Sequence record: LT603033.1
Length of the DNA stretch: 64,000 bases
Direction: 5' to 3' (one strand)
Shown here: one piece after another, positions 1 to 64,000 of the stretch
How the letters are laid out: every line of letters begins with the position of its first letter
How positions within the stretch are numbered: the stretch's first letter is position 1
Notes under the pieces: model-generated
What the model saw: only the letters and a program-made list of their open reading frames with translations
The model's database searches: none
Told to the model about the DNA's origin: nothing
Program-made: the position numbers and the translations under genes

Positions 1-3000
1 GATAACCAATGGTTCTTGTGCTATTTTCACCATGAACTACTGTATTTTTATCAAAATTAATACGCTTACGTGTATCACCATAAAGGAATTGTGAACCATC
101 AGTGAATACTTCTTTTAAGTTATCATTGCGGGTATCCCAGAAATAGTTAGCAAATTGTGCTGGTTTAGCTTTATACAAAAGCATCATTTGGTCATATGCA
201 AACAATGTAGTGTTCATGTATGTAAATTCCATGTCACCCATATCACCATATGTCCAAGGTTCTGCTCTATGATTTAAAGATCCAGACACTAAACCTAAAA
301 TTTCAGGTGCAATATATTCAACCACACAAATATCAATACCAGAAGATGTTTTATTTCCAGTTTTTGTAATTTTGAATGGCTGTACACCAAATCTTTTATA
401 TTTGTCATATTGACCACGACGATCACCAAATAAAATAGTTCCAGTACTGCTATCGCCAATAGTTCCGTCAATATCCCAAAGACCACTAGGAACTAAATCA
501 CCTTGCTCATTCATAACAAGTGCTTCATATACATATACAACATCACTATCACGTTCACCAACTTGAACAGCCGTTGGTTCGTATTCTTGGTTCCACCAAG
601 TTGGACGTTGTGTAAAGCCAAACATTTCCCACGGATGGGTAGCTGGGCGATATGTACCATATTGGTCAGTGTAAATGGCACGCCATGAACCACGTGCAGG
701 AATTTCAGTACTTTGACCATTAACTACATAATAAGTGCCAGTATAGTTCCAAGTTCTCCAATTGTTAGGATCATAATCATGTGTACTATTACTGATACCA
801 TTAGTTGCGGTGAAGTTAATGTATCCACGTAGTAATAATGTTTGTTTCTCTTCAGCACTATATTCAGTTTTAGTGAAATATGGTGTAGGGAAAAGGTCAT
901 CACTATTCAATACTGGTACGTAATCAACATCTTTGAATTTATTATCAATACTATTAAAAATTCTATTTTCTAATTCATATACAACATCATCCATTTTATC
1001 AACACCATTGATAACACGGTATGCTTTGGAAATAATACCAGTATGACTGATGTTATAACAGCTTGGTTTACTACCAGCAGTGAGGAATGTCGCTTTTTCT
1101 GGTACATATGCTTGAAGAATACCTAAGAACTGTGGTGTTGGTGGTATAAATGCACGAATGAATCCAGAAGTACTTCCAACATTATCATAATAGAATGGGA
1201 ATGAACTATCACGTCCCATATTAATAGTAGTTAAAATTGCATCAACAATGTTTGCAGCACTATTTTGTAAAAAGTCTGATGGATTTTCATCATACATACG
1301 AAGCATTTGTGTATTAAATTTATTAATGAATCTAAAATATTCAGATTGCATAAACATAGTTGCTTCAAACAAATCAATATCTTCATTTGCAGTATGTGCC
1401 ATCAATGGAAGCATAGATGCTTCATTTTGGATAATTTTAGTACCTACGCCATTATTAACCAATCCTTTAGCCAAACGTTCTTCATAGTCATTGAAATCAT
1501 CAGAAGAACCACGTGTAATGTTCTTTTGAATAATATCCTGAAAATGTAAAGTGTAGTCACCTTGGTTAATGTATATAATATTAGAATTATATGGGTTATT
1601 TTGTAGGTTGATTGGAACTTCATATGCACCTAATTCTTTATTAGGAGTTACAGTACTGCTATAAGTTCTAATTTGAATAACAGAATCTTCATCCAATTCT
1701 ACAGTACTATCTAGAGTGATGCTTTGTACTTGACCTTTTGAAACATTTTTGGTATATTTGGACACATCAACACCATCAACCACAACTTCAATAATATCAG
1801 AATCATTATCTAAAACTTTTTGTGCCAATTCGAATGTATGGTCATATTTTACAATCTGAACACCATCACCAGTAATTGGATGCCAATCTAGATAAGTTTC
1901 ACGGTCAGCTTTATAGTACTGATATGTTCTATCAACTTCAATAACATATGCATACATACCATCAACTGGTTCTTTAAAAACTTCCATATCATAAACAGTA
2001 CTGAATACACGATACATATCAGTACGTTGGACTTGTGGAGTTTGTTTTACAAATTGTTTAGAGTACTCTTCTGAACGAACCCAATCGGTTTGAAGATTCA
2101 TTTCATTATTTTCATCAATAATGTTATAATAGTATAAACCATCAATTTCAACTTCTTTTCCAAGATGGTCATAGGTATAACGTTGGGATTGTAAAAAGTT
2201 TTCATAAATGTAATAATTATAATCACCAAGTTCAATGTTATATCCATATACACTATCAGTTGCATAGTTGTAATTTATTTTAAAACCAAACAACTCTGAA
2301 CCTTTAAAGTTACTTGATGGATATGTAGTACTGTTGTCAAGTTTGATACCATTACGATCATAAAGTTGGAATTTAGGGAATACGTTAACACTAGTTTTTG
2401 ATTGTGCACGAACCCACAAAGATCCATTCCAGTACATAGAACTATTACCATACTCATTACCTTTAGTGATTAGAACAACATCACCATCTTGAGGTTCACC
2501 ACTTGGGCGTGATTCGGTTTCTTCTTCTGGATCTAGTGCTAAACCATAAACACGAGTACCATCTTGCATTTTTTTCACATATACATTATAAATTCTATTG
2601 TTTTCACCATTGTTACCAATACTGGTGAATAGAATACGCATTCCATCTTGCGGAATAATACCATCAATACGTATACCACTATTAATATCTTTTTGAACGA
2701 TATCTTCAGGTTTAATAATATCAGAGAACAGATCAACAGTTCCACGGAATTTTGTACCGTAGTTAATTAGCTCAATATTTTTATTATATTCAATAATTGG
2801 TGCACGTGCACGAATAAAACGTGAATCTTGCATTAATTCTTCAGTTAATATTGAGCCATCTTCTAATGTTTCACCTAAAGTATACCAAAAGTTTTGTAGT
2901 GACCATGTATTACCATTAAGTGCTCCACGTTCCATTACAATGTAATCAGGTGAAGTAATATTATAAGAGTTTTTAGTATCCCAAAGATATGAGCTAAAAT

Positions 3001-3427
3001 TGTTCATTTTATTTGGGTTAATAGCTGGAGTCCATGCATAAAACTTACCGTTGAACAAACGGCTTTCATTATCGGTTAGTGCTCCATAATGATTCATGTA
3101 TCCAACTAGATCATCATAAAATTGAATTGAACGAATTGTCGAATCATCATTTTTTGAGACGTAAGCAGTGGACAACTGATAAAGTTGACGTGCTACAGTA
3201 CTTTCATGTAAGAAGATATTACCAGCAGCGGCAGGAGAACCCATATCACCAATATAGCCGTCAACTAATTCGTTTTCAGCCGGATTAAACCATTGTTGAA
3301 TAACATCATCACTGACTTTTTGAATATCTTCTAAGCCTTGCATCCACTCAGGCAATCTTTTAATAAAAAGCTTCTTCTGTACTGCTTCAGCCATCTGTGT
3401 AGGTTGAAACTTAAAATTATTAGTCAT
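1..3427 (-). CDS. Large baseplate wedge protein (gp7-like), partial; runs off the left edge
   Basis: Not in the ORF track (no stop in window). ATG at 3427 preceded by GGAG; reads MTNNFKFQPTQMAEAVQKKLFIKRLPEWMQG; frame spot-checked open at both ends (NFDKNTVVHGENSTRTIGY at the edge). Follows gp6 in the baseplate cluster; gp7 identity is by synteny only. Confidence 0.5.
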   Translation of the reverse strand, partial: MTNNFKFQPTQMAEAVQKKLFIKRLPEWMQGLEDIQKVSDDVIQQWFNPAENELVDGYIGDMGSPAAAGNIFLHESTVARQLYQLSTAYVSKNDDSTIRSIQFYDDLVGYMNHYGALTDNESRLFNGKFYAWTPAINPNKMNNFSSYLWDTKNSYNITSPDYIVMERGALNGNTWSLQNFWYTLGETLEDGSILTEELMQDSRFIRARAPIIEYNKNIELINYGTKFRGTVDLFSDIIKPEDIVQKDINSGIRIDGIIPQDGMRILFTSIGNNGENNRIYNVYVKKMQDGTRVYGLALDPEEETESRPSGEPQDGDVVLITKGNEYGNSSMYWNGSLWVRAQSKTSVNVFPKFQLYDRNGIKLDNSTTYPSSNFKGSELFGFKINYNYATDSVYGYNIELGDYNYYIYENFLQSQRYTYDHLGKEVEIDGLYYYNIIDENNEMNLQTDWVRSEEYSKQFVKQTPQVQRTDMYRVFSTVYDMEVFKEPVDGMYAYVIEVDRTYQYYKADRETYLDWHPITGDGVQIVKYDHTFELAQKVLDNDSDIIEVVVDGVDVSKYTKNVSKGQVQSITLDSTVELDEDSVIQIRTYSSTVTPNKELGAYEVPINLQNNPYNSNIIYINQGDYTLHFQDIIQKNITRGSSDDFNDYEERLAKGLVNNGVGTKIIQNEASMLPLMAHTANEDIDLFEATMFMQSEYFRFINKFNTQMLRMYDENPSDFLQNSAANIVDAILTTINMGRDSSFPFYYDNVGSTSGFIRAFIPPTPQFLGILQAYVPEKATFLTAGSKPSCYNISHTGIISKAYRVINGVDKMDDVVYELENRIFNSIDNKFKDVDYVPVLNSDDLFPTPYFTKTEYSAEEKQTLLLRGYINFTATNGISNSTHDYDPNNWRTWNYTGTYYVVNGQSTEIPARGSWRAIYTDQYGTYRPATHPWEMFGFTQRPTWWNQEYEPTAVQVGERDSDVVYVYEALVMNEQGDLVPSGLWDIDGTIGDSSTGTILFGDRRGQYDKYKRFGVQPFKITKTGNKTSSGIDICVVEYIAPEILGLVSGSLNHRAEPWTYGDMGDMEFTYMNTTLFAYDQMMLLYKAKPAQFANYFWDTRNDNLKEVFTDGSQFLYGDTRKRINFDKNTVVHGENSTRTIGY

Positions 3428-3463
3428 TTTTGGACTCCATATAATTCGTTCATTCATTTGATT

Positions 3464-3471
3464 TATTTATG
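3464..3471 (-). promoter_or_regulatory. T4-type late promoter (CATAAATA)
   Basis: Matches the T4 late consensus TATAAATA, upstream of the wedge gene; a gp55-like sigma is encoded in the window. Confidence 0.6.
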
Positions 3472-3475
3472 ATAT

Positions 3476-3499
3476 AAAAAAGGCGTTCCGAAGAACGCC
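3476..3499 (-). terminator. Intrinsic terminator after gp6
   Basis: On minus: GGCGTTC-TTCG-GAACGCC followed by T6 (UUCG tetraloop). Confidence 0.8.
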
Positions 3500-3506
3500 C
3501 GTTATA

Positions 3507-6500
3507 TTAAGAACCGATATTAATATTACTTTTAGCTAGTGAGTTAACAATTTGAACATTTTCAACAGATGCAGTACTCAAAAATATTTGGTCTGAACGT
3601 GAAGGGATTTCAAATAGAGAGCCAAATTTTGAATTTGGATTTTGTGCAACTATAACAATGGTACTAATATGTCTACCTAACTGTGAGTGTATGTAAGTAC
3701 ACAAATCAGTATAATAGAAACTTTCACCGAAATCCCAGTTGTCAACATTGAAGTATTCATTAGTTAATGCTATAACATTTTGACGAATTTCATCGTCACT
3801 CATTGTGCTGTTTGGTAATTTCACTACTTTAAAATCAGCTTTGTAATCTTCAGCAGCACTGTTGCCAAATAAAGGTAAGTACTCAGCACTATGCCAAATA
3901 ATACTATCACTAATGACTATTTTTTGTTCAACATCTTTGAACATATCTTTCAATTCAACCGATGTAGGTGGTTTAGGAATACTACCAACAGCATTATTTT
4001 TCAACCAAACGTCAACTTCAGTTTTATATGAATTGGTTAATACATACATATCAATTAAGTTTGTTCTACTAGGATCAATGCGATTGTCGTCAGGTGCATA
4101 GTGTTTCCAATGGAAGTCTATACTAGTACGTGCATTAGTTTTAACAGTGTACTGTGAAGTAACATCTTTGTATCCATAATAATCTAGCTTCTGATTCTCG
4201 TCAGCATTAGTTCCCATGTTATTAATTGCACGATAAAAAGCCAATTCAGGACTAACAGTGCCAGTATCATCGGAATAAGTTAAATTACTAATTAGCTGTC
4301 CTAAACGATCATTGTTGTTACCAACTGTTTGTTCAATAAAATAATATTTACCATCATAGTTAAAACCAACTAAAAATCCAGAACCTTTACTATATAATCC
4401 ACTCAATGTGGTTGAACGAATTGCGTTATTTCTAACAAATTCAGTTCTTTTATATGCATTCGGCTCTGCCAAGGCTTGTTCCATTGTATAAGACCACGAT
4501 GAATCAAGAAGTGTGAAGGTATCATTTGGTAACGACAGTACTGATATAGTGAAATCACTATTTTCCTGAAATACCAAAATACCACCATATTTTAATGCAT
4601 CGGTTCCAGTCCAAGTAGGAACAATTTCTTTAAATTGGTTTGGTTCCAATGGTATACCATTACTATCTACTTTCCTAGATGTAACAATAACACGAGAACC
4701 ATCTAGATAGCCATTCTCTTGTTGAATTGTGTCATAAATTTGAAAATCTATATTACTTGTCAATCCTGAATTACTACTACTAGTAGTGTTAGATGATAAA
4801 ATTTCAATCTTATCACTTTGAACTGTACCAGTACTAATATCAGTAATTTTTTTAGATGATACAAAGTAAAATCTTACTTTTTCTCCACCCACAAAAATAT
4901 ATTCAATACCGTTAGCATCAAATTCCCAAGTTTCTGCTGTATATTTTACATTAATTATAATTAAAACTTCATTACCATTATATACAATAGTATCATCATT
5001 GGTACTTACTTCAATAGGAACCCATGATGTCGTTTCTTTGTCATGTACAATAACAAAATCAGTTTTTTTATCTAGCATAGCAGAAATTGCTTGAACTTCA
5101 ACCGAGTTAAATCTAGTTCTATATGGTAAAATGTACTCTATGGCTTGCATTCCACTTGGAACCGATGTACTCAGTACATAAAATCCATTATCCAATACAC
5201 TAACTACACTAGCCCATATAGTAGTTCCAGAATTAGAAAATTTAATTAGAGTACCAACCTGATATGAACCATAAACTGTACCAGATGAACCCAAAATTCT
5301 ACCATATGTGTTAGTTGTATAATTTGAATTGTATACCGGAGTCCATGCTTGTTGTATTTCAATACCAATTGTATTTGATGGAAACGCTTGGTAACGTTGT
5401 ATTACCGCATTTTCACCAATCAATGGTTGAATATTGTCAATAACAATACTAGCATTTGTTTTTGTAGTTGGTAGCAATAATGATCTATTAAATTGTGTGT
5501 TTTCTTGATATAATGCACCATCATCACTAAAAACATCGGTATTTTGATACTTACCAGTAGGATCATTAATATCAATAAATCTTGATTGTCCACTATAAAT
5601 TCTATTAATAGCTTTAGATTTAAGTACAGTATTGCCTAAACTAAGTGGTGCAATATTATAATCTTCACCATTGACAAAACGGTTTTGTGTATAGTACATT
5701 TGTGGTGCACGTGCTTTAATCTGCTCAATAGTCTCTGCACTTTGTGCACGGTCGGACTCATATTGTAATGAAAAACGTATATCCAATGTACTAGATTCAT
5801 AACTTGACTGTGTTTTTGTACGATATGTATATTTTACGCTTTTGTTTTGAATTTCAGAAGTTTTAATGTTATATGTTTTACCATTACTAACACGATACCA
5901 TACGCGGAACGTCCCACGGGGAACAACACCACTTCTTGAGTCTGGATACTTAATTGTTATTTGATCTTTATCACGAGTAGTAACAGCAAAAATTGTTTTT
6001 AATTGACGATTAACAGTGTTATATGCAATACTTTCCATTGATGGAACTTTTGTCCATTTGGTACGAACAATACCATCTTCATTTATTTCTTGAACCCATA
6101 CATCAGTTTCGTTGATATTATCAACGTTAATATCTTGTATACGGTTCTCTTCACGGATAGCATATTGATAATCTTGATATGTCAATGTACCTTGTACGAA
6201 ATATACAAAAAAACCAGTATTTGGTGAACTAAATCCATTACCATCATTTTGATAAACAATATATTTTTGCTCTTGTGGTTCTGGATGTCGTTCTTCAACA
6301 CCAACAGACGTAATATCAGGATTCACTACTTCAAATGTCATAGATTCACCATTGACAGTTGCAATAAATGGAATACTGGGTGCTGTCATTGGGATGGTGT
6401 TCATTCGATATAGTTGACGAGAGACACCATTAACATCAATACGCTTGACTGGATTACCAAATTGGTTAGTACTGACAAATGAACTGTTCATTACTAGAAT

Positions 6501-6968
6501 GAAGTTTTCATACCAGTTAGCATCCATCGGGTCATTCCAACGAATGATTTTATCTTTTAATGATTCATTAAAACTATTACGAACATCTTGGTTTGTTTTA
6601 ATTTCGGTTAATTTAGCAACTGCACGACCTGGATATGAGCGGCGTGGTGAGTAAGAAATCATTTTAGCTAGTTTTAGTACTGATGCACGACGAGTTGCAG
6701 TATCTAAAAAGTTTTCACGTGTGTTCAAATCCATACGAAATGCCAAGTTCTGCCCTAGCATAGAAATCGTATCTAAAATAAAAATAAACTGGTCGTTTTC
6801 GATCCAGTCGTTGAATGAGTCTGGGTAAGTTGCACGTAGATAATCAATCATACTCTGACGGATAGTATCGAAGTCATAAGCTGTAAGATTGATTTTATAA
6901 AAACTTTCATATACTTGAGTCCAATCCTCACCAGCGTATAAATTTGATTGCCTTTTTTGTTGTGACAT
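3507..6968 (-). CDS. gp6: Baseplate wedge subunit (T4 gp6-like)
   Basis: N-terminal DFDTIRQSMIDYL...FNDW...NFLDTATRRASVLKLAKMISYSP and ETIEQIKARAPQMYYTQNRFVNGEDY are gp6/baseplate-J family signatures; 1153 aa; next to gp25. Confidence 0.85.
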   Translation of the reverse strand: MSQQKRQSNLYAGEDWTQVYESFYKINLTAYDFDTIRQSMIDYLRATYPDSFNDWIENDQFIFILDTISMLGQNLAFRMDLNTRENFLDTATRRASVLKLAKMISYSPRRSYPGRAVAKLTEIKTNQDVRNSFNESLKDKIIRWNDPMDANWYENFILVMNSSFVSTNQFGNPVKRIDVNGVSRQLYRMNTIPMTAPSIPFIATVNGESMTFEVVNPDITSVGVEERHPEPQEQKYIVYQNDGNGFSSPNTGFFVYFVQGTLTYQDYQYAIREENRIQDINVDNINETDVWVQEINEDGIVRTKWTKVPSMESIAYNTVNRQLKTIFAVTTRDKDQITIKYPDSRSGVVPRGTFRVWYRVSNGKTYNIKTSEIQNKSVKYTYRTKTQSSYESSTLDIRFSLQYESDRAQSAETIEQIKARAPQMYYTQNRFVNGEDYNIAPLSLGNTVLKSKAINRIYSGQSRFIDINDPTGKYQNTDVFSDDGALYQENTQFNRSLLLPTTKTNASIVIDNIQPLIGENAVIQRYQAFPSNTIGIEIQQAWTPVYNSNYTTNTYGRILGSSGTVYGSYQVGTLIKFSNSGTTIWASVVSVLDNGFYVLSTSVPSGMQAIEYILPYRTRFNSVEVQAISAMLDKKTDFVIVHDKETTSWVPIEVSTNDDTIVYNGNEVLIIINVKYTAETWEFDANGIEYIFVGGEKVRFYFVSSKKITDISTGTVQSDKIEILSSNTTSSSNSGLTSNIDFQIYDTIQQENGYLDGSRVIVTSRKVDSNGIPLEPNQFKEIVPTWTGTDALKYGGILVFQENSDFTISVLSLPNDTFTLLDSSWSYTMEQALAEPNAYKRTEFVRNNAIRSTTLSGLYSKGSGFLVGFNYDGKYYFIEQTVGNNNDRLGQLISNLTYSDDTGTVSPELAFYRAINNMGTNADENQKLDYYGYKDVTSQYTVKTNARTSIDFHWKHYAPDDNRIDPSRTNLIDMYVLTNSYKTEVDVWLKNNAVGSIPKPPTSVELKDMFKDVEQKIVISDSIIWHSAEYLPLFGNSAAEDYKADFKVVKLPNSTMSDDEIRQNVIALTNEYFNVDNWDFGESFYYTDLCTYIHSQLGRHISTIVIVAQNPNSKFGSLFEIPSRSDQIFLSTASVENVQIVNSLAKSNINIGS

Positions 6969-7035
6969 AATTTATTCCTTTAAATCAGTAAAGTACTAGT
7001 TCAGTACTGGGAATTATATATAGAAATATTTATTC

Positions 7036-7065
7036 AAAAAGAAAAGCACTCCGAAGAGTGCTTTT
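7036..7065 (-). terminator. Intrinsic terminator after gp25
   Basis: On minus: AAAAGCACTC-TTCG-GAGTGCTTTT followed by a T-rich run. Confidence 0.75.
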
Positions 7066-7069
7066 GTAA

Positions 7070-7465
7070 TTATAAAGACGATACTGAATATGTTGCCATT
7101 CTGTTATTACTTCTTGCATCGAATACAATAGTAAGTTCTTCTAATGTATCCAATACTACGTACTGTAATACAATATTCATTTGGTATCCATATTCTATTC
7201 TTGAAATTTGCAATTTCTTAAGATTTAAGCGTGGATCTAAGCTAATTATTCTACGGGCATCTGCTTCCAAAAGGTTGATAGTATTATAACCTTCCAATTC
7301 AAACAGCAAATCCCATGCAATAAAACCATAGTCAGCATCAAATGCTCTTTCGCCTTTTTTTGTATTGAAATGATTCATTAAATCTTGGCGAACCAATTCA
7401 CTATCATACAATGTTTCAGTTCTACCCACTACTGGGGTAGAAAAACCTTTAAAAACAACTGCCAT
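7070..7465 (-). CDS. gp25: Baseplate wedge subunit gp25 (GPW/gp25 family)
   Basis: LMNHFNTKKGERAFDADYG...LLFE and IISLDPRL motifs; 131 aa; between spike and gp6. Confidence 0.85.
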   Translation of the reverse strand: MAVVFKGFSTPVVGRTETLYDSELVRQDLMNHFNTKKGERAFDADYGFIAWDLLFELEGYNTINLLEADARRIISLDPRLNLKKLQISRIEYGYQMNIVLQYVVLDTLEELTIVFDARSNNRMATYSVSSL

Positions 7466-7480
7466 TGACTATTTCCTTTA

Positions 7481-7969
7481 TTATACGGATTCAACAATAC
7501 GTGCCATCTTTTCCGCTCTTGAAGTGGTTTGTTTATACCATGTACTATCACGCAATTCCTTACCAGCAGTTTTATAATCAGCCTTACCTAATGCGGTCAT
7601 TGCTTTTTTAAATTTTAAAACTTTGGTTTTGCCCATCTGGAATACCATCAACCATAATACACGTTGAACCTGTATAGGTGCGGTCATACCAAATTGTTCA
7701 TAAATTGATTTTGCATCATTGTACGCAGTTTGAGCATCTTTAAGAAGAAGTTGGTCAGCTTGTGCTTCTGTTAAACCATTCTTGAAATTTTCACCAGGTA
7801 AAACTAGGTGACCATAGCCAATTGTATCAAGACCTAAGCTGTCTTTATATACCCAAAACTTATCATTTTTAAAATAACCAAGTTTTTTCTGATAAGCAAT
7901 AGTTCCTTCAAATTCTTTAATTTCCTTAAAAAATTGCTCATCTGTATTTTTAATTTCCCATTTACTCAT
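7481..7969 (-). CDS. Phage lysozyme (GH24, T4 lysozyme-like)
   Basis: EG...YKDSLGLDTIGYGHL with the E/D/T triad; MVFQMG and STWYKQTTSRAEKM motifs. Confidence 0.9.
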   Translation of the reverse strand: MSKWEIKNTDEQFFKEIKEFEGTIAYQKKLGYFKNDKFWVYKDSLGLDTIGYGHLVLPGENFKNGLTEAQADQLLLKDAQTAYNDAKSIYEQFGMTAPIQVQRVLWLMVFQMGKTKVLKFKKAMTALGKADYKTAGKELRDSTWYKQTTSRAEKMARIVESV

Positions 7970-7985
7970 AAAGATATCCTCGTTT

Positions 7986-7993
7986 TATTTATA
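7986..7993 (-). promoter_or_regulatory. T4-type late promoter (TATAAATA) for the standalone lysozyme
   Basis: Exact consensus just upstream of the start at 7969. Confidence 0.7.
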
Positions 7994-8005
7994 GTACTAA
8001 AATAT

Positions 8006-10669
8006 TTATTGACATGCCTCTAAACGACGAGCCATTAACTCAGCACGGCGAGTAGTTTGGCGATACCAAGCTGAATTACGTATTTGAGCAGCAGCTTGTT
8101 TATAATTACCTTTAGCTAATTCAGACAACATAGTTTTAAATTTAAGTACCCCACCTTTACCCATCTGGAATACCATTTGGCATAGTACTTGTTGAGCCAA
8201 ATAAGGTGTTTTCATGTTATATGAAGCATAAATTGATTTAGCATCATATATAGCTTTACTACTATCACGAACTAACATATCGTTGGCTTGCTGTTCAGTT
8301 ATTCCATCTGAAAAGTTTTCACCACTAATAATCAAGTGACCATAACCAATAGTTGGATACCCACGACTATCCAAATAACGCCAGAATTTACCATTACGAT
8401 AATATCCTTTTGCTTGTTGGTATTGTAATGTACCTTCATATTCTTTTAATTCAGAAATAAATTGTGCATCACCTGGAACAACTTTCCAATCGATTGCAGT
8501 TTTATCAACATTTCCAATATTATAGGTAGGTTGCTCCACCGGAGTTGTTGAAGCTCCACTTCTCTGTGTTCTTCTCCTACGAGGCACATGACGAGAACCA
8601 CGTTGAGAATATCCAGTACCTATCGTTTTGATTTTTGTTGTAACTACCAATTCATCACTATCAACTGAAGGTTGTACAACTGCTTTTGGAGCAGATTGAT
8701 TAGTTGCTTGACCACCAATTAATGTTTTATTCGCCGCATCAGACCCTGTTCCTGTTTGTGAAGCATAAAATAATCCTGGGTCAACAGAACCACTGAATCC
8801 AAGAACATTTGCTGATGTAACACGAATTTCAAACTGTATGACACCATTTGCTTTTCCAACAACTTGACCTTTTTGAACAACATCTTTGTTTAATAAATCA
8901 GATTGAATATTATAAAAAATAGATTTATATCCAGACTTATGTTGTATTAAAAGAGCACCATTAGTAATTACTACCACACCACCATCTGGTGCAACTACAT
9001 CACCTTTACATTGTATTTCCCAACCTGAACGGTCTGCCTTTCCTCCACTTTGTGTTGGAACACCTTTCCCCCAGTAACCATATTGTCGAATAGTACCGCT
9101 ACATGGCATTAACATATGTAAACCTTCATATGTAATACTATATCCAGTCATCCCAGGATCAGATGTCATCAAATCTTGTGATTGAACTTGTTCAGTTTCT
9201 GATGTATAGTTAACAAACTGAACAGCTTCAGTGTCTTGTGCTACGGGTAATTCTGGTGATACATCATTTGCTGGTTGTGGTTGTACTGGTGATTCACTAG
9301 AACCACTTCCACCACCTTGTCTTGGTGGTTCAACATAACTACCATGATTTTCAGCGTTAACCCATGCAGCGATATCATGAATGTGTTCATTAAGACCAGC
9401 AGATGGTGTTCTAAAGTTTGGTGCAGTAAATTCAGCAGTACCGCTATTACCACCACTATTAACTGTTAATGTTTGACCACCACCACTAATAATTGCTGAT
9501 GATGATCCAATTAGGTTTGCAGATGTTGCGGCAGAAATAGAAGCATTTGAACCAGCCGTAATATCAGTACTGCTACCACTTTGCATACGTAATGATGCAG
9601 CCGTAACTAAACGAAGGTCTGCCCCAGAATTAACAACAACTTGTCCACCAACTTTTGCATCAAGAGCACCAATTAGATCTAATTTAGTATTTGCACCAAC
9701 TCGTGCATTGAAATCTTGTCCGGTTTCAATATTATATGAACGTCCAGCAGTAATATTAATATCTTGACCAGCACGAATATTAATATTCTTATCACAGTGC
9801 ATGTCAATATCACCTTCACCAGTGAATTTTATACGTGCAGTGCCATCACGGTTAATTAAAAGAACATCACCAGTAGCTTCTGATAAAAGAAGTTGTGCAC
9901 CACTACGTGTTTTTATTACGACACCTTCATTTTTACGAGAACCAACACGTGTATCGTTTACTGGGTTATTAAATTGTGTATCTTGATATCCATCTGGGTC
10001 TTGATCCCACGTTGGTGCTGTTAATTCCTCTTCAGTATATCCATCATCAATAATAAAACTATTACCACGTGGCGAAGACATACCATATACAGTACTGGTG
10101 GTTTGTCGAGTACTACTACGATTCGCCAACCCAGCTTCTTCGTCATATAAAAGGTTTTGCTTTTTAAGACCTGCGATAATTGGAACGTTAGCATATTTGT
10201 CTTGCATATCGGTAGTGATAGTGTTACGATCATAGTCAGTAACAGGAAGTGGCATATCAGTTCCACCATAATTACTTACTTCAGTTGCCATACCTGGAAC
10301 CATAGTATTCATACGCTGGTCATATACACAACCAATCCAATATGCTTGGAATGTACGGGCTTGTGCAAAAATTACAACAACTGTACACCCTACGTCTGGT
10401 GGTACTGCCCAAAAACCGTATCCTTTTGGATATTGACCATATGCATCAGCACTTGGAATACCTGGTGTTTTACCAGCAAAAGGAGACATGTAAGATGCTT
10501 CTATCCATGATTCTTTTGAGTTTTTATCACTTTGAGAACCTTGTATCCAAACTTTCAGTTTTCCTGATTTAGTTGGATCTCTGTTATCCATAACAGTTGC
10601 TAACTGCGGATAAGATGGGTCAAAACGACCCAACTGCTGTTGTGCATACTTTTTACTTGTATCTGCCAT
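8006..10669 (-). CDS. gp5: Baseplate central spike (gp5-like): OB-fold, beta-helix, HxH apex, degenerate M23-like domain, C-terminal lysozyme
   Basis: DNRDPTKSGKLKVWI and YGFWAVPPDVGCTVVVIF (gp5 OB-fold); repetitive NINIRAGQDINITAG beta-helix; NEHIHD; C-terminal EG...YLDSRGYPTIGYGHL lysozyme. Confidence 0.85.
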   Translation of the reverse strand: MADTSKKYAQQQLGRFDPSYPQLATVMDNRDPTKSGKLKVWIQGSQSDKNSKESWIEASYMSPFAGKTPGIPSADAYGQYPKGYGFWAVPPDVGCTVVVIFAQARTFQAYWIGCVYDQRMNTMVPGMATEVSNYGGTDMPLPVTDYDRNTITTDMQDKYANVPIIAGLKKQNLLYDEEAGLANRSSTRQTTSTVYGMSSPRGNSFIIDDGYTEEELTAPTWDQDPDGYQDTQFNNPVNDTRVGSRKNEGVVIKTRSGAQLLLSEATGDVLLINRDGTARIKFTGEGDIDMHCDKNINIRAGQDINITAGRSYNIETGQDFNARVGANTKLDLIGALDAKVGGQVVVNSGADLRLVTAASLRMQSGSSTDITAGSNASISAATSANLIGSSSAIISGGGQTLTVNSGGNSGTAEFTAPNFRTPSAGLNEHIHDIAAWVNAENHGSYVEPPRQGGGSGSSESPVQPQPANDVSPELPVAQDTEAVQFVNYTSETEQVQSQDLMTSDPGMTGYSITYEGLHMLMPCSGTIRQYGYWGKGVPTQSGGKADRSGWEIQCKGDVVAPDGGVVVITNGALLIQHKSGYKSIFYNIQSDLLNKDVVQKGQVVGKANGVIQFEIRVTSANVLGFSGSVDPGLFYASQTGTGSDAANKTLIGGQATNQSAPKAVVQPSVDSDELVVTTKIKTIGTGYSQRGSRHVPRRRRTQRSGASTTPVEQPTYNIGNVDKTAIDWKVVPGDAQFISELKEYEGTLQYQQAKGYYRNGKFWRYLDSRGYPTIGYGHLIISGENFSDGITEQQANDMLVRDSSKAIYDAKSIYASYNMKTPYLAQQVLCQMVFQMGKGGVLKFKTMLSELAKGNYKQAAAQIRNSAWYRQTTRRAELMARRLEACQ

Positions 10670-10682
10670 AATATTTTATTCC

Positions 10683-12932
10683 TTAATCAACTATACTATC
10701 GTGACGTTTGAGTGCACGAATTACAATTGCAGCTTGAATTTGTTGTGTAAAAGAACCACCTGCACCAAAATCATGAACAATTTTATTAACACGATAAATT
10801 GTTTGGTTAAATGTGGTTGGTGTATTAATATCCAAAACACCAGTGTTATCATTTATTGATATTACTGGTTGTAATTTTAGTAATAGATACGCTTCAGATG
10901 TTATATAATTTGCTACATGATAATCATCTGGGTTAATTTCCATATCTTCACCATTAATTACTTGTTCTAGATATTGTAAGTAAGAGTAATCACTCCACCC
11001 TAACCAGTACGGGTCGCCTACTACACGCATATCGAGTTTACACAAAAAAGGTCTATTGTAATAGTTGTCACGTATTTTACGTCTATCCATTTCATATGTG
11101 CTGCTGTTATCGTTTAACGAAGCGGATAAAGTTGTTTCATTGTTAGTTGCTTCGGTTGGCATTGTGAACACTTCACCATAACGGTGACCAACACCATCAG
11201 TGCCACCATCGTTTTCTTCATAAGTGGTTACATAATCTTCAATATATTGAGGTAAAACATTGACTTGATAGTTATTATAACGGTCTTGTTCTTCTGCGTT
11301 ACCAACCTGCATTTGATTTTTTGCTAAAGTTTCAACTTCAGTTAACAATTGTTGTTGGGCTTGTGTTAACATCCCTCCTAAATCACGAGTTACACGTAAA
11401 TCACTTGTTTTTGCCCATGCGTCTGGTATACTATTGTATTGTACACCTTGAATATTGAGTTCTTGGGATGTATGTGTACCTGCATGGTTCGCTACATCTT
11501 GTATCGGACCAGGGTTACGTGTAGTGGCTACGAAAAATTGCTGATCAAATTTCAAATCCAAATCAAGTATCTCACTATTAAGTCCACTAAATTGATAATT
11601 ATAAGTTTTCATGTTTATTTTTGGTTTTTGATCATTAGGATCTACGTATTTTTCTGCGTTCTCAAAAAAGTACTCAAATGTGAAATTTTCAGGTTGTAAA
11701 TCCGATTCATGAACAATATCACCTATTTTAAATCTAACAATATAAAAAATTACTTTATAAACAGAAGTATTACGATAATTATCAAAACCAACGTATTGTT
11801 TAACTGGTATAATGTTTACAAATTGACGCACACTAGTACTATCATCGGCTTGTACAGTACATGTATCAATAACGTCATCAATAATTCGAGATATAGGAGT
11901 ACTTGGGTTCCATGAAAAGTTTTTAGAACCTTGTGCACCACTTTTAGTTGTTCCGGCCTCTGCCATTTGTTTAGAATCATAGTTTATAAACAAATCTTGC
12001 AAATCTGGTGCTACTTTAAATTCGAAAAATTTACCTTCGGATAATTCACCAAATTTATATCTAAGATAACCATATTGTTGGTCAGCCATCTGATTTAATT
12101 TATCTTCTAAATCAAAACAGAAGTCACCAAAGTTTTCAGCAGTACAATTGAATGGTTCTTTTAAGGTCCATTCAATGTTATCAACTAAAGCTGCTCTATT
12201 ATGAACTAAGTTCATAGTATACATCATAGTACTACCACTTTGTGAAGCACTTGCAGTAACACTATTAATTTTAACTGACCAGCGTCTTGTTGTTTCTGGG
12301 ATAATTTCAGGTATTCCATTTTTATTAAAGCCAATAAACTTTAATTCCAAGATCAATGGCAAGTCCATAAATTTATGATATCTAAGTTTGTTACTTAACG
12401 AAATTAATTCATCATATAGACTCATACTATTATTTTCAGACATATTAAGTACTGCTGTATTAAAACAATAGTTTGTTGTCATTCCTGGTGTTGAAGGTCC
12501 AGCTTGTGTCATTTGTACACTAGTGATATTATATTTGCCAGTAACACCACTTTCTGATATCACATGTCGTTGCACTTCTGCATCTGGGTAAAGCCAAAAG
12601 TTTTTAAAATCATCTTTATCTAAGGCAAATAAACAAAAGTGCCAAGTTGGGTTATCATATTTCAATAATTTATTGTCATACGGTATTACAAACTGACTTA
12701 AATCGAGATCTTCATAAACTTGATCAACACTAGCACTTTGTTTTGGTAATGATACTACATTACTTACATTTGCTTTGTAATTATTTTTTGTAATAGTTTT
12801 TACATCATTTTGTAATGTATTTGCTGTAGCTTTCAAACTATCAAGTGCATTAGATGTGGTGGTTTTAGCCTTACCAGTAATACTTGTAATATCATTTTGA
12901 AAATTATCAACTGTACTTCGTAAATCTGCCAT
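10683..12932 (-). CDS. Probable baseplate hub protein (gp27-like)
   Basis: 749 aa, between the LysM/gp53-like gene and the spike, as in contractile systems; C-terminal DMRVVGDPYW...YRVNKIVHDFGAGGSFTQQI resembles hub proteins. Mostly synteny. Confidence 0.45.
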   Translation of the reverse strand: MADLRSTVDNFQNDITSITGKAKTTTSNALDSLKATANTLQNDVKTITKNNYKANVSNVVSLPKQSASVDQVYEDLDLSQFVIPYDNKLLKYDNPTWHFCLFALDKDDFKNFWLYPDAEVQRHVISESGVTGKYNITSVQMTQAGPSTPGMTTNYCFNTAVLNMSENNSMSLYDELISLSNKLRYHKFMDLPLILELKFIGFNKNGIPEIIPETTRRWSVKINSVTASASQSGSTMMYTMNLVHNRAALVDNIEWTLKEPFNCTAENFGDFCFDLEDKLNQMADQQYGYLRYKFGELSEGKFFEFKVAPDLQDLFINYDSKQMAEAGTTKSGAQGSKNFSWNPSTPISRIIDDVIDTCTVQADDSTSVRQFVNIIPVKQYVGFDNYRNTSVYKVIFYIVRFKIGDIVHESDLQPENFTFEYFFENAEKYVDPNDQKPKINMKTYNYQFSGLNSEILDLDLKFDQQFFVATTRNPGPIQDVANHAGTHTSQELNIQGVQYNSIPDAWAKTSDLRVTRDLGGMLTQAQQQLLTEVETLAKNQMQVGNAEEQDRYNNYQVNVLPQYIEDYVTTYEENDGGTDGVGHRYGEVFTMPTEATNNETTLSASLNDNSSTYEMDRRKIRDNYYNRPFLCKLDMRVVGDPYWLGWSDYSYLQYLEQVINGEDMEINPDDYHVANYITSEAYLLLKLQPVISINDNTGVLDINTPTTFNQTIYRVNKIVHDFGAGGSFTQQIQAAIVIRALKRHDSIVD

Positions 12933-12943
12933 ACGTTACTCCA

Positions 12944-13258
12944 TTAGCCTATGTTTCGAGTACCATTAAGATAATTCTGTACTCTTTGATTTGCTGGTAT
13001 TCTAATTGTTACTCCACTTTTAAAATTATATATAGGATCTTCTCCTAGTATGTCTGGATTTAACAATGCGAAAATATAATATAAGCGTTCATTACCATAC
13101 ATTTCGTATGCTAAACGCCAAGGTTGATATTCATATTTCAATGGGATCTCATAAAAATCATCAGTATCAGCCGGAACAATATCACGTGGTAAAGTATACC
13201 CAAGATACCATGTTTGTTTCACCTTAGCGTAAGGTGAGTATTGACTATAGTTGGACAT
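12944..13258 (-). CDS. Baseplate wedge gp53-like / LysM-type protein
   Basis: QPWRLAYEMYGNERLYYIFALLNPDI...FKSGVTIRIP matches the gp53/tail-X LysM-like pattern. Confidence 0.6.
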   Translation of the reverse strand: MSNYSQYSPYAKVKQTWYLGYTLPRDIVPADTDDFYEIPLKYEYQPWRLAYEMYGNERLYYIFALLNPDILGEDPIYNFKSGVTIRIPANQRVQNYLNGTRNIG

Positions 13259-13989
13259 TAAATGAATCCTCCTTTACGTAATAGTTCACCACGTTTGAAT
13301 GCATTGAGGTTGAACGTTTTAGTCATATAATCCGATGTTGGTTGTTCTTCAAGTTGTAACATAACTGAGATTTTTTGTGGAACCCAAACTTCATCTTGTG
13401 GGTTCATATATCCAGTACTTCTAAGTTGTTCGAAGAATTTTCTACTATCCATGTCGGATAAATTAAAAGTACTATCGCTACTATTCAACGGAACTTGAAT
13501 ATAAGAAACATCATTTGGGTAAGTAAAATTATAAGATTTTAAAATAACAGGAATATCATTATATGTATAACGACCATATCCACTTAGAAGTAAGATTGGT
13601 GGTGGTGCACCTGCAATTGCGAGTTCGGGGTTATTAGCCGATGCAGCTTGTCTACCAAAATCCATCAACGAAACAGAACGTATAAAATGAACACATGCCA
13701 ACGCATACATAGCTTCTGCTGCTGTATTCGCATAAAATTCACCCTGAATCGTGAAAACTGTATTAGTAGTGTTCTTATAGTTGTTATAGTTACTGTTAGT
13801 ATGTATAGGGGACTGTGTTTCATACTGAATTGACCTTTGTTCAGTAATTGTTGGTGTTACAGTCCAAACCAACCCATTAGTTGGACGCAGAAACGAAAGT
13901 AGAGTTGGTTCGGAGCTATCTCCAAAATCACCATATACATAGTTAGCACCTGCGGCTTTAGGTCGTAATCGAATTCTACGATCAATCAT
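13258..13989 (-). CDS. Tail tube-fold baseplate protein (gp48/gp54-like tube initiator)
   Basis: Start moved to ATG 13989 (GGAG upstream; track start 14079 overlaps promoters). APPPILLLSGYGRYTYNDIPVILKSYNFTY is typical of contractile-system tube-initiator proteins. Confidence 0.55.
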   Translation of the reverse strand: MIDRRIRLRPKAAGANYVYGDFGDSSEPTLLSFLRPTNGLVWTVTPTITEQRSIQYETQSPIHTNSNYNNYKNTTNTVFTIQGEFYANTAAEAMYALACVHFIRSVSLMDFGRQAASANNPELAIAGAPPPILLLSGYGRYTYNDIPVILKSYNFTYPNDVSYIQVPLNSSDSTFNLSDMDSRKFFEQLRSTGYMNPQDEVWVPQKISVMLQLEEQPTSDYMTKTFNLNAFKRGELLRKGGFI

Positions 13990-14024
13990 CTTTTTGATTC
14001 TCCATAATAAGGGAACATTTGATG

Positions 14025-14032
14025 TATTTATA
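14025..14032 (-). promoter_or_regulatory. T4-type late promoter (TATAAATA) heading the baseplate operon
   Basis: Exact consensus upstream of ATG 13989; back-to-back with the plus-strand promoter at 14035. Confidence 0.7.
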
Positions 14033-14034
14033 CG

Positions 14035-14063
14035 TGGGACAAACTGCTTTTTGGTGCTATAAT
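14035..14063 (+). promoter_or_regulatory. YGRGACA-N16-TATAAT class promoter (gp55-gp47-gp46 operon)
   Basis: TGGGACA-AACTGCTTTTTGGTGC-TATAAT; one of 10 copies with identical spacing. Confidence 0.7.
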
Positions 14064-14120
14064 AACATTGATGGTACAAGGATTGTACCTATTGGATTTA
14101 AACATGGAGAGTAAAATACA

Positions 14121-14960
14121 ATGACAAATAGACCAAAGCGTAAAAAGTATCTCAATAATGCTGATTTACTTCGTGAAATACAAAAAAGTAAAATTTCATA
14201 TTGCTGGTTATTAGACAAATCATATAGTATGTATGATTATATTGTTTTTCATGAGTCAGAAATTACTGCTGAGTTACTAGAAAAAGCTAAGGCAGCACGA
14301 ATTAAACGACTGAACAATGAAATGCTTGATAGTATTCGTGAAAAGGAAAATATGAGTGCTAAAAAAGCTAAAGAATATGCAGATGAACACAATTTAGTTA
14401 TCACTGACGTTCCAATTGATGAAGTTGTTATTCGTGTTATTACAGATGAACATATTCCACCAGATACTAGAGTTAACTTTGAACCATTCAAGCATTATAT
14501 TGTAGATAATGAAGGTATTCTCTATGAAGTTTGTCGTTCTCACTGGAAAGGCGACCTTGAAACTGGTGAATTCAGTACTGTTCATGGTAAAATTACAAAT
14601 GAACTTGGGAAGATGTTCATTAAACTTGCAGAGGAAATCTCACACAAATCTAATTACAGAAACTATACATACTTAGATGAAATGATGGGTGATGCAAGAA
14701 TACAATTAGTTAAAAACGCACTTCTCTTTAAAGAGAGCATTCTTTATAAAAAAGATAAACCAGCAGTTCAGCTAAATCCTTTCTCTTACTATACATCATT
14801 CGTAAACAATAGTTTTCGTTCTATATTGAATAGTGAGAAAAATGTTCGAAATATACGTGATGATTTACTTGAAATGCATGGCTTTACGCCATCACATACA
14901 CGTCAAATTGAAATTGAATTGAACATGATTGAAAGGAAAAATGAAGATGGCTCTGTTTGA
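14121..14960 (+). CDS. gp55: Late-transcription sigma factor (T4 gp55-like)
   Basis: YLNNADLLREI; ITNELGKMFIKLAEEISHKSNYRNYTYLDEMMGDA; NPFSYYTSFVNNSFRSILNSEK. Confidence 0.85.
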   Translation: MTNRPKRKKYLNNADLLREIQKSKISYCWLLDKSYSMYDYIVFHESEITAELLEKAKAARIKRLNNEMLDSIREKENMSAKKAKEYADEHNLVITDVPIDEVVIRVITDEHIPPDTRVNFEPFKHYIVDNEGILYEVCRSHWKGDLETGEFSTVHGKITNELGKMFIKLAEEISHKSNYRNYTYLDEMMGDARIQLVKNALLFKESILYKKDKPAVQLNPFSYYTSFVNNSFRSILNSEKNVRNIRDDLLEMHGFTPSHTRQIEIELNMIERKNEDGSV

Positions 14961-15978
14961 TAAAGCAATTACATTCACTGATATTCATTTAGGTTTAAAG
15001 AATAACAGCAAGCAACACAATGAAGATTGTTTAAACTTCATTAAATTCATGATTGAGGTAGCTAAAAAAAATAATATCAAAGTTTGTGTTTTTATGGGAG
15101 ATTATTTTCATAATAGAAGTAATATCAATATCCAAACACTAAACTATGGTTTACAAATTCTTCAATTATTAAATGATAATTTTGAAAAAGTATATTTTTT
15201 AGTAGGCAACCATGATATGTATCATAAAAACAAACGTGATATAACAAGTATCAATATGGCTCAAGTTTATGAAAATATAGAATTCATTAATGAAATTACA
15301 ACATTTGATGATTGTACTTTCATTCCATTTATGATTGAAGATGAATATAAGTTGTTACCTCAACTAAAAAGTAAGTATGTTTTTGGTCACTTAGAGTTAC
15401 CAGGTTACTTGCTTAACAAGATGGTAGAAATGCCTGATCATGGTAAAGAAACAGAAGGTTCTTTTGGTGGTTGTGAGTATGTTTTTAGTGGACATTTTCA
15501 TAAAAGGCAGTCAAAAACAACTTCAAAAGGAACTCGTGTAGTTTATACTGGTAATTGTTTTCCACATAATTTTTCCGATACATGGGATGATGCAAGAGGT
15601 GTGATGATTCTTGAACATGGAAAAGAACCTATTTTCAAGTCATGGGATAATGCACCAAAATATAGAACATTCACACTTTCTGAATTGTTGACTGATCCAA
15701 GCTATTATCTACAAGATAACACAATATCAAAAGTTCAAGTTGATATATCAATAACAACAGATGAGATTAGTTTTATTCGTGATACATTTACTAAACTTTA
15801 CAACATTAGAGAGTTTAATGTTGTAACGAGCAAGCAAAGTATCGCAGAATTAATTGAAGATGGTGTTAGTTTTGAAAGTACTGAATCAGTTGATGAGATT
15901 GTGTTGCAGCAAATTATGGAAATTGACTCACCCATGTTTGATAAAAATCTTCTAATCCAAATTTACAGATCGTTATAA
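14947..15978 (+). CDS. gp47: Recombination nuclease subunit (gp47, Mre11/SbcD-like)
   Basis: Metallophosphoesterase motifs FTDIHLG, MGDYFHNR, LVGNHD, FGHLE, FSGHFH; start moved to ATG 14947. Confidence 0.9.
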   Translation: MALFDKAITFTDIHLGLKNNSKQHNEDCLNFIKFMIEVAKKNNIKVCVFMGDYFHNRSNINIQTLNYGLQILQLLNDNFEKVYFLVGNHDMYHKNKRDITSINMAQVYENIEFINEITTFDDCTFIPFMIEDEYKLLPQLKSKYVFGHLELPGYLLNKMVEMPDHGKETEGSFGGCEYVFSGHFHKRQSKTTSKGTRVVYTGNCFPHNFSDTWDDARGVMILEHGKEPIFKSWDNAPKYRTFTLSELLTDPSYYLQDNTISKVQVDISITTDEISFIRDTFTKLYNIREFNVVTSKQSIAELIEDGVSFESTESVDEIVLQQIMEIDSPMFDKNLLIQIYRSL

Positions 15979-15986
15979 GGGACTAT

Positions 15987-18134
15987 ATGCTAAACATTAC
16001 ACGTATATCTATGAGGAACTTCTTTTCATTTGGTAATGCACCACAATCAATTGAATTGAATGGTTCTGACATTTCATTAGTACTGGGTCAAAATAATGAT
16101 GCAGTTATTGAAGGTGGTGACAGCACCGGACGTCGAAATGGTGTCGGGAAAAGTGCTATTATTCAAGGATTAGTTTTTGGATTATTTGGGAAAAGTATTG
16201 GTAATGATATTAAAATTCCTAACTTAGTCAATAAAACTAATGGTAAAAATTGTGAAGTAGTTGTAGAATTTGAAAAAGATGGTGTACAATATCTTGTTGA
16301 GCGTGGGAGAAGTCCCACGTATTTCAATTTTGTTACTTTAGGCAAAGATAATAAAATTGAAGATGAATCAAGGGGAGAAAAGAAAGACACACAAGAAGAT
16401 TTGAATGAAATTCTTGGTATATCTCAATTATTATTTGAACATATTGTAGTACTGAATGCTAACGTTGAACCTTTCTTAGCTTTATCCACACAAAAACAAC
16501 GTGATATGATAGAAGAACTTCTTGGAATAACACAGTTGACGGAAAAAGCTGAAATGCTAAAGGAGATGTATAAGGATACTAAACGTTTAGCCGAACAAGA
16601 AAAGTTCAAAAATGAAACTGTAGCTGCAAGTAATGAACGTATTCAAAAAAGTATTGAGACACTACAAGAACAGGCAAACCAGTTTGAAATTGATAAAAAT
16701 AATAGAGTATCTAAGTTAAATGAAGAGTTGAATATATATAAAACTTTAGACTTTAATGACCTCTATGAAGCTGCTGATATAAAAGAGAAAGCTCTTATTC
16801 ATAACGCAAAGCGTGGGGAAATCGAACGCCGTGTACAAGAGTTGGCGTTAAAATTTGATGCATATGACCGTGAACTTGAAAGATCTAAAAGAGCATTAAA
16901 TCTAAGCATTGATAAGCTAAAAACTATTGATATTAGTGCAGAATTGGAAAATCATAATGAGTTGGAGATATGGAAACAGTTAGAGGGTATTCTAAAAGAG
17001 AATAATAACCAAAAACGTTTCAAAGAACAAAAACTAAACTCACTAAAAATAGCTTTAAAAGGATATGAATGTTCAATTAATGCTGAAATTGACAAATTAT
17101 CAACAGTTGAAAACAGCAAATGTCCACTTTGTATGTCTGAATTAGAACATAACGAACATACTTCTTCAATTAAAGACAAAATCCAAAGTACTATTAATGA
17201 TCTTCAAGCTAAAATTGATAGTTCTTCTTCTGAAATTGAAACATTACTTCAAGAAATTGATAGTATTGAGATTTTTGATATGCCACCTAAGCCTGTGACA
17301 TATTATAATACACTTTCAGAAGCACAAATGCATGAACATAAGCTTCAAGAATTGGTCAGAAAGAGTGAAGAAGAACAAATAAACATCTATGCAAATGAAC
17401 TTATGTCATCATATGATGAACTTAACTCATATGAACTAATGGAAGTTCCAGATACATTAAACAAATATGAAGTTAAAGAGTTAGAAATGACTGTAAATTC
17501 ATTATCACAGCAATTAGATCGTGAATTGAAGACTACTAACACATTTATTAGCCAAATTAATACCCTGAAGACTGATTCTTTAGTACCAATCGATTATAGC
17601 GACTATAATAATCTTGATAAAATGTCAAATCACCAAGATTTCTTGGTTAAATTACTTTTAAACAAGGATTCTTATGTCCGTAAACGTATTATTGAGCAAA
17701 ATATCTCATATTTGAATACACGACTTCAGTACTATATCGATATGTGCGGTTCTGAGCATAATGTTGTGTTTTTGAATGATTTGAGTGTTGAAATTGAGAA
17801 GAGTGGACAGTACTTTGACTATAAACAGCTTAGTAGAGGTGAGCGTACAAGGGTAAACATCGCATTATCTTGTGCTTTCCGTGATACATATGAGTCATTA
17901 TACCAAAGTATTAATATTCTTATCATTGATGAGATGATTGACCAAGGTCTTGACTCAAGTGGTGTTCTACGTGTGTGGTCTATCTTCCAAGATATGGCTG
18001 CTGTACGTGGTAAGAACGTTTATGCTATTTCCCACAGAGAAGAGTTACTATCTAAGACTGAAAAAATCCTCAAAGTTGTTAAAGAGGACGGTTTCAGTAC
18101 TGTTGAATATGCAACCCTTGACGATGTTTTCTAA
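15987..18134 (+). CDS. gp46: Recombination ATPase subunit (gp46, Rad50/SbcC-like)
   Basis: Walker A NGVGKS, coiled coil with CPLC zinc hook, signature LSRGE, Walker B IIDEMID, H-loop ISH. Confidence 0.92.
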   Translation: MLNITRISMRNFFSFGNAPQSIELNGSDISLVLGQNNDAVIEGGDSTGRRNGVGKSAIIQGLVFGLFGKSIGNDIKIPNLVNKTNGKNCEVVVEFEKDGVQYLVERGRSPTYFNFVTLGKDNKIEDESRGEKKDTQEDLNEILGISQLLFEHIVVLNANVEPFLALSTQKQRDMIEELLGITQLTEKAEMLKEMYKDTKRLAEQEKFKNETVAASNERIQKSIETLQEQANQFEIDKNNRVSKLNEELNIYKTLDFNDLYEAADIKEKALIHNAKRGEIERRVQELALKFDAYDRELERSKRALNLSIDKLKTIDISAELENHNELEIWKQLEGILKENNNQKRFKEQKLNSLKIALKGYECSINAEIDKLSTVENSKCPLCMSELEHNEHTSSIKDKIQSTINDLQAKIDSSSSEIETLLQEIDSIEIFDMPPKPVTYYNTLSEAQMHEHKLQELVRKSEEEQINIYANELMSSYDELNSYELMEVPDTLNKYEVKELEMTVNSLSQQLDRELKTTNTFISQINTLKTDSLVPIDYSDYNNLDKMSNHQDFLVKLLLNKDSYVRKRIIEQNISYLNTRLQYYIDMCGSEHNVVFLNDLSVEIEKSGQYFDYKQLSRGERTRVNIALSCAFRDTYESLYQSINILIIDEMIDQGLDSSGVLRVWSIFQDMAAVRGKNVYAISHREELLSKTEKILKVVKEDGFSTVEYATLDDVF

Positions 18135-18142
18135 TTAAAGAT

Positions 18143-18168
18143 AAAGGGAGCCTTAGCTCCCTTTTTTT
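18143..18168 (+). terminator. Intrinsic (probably bidirectional) terminator between gp46 and gp49
   Basis: AAAGGGAGC-CTTA-GCTCCCTTT followed by a T run. Confidence 0.8.
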
Positions 18169-18644
18169 ATATCAACCATATTTAATTTACCGTCCTTAAT
18201 CAGCTTTCTAGCTTGCTTTACACGAGCAGTAGTGTTACTACCAGGGACAACTCCTAACCCTTCCAGAATCGCGTTTTGCTGTGTTGCTGGAAGCCTTTTA
18301 AACTTATTAACATCCACAGTTAGTGCAGTGTGATGTATAACTTGTTCATCGTCAGGAATGCTGTTATTACGCTCTAAGTAATCAGCAAGATTTCTGAGTA
18401 CCTCATATAATGGTTTATCAGTTAAGTGCTTCATATATCGATTGAAGCTGTTTTGTACCTTTCCTTCCCAAGCATTGACTTCATTTTGAAGAACTTGTCT
18501 ACAATGTTGGTTACCATAGTGGTAGTGATCCAGTACTGGTTTAGTTATTGGTTCTTTAATTATAGGATCTATTCCATTTTGTTTCTTTAGTAATTCGTTT
18601 CGATAGTTTGCAGCATCCTTACTATCTTTTAATCTTTTTTTCAT
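18153..18644 (-). CDS. gp49: Recombination/packaging endonuclease VII (gp49-like), lacking the Zn cysteines
   Basis: VLDHYH and NAWEG correspond to T4 EndoVII D40/H41/H43 and N62/E65. Confidence 0.75.
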   Translation of the reverse strand: MKKRLKDSKDAANYRNELLKKQNGIDPIIKEPITKPVLDHYHYGNQHCRQVLQNEVNAWEGKVQNSFNRYMKHLTDKPLYEVLRNLADYLERNNSIPDDEQVIHHTALTVDVNKFKRLPATQQNAILEGLGVVPGSNTTARVKQARKLIKDGKLNMVDIKKGS

Positions 18645-18674
18645 AATTCCTCACCAAACTATTTGTTATCAAAA

Positions 18675-18682
18675 TATTTATA
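18675..18682 (-). promoter_or_regulatory. T4-type late promoter (TATAAATA) for gp49
   Basis: Exact consensus upstream of GAGG...ATG 18644. Confidence 0.65.
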
Positions 18683-18735
18683 GATTAGTTATTTGCAATA
18701 TTTTAAGTACTTAATGAATATTTTTATAAAAATAG

Positions 18736-18764
18736 TGAGACAACTTTAAAGTTTGTGCTATAAT
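18736..18764 (+). promoter_or_regulatory. YGRGACA-N16-TATAAT class promoter driving the non-coding locus
   Basis: TGAGACA-ACTTTAAAGTTTGTGC-TATAAT with no protein gene downstream on the plus strand. Confidence 0.7.
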
Positions 18765-18770
18765 GTTTGT

Positions 18771-19254
18771 TGTAGTAATGACAATCCTGTTGAATGCAGA
18801 AATGCATATAAATTAGAACCTGATCCTATCGAAAATGTAGATGGCAGATGAGCAGTTCAACAGTGCGATGAGCAAAAGAAACCCGTTAGATGTGGGCATA
18901 GTTTGAACCCCTCACGGCAATGCGGCTCAATAAAGAACTCCGATAAGCATACAGAGAGTTCCTCGATAGACATATAAGGATCGCACCTTACCAGATTTGC
19001 TAAGGGAGTTTATTAAGTGATTTTAATAAACAGCCTGAAGTTTGATTGTATAGACTTTCAGGTGAGTGTCAGGATGATTAAGACTGACGACCGTTGCACA
19101 TGACTGCGATAGAGAGAAACAGAGCAACCCGCTTTCGTTCTTAATATATTTTTAAGAAATTCGCAATACAATAAATGCTGAAACTATCAGCGTCAAGAAA
19201 TAGAGACTTCATTGTCTCTTTTTTATTGTCTTCATTCCCCTGCGGGGGGATGAA
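18771..19254 (+). ncRNA. Candidate large structured non-coding RNA, family unknown
   Basis: No ORF of 60 aa or more in 18645-19481; own promoter and terminator-like hairpin; about ten stems found by eye (see findings); visibly more GC-rich than its flanks. Confidence 0.5.
19202..19224 (+). terminator. Terminator-like hairpin at the 3' end of the candidate RNA
   Basis: AGAGAC-TTCATT-GTCTCT followed by TTTTT. Confidence 0.6.
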
Positions 19255-19442
19255 AATGTCCTCAACAAATCCCGTCAAGTATTAAATCTTTTAAAGTTCT
19301 TTATAATTAATTTAATTAAATGAATATGAGTTACGTAGTAACGAATATTCTTCAGCTAACGAATGAAATGAGTTAGATGAATCCAATAATATTAAAATTA
19401 ATCCTTTCATAATTCAATTCAAATAATTCTGTAGTTTAAACC

Positions 19443-19470
19443 AAAAAAAAAACCAGCAACAATGTGCTGG
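19443..19470 (-). terminator. Intrinsic terminator after the gp51-like gene
   Basis: On minus: CCAGCA-loop-TGCTGG followed by T10. Confidence 0.75.
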
Positions 19471-19481
19471 CTATATGAAAA

Positions 19482-19691
19482 TTAGTGCTTCTCGTTTTGT
19501 TTTTTAATTTTTTTATTAAAAGACTTAACTAATAAGTCTCTATCTATTAATGGCATATTAAGGAGTGTTCCATAGTCAATGTTATCCATATATACAGAAC
19601 ATTCCATTAGTGCATTTTTGATTTCTGACTTATTCAGTTCTATCTCCTTCAGTACTTCTTGTATTTCTTCAGGAGATGACTGGAGAAGCAT
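19482..19691 (-). CDS. Baseplate hub assembly chaperone (gp51-like)
   Basis: 69 aa with IDYGTLLNMPLIDRDLLV; translationally coupled downstream of gp26. Confidence 0.5.
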   Translation of the reverse strand: MLLQSSPEEIQEVLKEIELNKSEIKNALMECSVYMDNIDYGTLLNMPLIDRDLLVKSFNKKIKKQNEKH

Positions 19692-20527
19692 TACTCGAAA
19701 AAATGACTAGGATCATATTTTAGTCCATCAATTTCCCATTGATGATTACATCCATCACATTCTACTTCAATACTATGTGATACTCCAATTTCAAGTACTT
19801 CATCCATTTTTTCACGAATTAGTTTAAGTACTCCCTTCGATTGTTGTCCAAGCCATTCATTAATAAATTCTTTTTCAACTACTTCATCACCATCTGGTGT
19901 TATAATTTTTGCAATAACTCCACCGATCATGTCGAAGTTAAGTTGAGCCATGTTTTCAAATACTTCAGAAAATATTTTTACTTTTTCATCTTTATCAATA
20001 TCAGCAGTTTCAAGAAACTTAGTCTTCTGCTGCTCACTGAACATGCGTTCAGCAAACGATGAATATTCTTTCCATGTCAGTGGTCTAAATTCTAAACGGA
20101 GTCCATTATCTAAATCAATTGATGGGATTTCTTCAAATGCTTGTGCAGTTTCAAGAAGATATGATAGATTACGCTCAAATCGACCTTCTTTTTCACATTC
20201 AGGACATACAACGTTAATATCATATGTTTCTTCTTTGGAAGCAACTTTAATAGCAATAAGAAGCATTTCAACGTCATTTACATACAACTCATCAGCGTCA
20301 ATTACATTAGGAACACAGTTTTCAATAACACGGGATACTGCATCTCCGTTTAGTAACATATCGGGGGTATTAAGTGTCATTTCATCACGTGCACTACGTG
20401 CACAAACTCCACATTTGACACCTTTTGGACCTAGAACTCCTTCTTTGTAAGGAATAACGCCGTTTGTAACTAACTTAGTACTGATCTCTTCAATTTTAGT
20501 GTACTTAGCAAGTGGATTCATAGCCAT
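19691..20527 (-). CDS. gp26: Baseplate hub subunit (gp26-like)
   Basis: NPLAKY; ARDEMTLNTPDMLLNGDAVSRVIENCVP; DVEMLLIAIKVAS; CPEC and CDGC zinc motifs. Confidence 0.8.
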   Translation of the reverse strand: MAMNPLAKYTKIEEISTKLVTNGVIPYKEGVLGPKGVKCGVCARSARDEMTLNTPDMLLNGDAVSRVIENCVPNVIDADELYVNDVEMLLIAIKVASKEETYDINVVCPECEKEGRFERNLSYLLETAQAFEEIPSIDLDNGLRLEFRPLTWKEYSSFAERMFSEQQKTKFLETADIDKDEKVKIFSEVFENMAQLNFDMIGGVIAKIITPDGDEVVEKEFINEWLGQQSKGVLKLIREKMDEVLEIGVSHSIEVECDGCNHQWEIDGLKYDPSHFFE

Positions 20528-20561
20528 TTTATTAAATCTCCATGTAATAAATGTGTTTTAG

Positions 20562-20569
20562 TATTTATA
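20562..20569 (-). promoter_or_regulatory. T4-type late promoter (TATAAATA) for gp26
   Basis: Exact consensus upstream of ATG 20527. Confidence 0.7.
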
Positions 20570-20617
20570 AGACCAAAAAAGATTAAATTAAACTAATTTT
20601 TATATTCTCTATAGTTT

Positions 20618-20625
20618 CATAAATA
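20618..20625 (+). promoter_or_regulatory. T4-type late promoter (CATAAATA) for the tape-measure/head operon
   Basis: Divergent partner of the 20562 promoter, upstream of ATG 20658. Confidence 0.65.
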
Positions 20626-20657
20626 TTTCTATAATACATCTATTAAAAGGGAATGTT

Positions 20658-22862
20658 ATGGCTGGAAATACAAGTGATTACCTACTCCAGCAGTTGGTTA
20701 ATCAAACTAAAGATAACAACGATAGTTTGAGTGCTATACGTGAGTTATTGGCTGAAAATATAAAAAATGATAGAAAGAAATCCGGTTCTAAAAGTGGAAA
20801 ACGTAATGGAAGTAATTCATCAAGTACTGGAAACCGTGGCTCTCGAACAAATAACAAAGCTGATGATGGTAAAGAATTTGGAAAAATATTTAAATCATTA
20901 TCATCTGAAGTATCGAATGTCGGCAAAACTATGATGAGTACGTCTGCAAACGTTAGCAATGTTGTAAACTCACTAGGAATGAGTGCATCTTCATTTGCTG
21001 GTTCATTAGCAATGATCCCAGGTCCAGTTGGTGCAGCAGCATCTGCCTTCAAATTGGTTGCTGACGCTGGTTTAGCAGTTTATAATGTGTTAAATGCACA
21101 GCTTGAAGTTTATAATAGAATAAACAGTGCTGGTGTCGCTCTATCTGAAGGTTACGGCTCCATATTAAAAGGTGCTGGTGCATCAATGATGAGTATTGAT
21201 GCATTTGGTGAAGCATTACAAACTCATAGTGCCGTTGTTGCACAATTAGATGGTGCATATGGTGATGGTGTTTCTACATTTGGTAAATTGTTGGGTACTG
21301 TGCAACAAGCACAAAATCAATTAGGTTTATATGGTGTTTCACAAAAAACATTAACTGATTTAACTGCACGTAATATTAAATTCCAAAAGCAATTTGGTGG
21401 AAGAGAAATGTTACGTAGTATGGATCAAGCAAAAAGTACTGAACAGTTTATCATGAGCATGACTAAGTTCAGTAAAAGCATGGGTGAGTCAGTTGATGCA
21501 CTATTAAATAAAACACAAAACTTAGATAAATCATTAGACACACGTTCAATGCAAATCGCATTACAAAACTATTCTGGATTATCTAGTAAAGCAGCAGTTG
21601 CAACATCAAAAGCATTTAACGAAGCGGCTGCCAGTATGGGTGATGCTGGTGCAGATTTTCTACGTTTAATTTCACATCGTTTAACCATTGGTGGAGTACC
21701 AGATGATTTATTGACTCCAGTACTGAACCAATTTGCTGATTTAGGTGAGAACTTGGTACGTAGTGGTGTTACTGATTCACAAGAAATTCGCCGTCAACAA
21801 TTGGAATTTGTTAAAAAGAACAAAGAACTAATAAAGCAAGATTTATTAAATCAGATACAATTAGGAAACACTACGGCAGCAACCTTCAACCAACAACTAC
21901 TTGATATGGAAGCTGCGATTAATGATCCTAAGAGTCAACCAGCAGATAAACTAACACAATTCACTGATAGATTCAATAGATGGATTAGTAAAGAATTTAC
22001 TGAACCATTTAATAAAATGTATGCAGATACACAAAATTCTATTGCGGATTACCTTACTGATATTGCAGACCGTACTGATGGTGCATGGGAATTTATCGGA
22101 GAGTTAGCACTTGATGGTTTTGGTTTGGTTCCTATTGCGAAAGATGCAGTTGCGTATTTGGATAGGATTGGTGGTGAGTTTGAGCAGTGGTTAGAAGGGT
22201 TAGGTACTGAAATTTTTGGTAGTGGATATAATAAAGTTTCAGAAGCATTTGATAGCTTTATGAATAACCTAATGGATCTTCCTGGTAAACTTTGGGATTC
22301 TGTTAAAGGTTGGTTTGGTGGTTCAGACGACAAAGTAAAAGTAGAAAACAATTCTGTTACCGATGGTGCAGAAAAAGTTAATAATTATTTTGAAGAAAAA
22401 ATGAATTCATTTGGTGATTATATTTCTAGTTCATTTGATGGTTTTTTAAAATGGAATTCAAGTAGAAACTTTAAACAACCAAAACCCCTTGATGAATCAG
22501 TTGCTGAAAAACTTATTAGTAGTGGTCTTGAAAATAAGCCAAGAGCAACTGCGAGAATCGAAAAATCTGAACATGTTGCACCATATGTTACCATAACTCC
22601 AAAAACTTTTGATAAATCAGCATGGGGTCCAAATGAACCACCAATTCAAGCTGAACCGGACGATTATGAGGCCATGAAAGCGATGATAAATAGTGGTAGT
22701 AGTATGGCAAATGCTAATAATAATGCCACAATATCAGAAGACATGAAAGAGTTACTTAAAAAACTTGCTGATGTTAATGAGCAATCTCTATCTGCCGTGC
22801 AACAGACAAATAACTATCTAAGAACTATCTCTGAAAACACTCAAGGTGAGAGAAACAGTTAA
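20658..22862 (+). CDS. Probable tape-measure / baseplate hub protein (gp29-like)
   Basis: 734 aa, Ala/Gly/Ser-rich and helical-looking, late promoter, divergent from gp26; no enzymatic motif seen. Confidence 0.45.
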   Translation: MAGNTSDYLLQQLVNQTKDNNDSLSAIRELLAENIKNDRKKSGSKSGKRNGSNSSSTGNRGSRTNNKADDGKEFGKIFKSLSSEVSNVGKTMMSTSANVSNVVNSLGMSASSFAGSLAMIPGPVGAAASAFKLVADAGLAVYNVLNAQLEVYNRINSAGVALSEGYGSILKGAGASMMSIDAFGEALQTHSAVVAQLDGAYGDGVSTFGKLLGTVQQAQNQLGLYGVSQKTLTDLTARNIKFQKQFGGREMLRSMDQAKSTEQFIMSMTKFSKSMGESVDALLNKTQNLDKSLDTRSMQIALQNYSGLSSKAAVATSKAFNEAAASMGDAGADFLRLISHRLTIGGVPDDLLTPVLNQFADLGENLVRSGVTDSQEIRRQQLEFVKKNKELIKQDLLNQIQLGNTTAATFNQQLLDMEAAINDPKSQPADKLTQFTDRFNRWISKEFTEPFNKMYADTQNSIADYLTDIADRTDGAWEFIGELALDGFGLVPIAKDAVAYLDRIGGEFEQWLEGLGTEIFGSGYNKVSEAFDSFMNNLMDLPGKLWDSVKGWFGGSDDKVKVENNSVTDGAEKVNNYFEEKMNSFGDYISSSFDGFLKWNSSRNFKQPKPLDESVAEKLISSGLENKPRATARIEKSEHVAPYVTITPKTFDKSAWGPNEPPIQAEPDDYEAMKAMINSGSSMANANNNATISEDMKELLKKLADVNEQSLSAVQQTNNYLRTISENTQGERNS

Positions 22863-22873
22863 GGACGAAAATA

Positions 22874-24613
22874 ATGAGTTGGAAACGACATATGACAGTG
22901 GGAAGGTCTAAACTATCGACCATCCCGAATCAGTCCAGTAATAGCAATAAATCAACAGGAACGAAAACAAATTTCGCTTCCTATCTTCCTGTTGTATATA
23001 ATGGATTGGCAAACCGTACTGAGCGTTATAGTCAGTATGAGCAAATGGACCAAGATCCTGAAATTAGAACTGCATTGAATATAATTGCTGACTTTTGTAC
23101 CCAAAGTACTGAAGATTTTGGTTTACCATATAAAATCAAATATAAAGATGATATTGGTGATACTGAAGTAACTACTATTGAAGATCGTTTAGATGCATGG
23201 ACTGAACAAAATGATTTTAAAACACGAATGTATGAAATTGTGCGTGGTCTTCTGAAATATGGTGATCAATTTTTCATTCGAGATCCAGAAACATTCGATT
23301 GGTATTGGGTAAGTCCCAAAAATGTTGAGCAAGTATTTGTTAACGAAGCCACTGGTAAAACACCAGTAATTTATTATATACGTGACGTATCATTAAATTT
23401 GAAAGATAAAGTTTTTAGTAACCTTCAAGTAGGATTTGATAAAACCGCTTATCCAGGAGCTATTCCGACAACAATGGGTGGTGGTGGTTCAGTAGCTGCG
23501 GGTGGTGCATCTGGTTTTACAAGTCAAGGAAATACTGCTGATCCATTCAGTACTAACGGTCAATTAGACGTTATTCCTGTTGGTGCAGAACACGTAATTC
23601 ATCTAACGCTAAATACAGGACAAGATGGGGTATGGCCTTTTGGTACTAGTATACTTGAGGACGTATTTAAAGTCTATAAGCAAAAAGAACTTCTGGAAGA
23701 TAGTATCATAATTTATCGTGTACAACGTGCACCTGAGCGTCGTGTATTTAAAATTGATGTTGGTGATATGCAAGCACATCAAGCGATGGCTTATGTTGAA
23801 AGATTTAAAAATGAAATCCACCAGCGTAGAATACCTTCAAACAAAGGTGGAAGTACTTCATTAATGGATGCAGCATATAATCCATTAAGCATTTTAGAAG
23901 ACTACTTTTTCCCACAAACTTCTGAAGGTCGTGGTTCAGATGTTCAAACATTACCAGGCGGTGATAACTTAGGACAAATTGATGACTTACGTTATTTCAA
24001 TAATAAATTGATTCGTGGTCTTCAAATACCAGCTTCTTATCTACCACAAGGTCCAGATGATGGTGGTGTTTCATTATTTGGTGATGGTGCTACACAAGCT
24101 ATGGCAAGTGAATTGCGATTCAATAATCAATGTATGCGTTATCAACGTTTAGTTGCAAAACATTTTGATGCTGAATTCAAAAGATTTATGGTTAAAAATG
24201 GATATAACATTAGTACTTCATCTTTTGAAGTTATTATGAATCCACCTATTAACTTAGCTTCTTATCGTAAAGCTGAACTAGATGCTAAACTAATTAATAC
24301 ATATCTTCCTCTTAATGACTTGCCTTATATGGCGAAACAAACAATTCTTGAAAAAATGGGCTTTTCTAAAGCTGATATTGTTAAGAATGAACAAATGTGG
24401 TTACAAGAGAATCCACAAGATGGTTCCCAACCTTCTGGTGGTGAAGAAGATTCCGCTGGATTACAGTCTGTTGGTATTGATGCTCCAAATGATCCTGGAA
24501 TGGATCTTGGTATTGATGGAGAAGGTAATTTGGAAAGTGCTGATGCCGAATACCAAGAGCAACAGAGTGGAAGTGGTGGTTTCAACCCTAATAATTTAGG
24601 CAATTCTTTTTAA
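22874..24613 (+). CDS. gp20: Portal protein
   Basis: YEQMDQDPEIRTALNIIAD; LLEDSIIIYRVQRAPERRVFKIDVG; LEDYFFPQTSEGRGSDVQTLPGGDNLGQIDDLRYF. Confidence 0.93.
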   Translation: MSWKRHMTVGRSKLSTIPNQSSNSNKSTGTKTNFASYLPVVYNGLANRTERYSQYEQMDQDPEIRTALNIIADFCTQSTEDFGLPYKIKYKDDIGDTEVTTIEDRLDAWTEQNDFKTRMYEIVRGLLKYGDQFFIRDPETFDWYWVSPKNVEQVFVNEATGKTPVIYYIRDVSLNLKDKVFSNLQVGFDKTAYPGAIPTTMGGGGSVAAGGASGFTSQGNTADPFSTNGQLDVIPVGAEHVIHLTLNTGQDGVWPFGTSILEDVFKVYKQKELLEDSIIIYRVQRAPERRVFKIDVGDMQAHQAMAYVERFKNEIHQRRIPSNKGGSTSLMDAAYNPLSILEDYFFPQTSEGRGSDVQTLPGGDNLGQIDDLRYFNNKLIRGLQIPASYLPQGPDDGGVSLFGDGATQAMASELRFNNQCMRYQRLVAKHFDAEFKRFMVKNGYNISTSSFEVIMNPPINLASYRKAELDAKLINTYLPLNDLPYMAKQTILEKMGFSKADIVKNEQMWLQENPQDGSQPSGGEEDSAGLQSVGIDAPNDPGMDLGIDGEGNLESADAEYQEQQSGSGGFNPNNLGNSF

Positions 24614-24686
24614 ACATAAATAACAGTGTATAAGAATGAGGGTTTATTTTTACCCTCATTTATAATGCATATTTCAAGGAGATCAA

Positions 24687-24914
24687 ATGTTAAAGGACAT
24701 CTTTGAATCTAGCAGTGATTCAATGTACGACCCTGAAGATGATCAGAACGTATATAAAATTACTGATTCCAGAAAACCGAAACTAACATTACAAGTATTA
24801 AACAACTTAAGAAAGTACCGTGAATTTAAAGCACATGAAGAACAACGCCGCAAAAATGTGGTTGCAGTTGTTTATGCCGCTGCACCAACAGGTGACGGTT
24901 CTGGGTTAATGTAA
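24687..24914 (+). CDS. Small prohead core-like protein
   Basis: 75 aa between portal and protease with its own late promoter (CATAAATA 24615-24622); IFES motif resembles a protease site. Confidence 0.4.
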   Translation: MLKDIFESSSDSMYDPEDDQNVYKITDSRKPKLTLQVLNNLRKYREFKAHEEQRRKNVVAVVYAAAPTGDGSGLM

Positions 24915-25003
24915 ACCGAAAATCGCACTTTTTAAAGCTTTTAAAAAAGGCGATTTTATTCAGTACTAAATAATATCATACTTTATACGAATGTAATATA
25001 TCT

Positions 25004-25864
25004 ATGGAGGATATAATGGCGAATTTAAAACTACTACAAGAAGCAATTGCGGCGTTTGCAAATGGCGAACAAGATATTGCTGATAAAAAAATGCGTAAGT
25101 ATTTCGTTGAGCAAGCTCAAGAAATTAACAAACAACTAGAAGAAAGCATGGAAGATGAAGACGACGATGAAGATTGTGAAGTCGAAGTTAAAGTCAAAGA
25201 TGAAGAAAAGCTTGACGAAGATTTTGATGTACAACCAGACGAAGGTCTAAATGCTGAAATCGAATACACCCTTGGTGAAGAAGATGAAAGTGCAGAAGAA
25301 GAAGTTGAATTCTCTGCTGATGCAGATGGTGACGGTGAAGACGATGTTGACGTTGAAGTGAAAGCTGATGCTGATGTTCCTTCCGAAGACCAATGGGAAT
25401 CAATCCAAGATGCTTTCCGTGGCCTACAACAAATGTTTGATGAAATCGGTGACGGTGAAGTTGATCTAGATTCTGAAGAAGAAGTAGAAGATAGCGAAGA
25501 AGAAGTTGGTGTTGACGGTGACGACGAATTTGCTGATGTTGAATTCGGCGATGAAAAATTCGGTGAATCCTTCAAACTAGAAAAAGTTGCTCCAGTTGAT
25601 AAGAAAGAAAAAGCTGGCACTCATTCCAAATCTCCAGTAGCACCAGAAGCTAAATCTCCAGTAGCAGGAGCAGAGCCAGTTAAATTCGCTAAGAAAACTG
25701 ACCAAGCCCCACTACTAGACCTAGATGATAAATCTGTTCTACCAAAAGATAGCCTAGATCTTGGTAAAAATGCTCGCGGTGAAATGAAAGATGTTAAAGC
25801 ACCAAAAACTACTGCATCTAATTCTAAATCACCACTAAGCAAAGCACAACCTAAACTAAAATAA
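25004..25864 (+). CDS. Highly acidic prohead core protein (gp67-like)
   Basis: Extremely D/E-rich 286 aa directly upstream of the protease; basic KSPVA-repeat C-terminus. Confidence 0.5.
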   Translation: MEDIMANLKLLQEAIAAFANGEQDIADKKMRKYFVEQAQEINKQLEESMEDEDDDEDCEVEVKVKDEEKLDEDFDVQPDEGLNAEIEYTLGEEDESAEEEVEFSADADGDGEDDVDVEVKADADVPSEDQWESIQDAFRGLQQMFDEIGDGEVDLDSEEEVEDSEEEVGVDGDDEFADVEFGDEKFGESFKLEKVAPVDKKEKAGTHSKSPVAPEAKSPVAGAEPVKFAKKTDQAPLLDLDDKSVLPKDSLDLGKNARGEMKDVKAPKTTASNSKSPLSKAQPKLK

Positions 25865-25884
25865 ATATCTGAAAGGAGATCATT

Positions 25885-26508
25885 ATGAGTAGTATGATTC
25901 GTGAATGGTCTTCATTCAATGATTCTAAAGTTGTTTTGGAACATCGTGATAATGGATTTGGTGGGCGTGACTGCTATCTTCGTGGTATTGCTATTCAAGC
26001 CGACCAACGAAATTTGAACGAGAGAATTTACCCTTTATCTGAAATTACAAGGGCAGTAAATAACATGAACCAGCGTTTAGCTAAAGGTGAAAGCATTCTT
26101 GTTGAATGTGACCATCCAGAAACACTAACTATTAACCTAGACCGTGTAGCAGCAATGATTACTAAGGTTTGGATGGAAGGTGCTAATGGTATGGCAGAAA
26201 TCAAACTACTTGATACTGCACATGGTCAGAATATCCGTAAAATGCTAGAGGCTGGTGTAAAACTTGGTGTAAGTTCTCGCGGTTCCGGTAACGTTGATTA
26301 TAATGGAATAGTTTCTGATTTTGAAATTATCACTATTGATATTGTTGCTCAACCTAGTGCTCCAGAAGCATACCCAACAGCGGTATTTGAATCTCTGATG
26401 AGTAAGTACGGATCACCTTGTAATAGTTCTAAAAAAATCACTGAATCTAAAAAAGTAAATAATTTAGATTCTGAAATATACGATTTTTTCAAGAAATTAA
26501 AAGGTTAA
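25885..26508 (+). CDS. gp21: Prohead protease
   Basis: GIAIQADQRNLNERIYP; ECDHPE; LGVSSRGSG; FEIITIDIVAQPSAPEAYP. Confidence 0.9.
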   Translation: MSSMIREWSSFNDSKVVLEHRDNGFGGRDCYLRGIAIQADQRNLNERIYPLSEITRAVNNMNQRLAKGESILVECDHPETLTINLDRVAAMITKVWMEGANGMAEIKLLDTAHGQNIRKMLEAGVKLGVSSRGSGNVDYNGIVSDFEIITIDIVAQPSAPEAYPTAVFESLMSKYGSPCNSSKKITESKKVNNLDSEIYDFFKKLKG

Positions 26509-26574
26509 CATTTTAAAAATATAAATATCTGTATGTTGAAGTACAGATATTTCAGTACTTAAAGGAGAGAACGA

Positions 26575-27690
26575 ATGTCTAAATTAGAAAAGCTTCTAAA
26601 AGAATCATCTCTTTCTGATGAGGCAAAACAGCTAATTCAGGAAGCATGGAATGAAGAAAAGAATACACTAGCCGCAGAGATGCGTGAAGAAATGAAAGGC
26701 CGTTATCAGCAAGATTTGGCTGAACTAACCGAAGGTTTGAACACGATGGTTACTCAAGTCATTGCTGAAGAAATGGGTGCTGTATATGAAGAGAAAAAAC
26801 GTCTCGTTGAAGATCGTGTAACTCTACGTAAAACACTAAGCAATTTCTCTGCGTTTTCAAACTCTGTTTTGGCTGAAGAAGTTAAACAAATGCGTAAAGA
26901 ACGTAAGCATCTTCATGAATGCATGGGTAAATTCGTTAATTTTTCTAACGGTATCCTAGCAGAAGAGCTAAAAGAATTCCACACTGAAAAACGCCAACTA
27001 GTAGAAACTCGCGTTAAACTACTTGCTGAAGGTTCACGTCAAATTGCTGAAGCTCGTAATAACTTCATCAAACGTACATCTGAAAGTGCTGCTAAATATA
27101 TTGCAGAAACCACTCAGAAGAATCTATATGCGTTGAAACAAGATCTAGTGGAAGCAAAACAAAATATGTTTGGTCGTAAAATCTTTGAAGCATTTGCTCA
27201 AGAGTTTAATGTCAAACAATTTAATGAAAACTCATTGCTACGTTCCCTAACTGAATCAATTAAATCTAAAGAAGATGAAATTGCTCAAGTTAAGCAAGAA
27301 CTACATGAAACTGCTAATGCCGTTAAAGCTGCTAAAACCAAACTACGTATTATGGAAGATGCACAAGCACGTAATGCGATTATGTCTGAACTAGTAAAAC
27401 CACTAACTGCACAGCAAAAACAAATTATGGAATCCCTTCTAGCTACTTCACCTACTGAAAAGCTTAAAGAAGATTTCAGCAAGTACCATAAGTCAGTACT
27501 TAACGGTACTAAAGTAAATGAATCTGCTACCACTCGTCAAGCAGTTCAGTCTTCCGCTAAGAAAACTCTTGCAGAAGGTAAAGTAATCACTGGCAACCGT
27601 CAGGCTATTGTTGAAAGCGAAGAAATGACCGCTGACGATATGGCATTCCTAAAAGAACTAGATGTTCTTTCAGGTATCAATAAAAAATAA
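26575..27690 (+). CDS. gp22: Prohead scaffold protein
   Basis: 371-aa coiled coil between protease and MCP; late promoter TATAAATA at 26520-26527. Confidence 0.8.
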   Translation: MSKLEKLLKESSLSDEAKQLIQEAWNEEKNTLAAEMREEMKGRYQQDLAELTEGLNTMVTQVIAEEMGAVYEEKKRLVEDRVTLRKTLSNFSAFSNSVLAEEVKQMRKERKHLHECMGKFVNFSNGILAEELKEFHTEKRQLVETRVKLLAEGSRQIAEARNNFIKRTSESAAKYIAETTQKNLYALKQDLVEAKQNMFGRKIFEAFAQEFNVKQFNENSLLRSLTESIKSKEDEIAQVKQELHETANAVKAAKTKLRIMEDAQARNAIMSELVKPLTAQQKQIMESLLATSPTEKLKEDFSKYHKSVLNGTKVNESATTRQAVQSSAKKTLAEGKVITGNRQAIVESEEMTADDMAFLKELDVLSGINKK

Positions 27691-27728
27691 ACATTTTAAA
27701 GCATTTTAATAATCAAATTTTTCAGTTC

Positions 27729-27736
27729 TATAAATA
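27729..27736 (+). promoter_or_regulatory. T4-type late promoter (TATAAATA) for the major capsid gene
   Basis: Exact consensus, flanked by the inverted repeat TTTTTCAGT/ACTGAAAAA. Confidence 0.75.
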
Positions 27737-27781
27737 ATATCATACTGAAAAACGAATATAACATCTTTAAGGAGATATATA

Positions 27782-28957
27782 ATGTCACAACTACTAAATG
27801 AATCCAAATGGGTAGCAGTAAAAGAGAAACTAGTTGAAGGTCTACAGGGTACTCGTAAGTCTGTAATGGAAACTGTTCTTGATAACCATCGTAAAGTTAT
27901 GCTAACTGAATCCGCAACTTCTGGTGCAACTACCGCTGGTAACATCGCTACTCTAAACAAAGTGATTCTACCAATTATGCGTCGTGTAATGCCAACCGTT
28001 ATTGCTAACGAAATCATCGGTGTTCAACCTATGACTGGTCCAGTTGGTCAGATCCACACCCTACGTGTACAATATGCTGATAACGCACCTGGTGTAATCG
28101 CTGGTGAAGAAATGCTTTCTCCATACAAAATCGCTAAATCTTACTCTGGTGATCTAAATGCGGATAATAGCAACCCACAAGCTGCTCCTACTAGCCAACT
28201 AGAAGGTACTATGGGTCGTCGCGTTAACATCCGTATTCTACGTGAAACTGTTGAAGCGAAATCTCGTCGTCTATCTGCACGTTGGACTGTTGAATCTGCA
28301 CAAGATGCACAATCCCAACATGGTGTTGACGTTGAAGCAGAACTAATGGCTGCAATCGCTCAAGAAGTTACCGTAGAAATCGACCAAGAGCTACTAAGCC
28401 GTCTACGTGCACTACCTGGTGCTGCTGCTGTAACTTATGACCAATCTAAAGTTACTGGTGTTGCAACCTTCGTTGGTGATGAGCACGCTGCTCTAGCAAC
28501 TCTAATTAACCGTCAAGCAAACGAAGTTGCTCGTCGTACTAAGCGTGGTGCTGCAAACTGGGCTGTTGTTTCCCCAACTGCACTAACCATTCTACAATCT
28601 GCTACTACTTCTAGCTTTGCACGTACCACTGAAGGTACTTTCGAAGCCCCAACTAACGTTAAGTTTGTAGGTACTCTAAACAGCACTATGCGTATTTTTG
28701 TTGATACTTATGCAAGTGATGCAGAAGATATTCTAATTGGTTATAAAGGTAATGCAGAAACTGATGCTGGTGTGTTCTATTGCCCATACATCCCACTAAT
28801 GGCTTCCGGTACTGTAATGGACCCTAACACTGGGGAATTGGTCACAACTTTCCTTACCAGGTATGGTTATGTACAATTGACTGATAGTACTTCTTCTCTT
28901 GGTAACGCTGCTGACTACTACAGCAAAATCGCTATCAAAAACGTTACTTTCATGTAA
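27782..28957 (+). CDS. gp23: Major capsid protein
   Basis: LPIMRRVMPTVIANEIIGVQPMTGPVGQI; VEAKSRRLSARWT; GYKG...FYCPYIPL; TRYG; strong codon bias. Confidence 0.95.
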   Translation: MSQLLNESKWVAVKEKLVEGLQGTRKSVMETVLDNHRKVMLTESATSGATTAGNIATLNKVILPIMRRVMPTVIANEIIGVQPMTGPVGQIHTLRVQYADNAPGVIAGEEMLSPYKIAKSYSGDLNADNSNPQAAPTSQLEGTMGRRVNIRILRETVEAKSRRLSARWTVESAQDAQSQHGVDVEAELMAAIAQEVTVEIDQELLSRLRALPGAAAVTYDQSKVTGVATFVGDEHAALATLINRQANEVARRTKRGAANWAVVSPTALTILQSATTSSFARTTEGTFEAPTNVKFVGTLNSTMRIFVDTYASDAEDILIGYKGNAETDAGVFYCPYIPLMASGTVMDPNTGELVTTFLTRYGYVQLTDSTSSLGNAADYYSKIAIKNVTFM

Positions 28958-29000
28958 TTGTAATCGATTTAAAAGATTTAATCAAGAAATTAAAAACAAT

Positions 29001-29030
29001 AGGGACTCTTCGGAGTCCCTTTTCTTTTTT
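29001..29030 (+). terminator. Intrinsic terminator after MCP
   Basis: AGGGACTC-TTCG-GAGTCCCT followed by TTTCTTTTTT. Confidence 0.85.
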
Positions 29031-29033
29031 GTG

Positions 29034-29062
29034 TTGACATGTCACATTTTTTGTGTAATAAT
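29034..29062 (+). promoter_or_regulatory. Canonical sigma70-type promoter of the homing endonuclease
   Basis: TTGACA-17 nt-AATAAT with extended TG; differs from the phage's YGRGACA class. Confidence 0.6.
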
Positions 29063-29090
29063 ACGCGTACATTATAAATGAAGAAGAGAA

Positions 29091-30014
29091 ATGACAATGA
29101 ATCCAAATGAAGAAAAATTTATTAATGCAGTGAATGAAAAGTATGGTACTGGTGTGTATTTGTTTGATAAAATGGTATATATTAATGCTCATAAACAGGT
29201 TGAACTTTATTGTGTAGAAGGTTGTCATTATTTCAAAATCACTCCTATGCAAATAGTCCGACCTTCTGCAAAAGGATGTAACATTTGTCAAAAAAACACA
29301 GCATACACGACCGAAACGTTTATTGAAAAAGTTAAAACCATCCATCCAACATTGTCATTTGAGAAAACTATCTACAAAAAACAAAGTGACAGTAATGGGC
29401 GAGTCATCGTTACATGTCATAATGATCCGAATGATGTGCATGATTGGGAAGTATCAGCCGCAACATTATTAAAAGGAAAAACTAGTTGTGGAATATGTTC
29501 TGGTAAAGGTGGAAGAAGTACTGAACGTTTCATTGAACTTGTGTCGCCTATCCATAACCATAAGTATGATTATAGCTTGGTGGATTACAAGACTAGTGAT
29601 GAACATGTGGATATTATTTGTCCTGAACATGGTGTCTTTAAACAAATACCCAAATCTCATATGGCAGGAAGAGGATGTCCATCATGTGGTGAGTATGGTT
29701 ATCAACCATCAAAACCTGGATATTTCTATGTTCAAAAACTAACTAACAATGACAAGACGGTGTACAAGTATGGAATCACTGGTGATATGAAACGCCGTGT
29801 AAACGAACAAAGTCGCAATTCTGAGTTCGAGCATGAAGTACTTGTAGAACGCTACTTTGAAGATGGCAATCAACCATTACTGTTGGAAAAGTTCATAAAG
29901 AAATACATTGAAAGTGGTGTTGTAAGTACTGAAGAGTTACCGTCAGGATTTACTGAAACATTTGATGCTAAGTATCTTGAAAGTGTTTTAGAAATTGTAA
30001 ATACTTTTAAGTAA
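29091..30014 (+). mobile_element. Free-standing homing endonuclease: three Zn-finger-like repeats plus C-terminal GIY-YIG (Seg-like) domain
   Basis: Repeats ending CNIC, CGIC and CPSC (CPEHGVFKQIPKSHMAGRGCPSC, DUF723-like); GYFYVQKL...YKYGITGDMKRR GIY-YIG motif; inserted right after gp23. Confidence 0.8.
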
Positions 30015-30037
30015 ACAATCTAAAGGAGTTGACACGG

Positions 30038-30388
30038 ATGTTAACTGTATACAAATTTAACAAAGAAGAGTACTTAAAGAGTCAGTACTCAAATATAGAA
30101 ATAAATGTTCCTTATGGTACGTTAGTTGGATATGATGAAGCCACTGAAACATTGTATTATAATGATGATAGATTGGATTATAGTTTAGATTCTTTTATAG
30201 AAGATATACTAAACACACATACTGAAGATATGTTATATGAAGAATACATAGATCATTATAGGGAACGTATGTCACAATTACACTCAGACGCTCCAGTACT
30301 AAACATTACACAAGAACCTTCTGAATTTCAGCCCCATAATCCTTTTCAACGTTTAATAGATATTGGTTTGAAATTCACTATTAGTTGA
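30038..30388 (+). CDS. Hypothetical protein
   Basis: AAGGAG then ATG at 30038 (track start 30029 is TTG); no recognised motif. Confidence 0.5.
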   Translation: MLTVYKFNKEEYLKSQYSNIEINVPYGTLVGYDEATETLYYNDDRLDYSLDSFIEDILNTHTEDMLYEEYIDHYRERMSQLHSDAPVLNITQEPSEFQPHNPFQRLIDIGLKFTIS

Positions 30389-30409
30389 TAGATAAATATC
30401 TCCATATTA

Positions 30410-30736
30410 ATGATGGAGATTGAATCTATGTCACAGATATGTTATGTTATAATAAATTCTGCATGGCCTGAGTATGTTAAAATTGGTTTTACTTCAAAAT
30501 CAGAAATGACAGAACGTCTAAGAACGTATCAGACTGCTACACCATTTCGTGACTTTGAAGTATATCATGAAGTTCATTTTGATGATGCACGTTTGGCTGA
30601 AAAAGAAATACATAAAAGGCTTAAGCAGATGAATGCAACTAGACAACCCAATACCGAGTGGTTTAAAATGTCTAAAAAGATAGCAGCCAACATTATTGAT
30701 TCCGTATGGGATGATATGGATAACGACTTGCTATAG
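30410..30736 (+). CDS. T5orf172/MUG113-type GIY-YIG domain protein
   Basis: CYVIINSAWPEYVKIGFT...ERLRTYQTATP...AEKEIHKRL...TEWF. Confidence 0.75.
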   Translation: MMEIESMSQICYVIINSAWPEYVKIGFTSKSEMTERLRTYQTATPFRDFEVYHEVHFDDARLAEKEIHKRLKQMNATRQPNTEWFKMSKKIAANIIDSVWDDMDNDLL

Positions 30737-30776
30737 GAATAAATATAGTATATATTAATCATAAAGGGATTTATAC

Positions 30777-32387
30777 ATGAGCATAAGTTTTAATAACCCA
30801 TTGGATACAATGACCAGTACTGGTGCTAATGGATCTTTAGAACTAATAGTGCTTGGTGGTACACCAACTAACCCAAGACCTATTCGTTTTAACTCGTCAT
30901 CAGTTATCATACCAGTACAAACTTTACCAACTGGTGAACAAGGTGCAATGGTCTTTGATAGAAACGAGTTAGTTTTGAAGTATCATAACGGTACTAGTTG
31001 GATTGCAGTATACGATACTGATACCATTTTAGAACCAATTAGAATTTCACTTGATGAAGTAAATAGAAAACTAAATTTAAAAGTAGAAAGTGTAACTTAT
31101 AGTAGTAGTACTGTTCCTAGTGCAAGTATTAGTGGAACAAACTTAAACATTGTATTCCCTACTGCTTCTAGTGGTGGTTCTGGTCCAACTGGTCTTTACA
31201 CTTCACTTAAACCTGGTGCTATTACACAATATTCATTGACTTCTGGTCAATCTGTTGCTAGTATACGTGAACAAATGTCAGGACAATCGAATGGACAAAG
31301 TGGGAGAAACGGTTCACAAGGTGCTCCGTGGAAAACGTCTGACGGTTGGTGTTTTGCTGATGGTATGTGGTGGCAATGGGAGGGGGAAAATGGTACAATT
31401 ACCAAACAAGTACCAAACCTTAACCAAAACGCGTACTTAAAAGGGATATCCACATCAGGTGTAACTAAAACTGATAGTGTTATTGGTAGTAGCGGTAATA
31501 TTAGCGGCACAGTATTAAGTGTTGCCCAATTACCATCACACTCATTTAGTTTTAGTGGGACCACAGGGGCTGCTGGTCGTCATGGTCATAGTCAAGCACT
31601 AAAAGGTATGGACCGTAGTGGTCTAAATGCGTTAACTTCAAGTAATGATAACGGTATACCAACTGTAATCAATAACATTAACGAAGCACCAGACCACATT
31701 CACTCATTTAGTGGAAACACTAACACACTTGGTGGAAACCAACCACACTATCATGGTATTAGTAACATTGATGTGGAACACTTTAACGTTGCATATCTAT
31801 ATAACATTGCTGAATCTAACGTCGCATTGAGTGAAAAAGTTGCAAACACTCGTTATGTACTAAAAACTGGTGATACAATGACTGGTTCATTGACTATTGC
31901 AAACAGTGCGTCAATTAAGTCAAATGATACATCATTAGTTCTATATTTCCGTAACGCAAGCGGTGGTGAGCGTGCGGCAGTGTATCATAACTCTTCAAAT
32001 AATACATTGAGATTACGTTCCGGTGGAGCAGAAGTTACTGTAAACTCTTCTGGTACTTTAGCTGCTCCATCATTAACTGTTTCTAACAACTCAGCTACTG
32101 TTGGTGGTAAAAATATTGTTCGTTCAATTAACGGTACTGCTGCTGATGCTAGTGGCAACGTTACTTTGCAAATTAGTACTAATAACGTACAAAGTATTCG
32201 TTTGAGTGCACGTATTGAAACAAGTAAAATACCTGATTCTTCATGGACATATACACCAGAAGGTGCATTTATGGATGGCGTATGGATTTCTGTTAATGGT
32301 AGTTCAGGCACTCACTTAGAACGAATTAGTTATCGCTATGTTCAAATGCAAATAAATGGTAACTGGGAAACAGTACGTCAACAATAA
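30777..32387 (+). CDS. Tail fibre protein (collar-like domain, His-box shaft, receptor-binding tip)
   Basis: PGAITQY...GWCFADG...VPNL tail-collar pattern; QLPSHSFSFSGTT, GRHGH, DHIHSFSG HxH boxes; C-terminal ISYRYVQMQINGNWETV; followed by an assembly chaperone. Confidence 0.8.
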   Translation: MSISFNNPLDTMTSTGANGSLELIVLGGTPTNPRPIRFNSSSVIIPVQTLPTGEQGAMVFDRNELVLKYHNGTSWIAVYDTDTILEPIRISLDEVNRKLNLKVESVTYSSSTVPSASISGTNLNIVFPTASSGGSGPTGLYTSLKPGAITQYSLTSGQSVASIREQMSGQSNGQSGRNGSQGAPWKTSDGWCFADGMWWQWEGENGTITKQVPNLNQNAYLKGISTSGVTKTDSVIGSSGNISGTVLSVAQLPSHSFSFSGTTGAAGRHGHSQALKGMDRSGLNALTSSNDNGIPTVINNINEAPDHIHSFSGNTNTLGGNQPHYHGISNIDVEHFNVAYLYNIAESNVALSEKVANTRYVLKTGDTMTGSLTIANSASIKSNDTSLVLYFRNASGGERAAVYHNSSNNTLRLRSGGAEVTVNSSGTLAAPSLTVSNNSATVGGKNIVRSINGTAADASGNVTLQISTNNVQSIRLSARIETSKIPDSSWTYTPEGAFMDGVWISVNGSSGTHLERISYRYVQMQINGNWETVRQQ

Positions 32388-32397
32388 GGAATGTGTA

Positions 32398-32913
32398 ATG
32401 CAACTAACAAATTTTAAGATGTATGAAAAAGAAGGTGGTAATCCTAATTCTTTGTATATGATGTCCGATGAAGGTATGGATTGGTATGAATCTCGTGAAT
32501 TGTTTGACATTAATAAAGCAAAATTTATGTATGATACTAATGGTTTAATTGTTTCAGCATCATATAACATTTATGATCTAGTACCTTTAGGTTTTAGTGT
32601 TTCTGAAATTGAATATGATGGTGATATTAACAAACTTTATGGTATGGTTTACGATGGAAATACTATTCATGACTATATTGAAACTAAAGAAGAAAAAATT
32701 GAACGCCTAAAAAATGAATTATCTAATTTGAAATACATTGCAATTCAAGAACTTGGACACTTAAAAACTGCTATGGATCTTGAGTTAGCAACTGATGAAG
32801 AAGCTGTATTGTTTGTAAAATTGAAAGATTATGTAACGCAATTGAATTCAATCAAACCAGCAGACATGATCAAGAAAACATTTTCATTTCCAGTTAAACC
32901 GGAAAAAAAATGA
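32398..32913 (+). CDS. Tail fibre assembly chaperone (Tfa-like)
   Basis: Start moved to ATG 32398. SDEGMDWYESRELF...MYDTNGLIV N-terminus and AMDLELATDEE...FPVKP C-terminus are Tfa/DUF4376-like. Confidence 0.75.
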   Translation: MQLTNFKMYEKEGGNPNSLYMMSDEGMDWYESRELFDINKAKFMYDTNGLIVSASYNIYDLVPLGFSVSEIEYDGDINKLYGMVYDGNTIHDYIETKEEKIERLKNELSNLKYIAIQELGHLKTAMDLELATDEEAVLFVKLKDYVTQLNSIKPADMIKKTFSFPVKPEKK

Positions 32914-32939
32914 GACAACACGTAAAGACGTGATACAAT
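32911..32939 (+). promoter_or_regulatory. YGRGACA-N16-TATAAT class promoter (dsbA-like gene and DNA polymerase)
   Basis: TGAGACA-ACACGTAAAGACGTGA-TACAAT. Confidence 0.65.
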
Positions 32940-33004
32940 TAAGTCATCTCACCGATTGTGGTGAGGTGACATTTTTTTTGAAAACACACATGGAGAAATA
33001 CAAA

Positions 33005-33307
33005 ATGGCTAAATCTAAAAAAGAAGTTAAAGTTGAAATTCGTGATCTAAACGATGAACAACGTAAACGTCTCGGCGATGCACTTAACAACATTGTTGTA
33101 CAACTAACTTTCATTGATGATACCAAAGCATCCTTATCTGATTTTGTTTCTAGTGTTTCTGATGAACTTGGTATCGATGCATCTGATATCAAACAAGCTG
33201 CACAACGTATGTACAAAGGTGATTACTTTGACAAACAAAATAAACTCGATAATATCGAAACTATTCTTAGTGTTACTAATAATCTTCCACAAGCAGATGA
33301 TTACTAA
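33005..33307 (+). CDS. Double-stranded DNA-binding protein (T4 DsbA-like)
   Basis: Start moved to ATG 33005 (GGAG upstream); 100 aa with VSDELGID...RMYK pattern recalled from the phage DsbA family. Confidence 0.5.
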   Translation: MAKSKKEVKVEIRDLNDEQRKRLGDALNNIVVQLTFIDDTKASLSDFVSSVSDELGIDASDIKQAAQRMYKGDYFDKQNKLDNIETILSVTNNLPQADDY

Positions 33308-33329
33308 TTAGTACTAAAATATATTAAAT

Positions 33330-33357
33330 AGCCTCCAATGACGGAGGCTTTCTTTTT
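33330..33357 (+). terminator. Intrinsic terminator between dsbA-like gene and polymerase
   Basis: AGCCTCC-AATGAC-GGAGGCT followed by TTCTTTTT. Confidence 0.7.
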
Positions 33358-33386
33358 AACTTAATAAACGTAAGGGAATACAAACG

Positions 33387-36300
33387 ATGTATATCGATGC
33401 TTATATGGAACGTAAACGTACTGGTGATATTCTTCATGTAGTTGAACGTAAGAATGGTAAACGTATTCTACGCGAATTAGAACCAGTATATGAATATTAT
33501 GTTGAATCCCCACAAGGAACACATAAAACTGTTTATGGTACAATGGCTAAACATTTTGAGTTTCAAACTCAAGCTCAAATGAATAAAAGTGTAGAGAAAC
33601 ACAAAAGTGAAGGTCTACGTATTTTTGAAAGTGATTGTAACATTACATTTAAAACATTAGCCAAAGAATATATGGGAAAAGGCTCACCCGATTTGAACAT
33701 CGTGTTCTTCGATATCGAGACTGATTTCCATAAGAAATTTGGTTATGCTCCACCATCAGACCCGTTTAACCGAGTAACCGCTATTTCTCTATATCAATCA
33801 TGGACTGGAAAGGATTATGTACTTACTTTACCACCTGCTGATATGGAAATTTATGAAGCACAAGATATTGTTCGCCAACTAAATGAAGAAACAAACGATC
33901 CTAACAGTACTGTAATTTTATATACAGACGAAAAGGAAATGTTTATGGAATTCTTTAGTTTAATTGATGATTCTGATGTTATTTCAGGATGGAATAGTGA
34001 ATTCTTTGATATTCCATATATGATCAATCGAACTAAAAAAATCTTCAATGAAGCAACAACTGCTCGTTGGTGTTTATGGAATAAAAAACCAAATTCACGT
34101 GAAGCAGACAACTTTGGTAAAACTGTTCAAACATATGATCTGGTAGGTCGCGTCCATCTTGATTATTTGGCTTTGTATAAGAAACATGCTGGTCAAGTTG
34201 AACAATCTTATAAACTAGATTATATTGCTGAAAAAGTAACTAAAGAAAATAAAGTATCCTATGAAGGTTCATTGGATAAACTTTACAGAGAGGATTACAT
34301 TACTTTCTTGCGTTATTCTAAACAGGATAGTATTCTTCTTAAAAAGATTGATGCTAAATGTGACTATATCAACCTACACAATCGACTTGCACACAAAGAA
34401 TGTGTACTTATCAGTACAACAATGGGTTCAGTAGCACTAATCGACACTGCTATTATCAACTTAGCACATACTCGTGGTGAAGTTGTTTTCAACAAAGCAC
34501 CGAAAGATGATCTTGAGTTTGATCCAGAAATGGAATATTATGGTGAAGATGGTGAAGATGAAGATGAGAAAATTAGTGCAAAAGCAGCAGGTGCATGGGT
34601 ACAAGATCCAGTACTAGGACTTGTAAGTGACCTTGGGTGTACTGACTTTAACTCTCTTTACCCTACTGTTCTACGTACTTTGGGTATGAGTACTGAATGT
34701 ATTCTTGGTCAATTACGTCAAGATTACACCGATGCGTATCTTGCAGCTAAAATCCAAGAACAGAAGAACAAATCTAAATCTAAATCATTTGAACCAGATT
34801 GGACTGCGGCATGGCATGGTTTATTTGCTGCTGTTGAATTTACAATGGTTCATGAAAAGTCAGAAGAAACATTGATTGTTGATTTAGAAGATGGGAGTTC
34901 TTTTAAAGCAACGGGCAAAGAGCTATATGATATTATTTTTGCAGAAGATAGTACTATTGTACTTAGTGCAAACGGAACACTTTTTGATAAGTCTAAGTCT
35001 GGTGTAATTCCTGACATTCTAACTCAATGGTATTCTGAACGTAAAGCACAGCAAAAAATGGTCATTGACTACAAACATATGTATACTGATGGTTGGGAGT
35101 TTAATGGCTATGAAAAAGTTGAACCACTACTATCAAACTATACCCCTGGTACAATGTTTAGAACTAATATTCATGATAATGATCCTGTATACTTACTTCG
35201 TAAAGAAATTGGTAAAGGACAGTGGGATGAAGTTGCTAAGTTGATTGTAGAAAACGGATTAGTACTAAAAGATGGTCGTATTTTCTGTCCTAAAGAAGAA
35301 AAAGATTACTTCAAACAACGTAGTGCTTTCTGGAAACAGAACCAACAGATTCGTAAGATTCTTCTAAACAGTCTATATGGTGCACTATTGAACAAAGGTT
35401 CTCGTTTTTTTGACAAACGTTTAGGTCAATCCGTAACATTAACTGGACGTTCTATGACCAAACATATGGCAAGTCGTATCAATGAAATTACTACTGGTGT
35501 ATATAACCACCAAGGTGGTTCAGTAATTTATGGTGATACTGACTCAGTTTACTTTAGTGTAACTCATTATCTGAAAGAACAAGGTATTCCATATAATCTA
35601 TCTAAAGAAGAGATTGTTGATATGTATATTAAAATTGGTGAAGAAGTTGGTGAATCTTTCCCATCATTTATGCATGAGATGTTCAACACTGGTATTGAAA
35701 AAGGTAAGATTGTTGGTGCAGACCTTGAGATGGTTGGTTCGCGTGGCCTATTCTTGAAGAAAAAACGTTATGCAATTCTGAAGTACTGGGAAGATGGGTT
35801 CCGTAAAGATATTGATGGTAAACCAGGTGAAATCAAAGCGATGGGTCTTGAAATTAAACGCTCAGACACGCCAAAATACATCCAGAACTTCCTAGAAGAG
35901 ACTCTAATCGCATTACTGGTAGGTGAGAGTGAACAACAGCTAAAACAGCGTGTACGTGAGTTTAAGGACGTATTTAAGGATATGCCTGTACATGAAAAAG
36001 GTTCACCAAAAACTGTAAAAAACTACACTAATTTAGAGGCTGAATATCAGCTAACTGGTAAGTGTAAAGTTGGTCACGTTCTTGCTGGTATCCAATGGAA
36101 CCGTCTACGTGAAGTTTATGATGATAAATCTGTACCAGAAGTAACGGATGGAACAAAAGTAATTGTCTGTAACTTAAAAGATAATCCTATGGGAATTAAA
36201 GCTGTTGGTTATCCAATTGACTGTGTTGAGTATCTTCCAGAATGGTTCTTGGAACTACCATTTGATACTGAAAAAATGGAAGAGATTGTTCTAACTAAAA

Positions 36301-36392
36301 AATTAGAGAATATTTTTGGTATTTTGGATATGGATATTGGTATTCATGAAAAAAGTACTGCGTCAGTAAACAATGGATTCTTCACTTGGTAA
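33387..36392 (+). CDS. gp43: Family B DNA polymerase
   Basis: Exo motifs FFDIETD, GWNSEFFDIPY, YSKQD; polymerase motifs DFNSLYP, KILLNSLYG, YGDTDS; 1001 aa, uninterrupted. Confidence 0.95.
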   Translation: MYIDAYMERKRTGDILHVVERKNGKRILRELEPVYEYYVESPQGTHKTVYGTMAKHFEFQTQAQMNKSVEKHKSEGLRIFESDCNITFKTLAKEYMGKGSPDLNIVFFDIETDFHKKFGYAPPSDPFNRVTAISLYQSWTGKDYVLTLPPADMEIYEAQDIVRQLNEETNDPNSTVILYTDEKEMFMEFFSLIDDSDVISGWNSEFFDIPYMINRTKKIFNEATTARWCLWNKKPNSREADNFGKTVQTYDLVGRVHLDYLALYKKHAGQVEQSYKLDYIAEKVTKENKVSYEGSLDKLYREDYITFLRYSKQDSILLKKIDAKCDYINLHNRLAHKECVLISTTMGSVALIDTAIINLAHTRGEVVFNKAPKDDLEFDPEMEYYGEDGEDEDEKISAKAAGAWVQDPVLGLVSDLGCTDFNSLYPTVLRTLGMSTECILGQLRQDYTDAYLAAKIQEQKNKSKSKSFEPDWTAAWHGLFAAVEFTMVHEKSEETLIVDLEDGSSFKATGKELYDIIFAEDSTIVLSANGTLFDKSKSGVIPDILTQWYSERKAQQKMVIDYKHMYTDGWEFNGYEKVEPLLSNYTPGTMFRTNIHDNDPVYLLRKEIGKGQWDEVAKLIVENGLVLKDGRIFCPKEEKDYFKQRSAFWKQNQQIRKILLNSLYGALLNKGSRFFDKRLGQSVTLTGRSMTKHMASRINEITTGVYNHQGGSVIYGDTDSVYFSVTHYLKEQGIPYNLSKEEIVDMYIKIGEEVGESFPSFMHEMFNTGIEKGKIVGADLEMVGSRGLFLKKKRYAILKYWEDGFRKDIDGKPGEIKAMGLEIKRSDTPKYIQNFLEETLIALLVGESEQQLKQRVREFKDVFKDMPVHEKGSPKTVKNYTNLEAEYQLTGKCKVGHVLAGIQWNRLREVYDDKSVPEVTDGTKVIVCNLKDNPMGIKAVGYPIDCVEYLPEWFLELPFDTEKMEEIVLTKKLENIFGILDMDIGIHEKSTASVNNGFFTW

Positions 36393-36403
36393 GGAGTAAT
36401 AAT

Positions 36404-36553
36404 ATGGTTATTGTAAATGAAATTGAACTAAACTATGACGAAGTAAACGATACTTTCACTAATGAGATGTTGAATCTTACTGAAGAAAGTGTAAATGAGG
36501 CATGGGAAAAATATGTAGAATGGACTTCATTACAAGGTAAAAATGATGAGTAA
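36404..36553 (+). CDS. Small acidic hypothetical protein (49 aa, below track cutoff)
   Basis: AAGGAG RBS then MVIVNEIELNYDEVNDTFTNEMLNLTEESVNEAWEKYVEWTSLQGKNDE*; fills the gap after gp43 and overlaps the next start. Confidence 0.6.
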   Translation: MVIVNEIELNYDEVNDTFTNEMLNLTEESVNEAWEKYVEWTSLQGKNDE

Positions 36554-36842
36554 TATATATAAGCGTATTGGTGAAGTATTAGAAGGTAATGGTATCATTA
36601 ATTCTGTACTAGCATATGATAATGATGAAGAAGTAGTTCTAATTGGTGCGGGTTTTACTCGCACTGGTTCAGTGGAAGTTGACGGAGAGATTGCTGATGT
36701 TTACACTCTTGTGAAAAAGCGTAAAGTTGTTTTTGTCGATGATGTACATACATTAAAAGACTTGAAAAAATTACGCGATAAAATTGGCATGAGTTCTACA
36801 ATTGATAAGCCTTATCTTCAACGTTGGAATACAAAATACTGA
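36543..36842 (+). CDS. Hypothetical protein
   Basis: 99-aa ORF, in operon orientation, with phage-like composition. Confidence 0.55.
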   Translation: MMSNIYKRIGEVLEGNGIINSVLAYDNDEEVVLIGAGFTRTGSVEVDGEIADVYTLVKKRKVVFVDDVHTLKDLKKLRDKIGMSSTIDKPYLQRWNTKY

Positions 36843-36850
36843 TAAAAAAT

Positions 36851-36879
36851 TGAGACAAGCATCATTTTTGAGATATAAT
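36851..36879 (+). promoter_or_regulatory. YGRGACA-N16-TATAAT class promoter (sliding clamp)
   Basis: TGAGACA-AGCATCATTTTTGAGA-TATAAT. Confidence 0.65.
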
Positions 36880-36943
36880 GGTGCTTGTAGTAATCTTACA
36901 TAAAAACATTTTTTGATTAACAAATAAAACGGAGAATTATATA

Positions 36944-37675
36944 ATGGATCTACGCAACGTACTACGTGACCTCGTAAACACAACCAGTGGTATTGACTTC
37001 TCTTGTATTGCAGTAAGCAGTGAAGACCGTGGTGAAGGACAACGTGTATATCTAGAAGCGTACACAGATGACCGAACTCTTGTAATGCGAGCATATACTA
37101 AAGAAGATGTTCCTGAAGTTCAGGGTCGTTTTGGCTTAGGTAATCTAGGTCTTCTTCAGGGTCTAATGTCTCTAAAAACATACAGTACCGAAGGAACCAC
37201 AATCACATCAAATGTTAAAGATGGTTCAGTTAAAAGTCTGGCATTTAAATCTGAAGATGCAAGCACTACATTTATGGTACAAGCTGAAAAACTTATTCCA
37301 GTTCAACCACGTTTTCATGAACAACCATATGACGTACAGGTTATTCCTAGTGCAGCAAAAGTTCAGGAACTAAAGAGTTTTTCTGGTGTATTTAAATCTT
37401 TTAGTTCTCTTGTAACTCCGTATACTGAAGGTGACACCCTATACTTTCACGTTGGTGAGAAAAACAAAAGTAACCACGTTGGTTCTCTAGCTTTTTCTAA
37501 AACTGAAGGTGAATTAGGTCTTGGTTTTGGTTATAATATTGATCGCGTACTTCAAGCATTATCTCGCGTATCTAATGCCGAATCAGTATCACTTGGTATT
37601 ACTAAAACTGGTATGCTAAATGTAACACTAGATACTGGAATTGCAGTATACAAATTTTACGTAACAGGCTGCTAA
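36944..37675 (+). CDS. Probable sliding clamp (gp45-like)
   Basis: 243 aa (clamp size) near PolB; RFGLGNLGLLQGLM resembles the gp45 FGIYDL region; two-domain beta-rich pattern. Confidence 0.55.
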   Translation: MDLRNVLRDLVNTTSGIDFSCIAVSSEDRGEGQRVYLEAYTDDRTLVMRAYTKEDVPEVQGRFGLGNLGLLQGLMSLKTYSTEGTTITSNVKDGSVKSLAFKSEDASTTFMVQAEKLIPVQPRFHEQPYDVQVIPSAAKVQELKSFSGVFKSFSSLVTPYTEGDTLYFHVGEKNKSNHVGSLAFSKTEGELGLGFGYNIDRVLQALSRVSNAESVSLGITKTGMLNVTLDTGIAVYKFYVTGC

Positions 37676-37683
37676 TATAAATA
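37676..37683 (+). promoter_or_regulatory. T4-type late promoter (TATAAATA) for FmdB-like/GroES genes
   Basis: Exact consensus right after the clamp stop, followed by hairpin GGGGAAC/GTTCCCC. Confidence 0.6.
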
Positions 37684-37739
37684 ACGGGGAACACTATGTT
37701 CCCCAAATTAGTTTGATTTAAAAAGTAAAGGAATACAAA

Positions 37740-37946
37740 ATGCCATTATATACATATCGTTGTGAAAAAGAAGAATGCAAACATAGCATGGAAAAAATTG
37801 TTAAAATTGCAAATCGTGATGAACCTCATGATTGTCCTAAATGTAATGGTGAAAAAACTATGAAGTTGGAAGTGTTCACTCCAGGTGATAAGGGTGCTAA
37901 TCTTTATTTCCGTGGAAAATGGTTTGCAAATACTGGAGGTTACTGA
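37740..37946 (+). CDS. FmdB-family zinc-ribbon protein
   Basis: MPLYTYRC...C...CPKC...FRGKWFANTGGY. Confidence 0.8.
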   Translation: MPLYTYRCEKEECKHSMEKIVKIANRDEPHDCPKCNGEKTMKLEVFTPGDKGANLYFRGKWFANTGGY

Positions 37947-37947
37947 T

Positions 37948-38247
37948 ATGAAAATTAAAATGATTAATGATTACGTTCTTGTTCGACAAATTGAAGCACA
38001 GAATAAAAGTACTGGTGGTATTATTCTAGGTAATGTTGAACCACCATGTATTGGGATGGTAATTTCCGTTGGTCCAGGTAAAATTCTTCCGAACGGACAA
38101 CTTGCAGAACATAATATTAAAGAAGGTGATATGGTTGTGTTTGGTCGTTCATCTTTGAACACGCCACTGACTGAAGATCTTGGTGGCGGCGAAGATACAT
38201 ATTATGTAATGAAAATCGAAGAGATTTTTGGTAAGAAAAATGGCTAA
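37948..38247 (+). CDS. groES: Co-chaperonin GroES/Cpn10 (gp31-like role)
   Basis: Start moved to ATG 37948 (GGAGG RBS); DYVLVR...KSTGGIIL...GMVISVGPGK...IKEGDMVVF. Confidence 0.9.
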   Translation: MKIKMINDYVLVRQIEAQNKSTGGIILGNVEPPCIGMVISVGPGKILPNGQLAEHNIKEGDMVVFGRSSLNTPLTEDLGGGEDTYYVMKIEEIFGKKNG

Positions 38248-38965
38248 AAAGAAATTTATTCCATTTTGGATGGTCCCTGCTCACTGGGGACTTTCTGGAA
38301 AGGCAAAAGAGATAGCTAAAGCATACTACTACAATGATGATTATGAAGCTGATATGAAAGTTGCTGAATTGACATATCTAACTCCATATGAAGTTGAAGT
38401 GGCCCAATTGGATATTAAAAAGAAATATAGCGTAATTGGAGATTTGGAATATCTAATTGCTGTACTTGATGTTGAACTAAAATATTCTAAAATTACTCGT
38501 GAACAGTATGATGTTAAAGTTCTTGATGCAAAACTAAGTATTGGAGTTATTACAGAAAAAGAATATGATATGGAAATCATTGAGTTAATGCCAGAAGGTG
38601 ATGAAAAAAGGCTTAAGGCTATTGAATTTGCATATCGTTACGATGAAATCACACAAAGTGAATATTCTAAGGAAATATACACACTTCGTAAAGAACCTTG
38701 GATTGATTTGGATGTTGTTCTTGATCCTGAAACTAATGAAGTTGAGTTTGTATTTGACTATAATGAATATTTCTGGAAAAAGTTGAAAGCTGAAGGTCAT
38801 CCAGGAAATGATGAAGAAGAAATTATCGATAACTTTGTGAGAGACTTGGGGCGTAAACTTGCTACGGATGATTTCAGTGATGATTACGACACAAAGCTGG
38901 TGAGTGCGAACGAAGGATTAGACAAGCTACCTGGTTTGCCTGAAGGATTTCGTTCATATAGATAA
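38240..38965 (+). CDS. Hypothetical protein
   Basis: Start moved to ATG 38240 (MAKKKFIPFWMVPAHWGLSG); acidic, with internal Y-x-I-T-x-x-E-Y quasi-repeats. Confidence 0.6.
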   Translation: MAKKKFIPFWMVPAHWGLSGKAKEIAKAYYYNDDYEADMKVAELTYLTPYEVEVAQLDIKKKYSVIGDLEYLIAVLDVELKYSKITREQYDVKVLDAKLSIGVITEKEYDMEIIELMPEGDEKRLKAIEFAYRYDEITQSEYSKEIYTLRKEPWIDLDVVLDPETNEVEFVFDYNEYFWKKLKAEGHPGNDEEEIIDNFVRDLGRKLATDDFSDDYDTKLVSANEGLDKLPGLPEGFRSYR

Positions 38966-38970
38966 CATAT

Positions 38971-39004
38971 AAAAAAAGGAGAGCAAATGCTCTCCTTTTC
39001 TTTT
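38971..39004. terminator. Bidirectional terminator between convergent genes
   Basis: A7-GGAGAGC-AAAT-GCTCTCC-TTTTCTTTT. Confidence 0.85.
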
Positions 39005-39012
39005 GAAAAATA

Positions 39013-39702
39013 TTAAACCAATGCTGGGATGTATTGGAAAAGTTTAACACCGAAATCACCTGCTGCATCAGCAGATTGGGAACGTAGGTAAACTTCGGTA
39101 ACACCATCTTTAGCAAGTAGTGGAACACCAGTTAGATCATCAATTAGTAGACGGCCTTCTTCGGATTCAGTACTTGGTACACCTTGTGGTGATTTAAGAT
39201 CTTTGTTAAAGACACCAGCACGTTCAACTAGGAAGGTAACAACAGAAGCATCAGCAATACTAACTGAACCTGCACTCAATACACCATCAGGTGCGTTGGT
39301 GAAACCAGTAACTGGAAATACTTCAAGACCATTACCTGCGATGTTAGAGGTAGCGATGATAACCGCACGTTGTTGAACAACATCGACAATACGTTTAACG
39401 TTAGTTTGTGCTGCATAAGATGCATTGTAATCAGCTTCTAGTGTGCCAAGAACAAATGCAGTTCCATCAATACGTTTGATACCTTTATCATTTAGATATG
39501 CTAGAATTTCTTCTGGAATATCAGTGTTTAGAAAACGTTGTAGACCAGCATAAGAAGAAACTGCACCAGTAACTAGAACGTTTACGTTTCCTAGCTTACT
39601 GATAGCAATGGATGCTAGGGCGTTAGTGCCACAAAAGTAACCTAGAATACGTTCAAAGGAATAACCATTGATACGTTCAAAAGAAGTATTAGTATATGAC
39701 AT
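39013..39702 (-). CDS. Probable virion structural protein (paralog of 39717-40316)
   Basis: MCP-like codon bias; late-promoter operon; shares QQRAV(I/L) and TFxxERxxVFNK motifs with its neighbour. Confidence 0.6.
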   Translation of the reverse strand: MSYTNTSFERINGYSFERILGYFCGTNALASIAISKLGNVNVLVTGAVSSYAGLQRFLNTDIPEEILAYLNDKGIKRIDGTAFVLGTLEADYNASYAAQTNVKRIVDVVQQRAVIIATSNIAGNGLEVFPVTGFTNAPDGVLSAGSVSIADASVVTFLVERAGVFNKDLKSPQGVPSTESEEGRLLIDDLTGVPLLAKDGVTEVYLRSQSADAAGDFGVKLFQYIPALV

Positions 39703-39716
39703 AATCTATCCTCCTA

Positions 39717-40316
39717 TTATAGTTGAACAGGAAGAGCAGCACGTACTTTAATTGCTACAGCAGTAGATGCACCTGCATCACCAACACCATCAGTACCTTG
39801 ACTTACGAAAGTTTTGGTACGGAAAACTTTAGCTTGAGCGATAGACTTAGCTAGGTCAACAGTTGGATCAACTGGAGCAGGACATGCTGAACCAGGACGA
39901 ACTTCTTGCTTGTTAAATACGTCTTGACGTTCACAGATGAAAGTCAATGCAACAGAATTAGCACCACCTGCTACATCAGCACCACTAGTACCGAACGCAA
40001 CTACGTTTGGATTAGCATTTTTGAAATCAGCAGGAATAACAACTTCTGAATCAAGAGCTAGTAGAGAGGTAGTAACTAGAACTGCACGTTGTTGTAGTAG
40101 TTGGGTAACCATGAATAGGTTATATTGAGCATTACTTAGAGCAGTTTGATACGCTTCAGCTTGAACATCAGAACCGTCAGAAGTAACTTTGGTAGTACCT
40201 AGTTCAACATCAGTTGGTAGATCGATTACGATGGTAACGAAACCGTTATTACCACCCCACCATTCGCGAGCAACGCTAGACATACCATAGTTACGGTTAA
40301 AAGAATTAAGACTCAT
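39717..40316 (-). CDS. Probable virion structural protein (paralog of 39013-39702)
   Basis: AAGGAG RBS; two upstream GATAAATA late-promoter motifs; strong codon bias. Confidence 0.6.
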   Translation of the reverse strand: MSLNSFNRNYGMSSVAREWWGGNNGFVTIVIDLPTDVELGTTKVTSDGSDVQAEAYQTALSNAQYNLFMVTQLLQQRAVLVTTSLLALDSEVVIPADFKNANPNVVAFGTSGADVAGGANSVALTFICERQDVFNKQEVRPGSACPAPVDPTVDLAKSIAQAKVFRTKTFVSQGTDGVGDAGASTAVAIKVRAALPVQL

Positions 40317-40362
40317 GAAAATCTCCTTGTCAAATTTTGTGCAGGTATATCCTGCTTAAAGT

Positions 40363-40434
40363 TATTTATCAAAAAATATCACTAGCATTTAAATTTACTG
40401 AGATATTTAATGAATTTCTATGATATTATTTATC
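40363..40434 (-). promoter_or_regulatory. Two tandem late-promoter motifs (GATAAATA at 40363-40370 and 40427-40434)
   Basis: Both read TGATAAATA on minus, upstream of the structural pair. Confidence 0.55.
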
Positions 40435-40439
40435 AAATC

Positions 40440-40468
40440 TGGGAAAGTGATTCAAGATGTGCTATAAT
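40440..40468 (+). promoter_or_regulatory. YGRGACA-N16-TATAAT class promoter (RNase H operon)
   Basis: TGGGAAA-GTGATTCAAGATGTGC-TATAAT; one mismatch in the upstream box. Confidence 0.6.
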
Positions 40469-40477
40469 TATCAATGA

Positions 40478-45735
<5,258 letters not shown>

Positions 45736-45746
45736 TTAAAAAAATA

Positions 45747-45775
45747 TGGGACAGTATAAAAACCTGTGCTATAAT
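45747..45775 (+). promoter_or_regulatory. YGRGACA-N16-TATAAT class promoter (gp32, proximal)
   Basis: TGGGACA-GTATAAAAACCTGTGC-TATAAT. Confidence 0.7.
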
Positions 45776-45862
45776 GTAAAACGTTGAAGGAACAATGAAG
45801 TTTCTGAAACATTGAAGCCAATTAACAAATAACAAAGAAACCCAAAATCAAGGAAGATATAT

Positions 45863-46915
45863 ATGAAATCTCTAGCTGAAATTCGTGCACACCTAAAAGC
45901 AGAACAAGAAAAAGCAGAAGCTCAAAAGAATGGTACATTTACTGGCGAGCGTAAAGCTGATTCGTTCTTAGCTTTCTGGAACGTACCTTATAACGAACCA
46001 CTAAACCTACGTTTTCTACCAGATGCAGATGAGTCTAACCCATTCTTCTGGCGTGAACGTGACATGATTAACCTAACTTTCAATGGTGTAGTCGGTATGC
46101 ACACTGATAAAGTTACCGTTCAAGTACCTTGTAACGAAATGTGGGTTCCTAAATCCTGTCCGGTTCTGAAAGAAGTACGTCAATGGTTCCAAAGTGCGAA
46201 TGAAACAGGGAACGAAGAACTAAAAGCAATGGCTGGTCGTTACTGGAAGAAGAAAACCTATCTAATGCAATGTTTTATTGCTCCTGATAGCGTTGCAGTA
46301 AAAGACGACATTGCACCAGAAAATCCAATTCGTCGTATTCTGGCTAACAAAGATATCTTTGATAAAGTTAAATCCATCCTGCTAAACCCAGGCATCAAAG
46401 AGTCTCCAACTCACTACGTTCAAGGTCGTGATTTTGGTATTGTTAAAACTAAGAATGGTGGTGGTTATAATAGCTACGACATGTCTCAATTCTCCATGTC
46501 TGAGCGTCCACTAAACGAAGAAGAACTAGCAGCAATTGAAAAATATGGCCTATACAATCTAAATGATTTTATGCCAAAACAACCAACTCCAGAAGAGTTG
46601 AAAGCAATTGAAGAAATGTTCGAAGCATCAGTAAATGGTGAAGCATATGATCCAGCACGTTGGGCATTTGCATATCGTCCAGCAGGTGTACCAAAACCTA
46701 ACTCTGGAACTGTTACTGAATCAAAACCAACTCCTGCTCCAGTACAACAAGAGTCAGCACCTGCACCAGTATCACCTACTGCTCCAGTTACACCAGCCCC
46801 ACAAGCTGCTCCAGTAACTCCAGTCGCTACCCCAGCAGCAACCACTCCTGAAGCACCAAAAGAACAACTATCTGCATCTGCACTAGTTGCTCGTTTGAAA
46901 CAACAAGGTAAGTAA
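45863..46915 (+). CDS. gp32: Single-stranded DNA-binding protein
   Basis: LRFLPDADESNPFFW; CPVLKEVRQWF; AGRYWKKK; GRDFGIVK; Pro/Ala-rich C-terminal linker. Confidence 0.85.
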   Translation: MKSLAEIRAHLKAEQEKAEAQKNGTFTGERKADSFLAFWNVPYNEPLNLRFLPDADESNPFFWRERDMINLTFNGVVGMHTDKVTVQVPCNEMWVPKSCPVLKEVRQWFQSANETGNEELKAMAGRYWKKKTYLMQCFIAPDSVAVKDDIAPENPIRRILANKDIFDKVKSILLNPGIKESPTHYVQGRDFGIVKTKNGGGYNSYDMSQFSMSERPLNEEELAAIEKYGLYNLNDFMPKQPTPEELKAIEEMFEASVNGEAYDPARWAFAYRPAGVPKPNSGTVTESKPTPAPVQQESAPAPVSPTAPVTPAPQAAPVTPVATPAATTPEAPKEQLSASALVARLKQQGK

Positions 46916-46933
46916 TAGTTTTTGAAAAGTTAA

Positions 46934-46960
46934 GGGGCAACGGAGTTTGCCCCGTTTTAT
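46934..46960 (+). terminator. Intrinsic terminator after gp32
   Basis: GGGGCAA-loop-TTGCCCC followed by GTTTTAT. Confidence 0.65.
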
Positions 46961-46984
46961 TTCATAAAATTCAAGGAGCGAATT

Positions 46985-48103
46985 ATGAAAATGACAAGTG
47001 GTTTTGCGAACATTCTTAAAAACAGTACTGGTAGTGTTAAAAAGAATACTGGTGTTAGTGTTGGTTTTCATGATCCAGATACATGGGTTAGTACTGGTAA
47101 CTATGCACTAAATTATCGCATCAGTGGCTATTTTGACCGTGGTATCCCACTAGGCAAAGTAACGATGTTTGCTGGTGAATCAGGTAGTGGTAAATCTTTT
47201 ATCGTATCTGGTAATATTGCACGTGAAGCTCAAAAACAAGGCATCTTTGTTGTTATGATTGACTCAGAGAACGCATTGGATTCAGATTGGCTTCAAGCAC
47301 TTGGTGTTGACACTTCTGAAGAAAAACTTTTGAAAGTCAATATGGGTATGATTGGTGACGTTGCAAAATTCACCTATGAGTTCATTGAAGGATATCGTAA
47401 AGAATACGAAAATACACCTAAAGATGAACGTCAAAAAGTATTGTTTATTATTGATTCAATTGGTATGCTAAACACTGAAGTAGCCAATGATCAAATGAAA
47501 GCGGGTAACCTTAAAGGTGACATGGGTCATAAACCCAAACAGCTTAAAGCATATATCACAAACTGTGTAAACTCTATTGGTTCATTGAACATTGGTATGG
47601 TTTGCGTTAACCACAGTTATGAATCTCAGGACATGTTTAACCCAGATCCTAAAGTTTCAGGTGGTAGTGGCTTGATTTATGCTTCATCTATGGTTATCGC
47701 AATGGGTAAATTAAAACTTAAAGAAGATGAAGACGGAAATAAAACTTCCGAAGTAAATGGTATTCGTGCTAAATGTAAAGTCATGAAGACTCGTTACAAC
47801 AAGCCGTTCGAAGATGTAGAAATTAAAATTCCTTGGGATAAAGGTATGGACCCACGTAGTGGTCTACTAGATATGTTTGAAAAATACGGTCTAATCACTA
47901 AATCAGGTAACCGTCTATTGTATGTTGATATTGTAACTGGCGAACAGATTCTAAAATATCGCAAAGAGTGGATGCGTAATGAAGATTCATGTCTTGATTT
48001 GGTAATGCATCAATTTAAAAATCATCCTTTGATTGAAGAAGTTAAAGAAGAAGAAAAAGGTGATGAAACTTTTGGTACTGATGTGGATATTAGTGAGGAA
48101 TAA
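46985..48103 (+). CDS. uvsX: RecA-like recombinase
   Basis: STGNYALN; FAGESGSGKS Walker A; IDSENALD; IIDSIG; SGGSGLIYASS. Confidence 0.92.
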   Translation: MKMTSGFANILKNSTGSVKKNTGVSVGFHDPDTWVSTGNYALNYRISGYFDRGIPLGKVTMFAGESGSGKSFIVSGNIAREAQKQGIFVVMIDSENALDSDWLQALGVDTSEEKLLKVNMGMIGDVAKFTYEFIEGYRKEYENTPKDERQKVLFIIDSIGMLNTEVANDQMKAGNLKGDMGHKPKQLKAYITNCVNSIGSLNIGMVCVNHSYESQDMFNPDPKVSGGSGLIYASSMVIAMGKLKLKEDEDGNKTSEVNGIRAKCKVMKTRYNKPFEDVEIKIPWDKGMDPRSGLLDMFEKYGLITKSGNRLLYVDIVTGEQILKYRKEWMRNEDSCLDLVMHQFKNHPLIEEVKEEEKGDETFGTDVDISEE

Positions 48104-48564
48104 TGAAACCTTGGCATTGGATTATCAAAGATGATAAATCTAAAATTATTGAAATGATTGAGTTCTTTAACAACGAAGTTGAAGAAGCTCGTCGTGAAGT
48201 AAAGAAGATTGGCATCATTGAAAAAATTGCTCAAGAGATTCCTGGCTGGCATGAGACGCGTCTAAGCCAGCTTCAAGAACTTGAAGCAGTATTGGAAATG
48301 TTAGAAATTGAAATGCGTCAGGTACAAGCCGAGAAGTTCAAATACTTTCTCGAAGGATACCGCCGTGCACTATCTTCATCTGACTGTAAAAAGTATGTTG
48401 AAGGTGATAAAGATGTTTGTGAGTTAGCAGAACTTATAAACGAGGTATCTTATATAAGAAATACATATTCAAGTATTGTTAAATCCTTAGAGATGAAAGC
48501 TTTTCAGTTAAACAATATTGTGAGACTACGTGCCGCTGGTATTGAGGATGCACGTTTAGAATAA
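48103..48564 (+). CDS. uvsY: Recombination mediator
   Basis: Coupled to uvsX; ALSSSDCKKYVEGD and IVKSLEMKAFQLNNIVRLRAAGIED are UvsY-like. Confidence 0.75.
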   Translation: MKPWHWIIKDDKSKIIEMIEFFNNEVEEARREVKKIGIIEKIAQEIPGWHETRLSQLQELEAVLEMLEIEMRQVQAEKFKYFLEGYRRALSSSDCKKYVEGDKDVCELAELINEVSYIRNTYSSIVKSLEMKAFQLNNIVRLRAAGIEDARLE

Positions 48565-48572
48565 TTATCATT

Positions 48573-48596
48573 AAGGACGCATATCGCGTCCTTTTT
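48573..48596 (+). terminator. Intrinsic terminator after uvsY
   Basis: AAGGACGC-ATATC-GCGTCCTT followed by TTT. Confidence 0.75.
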
Positions 48597-48611
48597 CTAT
48601 GCGAGAATAAA

Positions 48612-49430
48612 ATGACAAAATTAAATGAGTTTTTATCAAATGTAGCAGTTCTAGATACTGAAACTACTGGGGTTGAGAGTGAAGATGATATTATTGAATT
48701 TAGTATCTCGTATCCACATACTTCACATGAAAACATTGATACTATTGATAACTATACATTGAGATACAAACCCTTGAAAGATATTCCACCAGAGGCATCT
48801 GCTGTGCACTTTATCAGTACTGAGGATGTAGCTAATTGTGTTGGGTATAAAGATGATTTAGATAACATTGATGCACTTATGGGATGCCGTAAGTATTTTG
48901 TTGGTCATAATGTACAATTTGACCGTAGAATGATGGTAGATAACGAATATAAATATCGTAACTCAATTTCACAGTACTTACTTGATGAAAATAAATGGAT
49001 TTGTACCCTTCGTCTTGCTAAGAAAATGTTCGCAGAAGATATTGAATTTAAAAACTTAACTCTAAGTTATTTGTGGTATAAGTTTGGATGTTATCGTGAT
49101 GTTCATCGACCTGTTAATGCACACGCAGCAAAAGACGATGTGTTTATGTGTTATCAGGTTCTAATCAAATTAGTTGAAATTGCAATCGAACGTGGACATA
49201 TCGAACCTAATGGTGATATTGGTGAGCAAATTGTAACTTTCTGCAACACACCAATGCGTTATCAATTCATGCCATTTGGTAAACACAAAGGTGAGCCAAT
49301 GAGTACAGTTCCATTGAATTACATTGAATGGATGATTACTAATAGTGACATTTTAGATGCAAGTAACCCTAACTGTGATAAAGATTTAGTATATACATTT
49401 GAGTACGAATATAATACTCGAACTAATTAA
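48612..49430 (+). CDS. DEDDh 3'-5' exonuclease (DnaQ/exonuclease X-like)
   Basis: VLDTETTG, VGHNVQFD, AHAAKDD; C-terminal MPFGKHKG...YIEWM domain. Confidence 0.88.
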   Translation: MTKLNEFLSNVAVLDTETTGVESEDDIIEFSISYPHTSHENIDTIDNYTLRYKPLKDIPPEASAVHFISTEDVANCVGYKDDLDNIDALMGCRKYFVGHNVQFDRRMMVDNEYKYRNSISQYLLDENKWICTLRLAKKMFAEDIEFKNLTLSYLWYKFGCYRDVHRPVNAHAAKDDVFMCYQVLIKLVEIAIERGHIEPNGDIGEQIVTFCNTPMRYQFMPFGKHKGEPMSTVPLNYIEWMITNSDILDASNPNCDKDLVYTFEYEYNTRTN

Positions 49431-49445
49431 TAAAGGTAATCATGG

Positions 49446-50930
49446 ATGAAAACTTGTAAGTTAACCTTATTGGATGAGGTGAATTGTAAATTTGAGGGAC
49501 TTGATCCCTCAATTAGACAAAAGATGATTCGTGCAACTGAATATGTGTTACCATATGCAAAGTTCACACCAGCAGGACGTATTGGACGTTGGGATGGTAA
49601 AGTTCAGTTTATGAATTTAGGCGGAACAACTTATTATCATATGTTAGATAAGTTATTGCCTATTCTTGATGAAGCTAAGATTGACATTGAATTAGTAGAT
49701 CATAGGGTAGATTATGGATTTAAATTTGACCCCATTGATGAAGATATTTTTAGTGATGTTGTATTCGGTGCAGGACACCACATGGAAGGTAAATCCATAA
49801 AACTACGTGAACATCAAGTTAATGCGGTTAATGCATGTTTGGCTAATCCACACGGACTGCTATTGGCAGCTACTGGTGCAGGTAAAACTCTCATTACTGC
49901 TGCATTGTCAAAGAAAGTGCAAGAGTATGGACGTTCTGTTATAATAGTACCAAGTACTGACTTAGTACAACAAACATATGATGACTACATTATGTGTGGG
50001 TTGGATACTGGCATGTTCTATGGTTCACAAAAAGATTTTGGTCACCAACATACTATTACGACTTGGCAATCATTTAACTCTCTATGGAAGAAAACCAAGA
50101 AAGGTGAAATTGAATTAACTGAACAAGACGTGAATGATTTTATCGATGGAGTAGTTTGTGTTATCGTTGATGAGTGTCAAGGTGCAGGCGGTGACGCATT
50201 AGTTCAAGTACTTTCTAAAGTTATGAATAACGTACCATTACGTTGGGGTCTTACTGGAACAATTCCTAAAGATCCGGTAGTTGCCGCGAAAATCAAATGT
50301 AATGTTGGTGATGTTATATTTAAAATAACTGCAAAGGAATTACAAGATAAACAAATACTAAGTACATGTAATGTGAATTGCATCAAACTAAAAAGTAGTA
50401 TGAAGTTTGCATCATATGCTGAAGAGTTGAAATACTTAGTAACTGACAGAGATAGGATGGCATATGTAGCGTCATTGATATCTGCGTTATCTGAATCAGG
50501 AAACACTTTAGTTTTAGTAGATAGACTTGAAGCAGGTGAGTTGCTATGTGAATTTTTAGGCATTCCCAAATCAGAATTCGTTCGTGGAGAAACTAAAAAG
50601 AAAGATCGAGAATCATCTTATGGTGAAATTCGTTGGGCTGATAATAAAATACTTATTGCGACATACGGCGTTGCCAGTACTGGTATTAGTATTTCAAGGT
50701 TATATAATGTAGTATTGATTGAGCCAGGAAAAAGTTTTGTAAGAACTATACAGTCAATTGGACGTGGATTACGCCGAGCAGAAGATAAAGACCACGTAGA
50801 AATATATGATATTAGTGGTTCTAATAAGTATAGTGCTAAGCATTTACGAGAACGTTTAGCTTACTATAAGGAAGCACAATATCCTCATAGTATAATAGAT
50901 GTTAAAGATTGGGAAAACACAGCGGGATAA
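49446..50930 (+). CDS. uvsW: Superfamily 2 DNA/RNA helicase
   Basis: LREHQ; ATGAGKT; IVDEC; GLTGT; STGISI; QSIGRGLR. Confidence 0.92.
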   Translation: MKTCKLTLLDEVNCKFEGLDPSIRQKMIRATEYVLPYAKFTPAGRIGRWDGKVQFMNLGGTTYYHMLDKLLPILDEAKIDIELVDHRVDYGFKFDPIDEDIFSDVVFGAGHHMEGKSIKLREHQVNAVNACLANPHGLLLAATGAGKTLITAALSKKVQEYGRSVIIVPSTDLVQQTYDDYIMCGLDTGMFYGSQKDFGHQHTITTWQSFNSLWKKTKKGEIELTEQDVNDFIDGVVCVIVDECQGAGGDALVQVLSKVMNNVPLRWGLTGTIPKDPVVAAKIKCNVGDVIFKITAKELQDKQILSTCNVNCIKLKSSMKFASYAEELKYLVTDRDRMAYVASLISALSESGNTLVLVDRLEAGELLCEFLGIPKSEFVRGETKKKDRESSYGEIRWADNKILIATYGVASTGISISRLYNVVLIEPGKSFVRTIQSIGRGLRRAEDKDHVEIYDISGSNKYSAKHLRERLAYYKEAQYPHSIIDVKDWENTAG

Positions 50931-50951
50931 ACCCGCTGTTTGTGATATAAT
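50923..50951 (+). promoter_or_regulatory. YGRGACA-N16-TATAAT class promoter overlapping the uvsW terminator hairpin
   Basis: CGGGATA-AACCCGCTGTTTGTGA-TATAAT; the upstream box lies inside hairpin ACAGCGGG/CCCGCTGT (50919-50939). Confidence 0.6.
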
Positions 50952-50985
50952 GTGTCATATGACAACAACAAGGATGTAAAATAAA

Positions 50986-51414
50986 ATGGAATTGAGATCT
51001 AGTATTGCTTTTATTTGTGACCAAGAAACTTTAGAAGTTATGGATGTATTGTTGAACGATGATGGTATTATGGATGACATGGTATCTTCTCTTGACTATA
51101 TACCTGAGCTAGAAACGGATGATACTAACGTATGGAGATGTAATATTGATAGTGATTCTTGGATTAATATCTATGAATTACAGACACGAATTGATTCTAA
51201 AGTAGAATCATTGAAATATGATATCATCTATGCAAGTACTGACACGAAAACTTTTATTGATGTAGTAAGTCTAAGTGGTAATTTTGATTCATATCTGGAT
51301 ACTGATGTAGATAAAATTCAAGAGATGTGTGAAACTTATGGACTTGAATTTTATGGGGTAGAAGACCAAGATGATGAAGAATATTATGATGACGAAGAAG
51401 ATTCGCAGTACTAA
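50986..51414 (+). CDS. Acidic hypothetical protein
   Basis: 142-aa ORF with AAGGA RBS; D/E-rich tail. Confidence 0.6.
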   Translation: MELRSSIAFICDQETLEVMDVLLNDDGIMDDMVSSLDYIPELETDDTNVWRCNIDSDSWINIYELQTRIDSKVESLKYDIIYASTDTKTFIDVVSLSGNFDSYLDTDVDKIQEMCETYGLEFYGVEDQDDEEYYDDEEDSQY

Positions 51415-51423
51415 GGAGATGAC

Positions 51424-51921
51424 ATGAACGTATTAACACCTGAAAATAATTCTTTTGACATGGATTTAGTAACAGAACATATCCCTGAAGAAATGTATTG
51501 TGTTTTGGATCTAAGCCCAAATGGTGAATCTGATTTTTATTTTAGACATATTCTAAACACCGTATCATTTAATAGTATTAGTGCTGATCTTCAAATTGGT
51601 GAAAAGATTATTCAAGTGCCTCTAGGATGGCAAATTATGTTAGGTGATGAAGAAACTGGTATGGTTGAGATGTGTACAATTGAAAACATTCTTAACATGA
51701 AAGAACCAAAAGCTTTTGTTTACAATCCTATCCGTTCAATGTATCCTAAGTTTGAACCAGTCAAAGTACTACGTGTATTTGCATTAACTACAAAGTGGCA
51801 GATACCAATGTTACCTAAAAAGAATTTACTATGCGTCCCACTACATAGTGGTGAAAATCCACCATGTGTGTACTTTGCAGATGAAAACGAAAAAATTCAA
51901 GATTTGTATCTAGGAGTATAA
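51424..51921 (+). CDS. Hypothetical protein
   Basis: 165 aa with AAGGAG RBS; beta-rich; function not recognised. Confidence 0.6.
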   Translation: MNVLTPENNSFDMDLVTEHIPEEMYCVLDLSPNGESDFYFRHILNTVSFNSISADLQIGEKIIQVPLGWQIMLGDEETGMVEMCTIENILNMKEPKAFVYNPIRSMYPKFEPVKVLRVFALTTKWQIPMLPKKNLLCVPLHSGENPPCVYFADENEKIQDLYLGV

Positions 51922-51925
51922 AATA

Positions 51926-52771
51926 GTGTTTGATTTCAGTGATATTAAAAATAAGTCGGTCGATGATGATGAAAAACCAACACAGCATTCTTTTTCTATT
52001 GCTGAATTTCTAAAACACATTGACCGTGCTGATTATAAGTACTATAATGACATGACCGAAAAAGAACGAAAAGAGTTTACTCCATATACTGTTTTGCGAT
52101 GGGTAAGCTCTTTAGATGATTCGTTACAAGTAACCTACCCTAGTAGTAAAGTTGAAAGTGTATTTGGAAAATGGAAATCTGGTGGTAAAGAAGCACTGAC
52201 TGAACTAGTTACTGAATTAAAGTCTTCAGGGACAAATGTTTCATCAGTAACTAAGTACTGTCATAGTGATTATGATTGGCGTATTAAATTTGCAGTCCAA
52301 TCAAAAGATGACGCACAAAAATTAATATCCTCAATGGTCGAATTTGGCGTATCAGGTTCAGAAATTGTTTCATTAGTAGATACTGAAGTTGTCAAATACC
52401 AACTTATTATGCTAAATGATATGGTTAATGATGGATTTTGGGATATGAAAGAACATCCAGAATTAGTATATCAGCTTATGTGTTCAGTCCATGATATGAT
52501 TGGTGGACAAGAAATGCCACGTAACTGGTTAAACTTTTCTAAGAATTTCAAAAAGGCAAATAACGAATTATTTGAGTTAATTAAAAGCTCACAACCTGAT
52601 ACTATATCTACTCAAATGAATGAAGATGAGTACAAAATTGTTCTATTGCAGTATGATAAAAAAACATTTGAGACATTTCTTGACAATAATGGTTTTCAAG
52701 ATAATGAAAAGAAATCTATGATGAAATTGTTTAAAGAAGAATGTAAAAAATATGGCAAAGAAATCAAGTAA
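51926..52771 (+). CDS. Clamp-loader small subunit-like protein (gp62-like) with internal insertion
   Basis: GTG start with AGGAG; KEFTPYTVLRWVSS and LNDMVNDGFWDMKEHPELVYQLMC resemble gp62-family motifs separated by about 90 extra residues. Confidence 0.45.
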   Translation: MFDFSDIKNKSVDDDEKPTQHSFSIAEFLKHIDRADYKYYNDMTEKERKEFTPYTVLRWVSSLDDSLQVTYPSSKVESVFGKWKSGGKEALTELVTELKSSGTNVSSVTKYCHSDYDWRIKFAVQSKDDAQKLISSMVEFGVSGSEIVSLVDTEVVKYQLIMLNDMVNDGFWDMKEHPELVYQLMCSVHDMIGGQEMPRNWLNFSKNFKKANNELFELIKSSQPDTISTQMNEDEYKIVLLQYDKKTFETFLDNNGFQDNEKKSMMKLFKEECKKYGKEIK

Positions 52772-53462
52772 TAAAGTATATACCTGTAGATTTTGTGATC
52801 GTGAATTTAAACGTGAAGAAACTGTAAACACACATAAATGTATAAAACGTGACCGATACGAAGACCGCCAAAGCCGCCAGATGATGGAGGCTTTTCGTAT
52901 ATATATGCAATTTATGGAATTGAATAAGTTCCCATTTAAAAAAGGCGTAGAGCCTTTTATTGCTTTTATAAAGTCAAAGTACTTTAATGATTTTTATAGT
53001 TTTGCCGAATACTATTTGAATAATAGAGATATTATTAATGTGGACGAGTTTGTAAAGTACTTGATTATCAATAACAAACCAATCACGGAATGGAGTACAT
53101 ATAAAGCAAAAGATGAATGGATATTAAAAACAATTCGTGCCGAGCACCCAAAAGAAGCAATTGCAAGAAGTGTTATCTCACTGGTTGAATGGGCTGAAAA
53201 TTTGAATGTACAATGGAATACTTTCTTTGAAAATGTAAGTTCTGCCCGTGCAATTGCATGGATTGAGAGTGGTAAAATTTCACCTTGGATTATCTGGCTT
53301 GCTCCTAAAAAAAGTACTAATAAGTTTTTTAAAAAACTATCAAACTCAGAAATTGAATATATACTTAAATACATCGATCCAAGTTATTTTGAAATCAAAA
53401 CTATAAAATACAAAAAGGATTGTGATGAAATTAAGATTATGCTATGTGAGGCAGGATTATGA
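52752..53462 (+). CDS. Hypothetical protein with N-terminal zinc finger
   Basis: YTCRFCDREFKREETVNTHKC; C-terminal SGKISPW. Confidence 0.6.
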   Translation: MAKKSSNKVYTCRFCDREFKREETVNTHKCIKRDRYEDRQSRQMMEAFRIYMQFMELNKFPFKKGVEPFIAFIKSKYFNDFYSFAEYYLNNRDIINVDEFVKYLIINNKPITEWSTYKAKDEWILKTIRAEHPKEAIARSVISLVEWAENLNVQWNTFFENVSSARAIAWIESGKISPWIIWLAPKKSTNKFFKKLSNSEIEYILKYIDPSYFEIKTIKYKKDCDEIKIMLCEAGL

Positions 53463-53788
53463 ATGGAAAAAGTATATATAATAAAATACCAGAAGGGTAT
53501 GTACCTGTACCTAAAGAACAAAAATCAAAACAAATATCTCTACTTAGACAAGGATCTATTACTGAAATAACTTTAGATGGTAAAACATTTCAAGTTCATG
53601 ATCCTGCTCGTATTGAAAAAATTATTTCTTTGGTAGAAAGACACGAAGAACGCTTTTTCAGTTTAAGTCAAGAATTGGCAAAGACAAAACAAAATTGTAG
53701 ATTATTAGAGAATCAAATATCAACTTTGACTAATACAGTTAAACAGTTACAGGAGCAAATAAAAAATGCAGGATTCGACCGATTCTAA
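53459..53788 (+). CDS. Coiled-coil hypothetical protein
   Basis: 109 aa; heptad-like C-terminal half; coupled to neighbours. Confidence 0.55.
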   Translation: MNGKSIYNKIPEGYVPVPKEQKSKQISLLRQGSITEITLDGKTFQVHDPARIEKIISLVERHEERFFSLSQELAKTKQNCRLLENQISTLTNTVKQLQEQIKNAGFDRF

Positions 53789-54404
53789 ACATTATAGAAA
53801 AGCCCGAACTGATATTGACATTGACTTCAAGGATAGTAAAAGCGTAATCGCTAAACTTCCATGTGTGCGAAGTACTGAAAAAATTACGGAGGATGGTTTA
53901 ATCCCCCATAATAGTGGTGTTCATTTTGATAATATACCTATTGATCCAATCACTGGATTGGCAAGTATACAATATAAAGAAGCTGAAAGGTTAGGGTATC
54001 AAAAAGTTGATATTCTTTCACAGTCAGCTTACATGTATGTTCGTGATAGAGAGCATTTAAAAGAACTAATGAATCAGGAACCAAATTGGGATCTATTGTT
54101 AGAACCCGAAATTGTAGAACATCTATCGCAAATTAAAAAACATGTAACTTTATTAAATGTATGGAAGCCTAAATCTATAGACGAACTAGCAATGTTTATT
54201 GCAATGATTCGCCCAGGAAAAAGGCAGTGCCAAAGTATGAACACATGGGACGAAGTTAAAGCTACCATATGGGATTATAGTACTATAGGCACTGACCAAG
54301 CAGGAAATAAATTACGATATTTCAAAAAGCCACATGCTTACGCATATAGCTTAATGATTGTTGTACAACTAAATGCTTTAGTTGAACATCTTACTTCTTC
54401 TTAA
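53766..54404 (+). CDS. Minimal DNA polymerase III alpha (DnaE, family C)-like protein
   Basis: TDIDIDF, PHNSG, GYQKVDIL, PKSIDELAMFIAMIRPG and FKKPHAYAY match DnaE palm/finger motifs; only 212 aa. Confidence 0.8.
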   Translation: MQDSTDSKHYRKARTDIDIDFKDSKSVIAKLPCVRSTEKITEDGLIPHNSGVHFDNIPIDPITGLASIQYKEAERLGYQKVDILSQSAYMYVRDREHLKELMNQEPNWDLLLEPEIVEHLSQIKKHVTLLNVWKPKSIDELAMFIAMIRPGKRQCQSMNTWDEVKATIWDYSTIGTDQAGNKLRYFKKPHAYAYSLMIVVQLNALVEHLTSS

Positions 54405-54744
54405 GAGCCACATTACGACGCTTGATGCGTTTCTGTGGCAAATTGCTTAAAGAAACTACTGGACCACATACGAAATTCACCGACGGTGTATCGAATCTCT
54501 GTGTGTACGGTTCAAATTTCTCCATCTCTTCTTGAAAGAATAGACAAACTGGAATGGTTCTATTACTTTGCCACCACCAATCGTGTGCTATACCTAACAA
54601 TTCGTCTTGCATTGAATCATCCATATCATCGAAACAGTAAAGAGTTGTATACTGTTTGCTTTTGATTTTGATGATACCAACAAACGTTTTACCATCATAC
54701 TGGATTACAGTAATGAATGGTGGAATAGTGTTATATTGATTCAT
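54391..54744 (-). CDS. Hypothetical protein
   Basis: 117 aa with WWWQSNRTIPVCLFF...GPVVSL...KRIKRR; has its own late-promoter motif. Confidence 0.6.
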   Translation of the reverse strand: MNQYNTIPPFITVIQYDGKTFVGIIKIKSKQYTTLYCFDDMDDSMQDELLGIAHDWWWQSNRTIPVCLFFQEEMEKFEPYTQRFDTPSVNFVCGPVVSLSNLPQKRIKRRNVALKKK

Positions 54745-54751
54745 ATTAGTT

Positions 54752-54790
54752 CCATAAATATTAGTATAAATTTATACCTATTATTTATGG
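54752..54790. promoter_or_regulatory. Nested palindrome containing face-to-face late promoters
   Basis: CCATAAATA (54752-60) ... GTATAAATTTATAC (54764-77) ... TATTTATGG (54782-90). Confidence 0.6.
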
Positions 54791-54801
54791 AAGGAAAAAC
54801 T

Positions 54802-55779
54802 ATGGCTCATCACGGCGTGTTTATGTACCCTTATAATCAGGAAGTATCATTGGGCAATTTTAATATGCCATATAGCAATGAAAAACTAACTATATATAGA
54901 GGGGCAAATAATAATTTATCTTTTACTGTTCACAACGCTGATGGAAAATATACTTTATTGAAAGATAATGAATATCTTACATTTATGATTTTTGATGCAC
55001 GAAATAATACTAAACTATTTGATGTTGTATTAGAAAAACAAGAACCCAGTTGGTTATCAGAAAGTGGACAAGCAAGACAAACATTAGGAAATAAAAAGAA
55101 AGTATATTATGGATGTATTGTTCCAGCAGGAGTTATTCAAGATACCAGTCCTGGTTCAAAATATAGATGGAGCATTACTAAAGTAACAATGGATGGTTCA
55201 CTTATAGAACCAACACAATATCTATATACAGGGATGAACTTTGAGGCATCAGCAGAGCTAATAATTTCAGACCAAGCAGCACCTGTATTTGTCCCCAGTA
55301 CTGAAATATCAGTTAATAAAAATCCAGCATGGACAACTATAAAGCGTTTATATCATGAACCAATTGGAAATGGTATGATTGGTGAATATGATATTCTCGC
55401 ATCAACTCCACTACCAGCACAAATGCAGTTTGGATTAGTAGATGGATTAAGTAGTATTGCAATCTATTTTGATAAATTTATTGGTAGAATACAGCTACAA
55501 GGGTGCTTGTGTAACAACGTACCTAATGATAATGAAAACTATAAATGGTTTATTATTAAATTAGATGGAAAGGATTATATTGAAAATGGAATTGATTCAG
55601 AAGGTTTTCCAAAAGAACTTGACGGAATACAAGCATTTAATTTTAAAGGAAATTATATGTGGTTACGTTTGGTGGTTGCTATTCATCCCAAAATTGTTCC
55701 AGTACCATATGACTATGCTGCTGTCCGAAAAGTGTATGACCCTTTCCTAACAGTACCTAAAATTTTGATACGTAGATGA
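54802..55779 (+). CDS. Hypothetical late (probably virion) protein
   Basis: Start moved to ATG 54802 (AAGGA RBS); LTIYRGANNNLSFTVHNADGK; beta-rich. Confidence 0.55.
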   Translation: MAHHGVFMYPYNQEVSLGNFNMPYSNEKLTIYRGANNNLSFTVHNADGKYTLLKDNEYLTFMIFDARNNTKLFDVVLEKQEPSWLSESGQARQTLGNKKKVYYGCIVPAGVIQDTSPGSKYRWSITKVTMDGSLIEPTQYLYTGMNFEASAELIISDQAAPVFVPSTEISVNKNPAWTTIKRLYHEPIGNGMIGEYDILASTPLPAQMQFGLVDGLSSIAIYFDKFIGRIQLQGCLCNNVPNDNENYKWFIIKLDGKDYIENGIDSEGFPKELDGIQAFNFKGNYMWLRLVVAIHPKIVPVPYDYAAVRKVYDPFLTVPKILIRR

Positions 55780-55805
55780 GACAAAACTAGAAGGTGTGCT
55801 ATAAT
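55777..55805 (+). promoter_or_regulatory. YGRGACA-N16-TATAAT class promoter (primase-helicase)
   Basis: TGAGACA-AAACTAGAAGGTGTGC-TATAAT. Confidence 0.7.
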
Positions 55806-55834
55806 CATTTGTAAGAAAAGACAAGGATTAACTT

Positions 55835-56890
55835 ATGAACGCTGTACAAAACATAATGGCACAAATTATGAATGATCCAGTACCTGCGATTGGTACATGG
55901 TCACAACACAACTGTCCAGCTTGTGTGTTCAGAGGACATTCAAGGCCGGATACAAAGCACCGTGGTAATCATATGTTCAATGCAGATGGTTCCGTTTCAT
56001 ATAACTGCTTTAACTGTAGTTTAAAAACTGGTTGGCAACCAGGAAAATATATGAGCAAAGATATGGAGTCTTTGCTCATTTCTTTTGGTGCACAAGATAA
56101 AGAAATAGAATTAGTTAAGTTTTATATTAAAGAAATGGTTGACAGCGGTGATTTTGCTGCACAAGAAACTGTTGCATCAAAATTGTATGACCGAGTAACA
56201 GTACGTGATTTGCCATCAAATGCAAAAACATTTTGGGAATGGGCTTCTTTACCTGAAGATAAAATTCCACAAGAATTTATAAGTGTTTTGCATAATGTCA
56301 ATGAAAGAAACCCATATCTGTTAGACTTAGAATTATATTGGTCACCTAATAAAGAACATAAAATGTATGACAGATTTATTATTCCATATTTCATGAATGG
56401 TAAAATTATTGGTTATACTGCACGACATAAATTAAAAGATCCTGGAAGTACATACAGGTTCATAAATCAAGTAAGTACTAATATACTATATAACTATGAT
56501 TTATTAAAAGATGAACGAATAAAAACAATTTTAGTATGTGAGGGTCCGTTAGACGCAGCATTAATGGGTGGTGTATCTGCTAATAACTTTAAATTATCAA
56601 ACGTACAGATTGATGTATTAAAAGATGCACAGCAAAAAGGTAAAAAAATAGTTATTGTTCCAGATAGAGATAAAGATGGATTAATAACTATAGACCAAGC
56701 ACTTGAAAATGGATTCAGTGTTTCCTTCCCAGACTTTGGTGCTGTAAGAGAAGGTAGTACAATACGTCATATCAAAGACTTTGAAGAAGCTTGTGCACGA
56801 TTTGGTAGGTTATTTTGTTTACAATTAATACATGATAGTATAGTAGATGAGCCATTTTATATTAAAGCTCAAACGGATAAATGGATGTAA
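55835..56890 (+). CDS. gp61: DNA primase (gp61/DnaG-type)
   Basis: Zn finger CPAC...CFNC; TOPRIM VCEGPLDA and VPDRDKDG. Confidence 0.82.
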   Translation: MNAVQNIMAQIMNDPVPAIGTWSQHNCPACVFRGHSRPDTKHRGNHMFNADGSVSYNCFNCSLKTGWQPGKYMSKDMESLLISFGAQDKEIELVKFYIKEMVDSGDFAAQETVASKLYDRVTVRDLPSNAKTFWEWASLPEDKIPQEFISVLHNVNERNPYLLDLELYWSPNKEHKMYDRFIIPYFMNGKIIGYTARHKLKDPGSTYRFINQVSTNILYNYDLLKDERIKTILVCEGPLDAALMGGVSANNFKLSNVQIDVLKDAQQKGKKIVIVPDRDKDGLITIDQALENGFSVSFPDFGAVREGSTIRHIKDFEEACARFGRLFCLQLIHDSIVDEPFYIKAQTDKWM

Positions 56891-56912
56891 TACATATAAT
56901 GAGGGAACATAG

Positions 56913-58433
56913 ATGATTCAAAGCACAGTGGATGTGAAACAATATGGGATTAATGCACAACAATACTTATTATCTCAGATTTTCAGTAATCCTGATTTAT
57001 ATGTACGTTGTAAAAATATCCTTAAACCAGAATATTTTGATAAAACATTTCATGAAAGTATTCAATACGTGCATGATTATGCTGCAAAATATAGTTCATC
57101 ACCTACTTTGAAAGATATTGAAGTTAAAGGTGGTTATCAATACGATCAATATGAAGTTCAAGAATTACATAAACAATCAGTACTTGATACCTGTGGTGAA
57201 TTTTGTCGCCATAAAGCATTAGCTTTAGCCGTTGAAAAAGGAATGGAACTTGTCCATCAGAAAAAATATGGTGGAATCGAAGAACTAATCCGAGAAGCAA
57301 TGTTGGTAACGGTACAGAATGAGTTAGGTTTGGATATTTTTGAAAACCCTGAAGATACAATCCGCTCACTCAGTACAATGCAAGGATCATTTAAGAGTGG
57401 TTGGGAAACTCTTGATTACAAACTTTTCGGTGGATTTGGGCGTAGAGAGTTAGAGATCTTTGCTGCTGCATCAGGTGGTGGTAAATCAGTAGTACTGCAA
57501 AATTTAGCAGTTAACTTTGCGAAAGCTGGAATGAATGGTGCATACATTTCACTTGAACTAGCTGAAGAGTTGGTTGCTGTTCGTATCTATGGTATGATGA
57601 CTGAATCAAAACTCAGTAACGTAAAAAATGAAGCTGAAAAGATTGGATTTGCTGTTAAAGTTGAAGGTAAAAACAGTGGTATGTTGCGTATTAAACGCTT
57701 ACCTGAATCTGTAACAACCACAGACGATATTGAAAGTTATCTACGTGAATTACAAATTAAGATGGAAATCAAACTTGATTATGTATGCGTGGACTATTTG
57801 GATCTATTAACTTCTAATCGTCTTGGACCAAATGATAAATCCAATACATTTACTAAAGATAAATTTGTATCAGAAGAATTACGTGCTCTTGCATCCAAAA
57901 TGGATTTGACTGTTTTCACTGCATCTCAGTTTAACCGTAGTGGTATGGACGAAGATAAGAAAAGTCAAAGTCAGATTGCTGGTGGTATTTCAAAAATTTA
58001 TACTGCTGATAACGTAATTTATATTGAAGCAAAAAAAGAAACTGGCGAACTATGGTTTGATTTCCAAAAAACACGTAACAGTAGTGCAGTAGGTTCCCGT
58101 TTGCGTATGTCATATGATATTGATTCATTGAGAGTTCTTGACCACGCAACTACAGTACAACAAATGGAAACCGAAGGTAATGGATTCCGTCACAGCGGTG
58201 TTTCTAAGATTGGTGGAGGGAACATGGCGTTACCACCCAGCACTATGCAAACATTACGTCATTCGCTTTCTGGTGCAGCTAAATCACCATCTGTGCAACC
58301 TGACAATACAGTAACACTAAATACTGATAGTGCTCCTAACTCTACGACACAAAACGAAATACAGAATCCACAGACACATGCTGGTACTGATCGTGTTCAT
58401 GCAATGAAGCAATGGTTAAATCAAAGGAAATGA
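56913..58433 (+). CDS. gp41: Replicative helicase (gp41/DnaB-type)
   Basis: ASGGGKS Walker A; YISLEL; CVDYLDL; SEELRALA; TASQFNRSG; QKTRNS; low-complexity C-terminal tail. Confidence 0.92.
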   Translation: MIQSTVDVKQYGINAQQYLLSQIFSNPDLYVRCKNILKPEYFDKTFHESIQYVHDYAAKYSSSPTLKDIEVKGGYQYDQYEVQELHKQSVLDTCGEFCRHKALALAVEKGMELVHQKKYGGIEELIREAMLVTVQNELGLDIFENPEDTIRSLSTMQGSFKSGWETLDYKLFGGFGRRELEIFAAASGGGKSVVLQNLAVNFAKAGMNGAYISLELAEELVAVRIYGMMTESKLSNVKNEAEKIGFAVKVEGKNSGMLRIKRLPESVTTTDDIESYLRELQIKMEIKLDYVCVDYLDLLTSNRLGPNDKSNTFTKDKFVSEELRALASKMDLTVFTASQFNRSGMDEDKKSQSQIAGGISKIYTADNVIYIEAKKETGELWFDFQKTRNSSAVGSRLRMSYDIDSLRVLDHATTVQQMETEGNGFRHSGVSKIGGGNMALPPSTMQTLRHSLSGAAKSPSVQPDNTVTLNTDSAPNSTTQNEIQNPQTHAGTDRVHAMKQWLNQRK

Positions 58434-58436
58434 TAA

Positions 58437-58709
58437 ATGTCTAGTAAATCCAATAAAAAGAATCTACTTGATAGTATAGTTGACTATACGCCAGAGAAAG
58501 ATACATTACAGAGTTTTAGTAATCGTGCCGACCACGCAATAAACTCTGTGATTCATTTATTGGAGAGCATTGAAGATGAGTTTAACCAAACTGATGCTGA
58601 AGATTTAAAAAAACGCTTATTTCTAAGTATAAAAAACCGAGATTATAAAAAGTTTCAAAAAGGGTTAGAGAATATAGCACTTGATGAAAAACGTAATAAA
58701 GGAAATTAA
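58437..58709 (+). CDS. Hypothetical protein
   Basis: 90 aa; NRADHAINSVIHLLESI...LKKRLFLSIKNRDYKKF. Confidence 0.6.
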   Translation: MSSKSNKKNLLDSIVDYTPEKDTLQSFSNRADHAINSVIHLLESIEDEFNQTDAEDLKKRLFLSIKNRDYKKFQKGLENIALDEKRNKGN

Positions 58710-58710
58710 T

Positions 58711-58875
58711 ATGAAGAAAAAGAATATCAAAGAAAATGCATCTTCTGGAGCTACTTCAGCAGGTGCTATTGCATCAGTCAGTACTGGTTTACATTATCCA
58801 TTACATCGTAGATTGCCTCCTACTAACTTCTTTGGATACAAAGTCGTAGAGAAAAAAGATAAGGACAAAGAATGA
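58711..58875 (+). CDS. Small protein carrying a copy of the MCP N-terminal motif
   Basis: Start moved to ATG 58711 (AAGGA RBS); 54 aa; IKENASSGATSAGAIA. Confidence 0.6.
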   Translation: MKKKNIKENASSGATSAGAIASVSTGLHYPLHRRLPPTNFFGYKVVEKKDKDKE

Positions 58876-59264
58876 AACCATATACATTCTACACAATTCA
58901 CACTGTAGTAGATATTGGTGATGGTAAAACCCCAACAATCATAGATTCTAAGTTCACTGGTGCTATGAACTTGTCTAGGTTGTTGGAAGCTATTATGGTA
59001 TATGACTATCCAATGATGGTAAGCGTTGTTAAAAATGAAGTCGATTTATATAAAGATAATAATTCATCTTTTTATAACATGCCAATTTCTTGGGGAAAAT
59101 GTACCATAAGCACATTCAAATTCGCATTACCAATGGATGTCGAACTTCGTTTGAATGGTATACCATTGGTTCTACCAACCGAATTAAATGGAAAACGAAT
59201 AACAAAATTTATCACATCTGGTGATGATATTAACATTAGCATCAGCAAACAGACCTTTTCTTAA
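58872..59264 (+). CDS. Hypothetical protein
   Basis: 130 aa, coupled by ATGA overlap. Confidence 0.6.
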   Translation: MKPYTFYTIHTVVDIGDGKTPTIIDSKFTGAMNLSRLLEAIMVYDYPMMVSVVKNEVDLYKDNNSSFYNMPISWGKCTISTFKFALPMDVELRLNGIPLVLPTELNGKRITKFITSGDDINISISKQTFS

Positions 59265-59320
59265 TTGTGATAAATATCATAAAGCAAGACAGAGGTCTTT
59301 TTATTTTATATGGAGAAATT

Positions 59321-60265
59321 ATGGATATAAACCAAACAGCAACTGAACTTCAAAAGTTCGCAGATGCACATAATTTGAATGTTGATGTTTCTGTTATTCT
59401 TGATAATATGGATGCAGGTGATTTTATCACTTTAAATTCTGCGATTGATAATTCTGACAATCGTGAAATATTCCAAATTTTACAAAAATACAAAGCACAG
59501 ATGAGTGAATGTTATAATTATTTTAGTACTAAAAATGTTAACAAACATATTAATGAAAGCACTGAACTTCATAGTATTGTTGATTCAATGTCACTAAAGC
59601 AATTAGCAGAAGAGTATCATAAAAATTATACATATTCAGATATAACAAAACTAACCACACAAGAATTAAAAGCAATTGTATTTGAAGATTTACAAAATCA
59701 AGCCACACAAATGCAAGCAAAACAAATTGCTAAAATGAATGTTTCTCAGGGTCAACAACAAGTCAATCCACAAACTCAAGCTAAAATGAAACAAGCTGAG
59801 TTGCAAAGAAATGCTAATAATATGAAAGTTAGTGTTCCTGGTACACAAAGCGGGACAGATTCGGTTGAACCTGTAGTTGGTGTTGACCCAGGACAAACAC
59901 CGGAGCAATCATTAGTTATTACTAAAAGTGGGACTAAGCCAAATGAGTTGAACGTTTTTCCTTTGAGTGATGTTAATCCTATTGATAATCAAAATAATCC
60001 AATTCGTGAAGAAAAATCTCCACAAGAAATTAACAGTGAACTTATGGCTAATTCCAGTTTAGAGCCTGATAGTAATCCTGATACACCATCACCATTGTCA
60101 CATCACGCACCTGGTATGGGCGAAATGATACATGCAATTTCTGATATTGAAAAAGAAGATGATATCTATGGTGATGAAAGTGTTATGGCAAACACATCAC
60201 AATCTGATAATGATGACATGGTAGACCAAATTATCGATTTCTGTCATCGTATGCGAGGTCGTTAA
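59321..60265 (+). CDS. Probable internal head protein, Gln-rich
   Basis: Start moved to ATG 59321 (GGAG RBS); late motif GATAAATA at 59269-59276; INES motif. Confidence 0.5.
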   Translation: MDINQTATELQKFADAHNLNVDVSVILDNMDAGDFITLNSAIDNSDNREIFQILQKYKAQMSECYNYFSTKNVNKHINESTELHSIVDSMSLKQLAEEYHKNYTYSDITKLTTQELKAIVFEDLQNQATQMQAKQIAKMNVSQGQQQVNPQTQAKMKQAELQRNANNMKVSVPGTQSGTDSVEPVVGVDPGQTPEQSLVITKSGTKPNELNVFPLSDVNPIDNQNNPIREEKSPQEINSELMANSSLEPDSNPDTPSPLSHHAPGMGEMIHAISDIEKEDDIYGDESVMANTSQSDNDDMVDQIIDFCHRMRGR

Positions 60266-60483
60266 TGAGAACAGTACTAAATGTGCATGGTCACAATACA
60301 ATGGTTTCTAATGAAGAATATAAACTATTACAAAAGATAAAAGCACGCGGTACTGTTCCAGTTGAAAAGGTAAATGAATATTATCAGGAATTAGCTGATA
60401 AGATGGTATCACGTGGTGTTCTAAATAAAATAGAAAATGATGACGGTACTGAATCTTACCAAACAGTTAGGAGTAGTAAATGA
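60265..60483 (+). CDS. Hypothetical protein
   Basis: 72 aa, coupled on both sides. Confidence 0.6.
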   Translation: MRTVLNVHGHNTMVSNEEYKLLQKIKARGTVPVEKVNEYYQELADKMVSRGVLNKIENDDGTESYQTVRSSK

Positions 60484-61151
60484 ATTACGAATATGATCAA
60501 CAATCAGTTAATCAGATGGCTGATTTGTTAAGTGGATTGAATGACATTGAAGCTGGTGAAACACATAACGCATCGGGGGTTCCATATAAAACTGGTGGTG
60601 ATATCGGTGCTATGGCTTCTATTTTAACTTCATTAAATGAAGCAGGTATGGATTATGGTGAACCACAACATCCACATATGGTTCAATACAATTCTCCGTA
60701 TAATGAACATTTATCAGGGAATTCACCAGTACCTTCGCCACGACCATCACAAGCACCTCTTAAACCAAAAACTAATTGGAGTTTAGTGGAAGAAAAAGTA
60801 CAAGGTACTAAATCTACTAAAGTTTATAGCATTAAGTGTAATCATAGTTCACAAATTATCATGAATAATATTATGATGTATGAAGCAGCACTTACATTAG
60901 TTAATCTTCTTAATGAAGGAAGAATGTTGACAGATGCAAAAGTACTTGGTATAATCAGTTCGGGTCTTCAATACACGAATGTGATTAGTGAAGCATTGAA
61001 AGCAGCCCAGAAACGTCAACGCGTACTTAATGAATCGAAGTATGATGAAGCAAAAGATTTAGATATAATTATTGCAGAAAAGAAAGCTGAAGCGTATAAA
61101 TTAAAAGAGCGTGTATTAAACTTTCTAAAAGGCGAAGGTTATATAAAGTAA
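60480..61151 (+). CDS. Probable internal head protein
   Basis: 223 aa; LNEA, LNEG and LNES motifs. Confidence 0.5.
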   Translation: MNYEYDQQSVNQMADLLSGLNDIEAGETHNASGVPYKTGGDIGAMASILTSLNEAGMDYGEPQHPHMVQYNSPYNEHLSGNSPVPSPRPSQAPLKPKTNWSLVEEKVQGTKSTKVYSIKCNHSSQIIMNNIMMYEAALTLVNLLNEGRMLTDAKVLGIISSGLQYTNVISEALKAAQKRQRVLNESKYDEAKDLDIIIAEKKAEAYKLKERVLNFLKGEGYIK

Positions 61152-61183
61152 ATAAATGAGTGATATTTTATAAGGAAATACAA

Positions 61184-61816
61184 ATGTCAAAATATAAAAA
61201 ACTAATGGAAGCAGCTTCTCGTGCAGAAGCTATGAAGTTTATTCAACTAAATGAATCTAATATTGAAAAAGCAGAAATTGTTCTTTCAGTAAAAGGTGAG
61301 ATTGTGGATAAACTCCAACGTCAATCTGAGGTTATTAACAACATGGGTGTTGACGTACTAGGCCCATTACTTGACCGTATTAAAGCCGAGCAAGGTCTAG
61401 ATGCTGCACAAAATTTTAGTGATAATGTTCGCCATCTACTACAACATGCAGTTACTACCTTAATGGATGTAAAAGACAAAATCAGTACTGAAACACTTAA
61501 ACTAACTGGTGATATCACTGACGGTCCAGATGTTTCTGATATTGGAAGTGAAGATGTTGATATTGATATTGCAGCAGATACCCCAACTTTTGATATGGAT
61601 GCAGACGCAGACTTTGAAGAAGACATTATCTCTGAGCCAGTACCAACTGAACGTGAAATGAAAGAATCTGTTAAACCAAGTAAAGTTGGTGTAAAAATGG
61701 AAAGTATTCGCGGAACTGTGGGTACTAAATACTTTAGTTCAAAAGAAGAAATGAAAACATGGCTTTCTGAGAATGAAAAGAAAGTTAAACGTGTTCTAGG
61801 ATACGTTAAAAAATAA
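61184..61816 (+). CDS. Probable internal head protein, acidic
   Basis: Start moved to ATG 61184 (AAGGA RBS); LMEA, LNES, MKES, LSEN motifs. Confidence 0.5.
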   Translation: MSKYKKLMEAASRAEAMKFIQLNESNIEKAEIVLSVKGEIVDKLQRQSEVINNMGVDVLGPLLDRIKAEQGLDAAQNFSDNVRHLLQHAVTTLMDVKDKISTETLKLTGDITDGPDVSDIGSEDVDIDIAADTPTFDMDADADFEEDIISEPVPTEREMKESVKPSKVGVKMESIRGTVGTKYFSSKEEMKTWLSENEKKVKRVLGYVKK

Positions 61817-61832
61817 TTAAGGACAATTCTAC

Positions 61833-62168
61833 ATGAGATTTCGTGATCTTACTGAAGAGGCTCCTGGTAAAGATATACGCAATATGATTACTACTATTGC
61901 GTTGTCTTTAGTGTCCACGGGTCGAGAAGAAGTAAATGTTCAATCTTTGATTTCTGAAATTAAAAAGAGAACCAACATCGATGTTCCATACAATGTAATG
62001 ATGGACATTTTGAATTCCCTTCCTTTTGTACAGGATGCTAATTCTGATGTTGTAACTTTTGCAGGAAATTCAGCAGAAGGTTCAGAAGAAGTCGAGCAAG
62101 ATTCTGAAGAGCAAGTTGAAGATTGGGCCACAAAAGCTGCTGTGACAGCAAATAAACAAAAAAACTGA
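61833..62168 (+). CDS. Hypothetical protein (possible head component)
   Basis: 111 aa beginning MRFRDLTEEA. Confidence 0.55.
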   Translation: MRFRDLTEEAPGKDIRNMITTIALSLVSTGREEVNVQSLISEIKKRTNIDVPYNVMMDILNSLPFVQDANSDVVTFAGNSAEGSEEVEQDSEEQVEDWATKAAVTANKQKN

Positions 62169-62194
62169 GACAAATTAAAATATAATGCTATAAT
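62166..62194 (+). promoter_or_regulatory. YGRGACA-N16-TATAAT class promoter (PD-(D/E)XK nuclease)
   Basis: TGAGACA-AATTAAAATATAATGC-TATAAT. Confidence 0.7.
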
Positions 62195-62207
62195 TAGGAG
62201 TACACGG

Positions 62208-62927
62208 ATGTACACACCACCAATTGTTAGCAGATATACATATGTTGGTTACAATAGAATTGAAGGCGGCCCAGAAGGTCGCCTTTATTCAACTCCAACA
62301 GGTAATCTGCCGTCAGTAACAACAATTCTAAGTGCGACCTCGAATGACGAAGGTTTAAAGAAATGGAGAGAATTTGTTGGTGAAGAAAAGGCTAATGAGA
62401 TTACATTAGAAGCATGTACAGTTGGTACTTTTATGCATGAGAACTTGGAATTTAGATTGGAAGGAAAGCCAGACCATGAAGGCGGTATGCCAATTCGAGT
62501 TCTTGCACGTAGAATGGCTGACAAAATTCAGCAAGAAGCATGGCCTAGAATTAATGAAGTATGGGGACAGGAAGTCCCATTGTACTATGAAGGTTTATGG
62601 GCCGGAACAACTGATTTAGTAGGTGTTCATGATGGAATCCCAACCATTATGGATTATAAAAATTCCCGTAAAGTTAAGAAGTGGGGACAAATCGAAAATT
62701 ATCGTATGCAAATTGCAGCATATGCATTAGCCCATAATCAAATGTTTGGTACTAATATAGAACGTGGTGTGATTTTCATCTGTGTAAGAAAAGATCCTAA
62801 CAATCTACAATATCAAGAGTTTGTCATAGAAGGTCAAGACTTCAAAGATGCAGTCAATATGTGGATTGAACGTGTAGAACAATACTATATTTTACGTGGA
62901 GAAATTGAATCAAATGGAGCAGCATAA
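62208..62927 (+). CDS. PD-(D/E)XK exonuclease (Cas4/YqaJ-like phage exonuclease)
   Basis: LPSVTTIL; GTFMHENLE; QEVPL; AGTTDLVG; IMDYKNS; YRMQIAAYA. Confidence 0.85.
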   Translation: MYTPPIVSRYTYVGYNRIEGGPEGRLYSTPTGNLPSVTTILSATSNDEGLKKWREFVGEEKANEITLEACTVGTFMHENLEFRLEGKPDHEGGMPIRVLARRMADKIQQEAWPRINEVWGQEVPLYYEGLWAGTTDLVGVHDGIPTIMDYKNSRKVKKWGQIENYRMQIAAYALAHNQMFGTNIERGVIFICVRKDPNNLQYQEFVIEGQDFKDAVNMWIERVEQYYILRGEIESNGAA

Positions 62928-63468
62928 AAAAATGAAACAAGATCTATATACAATTCGTGCACTAGTAAGTAAAGGTTATGATTTAGAAGAAGTAATTAAA
63001 CTTAGTGAAGAAGAGATTGATAAACTTGATTTATCAAATAAGCTAATTCTAAATATCAAAGATTATAAACAACGTGGTGCTAAACCTGTTGAAGAAATTA
63101 AAGAACAAATTGCACAAGATATTAGTGTTGATGAAGTATCACGCAATGTACCACCAGAAGTTATCCAAGAGTATGTTGTTGATAGTGAAGAACAAGTTAA
63201 AGTTTCTGAAGAAGTTGAAATTATTGCAGAAGAACTTGCTCCTGAATTGGAAGAAGATGAAGTCGTTATTGAGCGTGTTGTTTCATCTAAAGAAGATTTG
63301 GACATTATCAAAGAAGCATTACAGACTAAAGAATTTAAAAGTGTTTCCAACTATGTTAAACATTTAAAATCTTTAGTACCAGAACAAATTTTATCTTCTG
63401 TAGATAGCTCAGTTGTATCTCAACTAATTAATGAGCGTATTGCGGAAGTTAAAGAAAAAGCTAAATAA
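62896..63468 (+). CDS. Acidic hypothetical protein
   Basis: 190-aa ORF; true start more likely ATG 62914 or 62932. Confidence 0.55.
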   Translation: MEKLNQMEQHKKMKQDLYTIRALVSKGYDLEEVIKLSEEEIDKLDLSNKLILNIKDYKQRGAKPVEEIKEQIAQDISVDEVSRNVPPEVIQEYVVDSEEQVKVSEEVEIIAEELAPELEEDEVVIERVVSSKEDLDIIKEALQTKEFKSVSNYVKHLKSLVPEQILSSVDSSVVSQLINERIAEVKEKAK

Positions 63469-63496
63469 TCCTATAATACTATAGGAGATAGTTTTT

Positions 63497-64000
63497 ATGG
63501 CACAACAACAAATTGCTTTACAACAAGTAAGAACTGGTAAACAGAGAGACTTACCTGATGCATTAGAAAAAGGTCAGATAGGATTCAGTACTGATGTGGG
63601 TCGTGTTTTTATTGGCCTTCCATCATCATCTGACCCCGCCAGCTTAGTTGCAGGTAGAACTTGGACTACTGATCCAAATTCAGGTAAAGAAAACGTAGAA
63701 ATAATTACAGAATTTTCACCGTGGAGAACGGTATCAAAAATAATTAACAGACCGTTTAAAGTTGATCTTCCACAAAATCAAGAAAGTATAGAAGTTATTC
63801 TTGAAAGTGAAAGTAGAGTATTCATCGATTATATTGCATATGATGATACCGAAACGGTTTTGGAATCAGGAACTATTCAAATTGTAGCTGCTGGTACAAA
63901 CACGATGATTGCACAGTCAAATAATACAAATAGAACTGACGCAATTATTTCTATCTCATTTGAAGATCCTGCATATGATTCTACAACTGGAAATATGCAA
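63497..64000 (+). CDS. Virion structural protein, partial (runs off the right edge)
   Basis: Not in track. AGGAG RBS; MAQQQIALQQVRTGKQRDLPDALEKGQIGFSTDVGRVFIG resembles the Mtd-N-like N-terminus of tail/structural proteins; open to 64000. Confidence 0.6.
   Translation, partial: MAQQQIALQQVRTGKQRDLPDALEKGQIGFSTDVGRVFIGLPSSSDPASLVAGRTWTTDPNSGKENVEIITEFSPWRTVSKIINRPFKVDLPQNQESIEVILESESRVFIDYIAYDDTETVLESGTIQIVAAGTNTMIAQSNNTNRTDAIISISFEDPAYDSTTGNMQ

Follow-up and report, generated by a model that had tools for sequence, protein, structure and literature searches.

The stretch of DNA analysed here, referred to as the window, comprises 64,000 nucleotides of record LT603033.1, the genome of Escherichia phage vB_Eco_slurp01, a Rak2-like jumbo phage. 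The only interval of at least 300 nt in the window without an ORF of 60 aa or more lies at 18645-19481, between convergent neighbouring genes. The gap holds a promoter and a structured RNA of about 500 nt, perhaps about 680 nt with a 3' extension, with a G+C content of 0.41-0.43 inside the element compared with 0.25-0.29 in the flanks. The promoter (18736..18764, + strand) consists of a -35-like box, TGAGACA (18736-42), a 13-nt spacer and an extended -10, TGCTATAAT (18756-64), scoring 10 of 12, with a predicted start near 18771. The class TGRRAY-N13-15-TRNTATAAT occurs 18 times on the + strand of the phage genome against 0.6 expected, and four of these drive four copies of the RNA. A strict pattern finds the promoter upstream of 56 of 69 homologues and, of the copies it missed, the five inspected by eye (three island copies, RaK2 and XaC1) carry a looser form. 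The promoter belongs to the TGAAAC(G) class, matching the divergent RpoD-like promoter TGAAACG of phages CBB and GAP32, a class found upstream of DNA-synthesis genes in the CBB genome (PMC5259590), so co-expression with replication genes is plausible.

The 5' domain extends from 18787 to 19005 on the + strand. P1, CTGTTGAA/TTCAACAG, pairs 18787-94 with 18856-63, its 3' strand lying in the loop of a small stem, 18852-54/18864-66, and is followed by P2 (18795-99/18803-07), P3 (18820-30/18840-47), P4 (18869-73/18925-29), P5 (18883-86/18914-17), P6 (18935-40/18956-61) and P7 (18975-78/18987-90). These helices were derived from RNAalifold, pair counts on a MAFFT alignment and mutual information. 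A tertiary pairing of 18920-22 with 18971-73 covaries and replaces a 3-bp helix, 18969-71/19274-76, proposed by RNAalifold. Both the small stem and the tertiary triplet are 100% paired, each with 2 of 3 pairs showing compensatory change. An invariant CUAAGGGA is found at 19000-07, followed by a variable slot (19008..19031, +) which in this copy is a local hairpin, GTTTATTAA/TTAATAAAC, and in most other copies holds the module GUACAAUAUAGAUCCGUCC.

The 3' core (19033..19172, +) is the most conserved domain. Hairpin H (19034-41/19055-62) is present in 67 of 69 copies, and its loop (19045-51) pairs with 19166-72 to form pseudoknot P8. P9 (19067-71/19085-89), an invariant GACCGU, pseudoknot PK2 (19093-97 with 19124-28), P11 (19105-09/19161-65), P12 (19112-16/19132-36) with the invariant loop AAACAGAGCAACCCG, and P13 (19138-42/19154-58) complete this domain, PK2 replacing a helix, 19093-95/19102-04, called by RNAalifold. 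Downstream, a direct-repeat unit, GCTGAAACTATCAGCGTCAAG (19177..19197, +), changes in parallel with a second unit, TCCTCAACAAATCCCGTCAAG (19259..19279, +), positions 19187 and 19270 being T/T in 38 copies and C/C in 31, with no exception. Between them lie an optional intrinsic-terminator-like hairpin (19202..19224, +), AGAGAC/GTCTCT followed by T6, and a conserved G+C hairpin (19231..19254, +), UUCAUUCCCC-UGCG-GGGGGGAUGAA, with a nearly invariant G-run. The terminator-like hairpin is present in about half of the copies and is absent from two of the copies in this genome, designated A and B; its stem sequence differs between copies while pairing is kept. The inner five pairs of the G+C hairpin are 100% paired, with G-C to G-U changes.

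The second repeat unit ends the segment conserved in all copies, although in many copies conservation extends about 150 nt further. This probable 3' extension (19280..19450, +) is AT-rich and contains the hairpin GAATAT..GTTAC-GTA-GTAAC..ATATTC (19323-19350). Most relatives have a hairpin here with the loop GAACGNAGUGA, a motif found 49 times in 66 downstream regions against 3.8 expected. Covarying stems are seen by eye in the downstream alignment; the MAFFT alignment was too gappy for RNAalifold. The extension is less certain than the other parts. A bidirectional terminator hairpin at 19451..19472, conserved in orthologous loci and shared with the convergent 69-aa gene, would end any read-through RNA.

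Folding energy alone provides weak evidence for an RNA, with z of -2.8 on both strands. In contrast, covariation is very strong; about 100 non-redundant homologues were recovered. The 74 nested pairs are 96% paired, against 37-46% in slid controls, and 406 cells have compensatory changes, against 46-59 in slid controls, values reached by 0 of 500 shuffles. The same holds for the 3' core on 74 distinct sequences, in which 96.5% of cells pair against 37-46% when slid. Importantly, P8 is 98.8% paired and PK2 is 100% paired, although neither was part of the covariance model, R1. In total, about 15 helices are supported, including two or three pseudoknots that were tested independently of the model. 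G-U pairs outnumber A-C pairs 170 to 21, which assigns the fold to the + strand. A coding reading of the gap is rejected, as variability by codon phase is 0.244, 0.279 and 0.256, and indel lengths, 282, 671 and 276 by residue modulo 3, are mostly not multiples of three.

Nine of the 12 stems proposed in a sequence-only reading of the locus are supported and three are not. Supported across homologues are P1, P2 (TGCA..TGCA), P6 (GAACTC/GAGTTC), hairpin H (CCTGAA/TTCAGG), P9 (GTCAG/CTGAC), P13 (TTCTTAA/TTAAGAA), the terminator hairpin and the G+C hairpin. Among those not supported, CCTTA pairs with the upstream TAAGG (18975-78) and not with 19001-05, the latter pairing being 81% paired with no compensatory change, GCTGA/TCAGC is 32% paired across the family and the GACAAT/ATTGTC closing stem is 57% paired; GTTTATTAA/TTAATAAAC lies in the variable slot and is specific to this copy. 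The main proposal of that reading, an undescribed large structured RNA with its own promoter, is supported by covariation, strand-specific G-U pairs and the absence of any coding signal, of an Rfam hit and of a report in the papers searched. It requires correction in that the RNA is not a single locus, is longer than 480 nt, conservation continuing past 19254 to at least 19279, contains pseudoknots and is not confined to jumbo phages.

The element does not correspond to a known RNA family in the searches performed. No Rfam 15 family, including GOLLD, ROOL, OLE, raiA and HEARO, reaches its gathering score in the 64-kb window, and the best E-values within 18600-19500, 0.6-0.8, are to unrelated small RNAs through their terminators. 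ARAGORN finds no tRNA or tmRNA in the window. Group I and group II introns and RNase P RNA likewise give no Rfam hit, and the element has its own promoter and lies between genes. None of the papers searched describes the RNA, and the record of UE-S1 only marks an automatic 'repeat_region'.

Comparison of the window with itself found only the promoter repeated because the other RNA copies lie outside it. R1 finds exactly four copies in this phage genome, diverged paralogues dispersed at 29, 135, 188 and 267 kb, all on one strand. Four to five copies are present in most relatives and two in RaK2. A search of plasmids found nothing, and nine chance pattern matches in IMG/VR, seven in genomes and four in metagenomes were discarded by nhmmer. 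In divergent L139-type variants the 3' core is conserved while the 5' half can be replaced; PHROG annotation of the L139-type contigs was uninformative. Unexpectedly, the family also sits, as a single copy, in small AT-rich integrative islands of Serratia, Enterobacter, Silvania and E. coli, in the order int, RNA, cI/cro, then defence cargo such as DarTG. The island copies keep the phage-specific TGAAAC promoter box and nest within the tree of phage paralogues at two or more places. By tblastn, island ORFs have no homologues in the phage apart from one DUF4326 protein. The conserved island neighbour orf286 has no family match and its N-terminus looks like three membrane helices, so that it appears to be a membrane protein and not a replication initiator.

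Combined, these results indicate that the locus is a gene, read rightwards from its own phage-class promoter, for a large structured non-coding RNA of two domains, although no transcript data exist for any member. Large, highly structured RNAs with no known function are rare, and past examples (RNase P, group I and II introns, tmRNA, OLE, GOLLD and ROOL) each opened new biochemistry. This family lives in culturable E. coli phages (121Q, PBECO4, slurp01 and G17) that grow on K-12, and its repeated capture by defence-carrying islands and multiple copies per genome suggest that it matters to phage propagation and to conflict between phages and mobile elements. Our best, tentative explanation (probability about 0.4) is that the folded RNA itself is the working part, acting in trans and in large amounts, although no partner, ligand, multimer or activity has been shown. 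The invariant unpaired stretches, GACCGU, AAACAGAGCAACCCG, CUAAGGGA and GAUAGACAUAUAAGG, probably form a binding surface or self-assembly interface, and some of the pseudoknots may really be contacts between molecules. In this reading the RNA is made together with DNA-synthesis genes and serves propagation of the element that carries it, and islands have acquired copies from the phages more than once, keeping the phage-type promoter either to exploit or to interfere with whatever the phage RNA does. The number of copies and the lack of a shared protein partner are consistent with this view. However, multiple dispersed copies in one orientation, a promoter class shared with replication genes, a G-run, an AT-rich tail and two direct repeats that co-vary by identity fit a DNA-linked role at least as well, and the position of the RNA in the conserved island backbone next to int suggests a role in the life cycle rather than as accessory cargo.

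The main rival, an origin-priming transcript as also raised in the sequence-only reading, is neither shown nor excluded, and we consider it less likely. Here the folded RNA would help its own 3' part to stay hybridised to the template and prime leading-strand synthesis, the phage having four to five such origins and the islands one, so that the infecting phage's replisome would copy them. Identity covariation of the repeats is expected if RNA repeat 1 pairs with the template strand of repeat 2. Dispersal of the copies on one strand, the promoter class (in T4, middle promoters appear to serve as origin promoters), the G-run hairpin, the AT-rich (25% G+C) downstream stretch, a phage-encoded RNase HI, the repeated acquisition by islands and the absence of a recognisable replication gene from the island backbone also favour this view. 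Conversely, pseudoknots and long invariant loops go well beyond anything known for primer transcripts, and about half of the copies have a terminator-like hairpin before the G-run. Cumulative GC skew shows no turn at the four loci, although skew here mostly follows gene orientation and was uninformative, and a separate 2.2-kb gene-free stretch rich in tandem repeats at 76-78 kb looks more like a classical origin.

The size, pseudoknotted core and invariant unpaired nucleotides resemble large ribozymes, and the core could catalyse a reaction, for example processing or joining of RNA, that both phage and island need. This is improbable, as no ribozyme family in Rfam matches even at E of 10, a catalyst would not need four or five gene copies, no substrate is evident and the element does not lie inside a gene, as introns do. 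Least likely is a cis-acting leader, riboswitch-like or a processive antitermination element. Copies A and B have no terminator and run into + strand genes, but the window copy and all the island copies examined (Serratia fonticola, Silvania, Buttiauxella and Enterobacter chinensis) face a convergent gene, and the downstream genes are unrelated between copies.

The islands carry DarT/DarG with a UvrD-like helicase, and DUF4326/DUF488, and keep the phage-type -35 box. It is conceivable, but doubtful, that the island copy is a decoy, switched on by the infecting phage's transcription factor and titrating whatever binds the phage's own RNAs, or alternatively that the phage RNAs are sponges for a host defence factor. 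This view concerns biological role, overlaps with the best explanation and names no mechanism, and the RNA is in the constant backbone of the island, not in the variable cargo. A further possibility, also unlikely, is that the RNA is the handle by which these islands, with the layout int, RNA, cI/cro, membrane protein and cargo, parasitise Rak2-like jumbo phages, the copy being activated on infection and making the phage replicate, package or otherwise serve the island, or poisoning the phage's own RNA-dependent step. If so, the islands would be the first satellites or hyperparasites described for jumbo phages, and the first to work through a shared ornate RNA rather than a protein.

In the Pseudomonas jumbo phage PA5oct, of a related phage group, RNA-seq showed abundant ORF-less transcripts of 236 and 451 nt, ncRNA001 and ncRNA002, at 2-5% of phage reads (PMC7318152). 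No homology to these is detectable by nhmmer at E of 10 or below or by R1 at E of 1 or below. The T4 oriF/oriG origin transcripts and ColE1 RNA II share with the locus a promoter followed by a transcript of a few hundred nucleotides, a G-rich element and an AT-rich downstream region, with several loci per phage genome, as in T4, and a promoter class tied to replication genes. Those transcripts have no conserved pseudoknotted core, T4 origins are not homologous to each other and nothing here shows an R-loop. The phi29 pRNA is a phage RNA with its own promoter that works as a multimer through co-varying loop-loop pairs, but it is 174 nt, single-copy and tied to the phi29 type of packaging motor, with no similarity to the RNA here, and T4-like packaging is not known to use RNA. 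With more than 400 nt, many covariation-supported helices, pseudoknots, no coding signature, and carriage by phages and prophage-like elements without a conserved neighbouring protein gene, the RNA fits the informal class of large ornate phage-borne ncRNAs in these respects. ROOL (about 580 nt) is encoded by phages and prophages, highly structured with pseudoknots and very abundant where measured, and its covariation-predicted tertiary pairs turned out to be kissing loops between molecules of an octameric cage (bioRxiv 10.1101/2024.12.08.627333); its fold is different. [quoted passage not shown] GOLLD is typically near tRNA genes, as are many ROOL loci, whereas the RNA here is not; it is present in two to five copies, occurs in enterobacterial jumbo phages and has a phage-specific promoter. 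As a concept, ornate phage RNAs have precedents, while as a sequence and structure family this one is new.

The RNA locus lies in Escherichia phage vB_Eco_slurp01 (LT603033.1, genus Asteriusvirus), a 348-kb Rak2-like jumbo phage of the 121Q/PBECO4 group to which the window is 100% identical, window position being equal to record position minus 248000. It is situated between two genes, both on the minus strand, an endonuclease VII gene at 18153-18644 and a 69-aa ORF followed by a baseplate-hub gene at 19482-20527. The intervening stretch, 18645-19481, is the only interval of at least 300 nt in the window without an ORF of 60 aa or more, and bidirectional terminator hairpins at 18143-18164 and 19451-19472 bracket the endonuclease VII gene and the RNA locus. 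A promoter consisting of TGAGACA, a 13-nt spacer and TGCTATAAT was confirmed, G+C content is 0.41-0.43 inside the element compared with 0.25-0.29 in the flanks, and a hairpin followed by a T-run at 19202-19224 is called as a terminator. No tRNA or tmRNA was detected, and a search of Rfam 15 returned nothing at gathering scores and nothing better than an E-value of about 0.6 locally. Folding energy provided only modest support, with z = -2.8 on either strand. The case therefore rests on comparative data.

BLASTN detected the core in 72 phage records, all Rak2-like jumbo phages of Escherichia, Salmonella, Klebsiella, Erwinia, Yersinia, Serratia, Cronobacter, Pectobacterium and Xanthomonas, with identity falling to about 67% and with four to five matching places per genome. 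The remainder of the slurp01 genome was examined and four paralogous copies are present, at 29.5, 135.4, 188.2 and 266.8 kb, the last being the window copy. All four are on the + strand, each lies in its own gene-free gap, and they are 70-85% identical to each other. A covariance model of the core, R1, confirmed exactly four copies. GAP32, Serratia phage BF and one metagenomic genome have five copies, while RaK2 has two. Two degenerate patterns derived from invariant positions recovered 57 stretches from IMG/VR, 82 real loci from metagenomes and eight real loci from bacterial genome assemblies, which reduce to 69 full-length representatives at 96% identity. The UE-S1 GenBank record marks 158 nt of this RNA (ON568341.1 311350-311507; positions 416-573 of the extracted stretch L066) as an unexplained 'repeat_region', and several other records call three to five short hypothetical proteins across it, which are probably spurious.

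Secondary structure was investigated using a MAFFT alignment of 32 copies that was not fitted to any structure. RNAalifold predicts 74 pairs, of which 47 show compensatory double changes. In this alignment 96.0% of cells pair, compared with 37-46% when the 3' partners are slid by one to three columns, 406 cells have double changes, compared with 46-59 in the slid controls, and the covariation score is 0.50, compared with 0.11 or less in the slid controls. None of the observed measures was reached in any of 500 shuffles. Mutual information on the 69 representatives adds pairs that a nested predictor cannot find. Hairpin H, 19034-41/19055-62, is found in 67 of 69 copies with many different stem sequences. 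In pseudoknot P8, the loop of H at 19045-51 pairs with 19166-72 and covaries at 7 of 7 pairs, while in pseudoknot PK2, GUUGC at 19093-97 pairs with GCAAC at 19124-28 inside the invariant P12 loop, being 100% paired with 3 of 5 pairs covarying. The 3' strand of helix P1 lies in the loop of a small stem, 18852-54/18864-66, which is 100% paired, as is a tertiary triplet between 18920-22 and 18971-73. The two pseudoknots were tested independently on 74 distinct sequences aligned by a covariance model that did not contain P8 or PK2, and the two helices are 98.8% and 100% paired, respectively.

G-U pairs outnumber A-C pairs 170 to 21, so the fold belongs to the + strand. Substitutions show no codon periodicity and indel lengths are mostly not multiples of three, indicating that the element is not coding. 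Of the 12 stems proposed in the sequence-only reading, nine hold up. The three that fail are CCTTA with the downstream TAAGG, GCTGA/TCAGC at the family level, and the GACAAT/ATTGTC pairing proposed to close the 5' and 3' ends. A portable module, GUACAAUAUAGAUCCGUCC(AAAAUU), sits at either of two slots in different copies, between CUAAGGGAG and hairpin H or inside the loop of helix P13, which suggests a tertiary-contact or protein-binding unit. It is absent from the window copy, whereas both are present in slurp01 copy C (38273-38467 of stretch L014).

Conservation extends beyond 19254, the end assigned in the sequence-only reading. A first repeat unit (19177-97) is followed by an optional terminator-like hairpin, present in the window copy and in copy C and absent in copies A and B of slurp01, and then by a nearly invariant G+C hairpin (19231-54) and a second repeat unit (19259-79). 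Some 60-100 nt further on, about 40 of 66 copies carry a hairpin with the loop GAACGNAGUGA, the motif occurring 49 times compared with 3.8 expected, and the window copy has a palindromic variant of this hairpin at 19323-50. The RNA may therefore be about 455 nt when terminated at 19224 and about 680 nt when read through to the bidirectional terminator at 19451-72. At the 5' end, the B-type paralogues, slurp01 copy B (about 35340-35400 of stretch L013) and its relatives L018, L024, L036 and L043-L045, have a hairpin with a T-run between the -10 box and the first helix of the RNA, which is either a 5' attenuator or the terminator of the upstream gene overlapping the promoter.

The promoter class TGRRAY-N13-15-TRNTATAAT occurs 18 times on the + strand and once on the - strand of the slurp01 genome, compared with 0.6 expected, and four of the + strand sites drive the RNA copies. 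Five of the 18 fall in the window, at 18736-18764, 14035-14063, 45747-45775, 55777-55805 and 62166-62194, and one copy sits just upstream of phage tRNA genes at record position 13774. The class matches the 'divergent RpoD-like' promoter, with -35 box TGAAACG, which was found mostly upstream of DNA-synthesis genes in the CBB genome and is also present in GAP32 (PMC5259590).

Copies were also found outside jumbo phages. Real copies occur in chromosomal contigs of enterobacteria, namely Serratia fonticola (a complete chromosome), Serratia sp., Silvania hatchlandensis, Enterobacter chinensis, an Enterobacteriaceae isolate, Buttiauxella and Enterobacteriaceae MAGs, and 2 of 5426 complete E. coli genomes. 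In each case the RNA lies 1-2 kb inside the end of an AT-rich island (30-38% G+C), next to host DNA of 50-60% G+C. A common backbone is seen, comprising in order an integrase of tyrosine or large serine type, the RNA, a convergent CI-like S24 repressor, a Cro-like regulator, a 286-aa protein that is predicted to be membrane-bound, a 138-aa protein, variable cargo, a resolvase and a DUF2188 protein. The cargo differs between islands. In Silvania (2496-14000 of stretch L191) it consists of DarT, a DarG-like hydrolase and a UvrD-like helicase, while in E. coli LR-29-1 (NZ_AP027515.1; 15900-26650 of stretch L190) the island is about 10.7 kb, sits beside ffs and carries DUF4326, DUF488 and dual-OB proteins. 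The S. fonticola island (61-4770 of stretch L100) instead has a serine recombinase and two ParB-like genes. No structural or replication genes were recognised in these small islands, each of which carries one copy of the RNA, and they may be satellites or defence islands linked to jumbo phages. Island proteins have no homologues in the phage apart from DUF4326. The island RNAs keep the phage-type TGAAAC box and, in a tree of the RNAs, nest among the phage paralogues at two or more places, so transfer happened more than once. A further, divergent branch keeps the 3' core, with R1 scores of 86-133 bits, but has an unrelated 5' half. It is represented by contig L139 at 1097-1700 (-) and also by L125, L131, L134, L164, L166, L175, L176 and L188, phage-like metagenomic contigs of 42-49% G+C whose large ORFs have no PHROG match.

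Interestingly, the two direct-repeat units of about 21 nt at 19177-19197 and 19259-19279, which flank the terminator and the G+C hairpins, co-vary by identity rather than by complementarity. Positions 19187 and 19270 are T/T in 38 copies and C/C in 31, with no exception, and no Watson-Crick partner column was found. This is what one would expect if RNA repeat 1 pairs with the template strand of repeat 2, and it favours the main rival interpretation, that the RNA is an origin-priming transcript. The dispersed copies on one strand, the replication-gene promoter class, the G-run and AT-rich tail, and an island backbone without recognisable replication genes are also in its favour. Conversely, this interpretation is opposed by the pseudoknotted, invariant core and by the internal terminators. 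Cumulative GC skew shows no turn at the four loci but is uninformative, as skew in this genome mostly follows gene orientation. In addition, a separate 2.2-kb gene-free stretch at slurp01 record positions 76123-78315 (26123-28315 of stretch L012), outside the window, looks more like a classical origin. It holds several tandem-repeat arrays (60 nt x 3.3, 53 nt x 2.6, and 16/24/48-nt units), has no Rfam hit and could be an iteron-type origin or a packaging region. An origin-priming role is neither shown nor excluded, and the ribozyme, cis-leader and decoy readings are less likely.

Combined, these comparative data show a strand-specific, elaborately folded RNA that is kept in several copies and is inferred to be independently transcribed. 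The observation made from sequence alone is confirmed and its main interpretation, an undescribed large structured RNA with its own promoter, is supported. The locus is a member of a well-populated family of large structured RNAs, shared by Rak2-like jumbo phages and by small integrative islands of enterobacteria, that is not in any Rfam family and is not reported in the genome papers or RNA-discovery surveys that could be searched, the large IMG/VR survey of structured RNAs having only considered motifs of 29-151 nt. It also has no detectable homology, by nhmmer or by R1, to the RNA-seq-defined ncRNAs of PA5oct. We infer that the folded RNA is the working part and that it probably acts in trans and in quantity, like GOLLD and ROOL, a reading to which we assign a probability of only about 0.4. 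The parallels with these RNAs are a phage or prophage habitat, the absence of a known partner protein, for GOLLD a conserved 3' region with a variable 5' region, and covariation-predicted 'tertiary' pairs, which in GOLLD and ROOL proved to be contacts between molecules.

What the first reader, a model, noticed from the sequence alone, without database searches (positions are those of the whole stretch)
53766..54404. 212-aa minimal family-C polymerase alongside a complete family-B replicase
Seen: TDIDIDF and KVDIL correspond to E. coli DnaE PDFDVDF (D401/D403) and KFDFL (D555), so all three catalytic aspartates appear intact; RPG and FKKPHAYAY finger motifs are retained. PHP, most of the thumb/fingers, clamp-binding and OB domains are absent (about one fifth of DnaE length). 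It ends an operon with the clamp-loader-like gene, close to primase/helicase. Similar short DnaE-like ORFs are, from memory, annotated in other jumbo phages, but I know of no demonstrated function. Inference: a specialised nucleotidyltransferase such as a primer extender, primase partner or repair/modification enzyme.
Basis: partly seen in the sequence, partly recalled or inferred. Interest (0 to 1): 0.7.

Follow-up and report, generated by a model that had tools for sequence, protein, structure and literature searches.

The report
Half of a split mini-Pol III
This 212-residue jumbo-phage gene encodes only the metal- and template-binding half of a tiny two-piece relative of the bacterial replicative polymerase DnaE; the nucleotide-binding half lies about 31 kb away outside the window, the pair was described computationally in 2021, and its function is still untested.

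Summary
The ORF at 53766-54404 (+) is real, is under strong purifying selection (dN/dS 0.037) and belongs to a family of several hundred standalone proteins of about 190-220 aa. Sequence, profile and fold evidence all show it derives from the palm and fingers core of C-family polymerases.

It is not a self-contained polymerase. It starts exactly at the DxD strand and lacks the preceding helix, strand and GRGS nucleotide-binding loop. A separate 172-aa protein supplies these (Pfam PF07733, 37.9 bits). Its gene is about 31 kb downstream on the same strand, outside the window. The two genes co-occur in 96 and 94 phage records, and rare natural fusions join them in one chain. A fusion folds confidently (pLDDT 90, pTM 0.87), and its only significant structural matches are DnaE and PolC.

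Iyer et al. 2021 (Viruses 13:63) already described this split minimal Pol III alpha in "group 2.2" jumbo phages. I found no biochemical study. An accessory primer-extension or gap-filling role is inference only.

The parts
53766..54404 (+). C-unit: C-terminal (Mg2+- and template-binding) half of the split minimal Pol III alpha, 212 aa
   Evidence: ORF; phrog_11778 'DNA polymerase' E=2e-108; AF2 pLDDT 92.5; Foldseek top 8 hits all Pol III alpha, prob 0.90-1.00; dN/dS 0.037
53751..53755 (+). AGGAG Shine-Dalgarno-like sequence 10 nt upstream of the ATG, inside the preceding ORF
   Evidence: Read directly from the sequence
53811..53825 (+). Codons for D16-I-D18-I-D20: metal-binding DxD strand (D16/D18 = DnaE D401/D403)
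   Evidence: Invariant in A1; 253/256 and 255/257 conserved; alignment to E. coli DnaE through the fusion and hhalign; catalytic role of D401/D403/D555 from PMC8485763
53907..53918 (+). Codons for H48-N-S-G51 (= DnaE H511...G514, 'KHAGG' palm motif)
   Evidence: hhalign; H48 254/255 and G51 253/256 conserved
54003..54011 (+). Codons for K80-V-D82 (= DnaE K553-F-D555; third catalytic aspartate)
   Evidence: hhalign hit 1; 261/263 conserved for each
54210..54218 (+). Codons for R149-P150-G151 (= DnaE FRPGP finger motif)
   Evidence: HMMER and hhalign alignments; R149 243/250 and P150 246/249 conserved
54321..54347 (+). Codons for F186-K-K-P-H190-A-Y-A-Y194 (= DnaE F756-N-K-S-H760...; H190 = steric-gate histidine)
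   Evidence: hhalign hit 2; H190 240/252 conserved; H760 as steric gate from PMC8485763
51926..53788 (+). Three overlapping same-strand upstream ORFs (281 aa; 236 aa with an N-terminal C2H2-like zinc finger; 109 aa coiled-coil) that form one gene string with the C-unit
   Evidence: Overlaps of 20, 4 and 23 nt; the 281-aa and 236-aa ORFs are conserved in the same position in Paride and Atu_ph07; function unknown
54391..54744 (-). Convergent 117-aa ORF overlapping the last 14 nt of the C-unit gene
   Evidence: phrog_11637; homologous ORF in the same convergent position in Paride and Atu_ph07 (E=2e-22 and 3e-22)
33387..36392 (+). Complete family-B DNA polymerase (T4 gp43-like), the phage's main replicase
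   Evidence: phrog_262 E=1e-219; PF03104 and PF00136 above their cut-offs
55835..58433 (+). DnaG-type primase (55835-56890) and DnaB-like helicase (56913-58433) downstream of the C-unit
   Evidence: phrog_47 E=4e-31; depositors' annotations; same arrangement in Paride and Atu_ph07
48612..49430 (+). Standalone DnaQ/epsilon-like DEDD 3'-5' exonuclease in the same replication cluster (context; no link to the mini-Pol III shown)
   Evidence: PF00929 E=7e-15; NCBIfam epsilon models E=4e-23, below their cut-offs

Best explanation
ORF 53766-54404 encodes the C-terminal subunit of a two-gene, split, minimal C-family (DnaE-like) nucleotidyltransferase. SHOWN: it carries the DxD strand, the third catalytic aspartate, the KHAGG-type histidine and a shortened fingers core that includes the steric-gate histidine. 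It begins exactly where DnaE's DxD strand begins. A 172-aa partner (N-unit) is encoded ~31 kb downstream on the same strand, outside the window at what would be about 84.7-85.3 kb. The partner matches DnaE 262-393, ends just before the DxD motif, and carries the invariant G-x-G-R-G-S-S-V-x-S nucleotide-binding loop. The two genes co-occur throughout this phage clade, and rare homologs have them fused into one chain. INFERRED: the two proteins associate non-covalently. The N-unit's strand and GS loop pack against the C-unit's DxD strand to complete a Pol-beta-type palm, giving a ~44 kDa enzyme that adds dNTPs to a primer on a template; the conserved steric-gate His argues for dNTP rather than rNTP. 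With no thumb, PHP, clamp-binding or OB domains, it should be distributive on its own. MORE SPECULATIVE (~0.3): it is an accessory polymerase of the T4-like replisome for short-patch synthesis, either extending primase-made primers before hand-off to the family-B polymerase or filling gaps in recombination and repair.
For: Homology and fold: Foldseek of the C-unit model gives only Pol III alpha hits, prob 0.9-1.0. The fusion model (pLDDT 90.4, pTM 0.87) gives 16 hits, all DnaE or PolC, E down to 2.5e-8, and the next hit has prob 0.02. The BFVD top 21 are all phage Pol III alpha. N-unit: PF07733 at 37.9 bits against a gathering score of 23.9; hhalign 91% probability, E=9e-7, to DnaE 262-393; invariant GRGSS motif and a fixed C-terminus. 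Rosetta stone: in fusions P0184 and P0257, PF07733 and the E. coli DnaE alignment run across the junction. Co-occurrence: 96 versus 94 phage records with matching genus counts, same strand, 14-224 kb apart. Active-site conservation. Purifying selection, dN/dS 0.037. No further DnaE pieces in the genome. Prior description: Iyer et al. 2021. Context for primer extension: the DnaG primase and DnaB module lies downstream in three distant lineages, and one fused homolog is translationally coupled to a ColE2-type AEP initiator primase gene.
Against: There is no biochemical or genetic evidence for any activity, for heterodimer formation or for a role in replication, and I found no such paper. I could not model the heterodimer itself; the single-chain fusion model is a proxy. 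The DnaE 'LRRAMGKK' finger segment (~645-750) is missing, so triphosphate binding may differ from DnaE. From memory, this segment carries arginines that contact the incoming triphosphate. The neighbourhood with primase and clamp loader is part of a core-genome synteny shared by the whole clade, so it is weak evidence for a specific partnership. The AEP-primase link rests on one 8-kb metagenomic contig. The family-B polymerase is complete, so no need for a second polymerase is evident.
Confidence: 0.7

Rival explanations
1. One reading: the 212-aa protein is a self-sufficient minimal polymerase or nucleotidyltransferase that works without the N-unit.
For: All three aspartates, K80, H48 and the steric-gate His lie in this one chain, and it folds confidently alone (pLDDT 92.5).
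Against: It lacks the G[GS] loop and the preceding helix and strand that, from established knowledge, define the Pol-beta nucleotidyltransferase fold (Aravind and Koonin 1999). Exactly that piece is a separate, strictly co-occurring protein whose C-terminus abuts the C-unit's N-terminus in the natural fusions.
Confidence: 0.05
2. The N+C complex is catalytically active but is not a templated DNA polymerase. It could be a terminal transferase, a DNA-end or nucleotide-modifying enzyme, or a maker of small nucleotide products used in conflict with the host, as other Pol-beta-fold enzymes are.
For: Loss of the thumb and about half of the fingers removes much of DnaE's duplex-binding surface. A complete family-B replicase is already present.
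Against: The retained finger helix with the steric-gate His and the FQL/RPG motifs are features of templated dNTP selection. Both genes sit in the core replication modules of all lineages examined.
Confidence: 0.15
3. It is a non-catalytic structural or regulatory replisome component (a pseudo-enzyme) derived from DnaE.
For: No activity has been shown, and major DNA-binding domains are absent.
Against: The metal ligands, K80, H48, H190 and the partner's GRGSS loop are nearly invariant across sequences down to ~30-40% identity. That is not expected once catalysis is lost.
Confidence: 0.05
4. It is a pseudogene fragment, or one piece of a full-length DnaE broken into many genes.
For: It is short (18% of DnaE) and falls below Pfam thresholds on its own.
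Against: dN/dS is 0.037. 785 word-index homologs and 509 representative clusters have consistent lengths. A full-length DnaE HMM against all 1404 ORFs of the genome finds only the N-unit, with no PHP, thumb, beta-binding or OB pieces (limited sensitivity).
Confidence: 0.01
5. The two halves are joined covalently by a split intein, as in cyanobacterial DnaE.
For: Split-intein dnaE genes exist (mentioned in PMC3919608).
Against: There is no room and no signal. The N-unit ends ...EFLK[W/Y] right after the DnaE-homologous helix, and the C-unit has only ~15 residues before the DxD. Natural fusions bridge the gap with ~10-15 ordinary residues. Pfam finds no intein or Hint domain in either protein.
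Confidence: 0.01

Closest known systems
Split minimal DNA polymerase III alpha of 'group 2.2' jumbo phages (Iyer, Anantharaman, Krishnan, Burroughs and Aravind 2021, Viruses 13:63; PMC7824862)
   Same: This is that system: an N-terminal NTP-binding unit and a C-terminal Mg2+/template-binding unit, encoded by distant genes, accompanied by a family-B polymerase, with no other Pol III domains.
   Different: Nothing essential. Added here: the partner located for this phage; natural single-chain fusions; confident AF2 models and fold searches; residue-level mapping including the steric-gate His; quantified conservation and selection; and the conserved C-then-N gene order and microsynteny.
Bacterial DnaE / PolC (C-family replicative polymerases; PDB 2hnh, 2hpi, 4iqj, 5lew, 3f2b)
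   Same: Pol-beta-type palm with D401/D403/D555 equivalents, the GRGS loop, the KHAGG, FQL and RPG motifs, and the FNKSH motif with the steric-gate His. They are the only significant structural matches.
   Different: About 384 aa in two chains against 1160 aa in one. No PHP, thumb, ~645-750 finger segment, distal fingers, beta-clamp motif, OB or tau-binding domains. Not the main replicase of its genome.
Bacillus subtilis DnaE as primer extender for PolC (PMC5627055, PMC5737612; abstracts seen)
   Same: A possible functional analogy only: a second, C-family polymerase that briefly extends primase-made primers before hand-off to the main replicase. Here the gene sits 1.4 kb from the primase.
   Different: B. 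subtilis DnaE is full length and its role is experimentally shown. No activity is known here, and the main replicase is family B.
Naturally split-intein DnaE of cyanobacteria
   Same: A C-family polymerase encoded by two distant genes.
   Different: There the halves are religated by protein trans-splicing into a full-length DnaE. Here there are no intein halves, the split point differs (immediately before the DxD strand), and the enzyme is minimal.
Family X polymerases (Pol beta-like gap-filling enzymes)
   Same: The same nucleotidyltransferase fold class and a similar total size (~40 kDa), which suggests distributive short-patch synthesis (established knowledge plus inference).
   Different: Different lineage within the fold. 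Every sequence and structure match here is to family C, none to family X.

Membership tests
C-family DNA polymerase catalytic core (DnaE/PolC) | Palm with DxD plus a third catalytic aspartate (E. coli D401, D403, D555) | tested here: met
   D16/D18 and D82 align to D401/D403 and D555 and are 99% conserved.
C-family DNA polymerase catalytic core (DnaE/PolC) | G[GS] nucleotide-binding loop (GRGS) upstream of the DxD strand, in the same polypeptide | tested here: not met
   Absent from the 212-aa ORF, which starts ~15 residues before the DxD. Present and invariant in the separate 172-aa N-unit, so the feature is met only in trans.
C-family DNA polymerase catalytic core (DnaE/PolC) | Finger motifs, including FNKSH with the steric-gate His760 | tested here: met
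   RPG and FKKPH align to FRPGP and FNKSH; H190 is 240/252 conserved; the role of H760 is from PMC8485763.
C-family DNA polymerase catalytic core (DnaE/PolC) | Curated family-model hit above threshold (Pfam PF07733 / PF17657) | tested here: not met
   C-unit alone: only PF17657, at 13.5 bits against a cut-off of 22. N-unit: PF07733 at 37.9 against 23.9. Fusion P0184: 59.6 bits across the junction.
C-family DNA polymerase catalytic core (DnaE/PolC) | Three-dimensional fold matches solved DnaE/PolC structures | tested here: met
   C-unit model: top 8 PDB hits all Pol III alpha, prob 0.90-1.00. Fusion model: 16 hits, all DnaE or PolC, E<=8e-4.
C-family DNA polymerase catalytic core (DnaE/PolC) | PHP, thumb, beta-clamp-binding, OB and C-terminal domains of the full-length replicase | tested here: not met
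   No aligned counterpart to DnaE 1-261, ~418-500, ~645-750 or >780. No such piece elsewhere in the genome at HMMER sensitivity.
C-family DNA polymerase catalytic core (DnaE/PolC) | Template-directed DNA polymerase activity | not testable with these tools
   Needs biochemistry; no published assay found.
Split minimal Pol III alpha of group 2.2 jumbo phages (Iyer et al. 2021) | Two standalone proteins: an N-terminal NTP-binding unit and a C-terminal Mg2+/template-binding unit | tested here: met
   C-unit in the window. N-unit at OR844650.1 62347-62865 (-), and 100% identical in IA-38, G17 and PBECO4.
Split minimal Pol III alpha of group 2.2 jumbo phages (Iyer et al. 2021) | The two units are encoded by distantly located genes | tested here: met
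   30,973 bp between starts in IA-38 (34287 vs 65260); 14-224 kb in other phages.
Split minimal Pol III alpha of group 2.2 jumbo phages (Iyer et al. 2021) | Accompanied by a T4-like family-B polymerase and replisome | tested here: met
   PolB at 33387-36392, plus gp32-like SSB, UvsX/UvsY-like genes, primase, DnaB, and the clamp loader next to the N-unit.
Split-intein DnaE | Intein N- and C-halves at the break point | tested here: not met
   No Hint or intein Pfam hit in either unit; no extra sequence at the junction compared with the natural fusions.

The most novel reading that the evidence does not exclude
The N+C pair is a true second replisomal DNA polymerase. It would be the smallest C-family polymerase known, and an obligate heterodimer whose palm sheet is assembled from two chains. 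In this reading it extends primase-made primers (DnaG here, an AEP initiator primase in a fused relative) for a few nucleotides before hand-off to the family-B polymerase, a phage counterpart of the B. subtilis DnaE-to-PolC or eukaryotic Pol alpha-to-Pol delta relay.
Probability: 0.25. Interest if true: 0.7.

Novelty: already known. Interest (0 to 1): 0.35.

Why it matters
If the two-piece enzyme is active, it marks the lower size limit of a C-family polymerase. It would also give a simple system for asking which parts of DnaE are needed for catalysis, sugar selection and fidelity. It bears on the suggestion by Iyer et al. that such minimal forms resemble the ancestor of the bacterial replicase. 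For annotation, the two short genes should be labelled as subunits of one split enzyme, rather than as 'DNA polymerase', 'membrane protein' or 'hypothetical protein', all of which appear in current records. As a scan finding it is not new.

Tried and rejected
- A single-sequence PDB search with the C-unit found nothing relevant, and Pfam on the C-unit alone stayed below threshold.
- A C-unit profile against the PDB gave only E~1 hits to DnaE1, suggestive but not significant. The case was settled by structure prediction, the partner protein and the fusions.
- A regex search for the GS loop inside the window found nothing; the partner is outside the window.
- Reading the Turkey3 annotation table was uninformative, so I switched to an unannotated, 99.8% identical record and searched locally.
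I replaced it with cluster representative P0270.
- The promoter and terminator scan was at chance level (44 vs 41.4 and 4 vs 2.8), so it says nothing on operon boundaries.
- 'Clamp-loader small subunit' for ORF 51926-52771 has no support in Pfam, PHROGs or NCBIfam.
- The proteobacterial DnaE HMM does not detect the C-unit itself, so its negative result for further DnaE pieces has limited sensitivity.
- A weak hit of window ORF 24974-25861 to the DnaE C-terminus (E=0.1 among 1404 ORFs) was treated as chance.
- Literature searches for biochemical or genetic follow-up found none. The PA5oct omics paper says only that replication genes are middle/late.
Full report
**What is there.** The window comes from an Asteriusvirus-type jumbo coliphage. 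The 3.1 kb around the finding is 100% identical to phages slurp01, G17, IA-38, CRJP21 and Sharanji, and 99.8% identical to PBECO4. ORF 53766-54404 (+) encodes 212 aa from an ATG that has AGGAG 10 nt upstream. It is the last of four overlapping same-strand ORFs (51926-54404). A convergent 117-aa ORF overlaps its last 14 nt. The surrounding region is a T4-like replication and recombination cluster:
- family-B polymerase at 33387-36392 (phrog_262 E=1e-219; PF03104 and PF00136 above their cut-offs)
- gp32-like SSB, and RecA/UvsX- and UvsY-like genes
- a DnaQ-like exonuclease at 48612-49430
- a UvsW-like helicase at 49446-50930
- DnaG-type primase at 55835-56890 and DnaB at 56913-58433

**Checking the observation.** The protein matches phrog_11778 ('DNA polymerase') end to end (E=2e-108). 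In Pfam it reaches only a sub-threshold PF17657 'DNA_pol3_finger' hit (13.5 bits against 22). It has 785 homologs in the word-indexed search and 509 representative clusters in the exhaustive search, almost all 90-230 aa.

In a 34-sequence alignment going down to 40% identity, the invariant positions include D16, D18, D20, H48, G51, K80, D82, R149, P150, K152, K187, H190 and Y194. Across 269 homologs the conservation is:

| Residue | Conserved / non-gap |
|---|---|
| D16 | 253/256 |
| D18 | 255/257 |
| D82 | 261/263 |
| K80 | 261/263 |
| H48 | 254/255 |
| H190 | 240/252 |

. Against the Turkey3 ortholog dN/dS is 0.037. The gene is therefore functional and its putative active site is under constraint.

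**Is it DnaE-derived?** Yes.
- An AlphaFold2 model of the ORF is confident (pLDDT 92.5, pTM 0.79). Its eight best PDB matches are all Pol III alpha (Thermus aquaticus and E. coli) at probability 0.90-1.00, and the ninth drops to 0.03.
- I fetched 80 bacterial dnaE loci and built an alignment of 59 full-length proteins. Its reference row, Pectobacterium DnaE, has E. coli numbering (D401, D403, K553-F-D555, F756-N-K-S-H760).
- hhalign of the phage family against this alignment gives three collinear local alignments. They are individually weak (E 0.42, 1.2e-3 and 2.8e-3):
  - D16/D18/D20 on D401/D403/D405
  - H48/G51 on H511/G514
  - K80/D82 on K553/D555
  - the FQ(I/L) and RPG motifs on FQLES and FRPGP
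  - F186-K-K-P-H190 on F756-N-K-S-H760

The parts of DnaE with no counterpart are 1-261 (PHP), about 418-500 (thumb), about 645-750, and everything after about 780.

Iyer et al. [quoted passage not shown] The window ORF starts about 15 residues before the DxD strand and has no G[GS] loop, so it should be the C-terminal unit. No partner is in the window. I fetched the rest of a 99.8% identical genome (OR844650.1) and found a 172-aa ORF at 62347-62865 (-). It ends ...WGLGRGSSVASYCLFLIGLHMVDSLKYELDVNEFLKW. The evidence for this N-unit:
- It is a significant PF07733 hit (37.9 bits against a gathering score of 23.9), and it matches phrog_11127 ('DNA polymerase') and ten NCBIfam DnaE models.
- hhalign places residues 50-171 on DnaE 262-393 with 91% probability (E=9e-7), ending immediately before DnaE's '...PERVSMPDFDVDF'.
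- Its family (176 homologs) has an invariant G-x-G-R-G-S-S-V-x-S motif, and nearly every aligned member stops within a few residues after ...EF(L/I)K.
- In IA-38, which is 100% identical to the window over the tested region, the C-unit starts at 34287 and the N-unit at 65260, on the same strand. That puts the N-unit at about 84.7-85.3 kb on the window's scale, roughly 20.7 kb past its end.

**Evidence that the two belong together.**
1. Co-occurrence. tblastn finds the C-unit in 96 phage records and the N-unit in 94, with matching genus counts (Escherichia 34/34, Pseudomonas 11/11, Salmonella 8/8, Erwinia 8/8, Klebsiella 11/10 and so on). In every record where both positions were listed, the two genes are on the same strand and 14-224 kb apart.
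2. Rosetta stone. The exhaustive search returned two longer proteins, P0184 (375 aa) and P0257 (336 aa). In these an N-unit-like sequence runs directly into a C-unit (...GVGRGSSSASLLLFLLKIHLIDPIKYKLNIKEFIKDNKEGIYNIADFDIDTKNRE...). In P0184 the PF07733 match (59.6 bits) and a phmmer alignment to E. coli DnaE 319-417 (E=3.5e-6) both cross the junction.
3. Fold. P0184, modelled with N-units and C-units as partial alignment rows, gives pLDDT 90.4 and pTM 0.87. Its 16 significant PDB matches are all DnaE or PolC (E 2.5e-8 to 8e-4), and the next hit has probability 0.02. In the viral structure library the top 21 are all phage Pol III alpha proteins.
4. No other pieces, and no intein. A full-length DnaE HMM run over all 1404 ORFs (60 aa or longer) of the genome finds only the N-unit. 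Neither unit has an intein or Hint domain or spare sequence at the break.

The whole is therefore a two-chain enzyme of about 384 aa. It is not a fragmented full-length DnaE, and it is not a trans-spliced one.

**Context.** Both genes sit in conserved replication modules.
- In Asteriusvirus, in the Pseudomonas PA5oct-like phage Paride and in Agrobacterium phage Atu_ph07 (C-units ~41-42% identical), the order is: UvsW-like helicase (not within the Atu_ph07 stretch fetched), homologs of the 165-, 281- and 236-aa ORFs, the C-unit, the convergent small ORF, a structural protein, primase and helicase.
- The N-unit is followed by a 114-aa ORF, a GroES-like gene and the AAA+ clamp-loader subunit.

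Because this is core-genome synteny for the whole clade, it is only weak evidence for specific partnerships. One independent hint exists. The fused homolog P0257 overlaps the stop codon of a PF03090 gene (50.7 bits) on an 8-kb metagenomic contig. The bona fide clamp-loader ATPase lies next to the N-unit, not the C-unit.

**How it most likely works.**
- Shown: the catalytic residues are distributed over two proteins, they co-occur, they are fused in rare relatives, and they form a DnaE-like fold.
- Inferred: the N-unit's short strand and GRGS loop pack against the C-unit's DxD strand to complete a Pol-beta-type palm. The C-unit supplies the metal ligands and the finger helix with the steric-gate histidine. 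The complex adds dNTPs to a primer on a template.
- Without thumb, distal fingers, clamp-binding and OB domains it should be distributive, comparable in size to gap-filling family-X polymerases.
- I put about 0.95 on the identity as one half of the split enzyme, about 0.8 on a catalytically active complex, about 0.6 on templated DNA synthesis, and about 0.3 on a primer-extension or gap-filling accessory role beside the family-B replicase. [quoted passage not shown] **Novelty and verdict.** The system was described computationally in 2021, and several GenBank records already label both genes as Pol III alpha. I found no biochemical or genetic study. The PA5oct omics paper states only that replication genes are middle/late. 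The finding is therefore already known. The small additions here are the located partner, the natural fusions, the models and the residue map including the steric gate. They make the obvious experiment straightforward: co-express both halves and assay primer extension.

Noticed in passing
window 54391-54744 (-): A 117-aa ORF converges on the C-unit gene and overlaps its last 14 nt. A homologous ORF sits in the same convergent, overlapping position in Pseudomonas phage Paride and Agrobacterium phage Atu_ph07 (E=2e-22 and 3e-22). Function unknown (phrog_11637).
   Followed up: partly
window 52752-53462 (+): A 236-aa protein with an N-terminal C2H2-like zinc finger (CRFCDREFKREETVNTHKC) lies one ORF upstream of the C-unit. 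It is conserved in the same position in Paride and Atu_ph07 (E=1e-37 and 4e-29). No family annotation.
   Followed up: partly
window 53459-53788 (+): A 109-aa coiled-coil ORF is labelled 'virion structural protein' (phrog_14909; 121Q gp15 'structural protein'). It sits inside the replication gene string and overlaps the C-unit start by 23 nt. It is not conserved in Paride or Atu_ph07.
   Followed up: partly
window 48612-49430 (+): A standalone DnaQ/epsilon-like DEDD exonuclease (PF00929 E=7e-15) is present even though the family-B polymerase has its own exonuclease domain. It could be a proofreading partner for the mini-Pol III, but no link was tested.
   Followed up: no
L092 1516-4181 (JGI metagenome contig Ga0669126_0033275): The fused mini-Pol III homolog P0257 is translationally coupled (4-nt overlap) to a 552-aa PF03090 (ColE2-type AEP initiator primase) plus HTH protein on an 8-kb contig. 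This primase-polymerase gene pair lies outside jumbo phages.
   Followed up: partly
L005 16301-18865 (OR844650.1 60301-62865): The N-unit lies about 1 kb upstream of the AAA+ clamp-loader subunit (phrog_168 E=1e-78), with a GroES-like gene between them. The same order occurs in Paride and Atu_ph07.
   Followed up: yes
window 51926-52771 (+): The Turkey3 record calls this 281-aa protein 'sliding-clamp-loader small subunit'. Pfam, PHROGs and NCBIfam give no support, so the label is unverified.
   Followed up: partly
BFVD hits (A0A1J0MHX4, A0A1J0MHX0): Pseudomonas phage PA5 has two separate 'DNA polymerase III alpha' proteins of 466 and 569 aa, and other phages have 525-650-aa versions. Differently split or shortened DnaE genes therefore seem to exist in other phage lineages.
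   Followed up: no
P0265 (233 aa): The first ~110 residues are a C-unit N-half. The rest resembles an RluA-type pseudouridine synthase motif region (recognised by eye, not tested). It is probably a chimeric or frameshifted metagenomic gene call.
   Followed up: no
(P0002, P0270, P0302, P0305): Both halves also appear as 'hypothetical protein [Escherichia coli]' or '[Salmonella enterica]' on contigs of 126-360 kb. That fits lytic jumbo-phage genomes present in bacterial isolate assemblies.
   Followed up: no
window 42711-44351 (+): A large terminase subunit gene (phrog_36964) and virion protein genes are interspersed with the replication genes, between the polymerase and the SSB/UvsX block.
   Followed up: no
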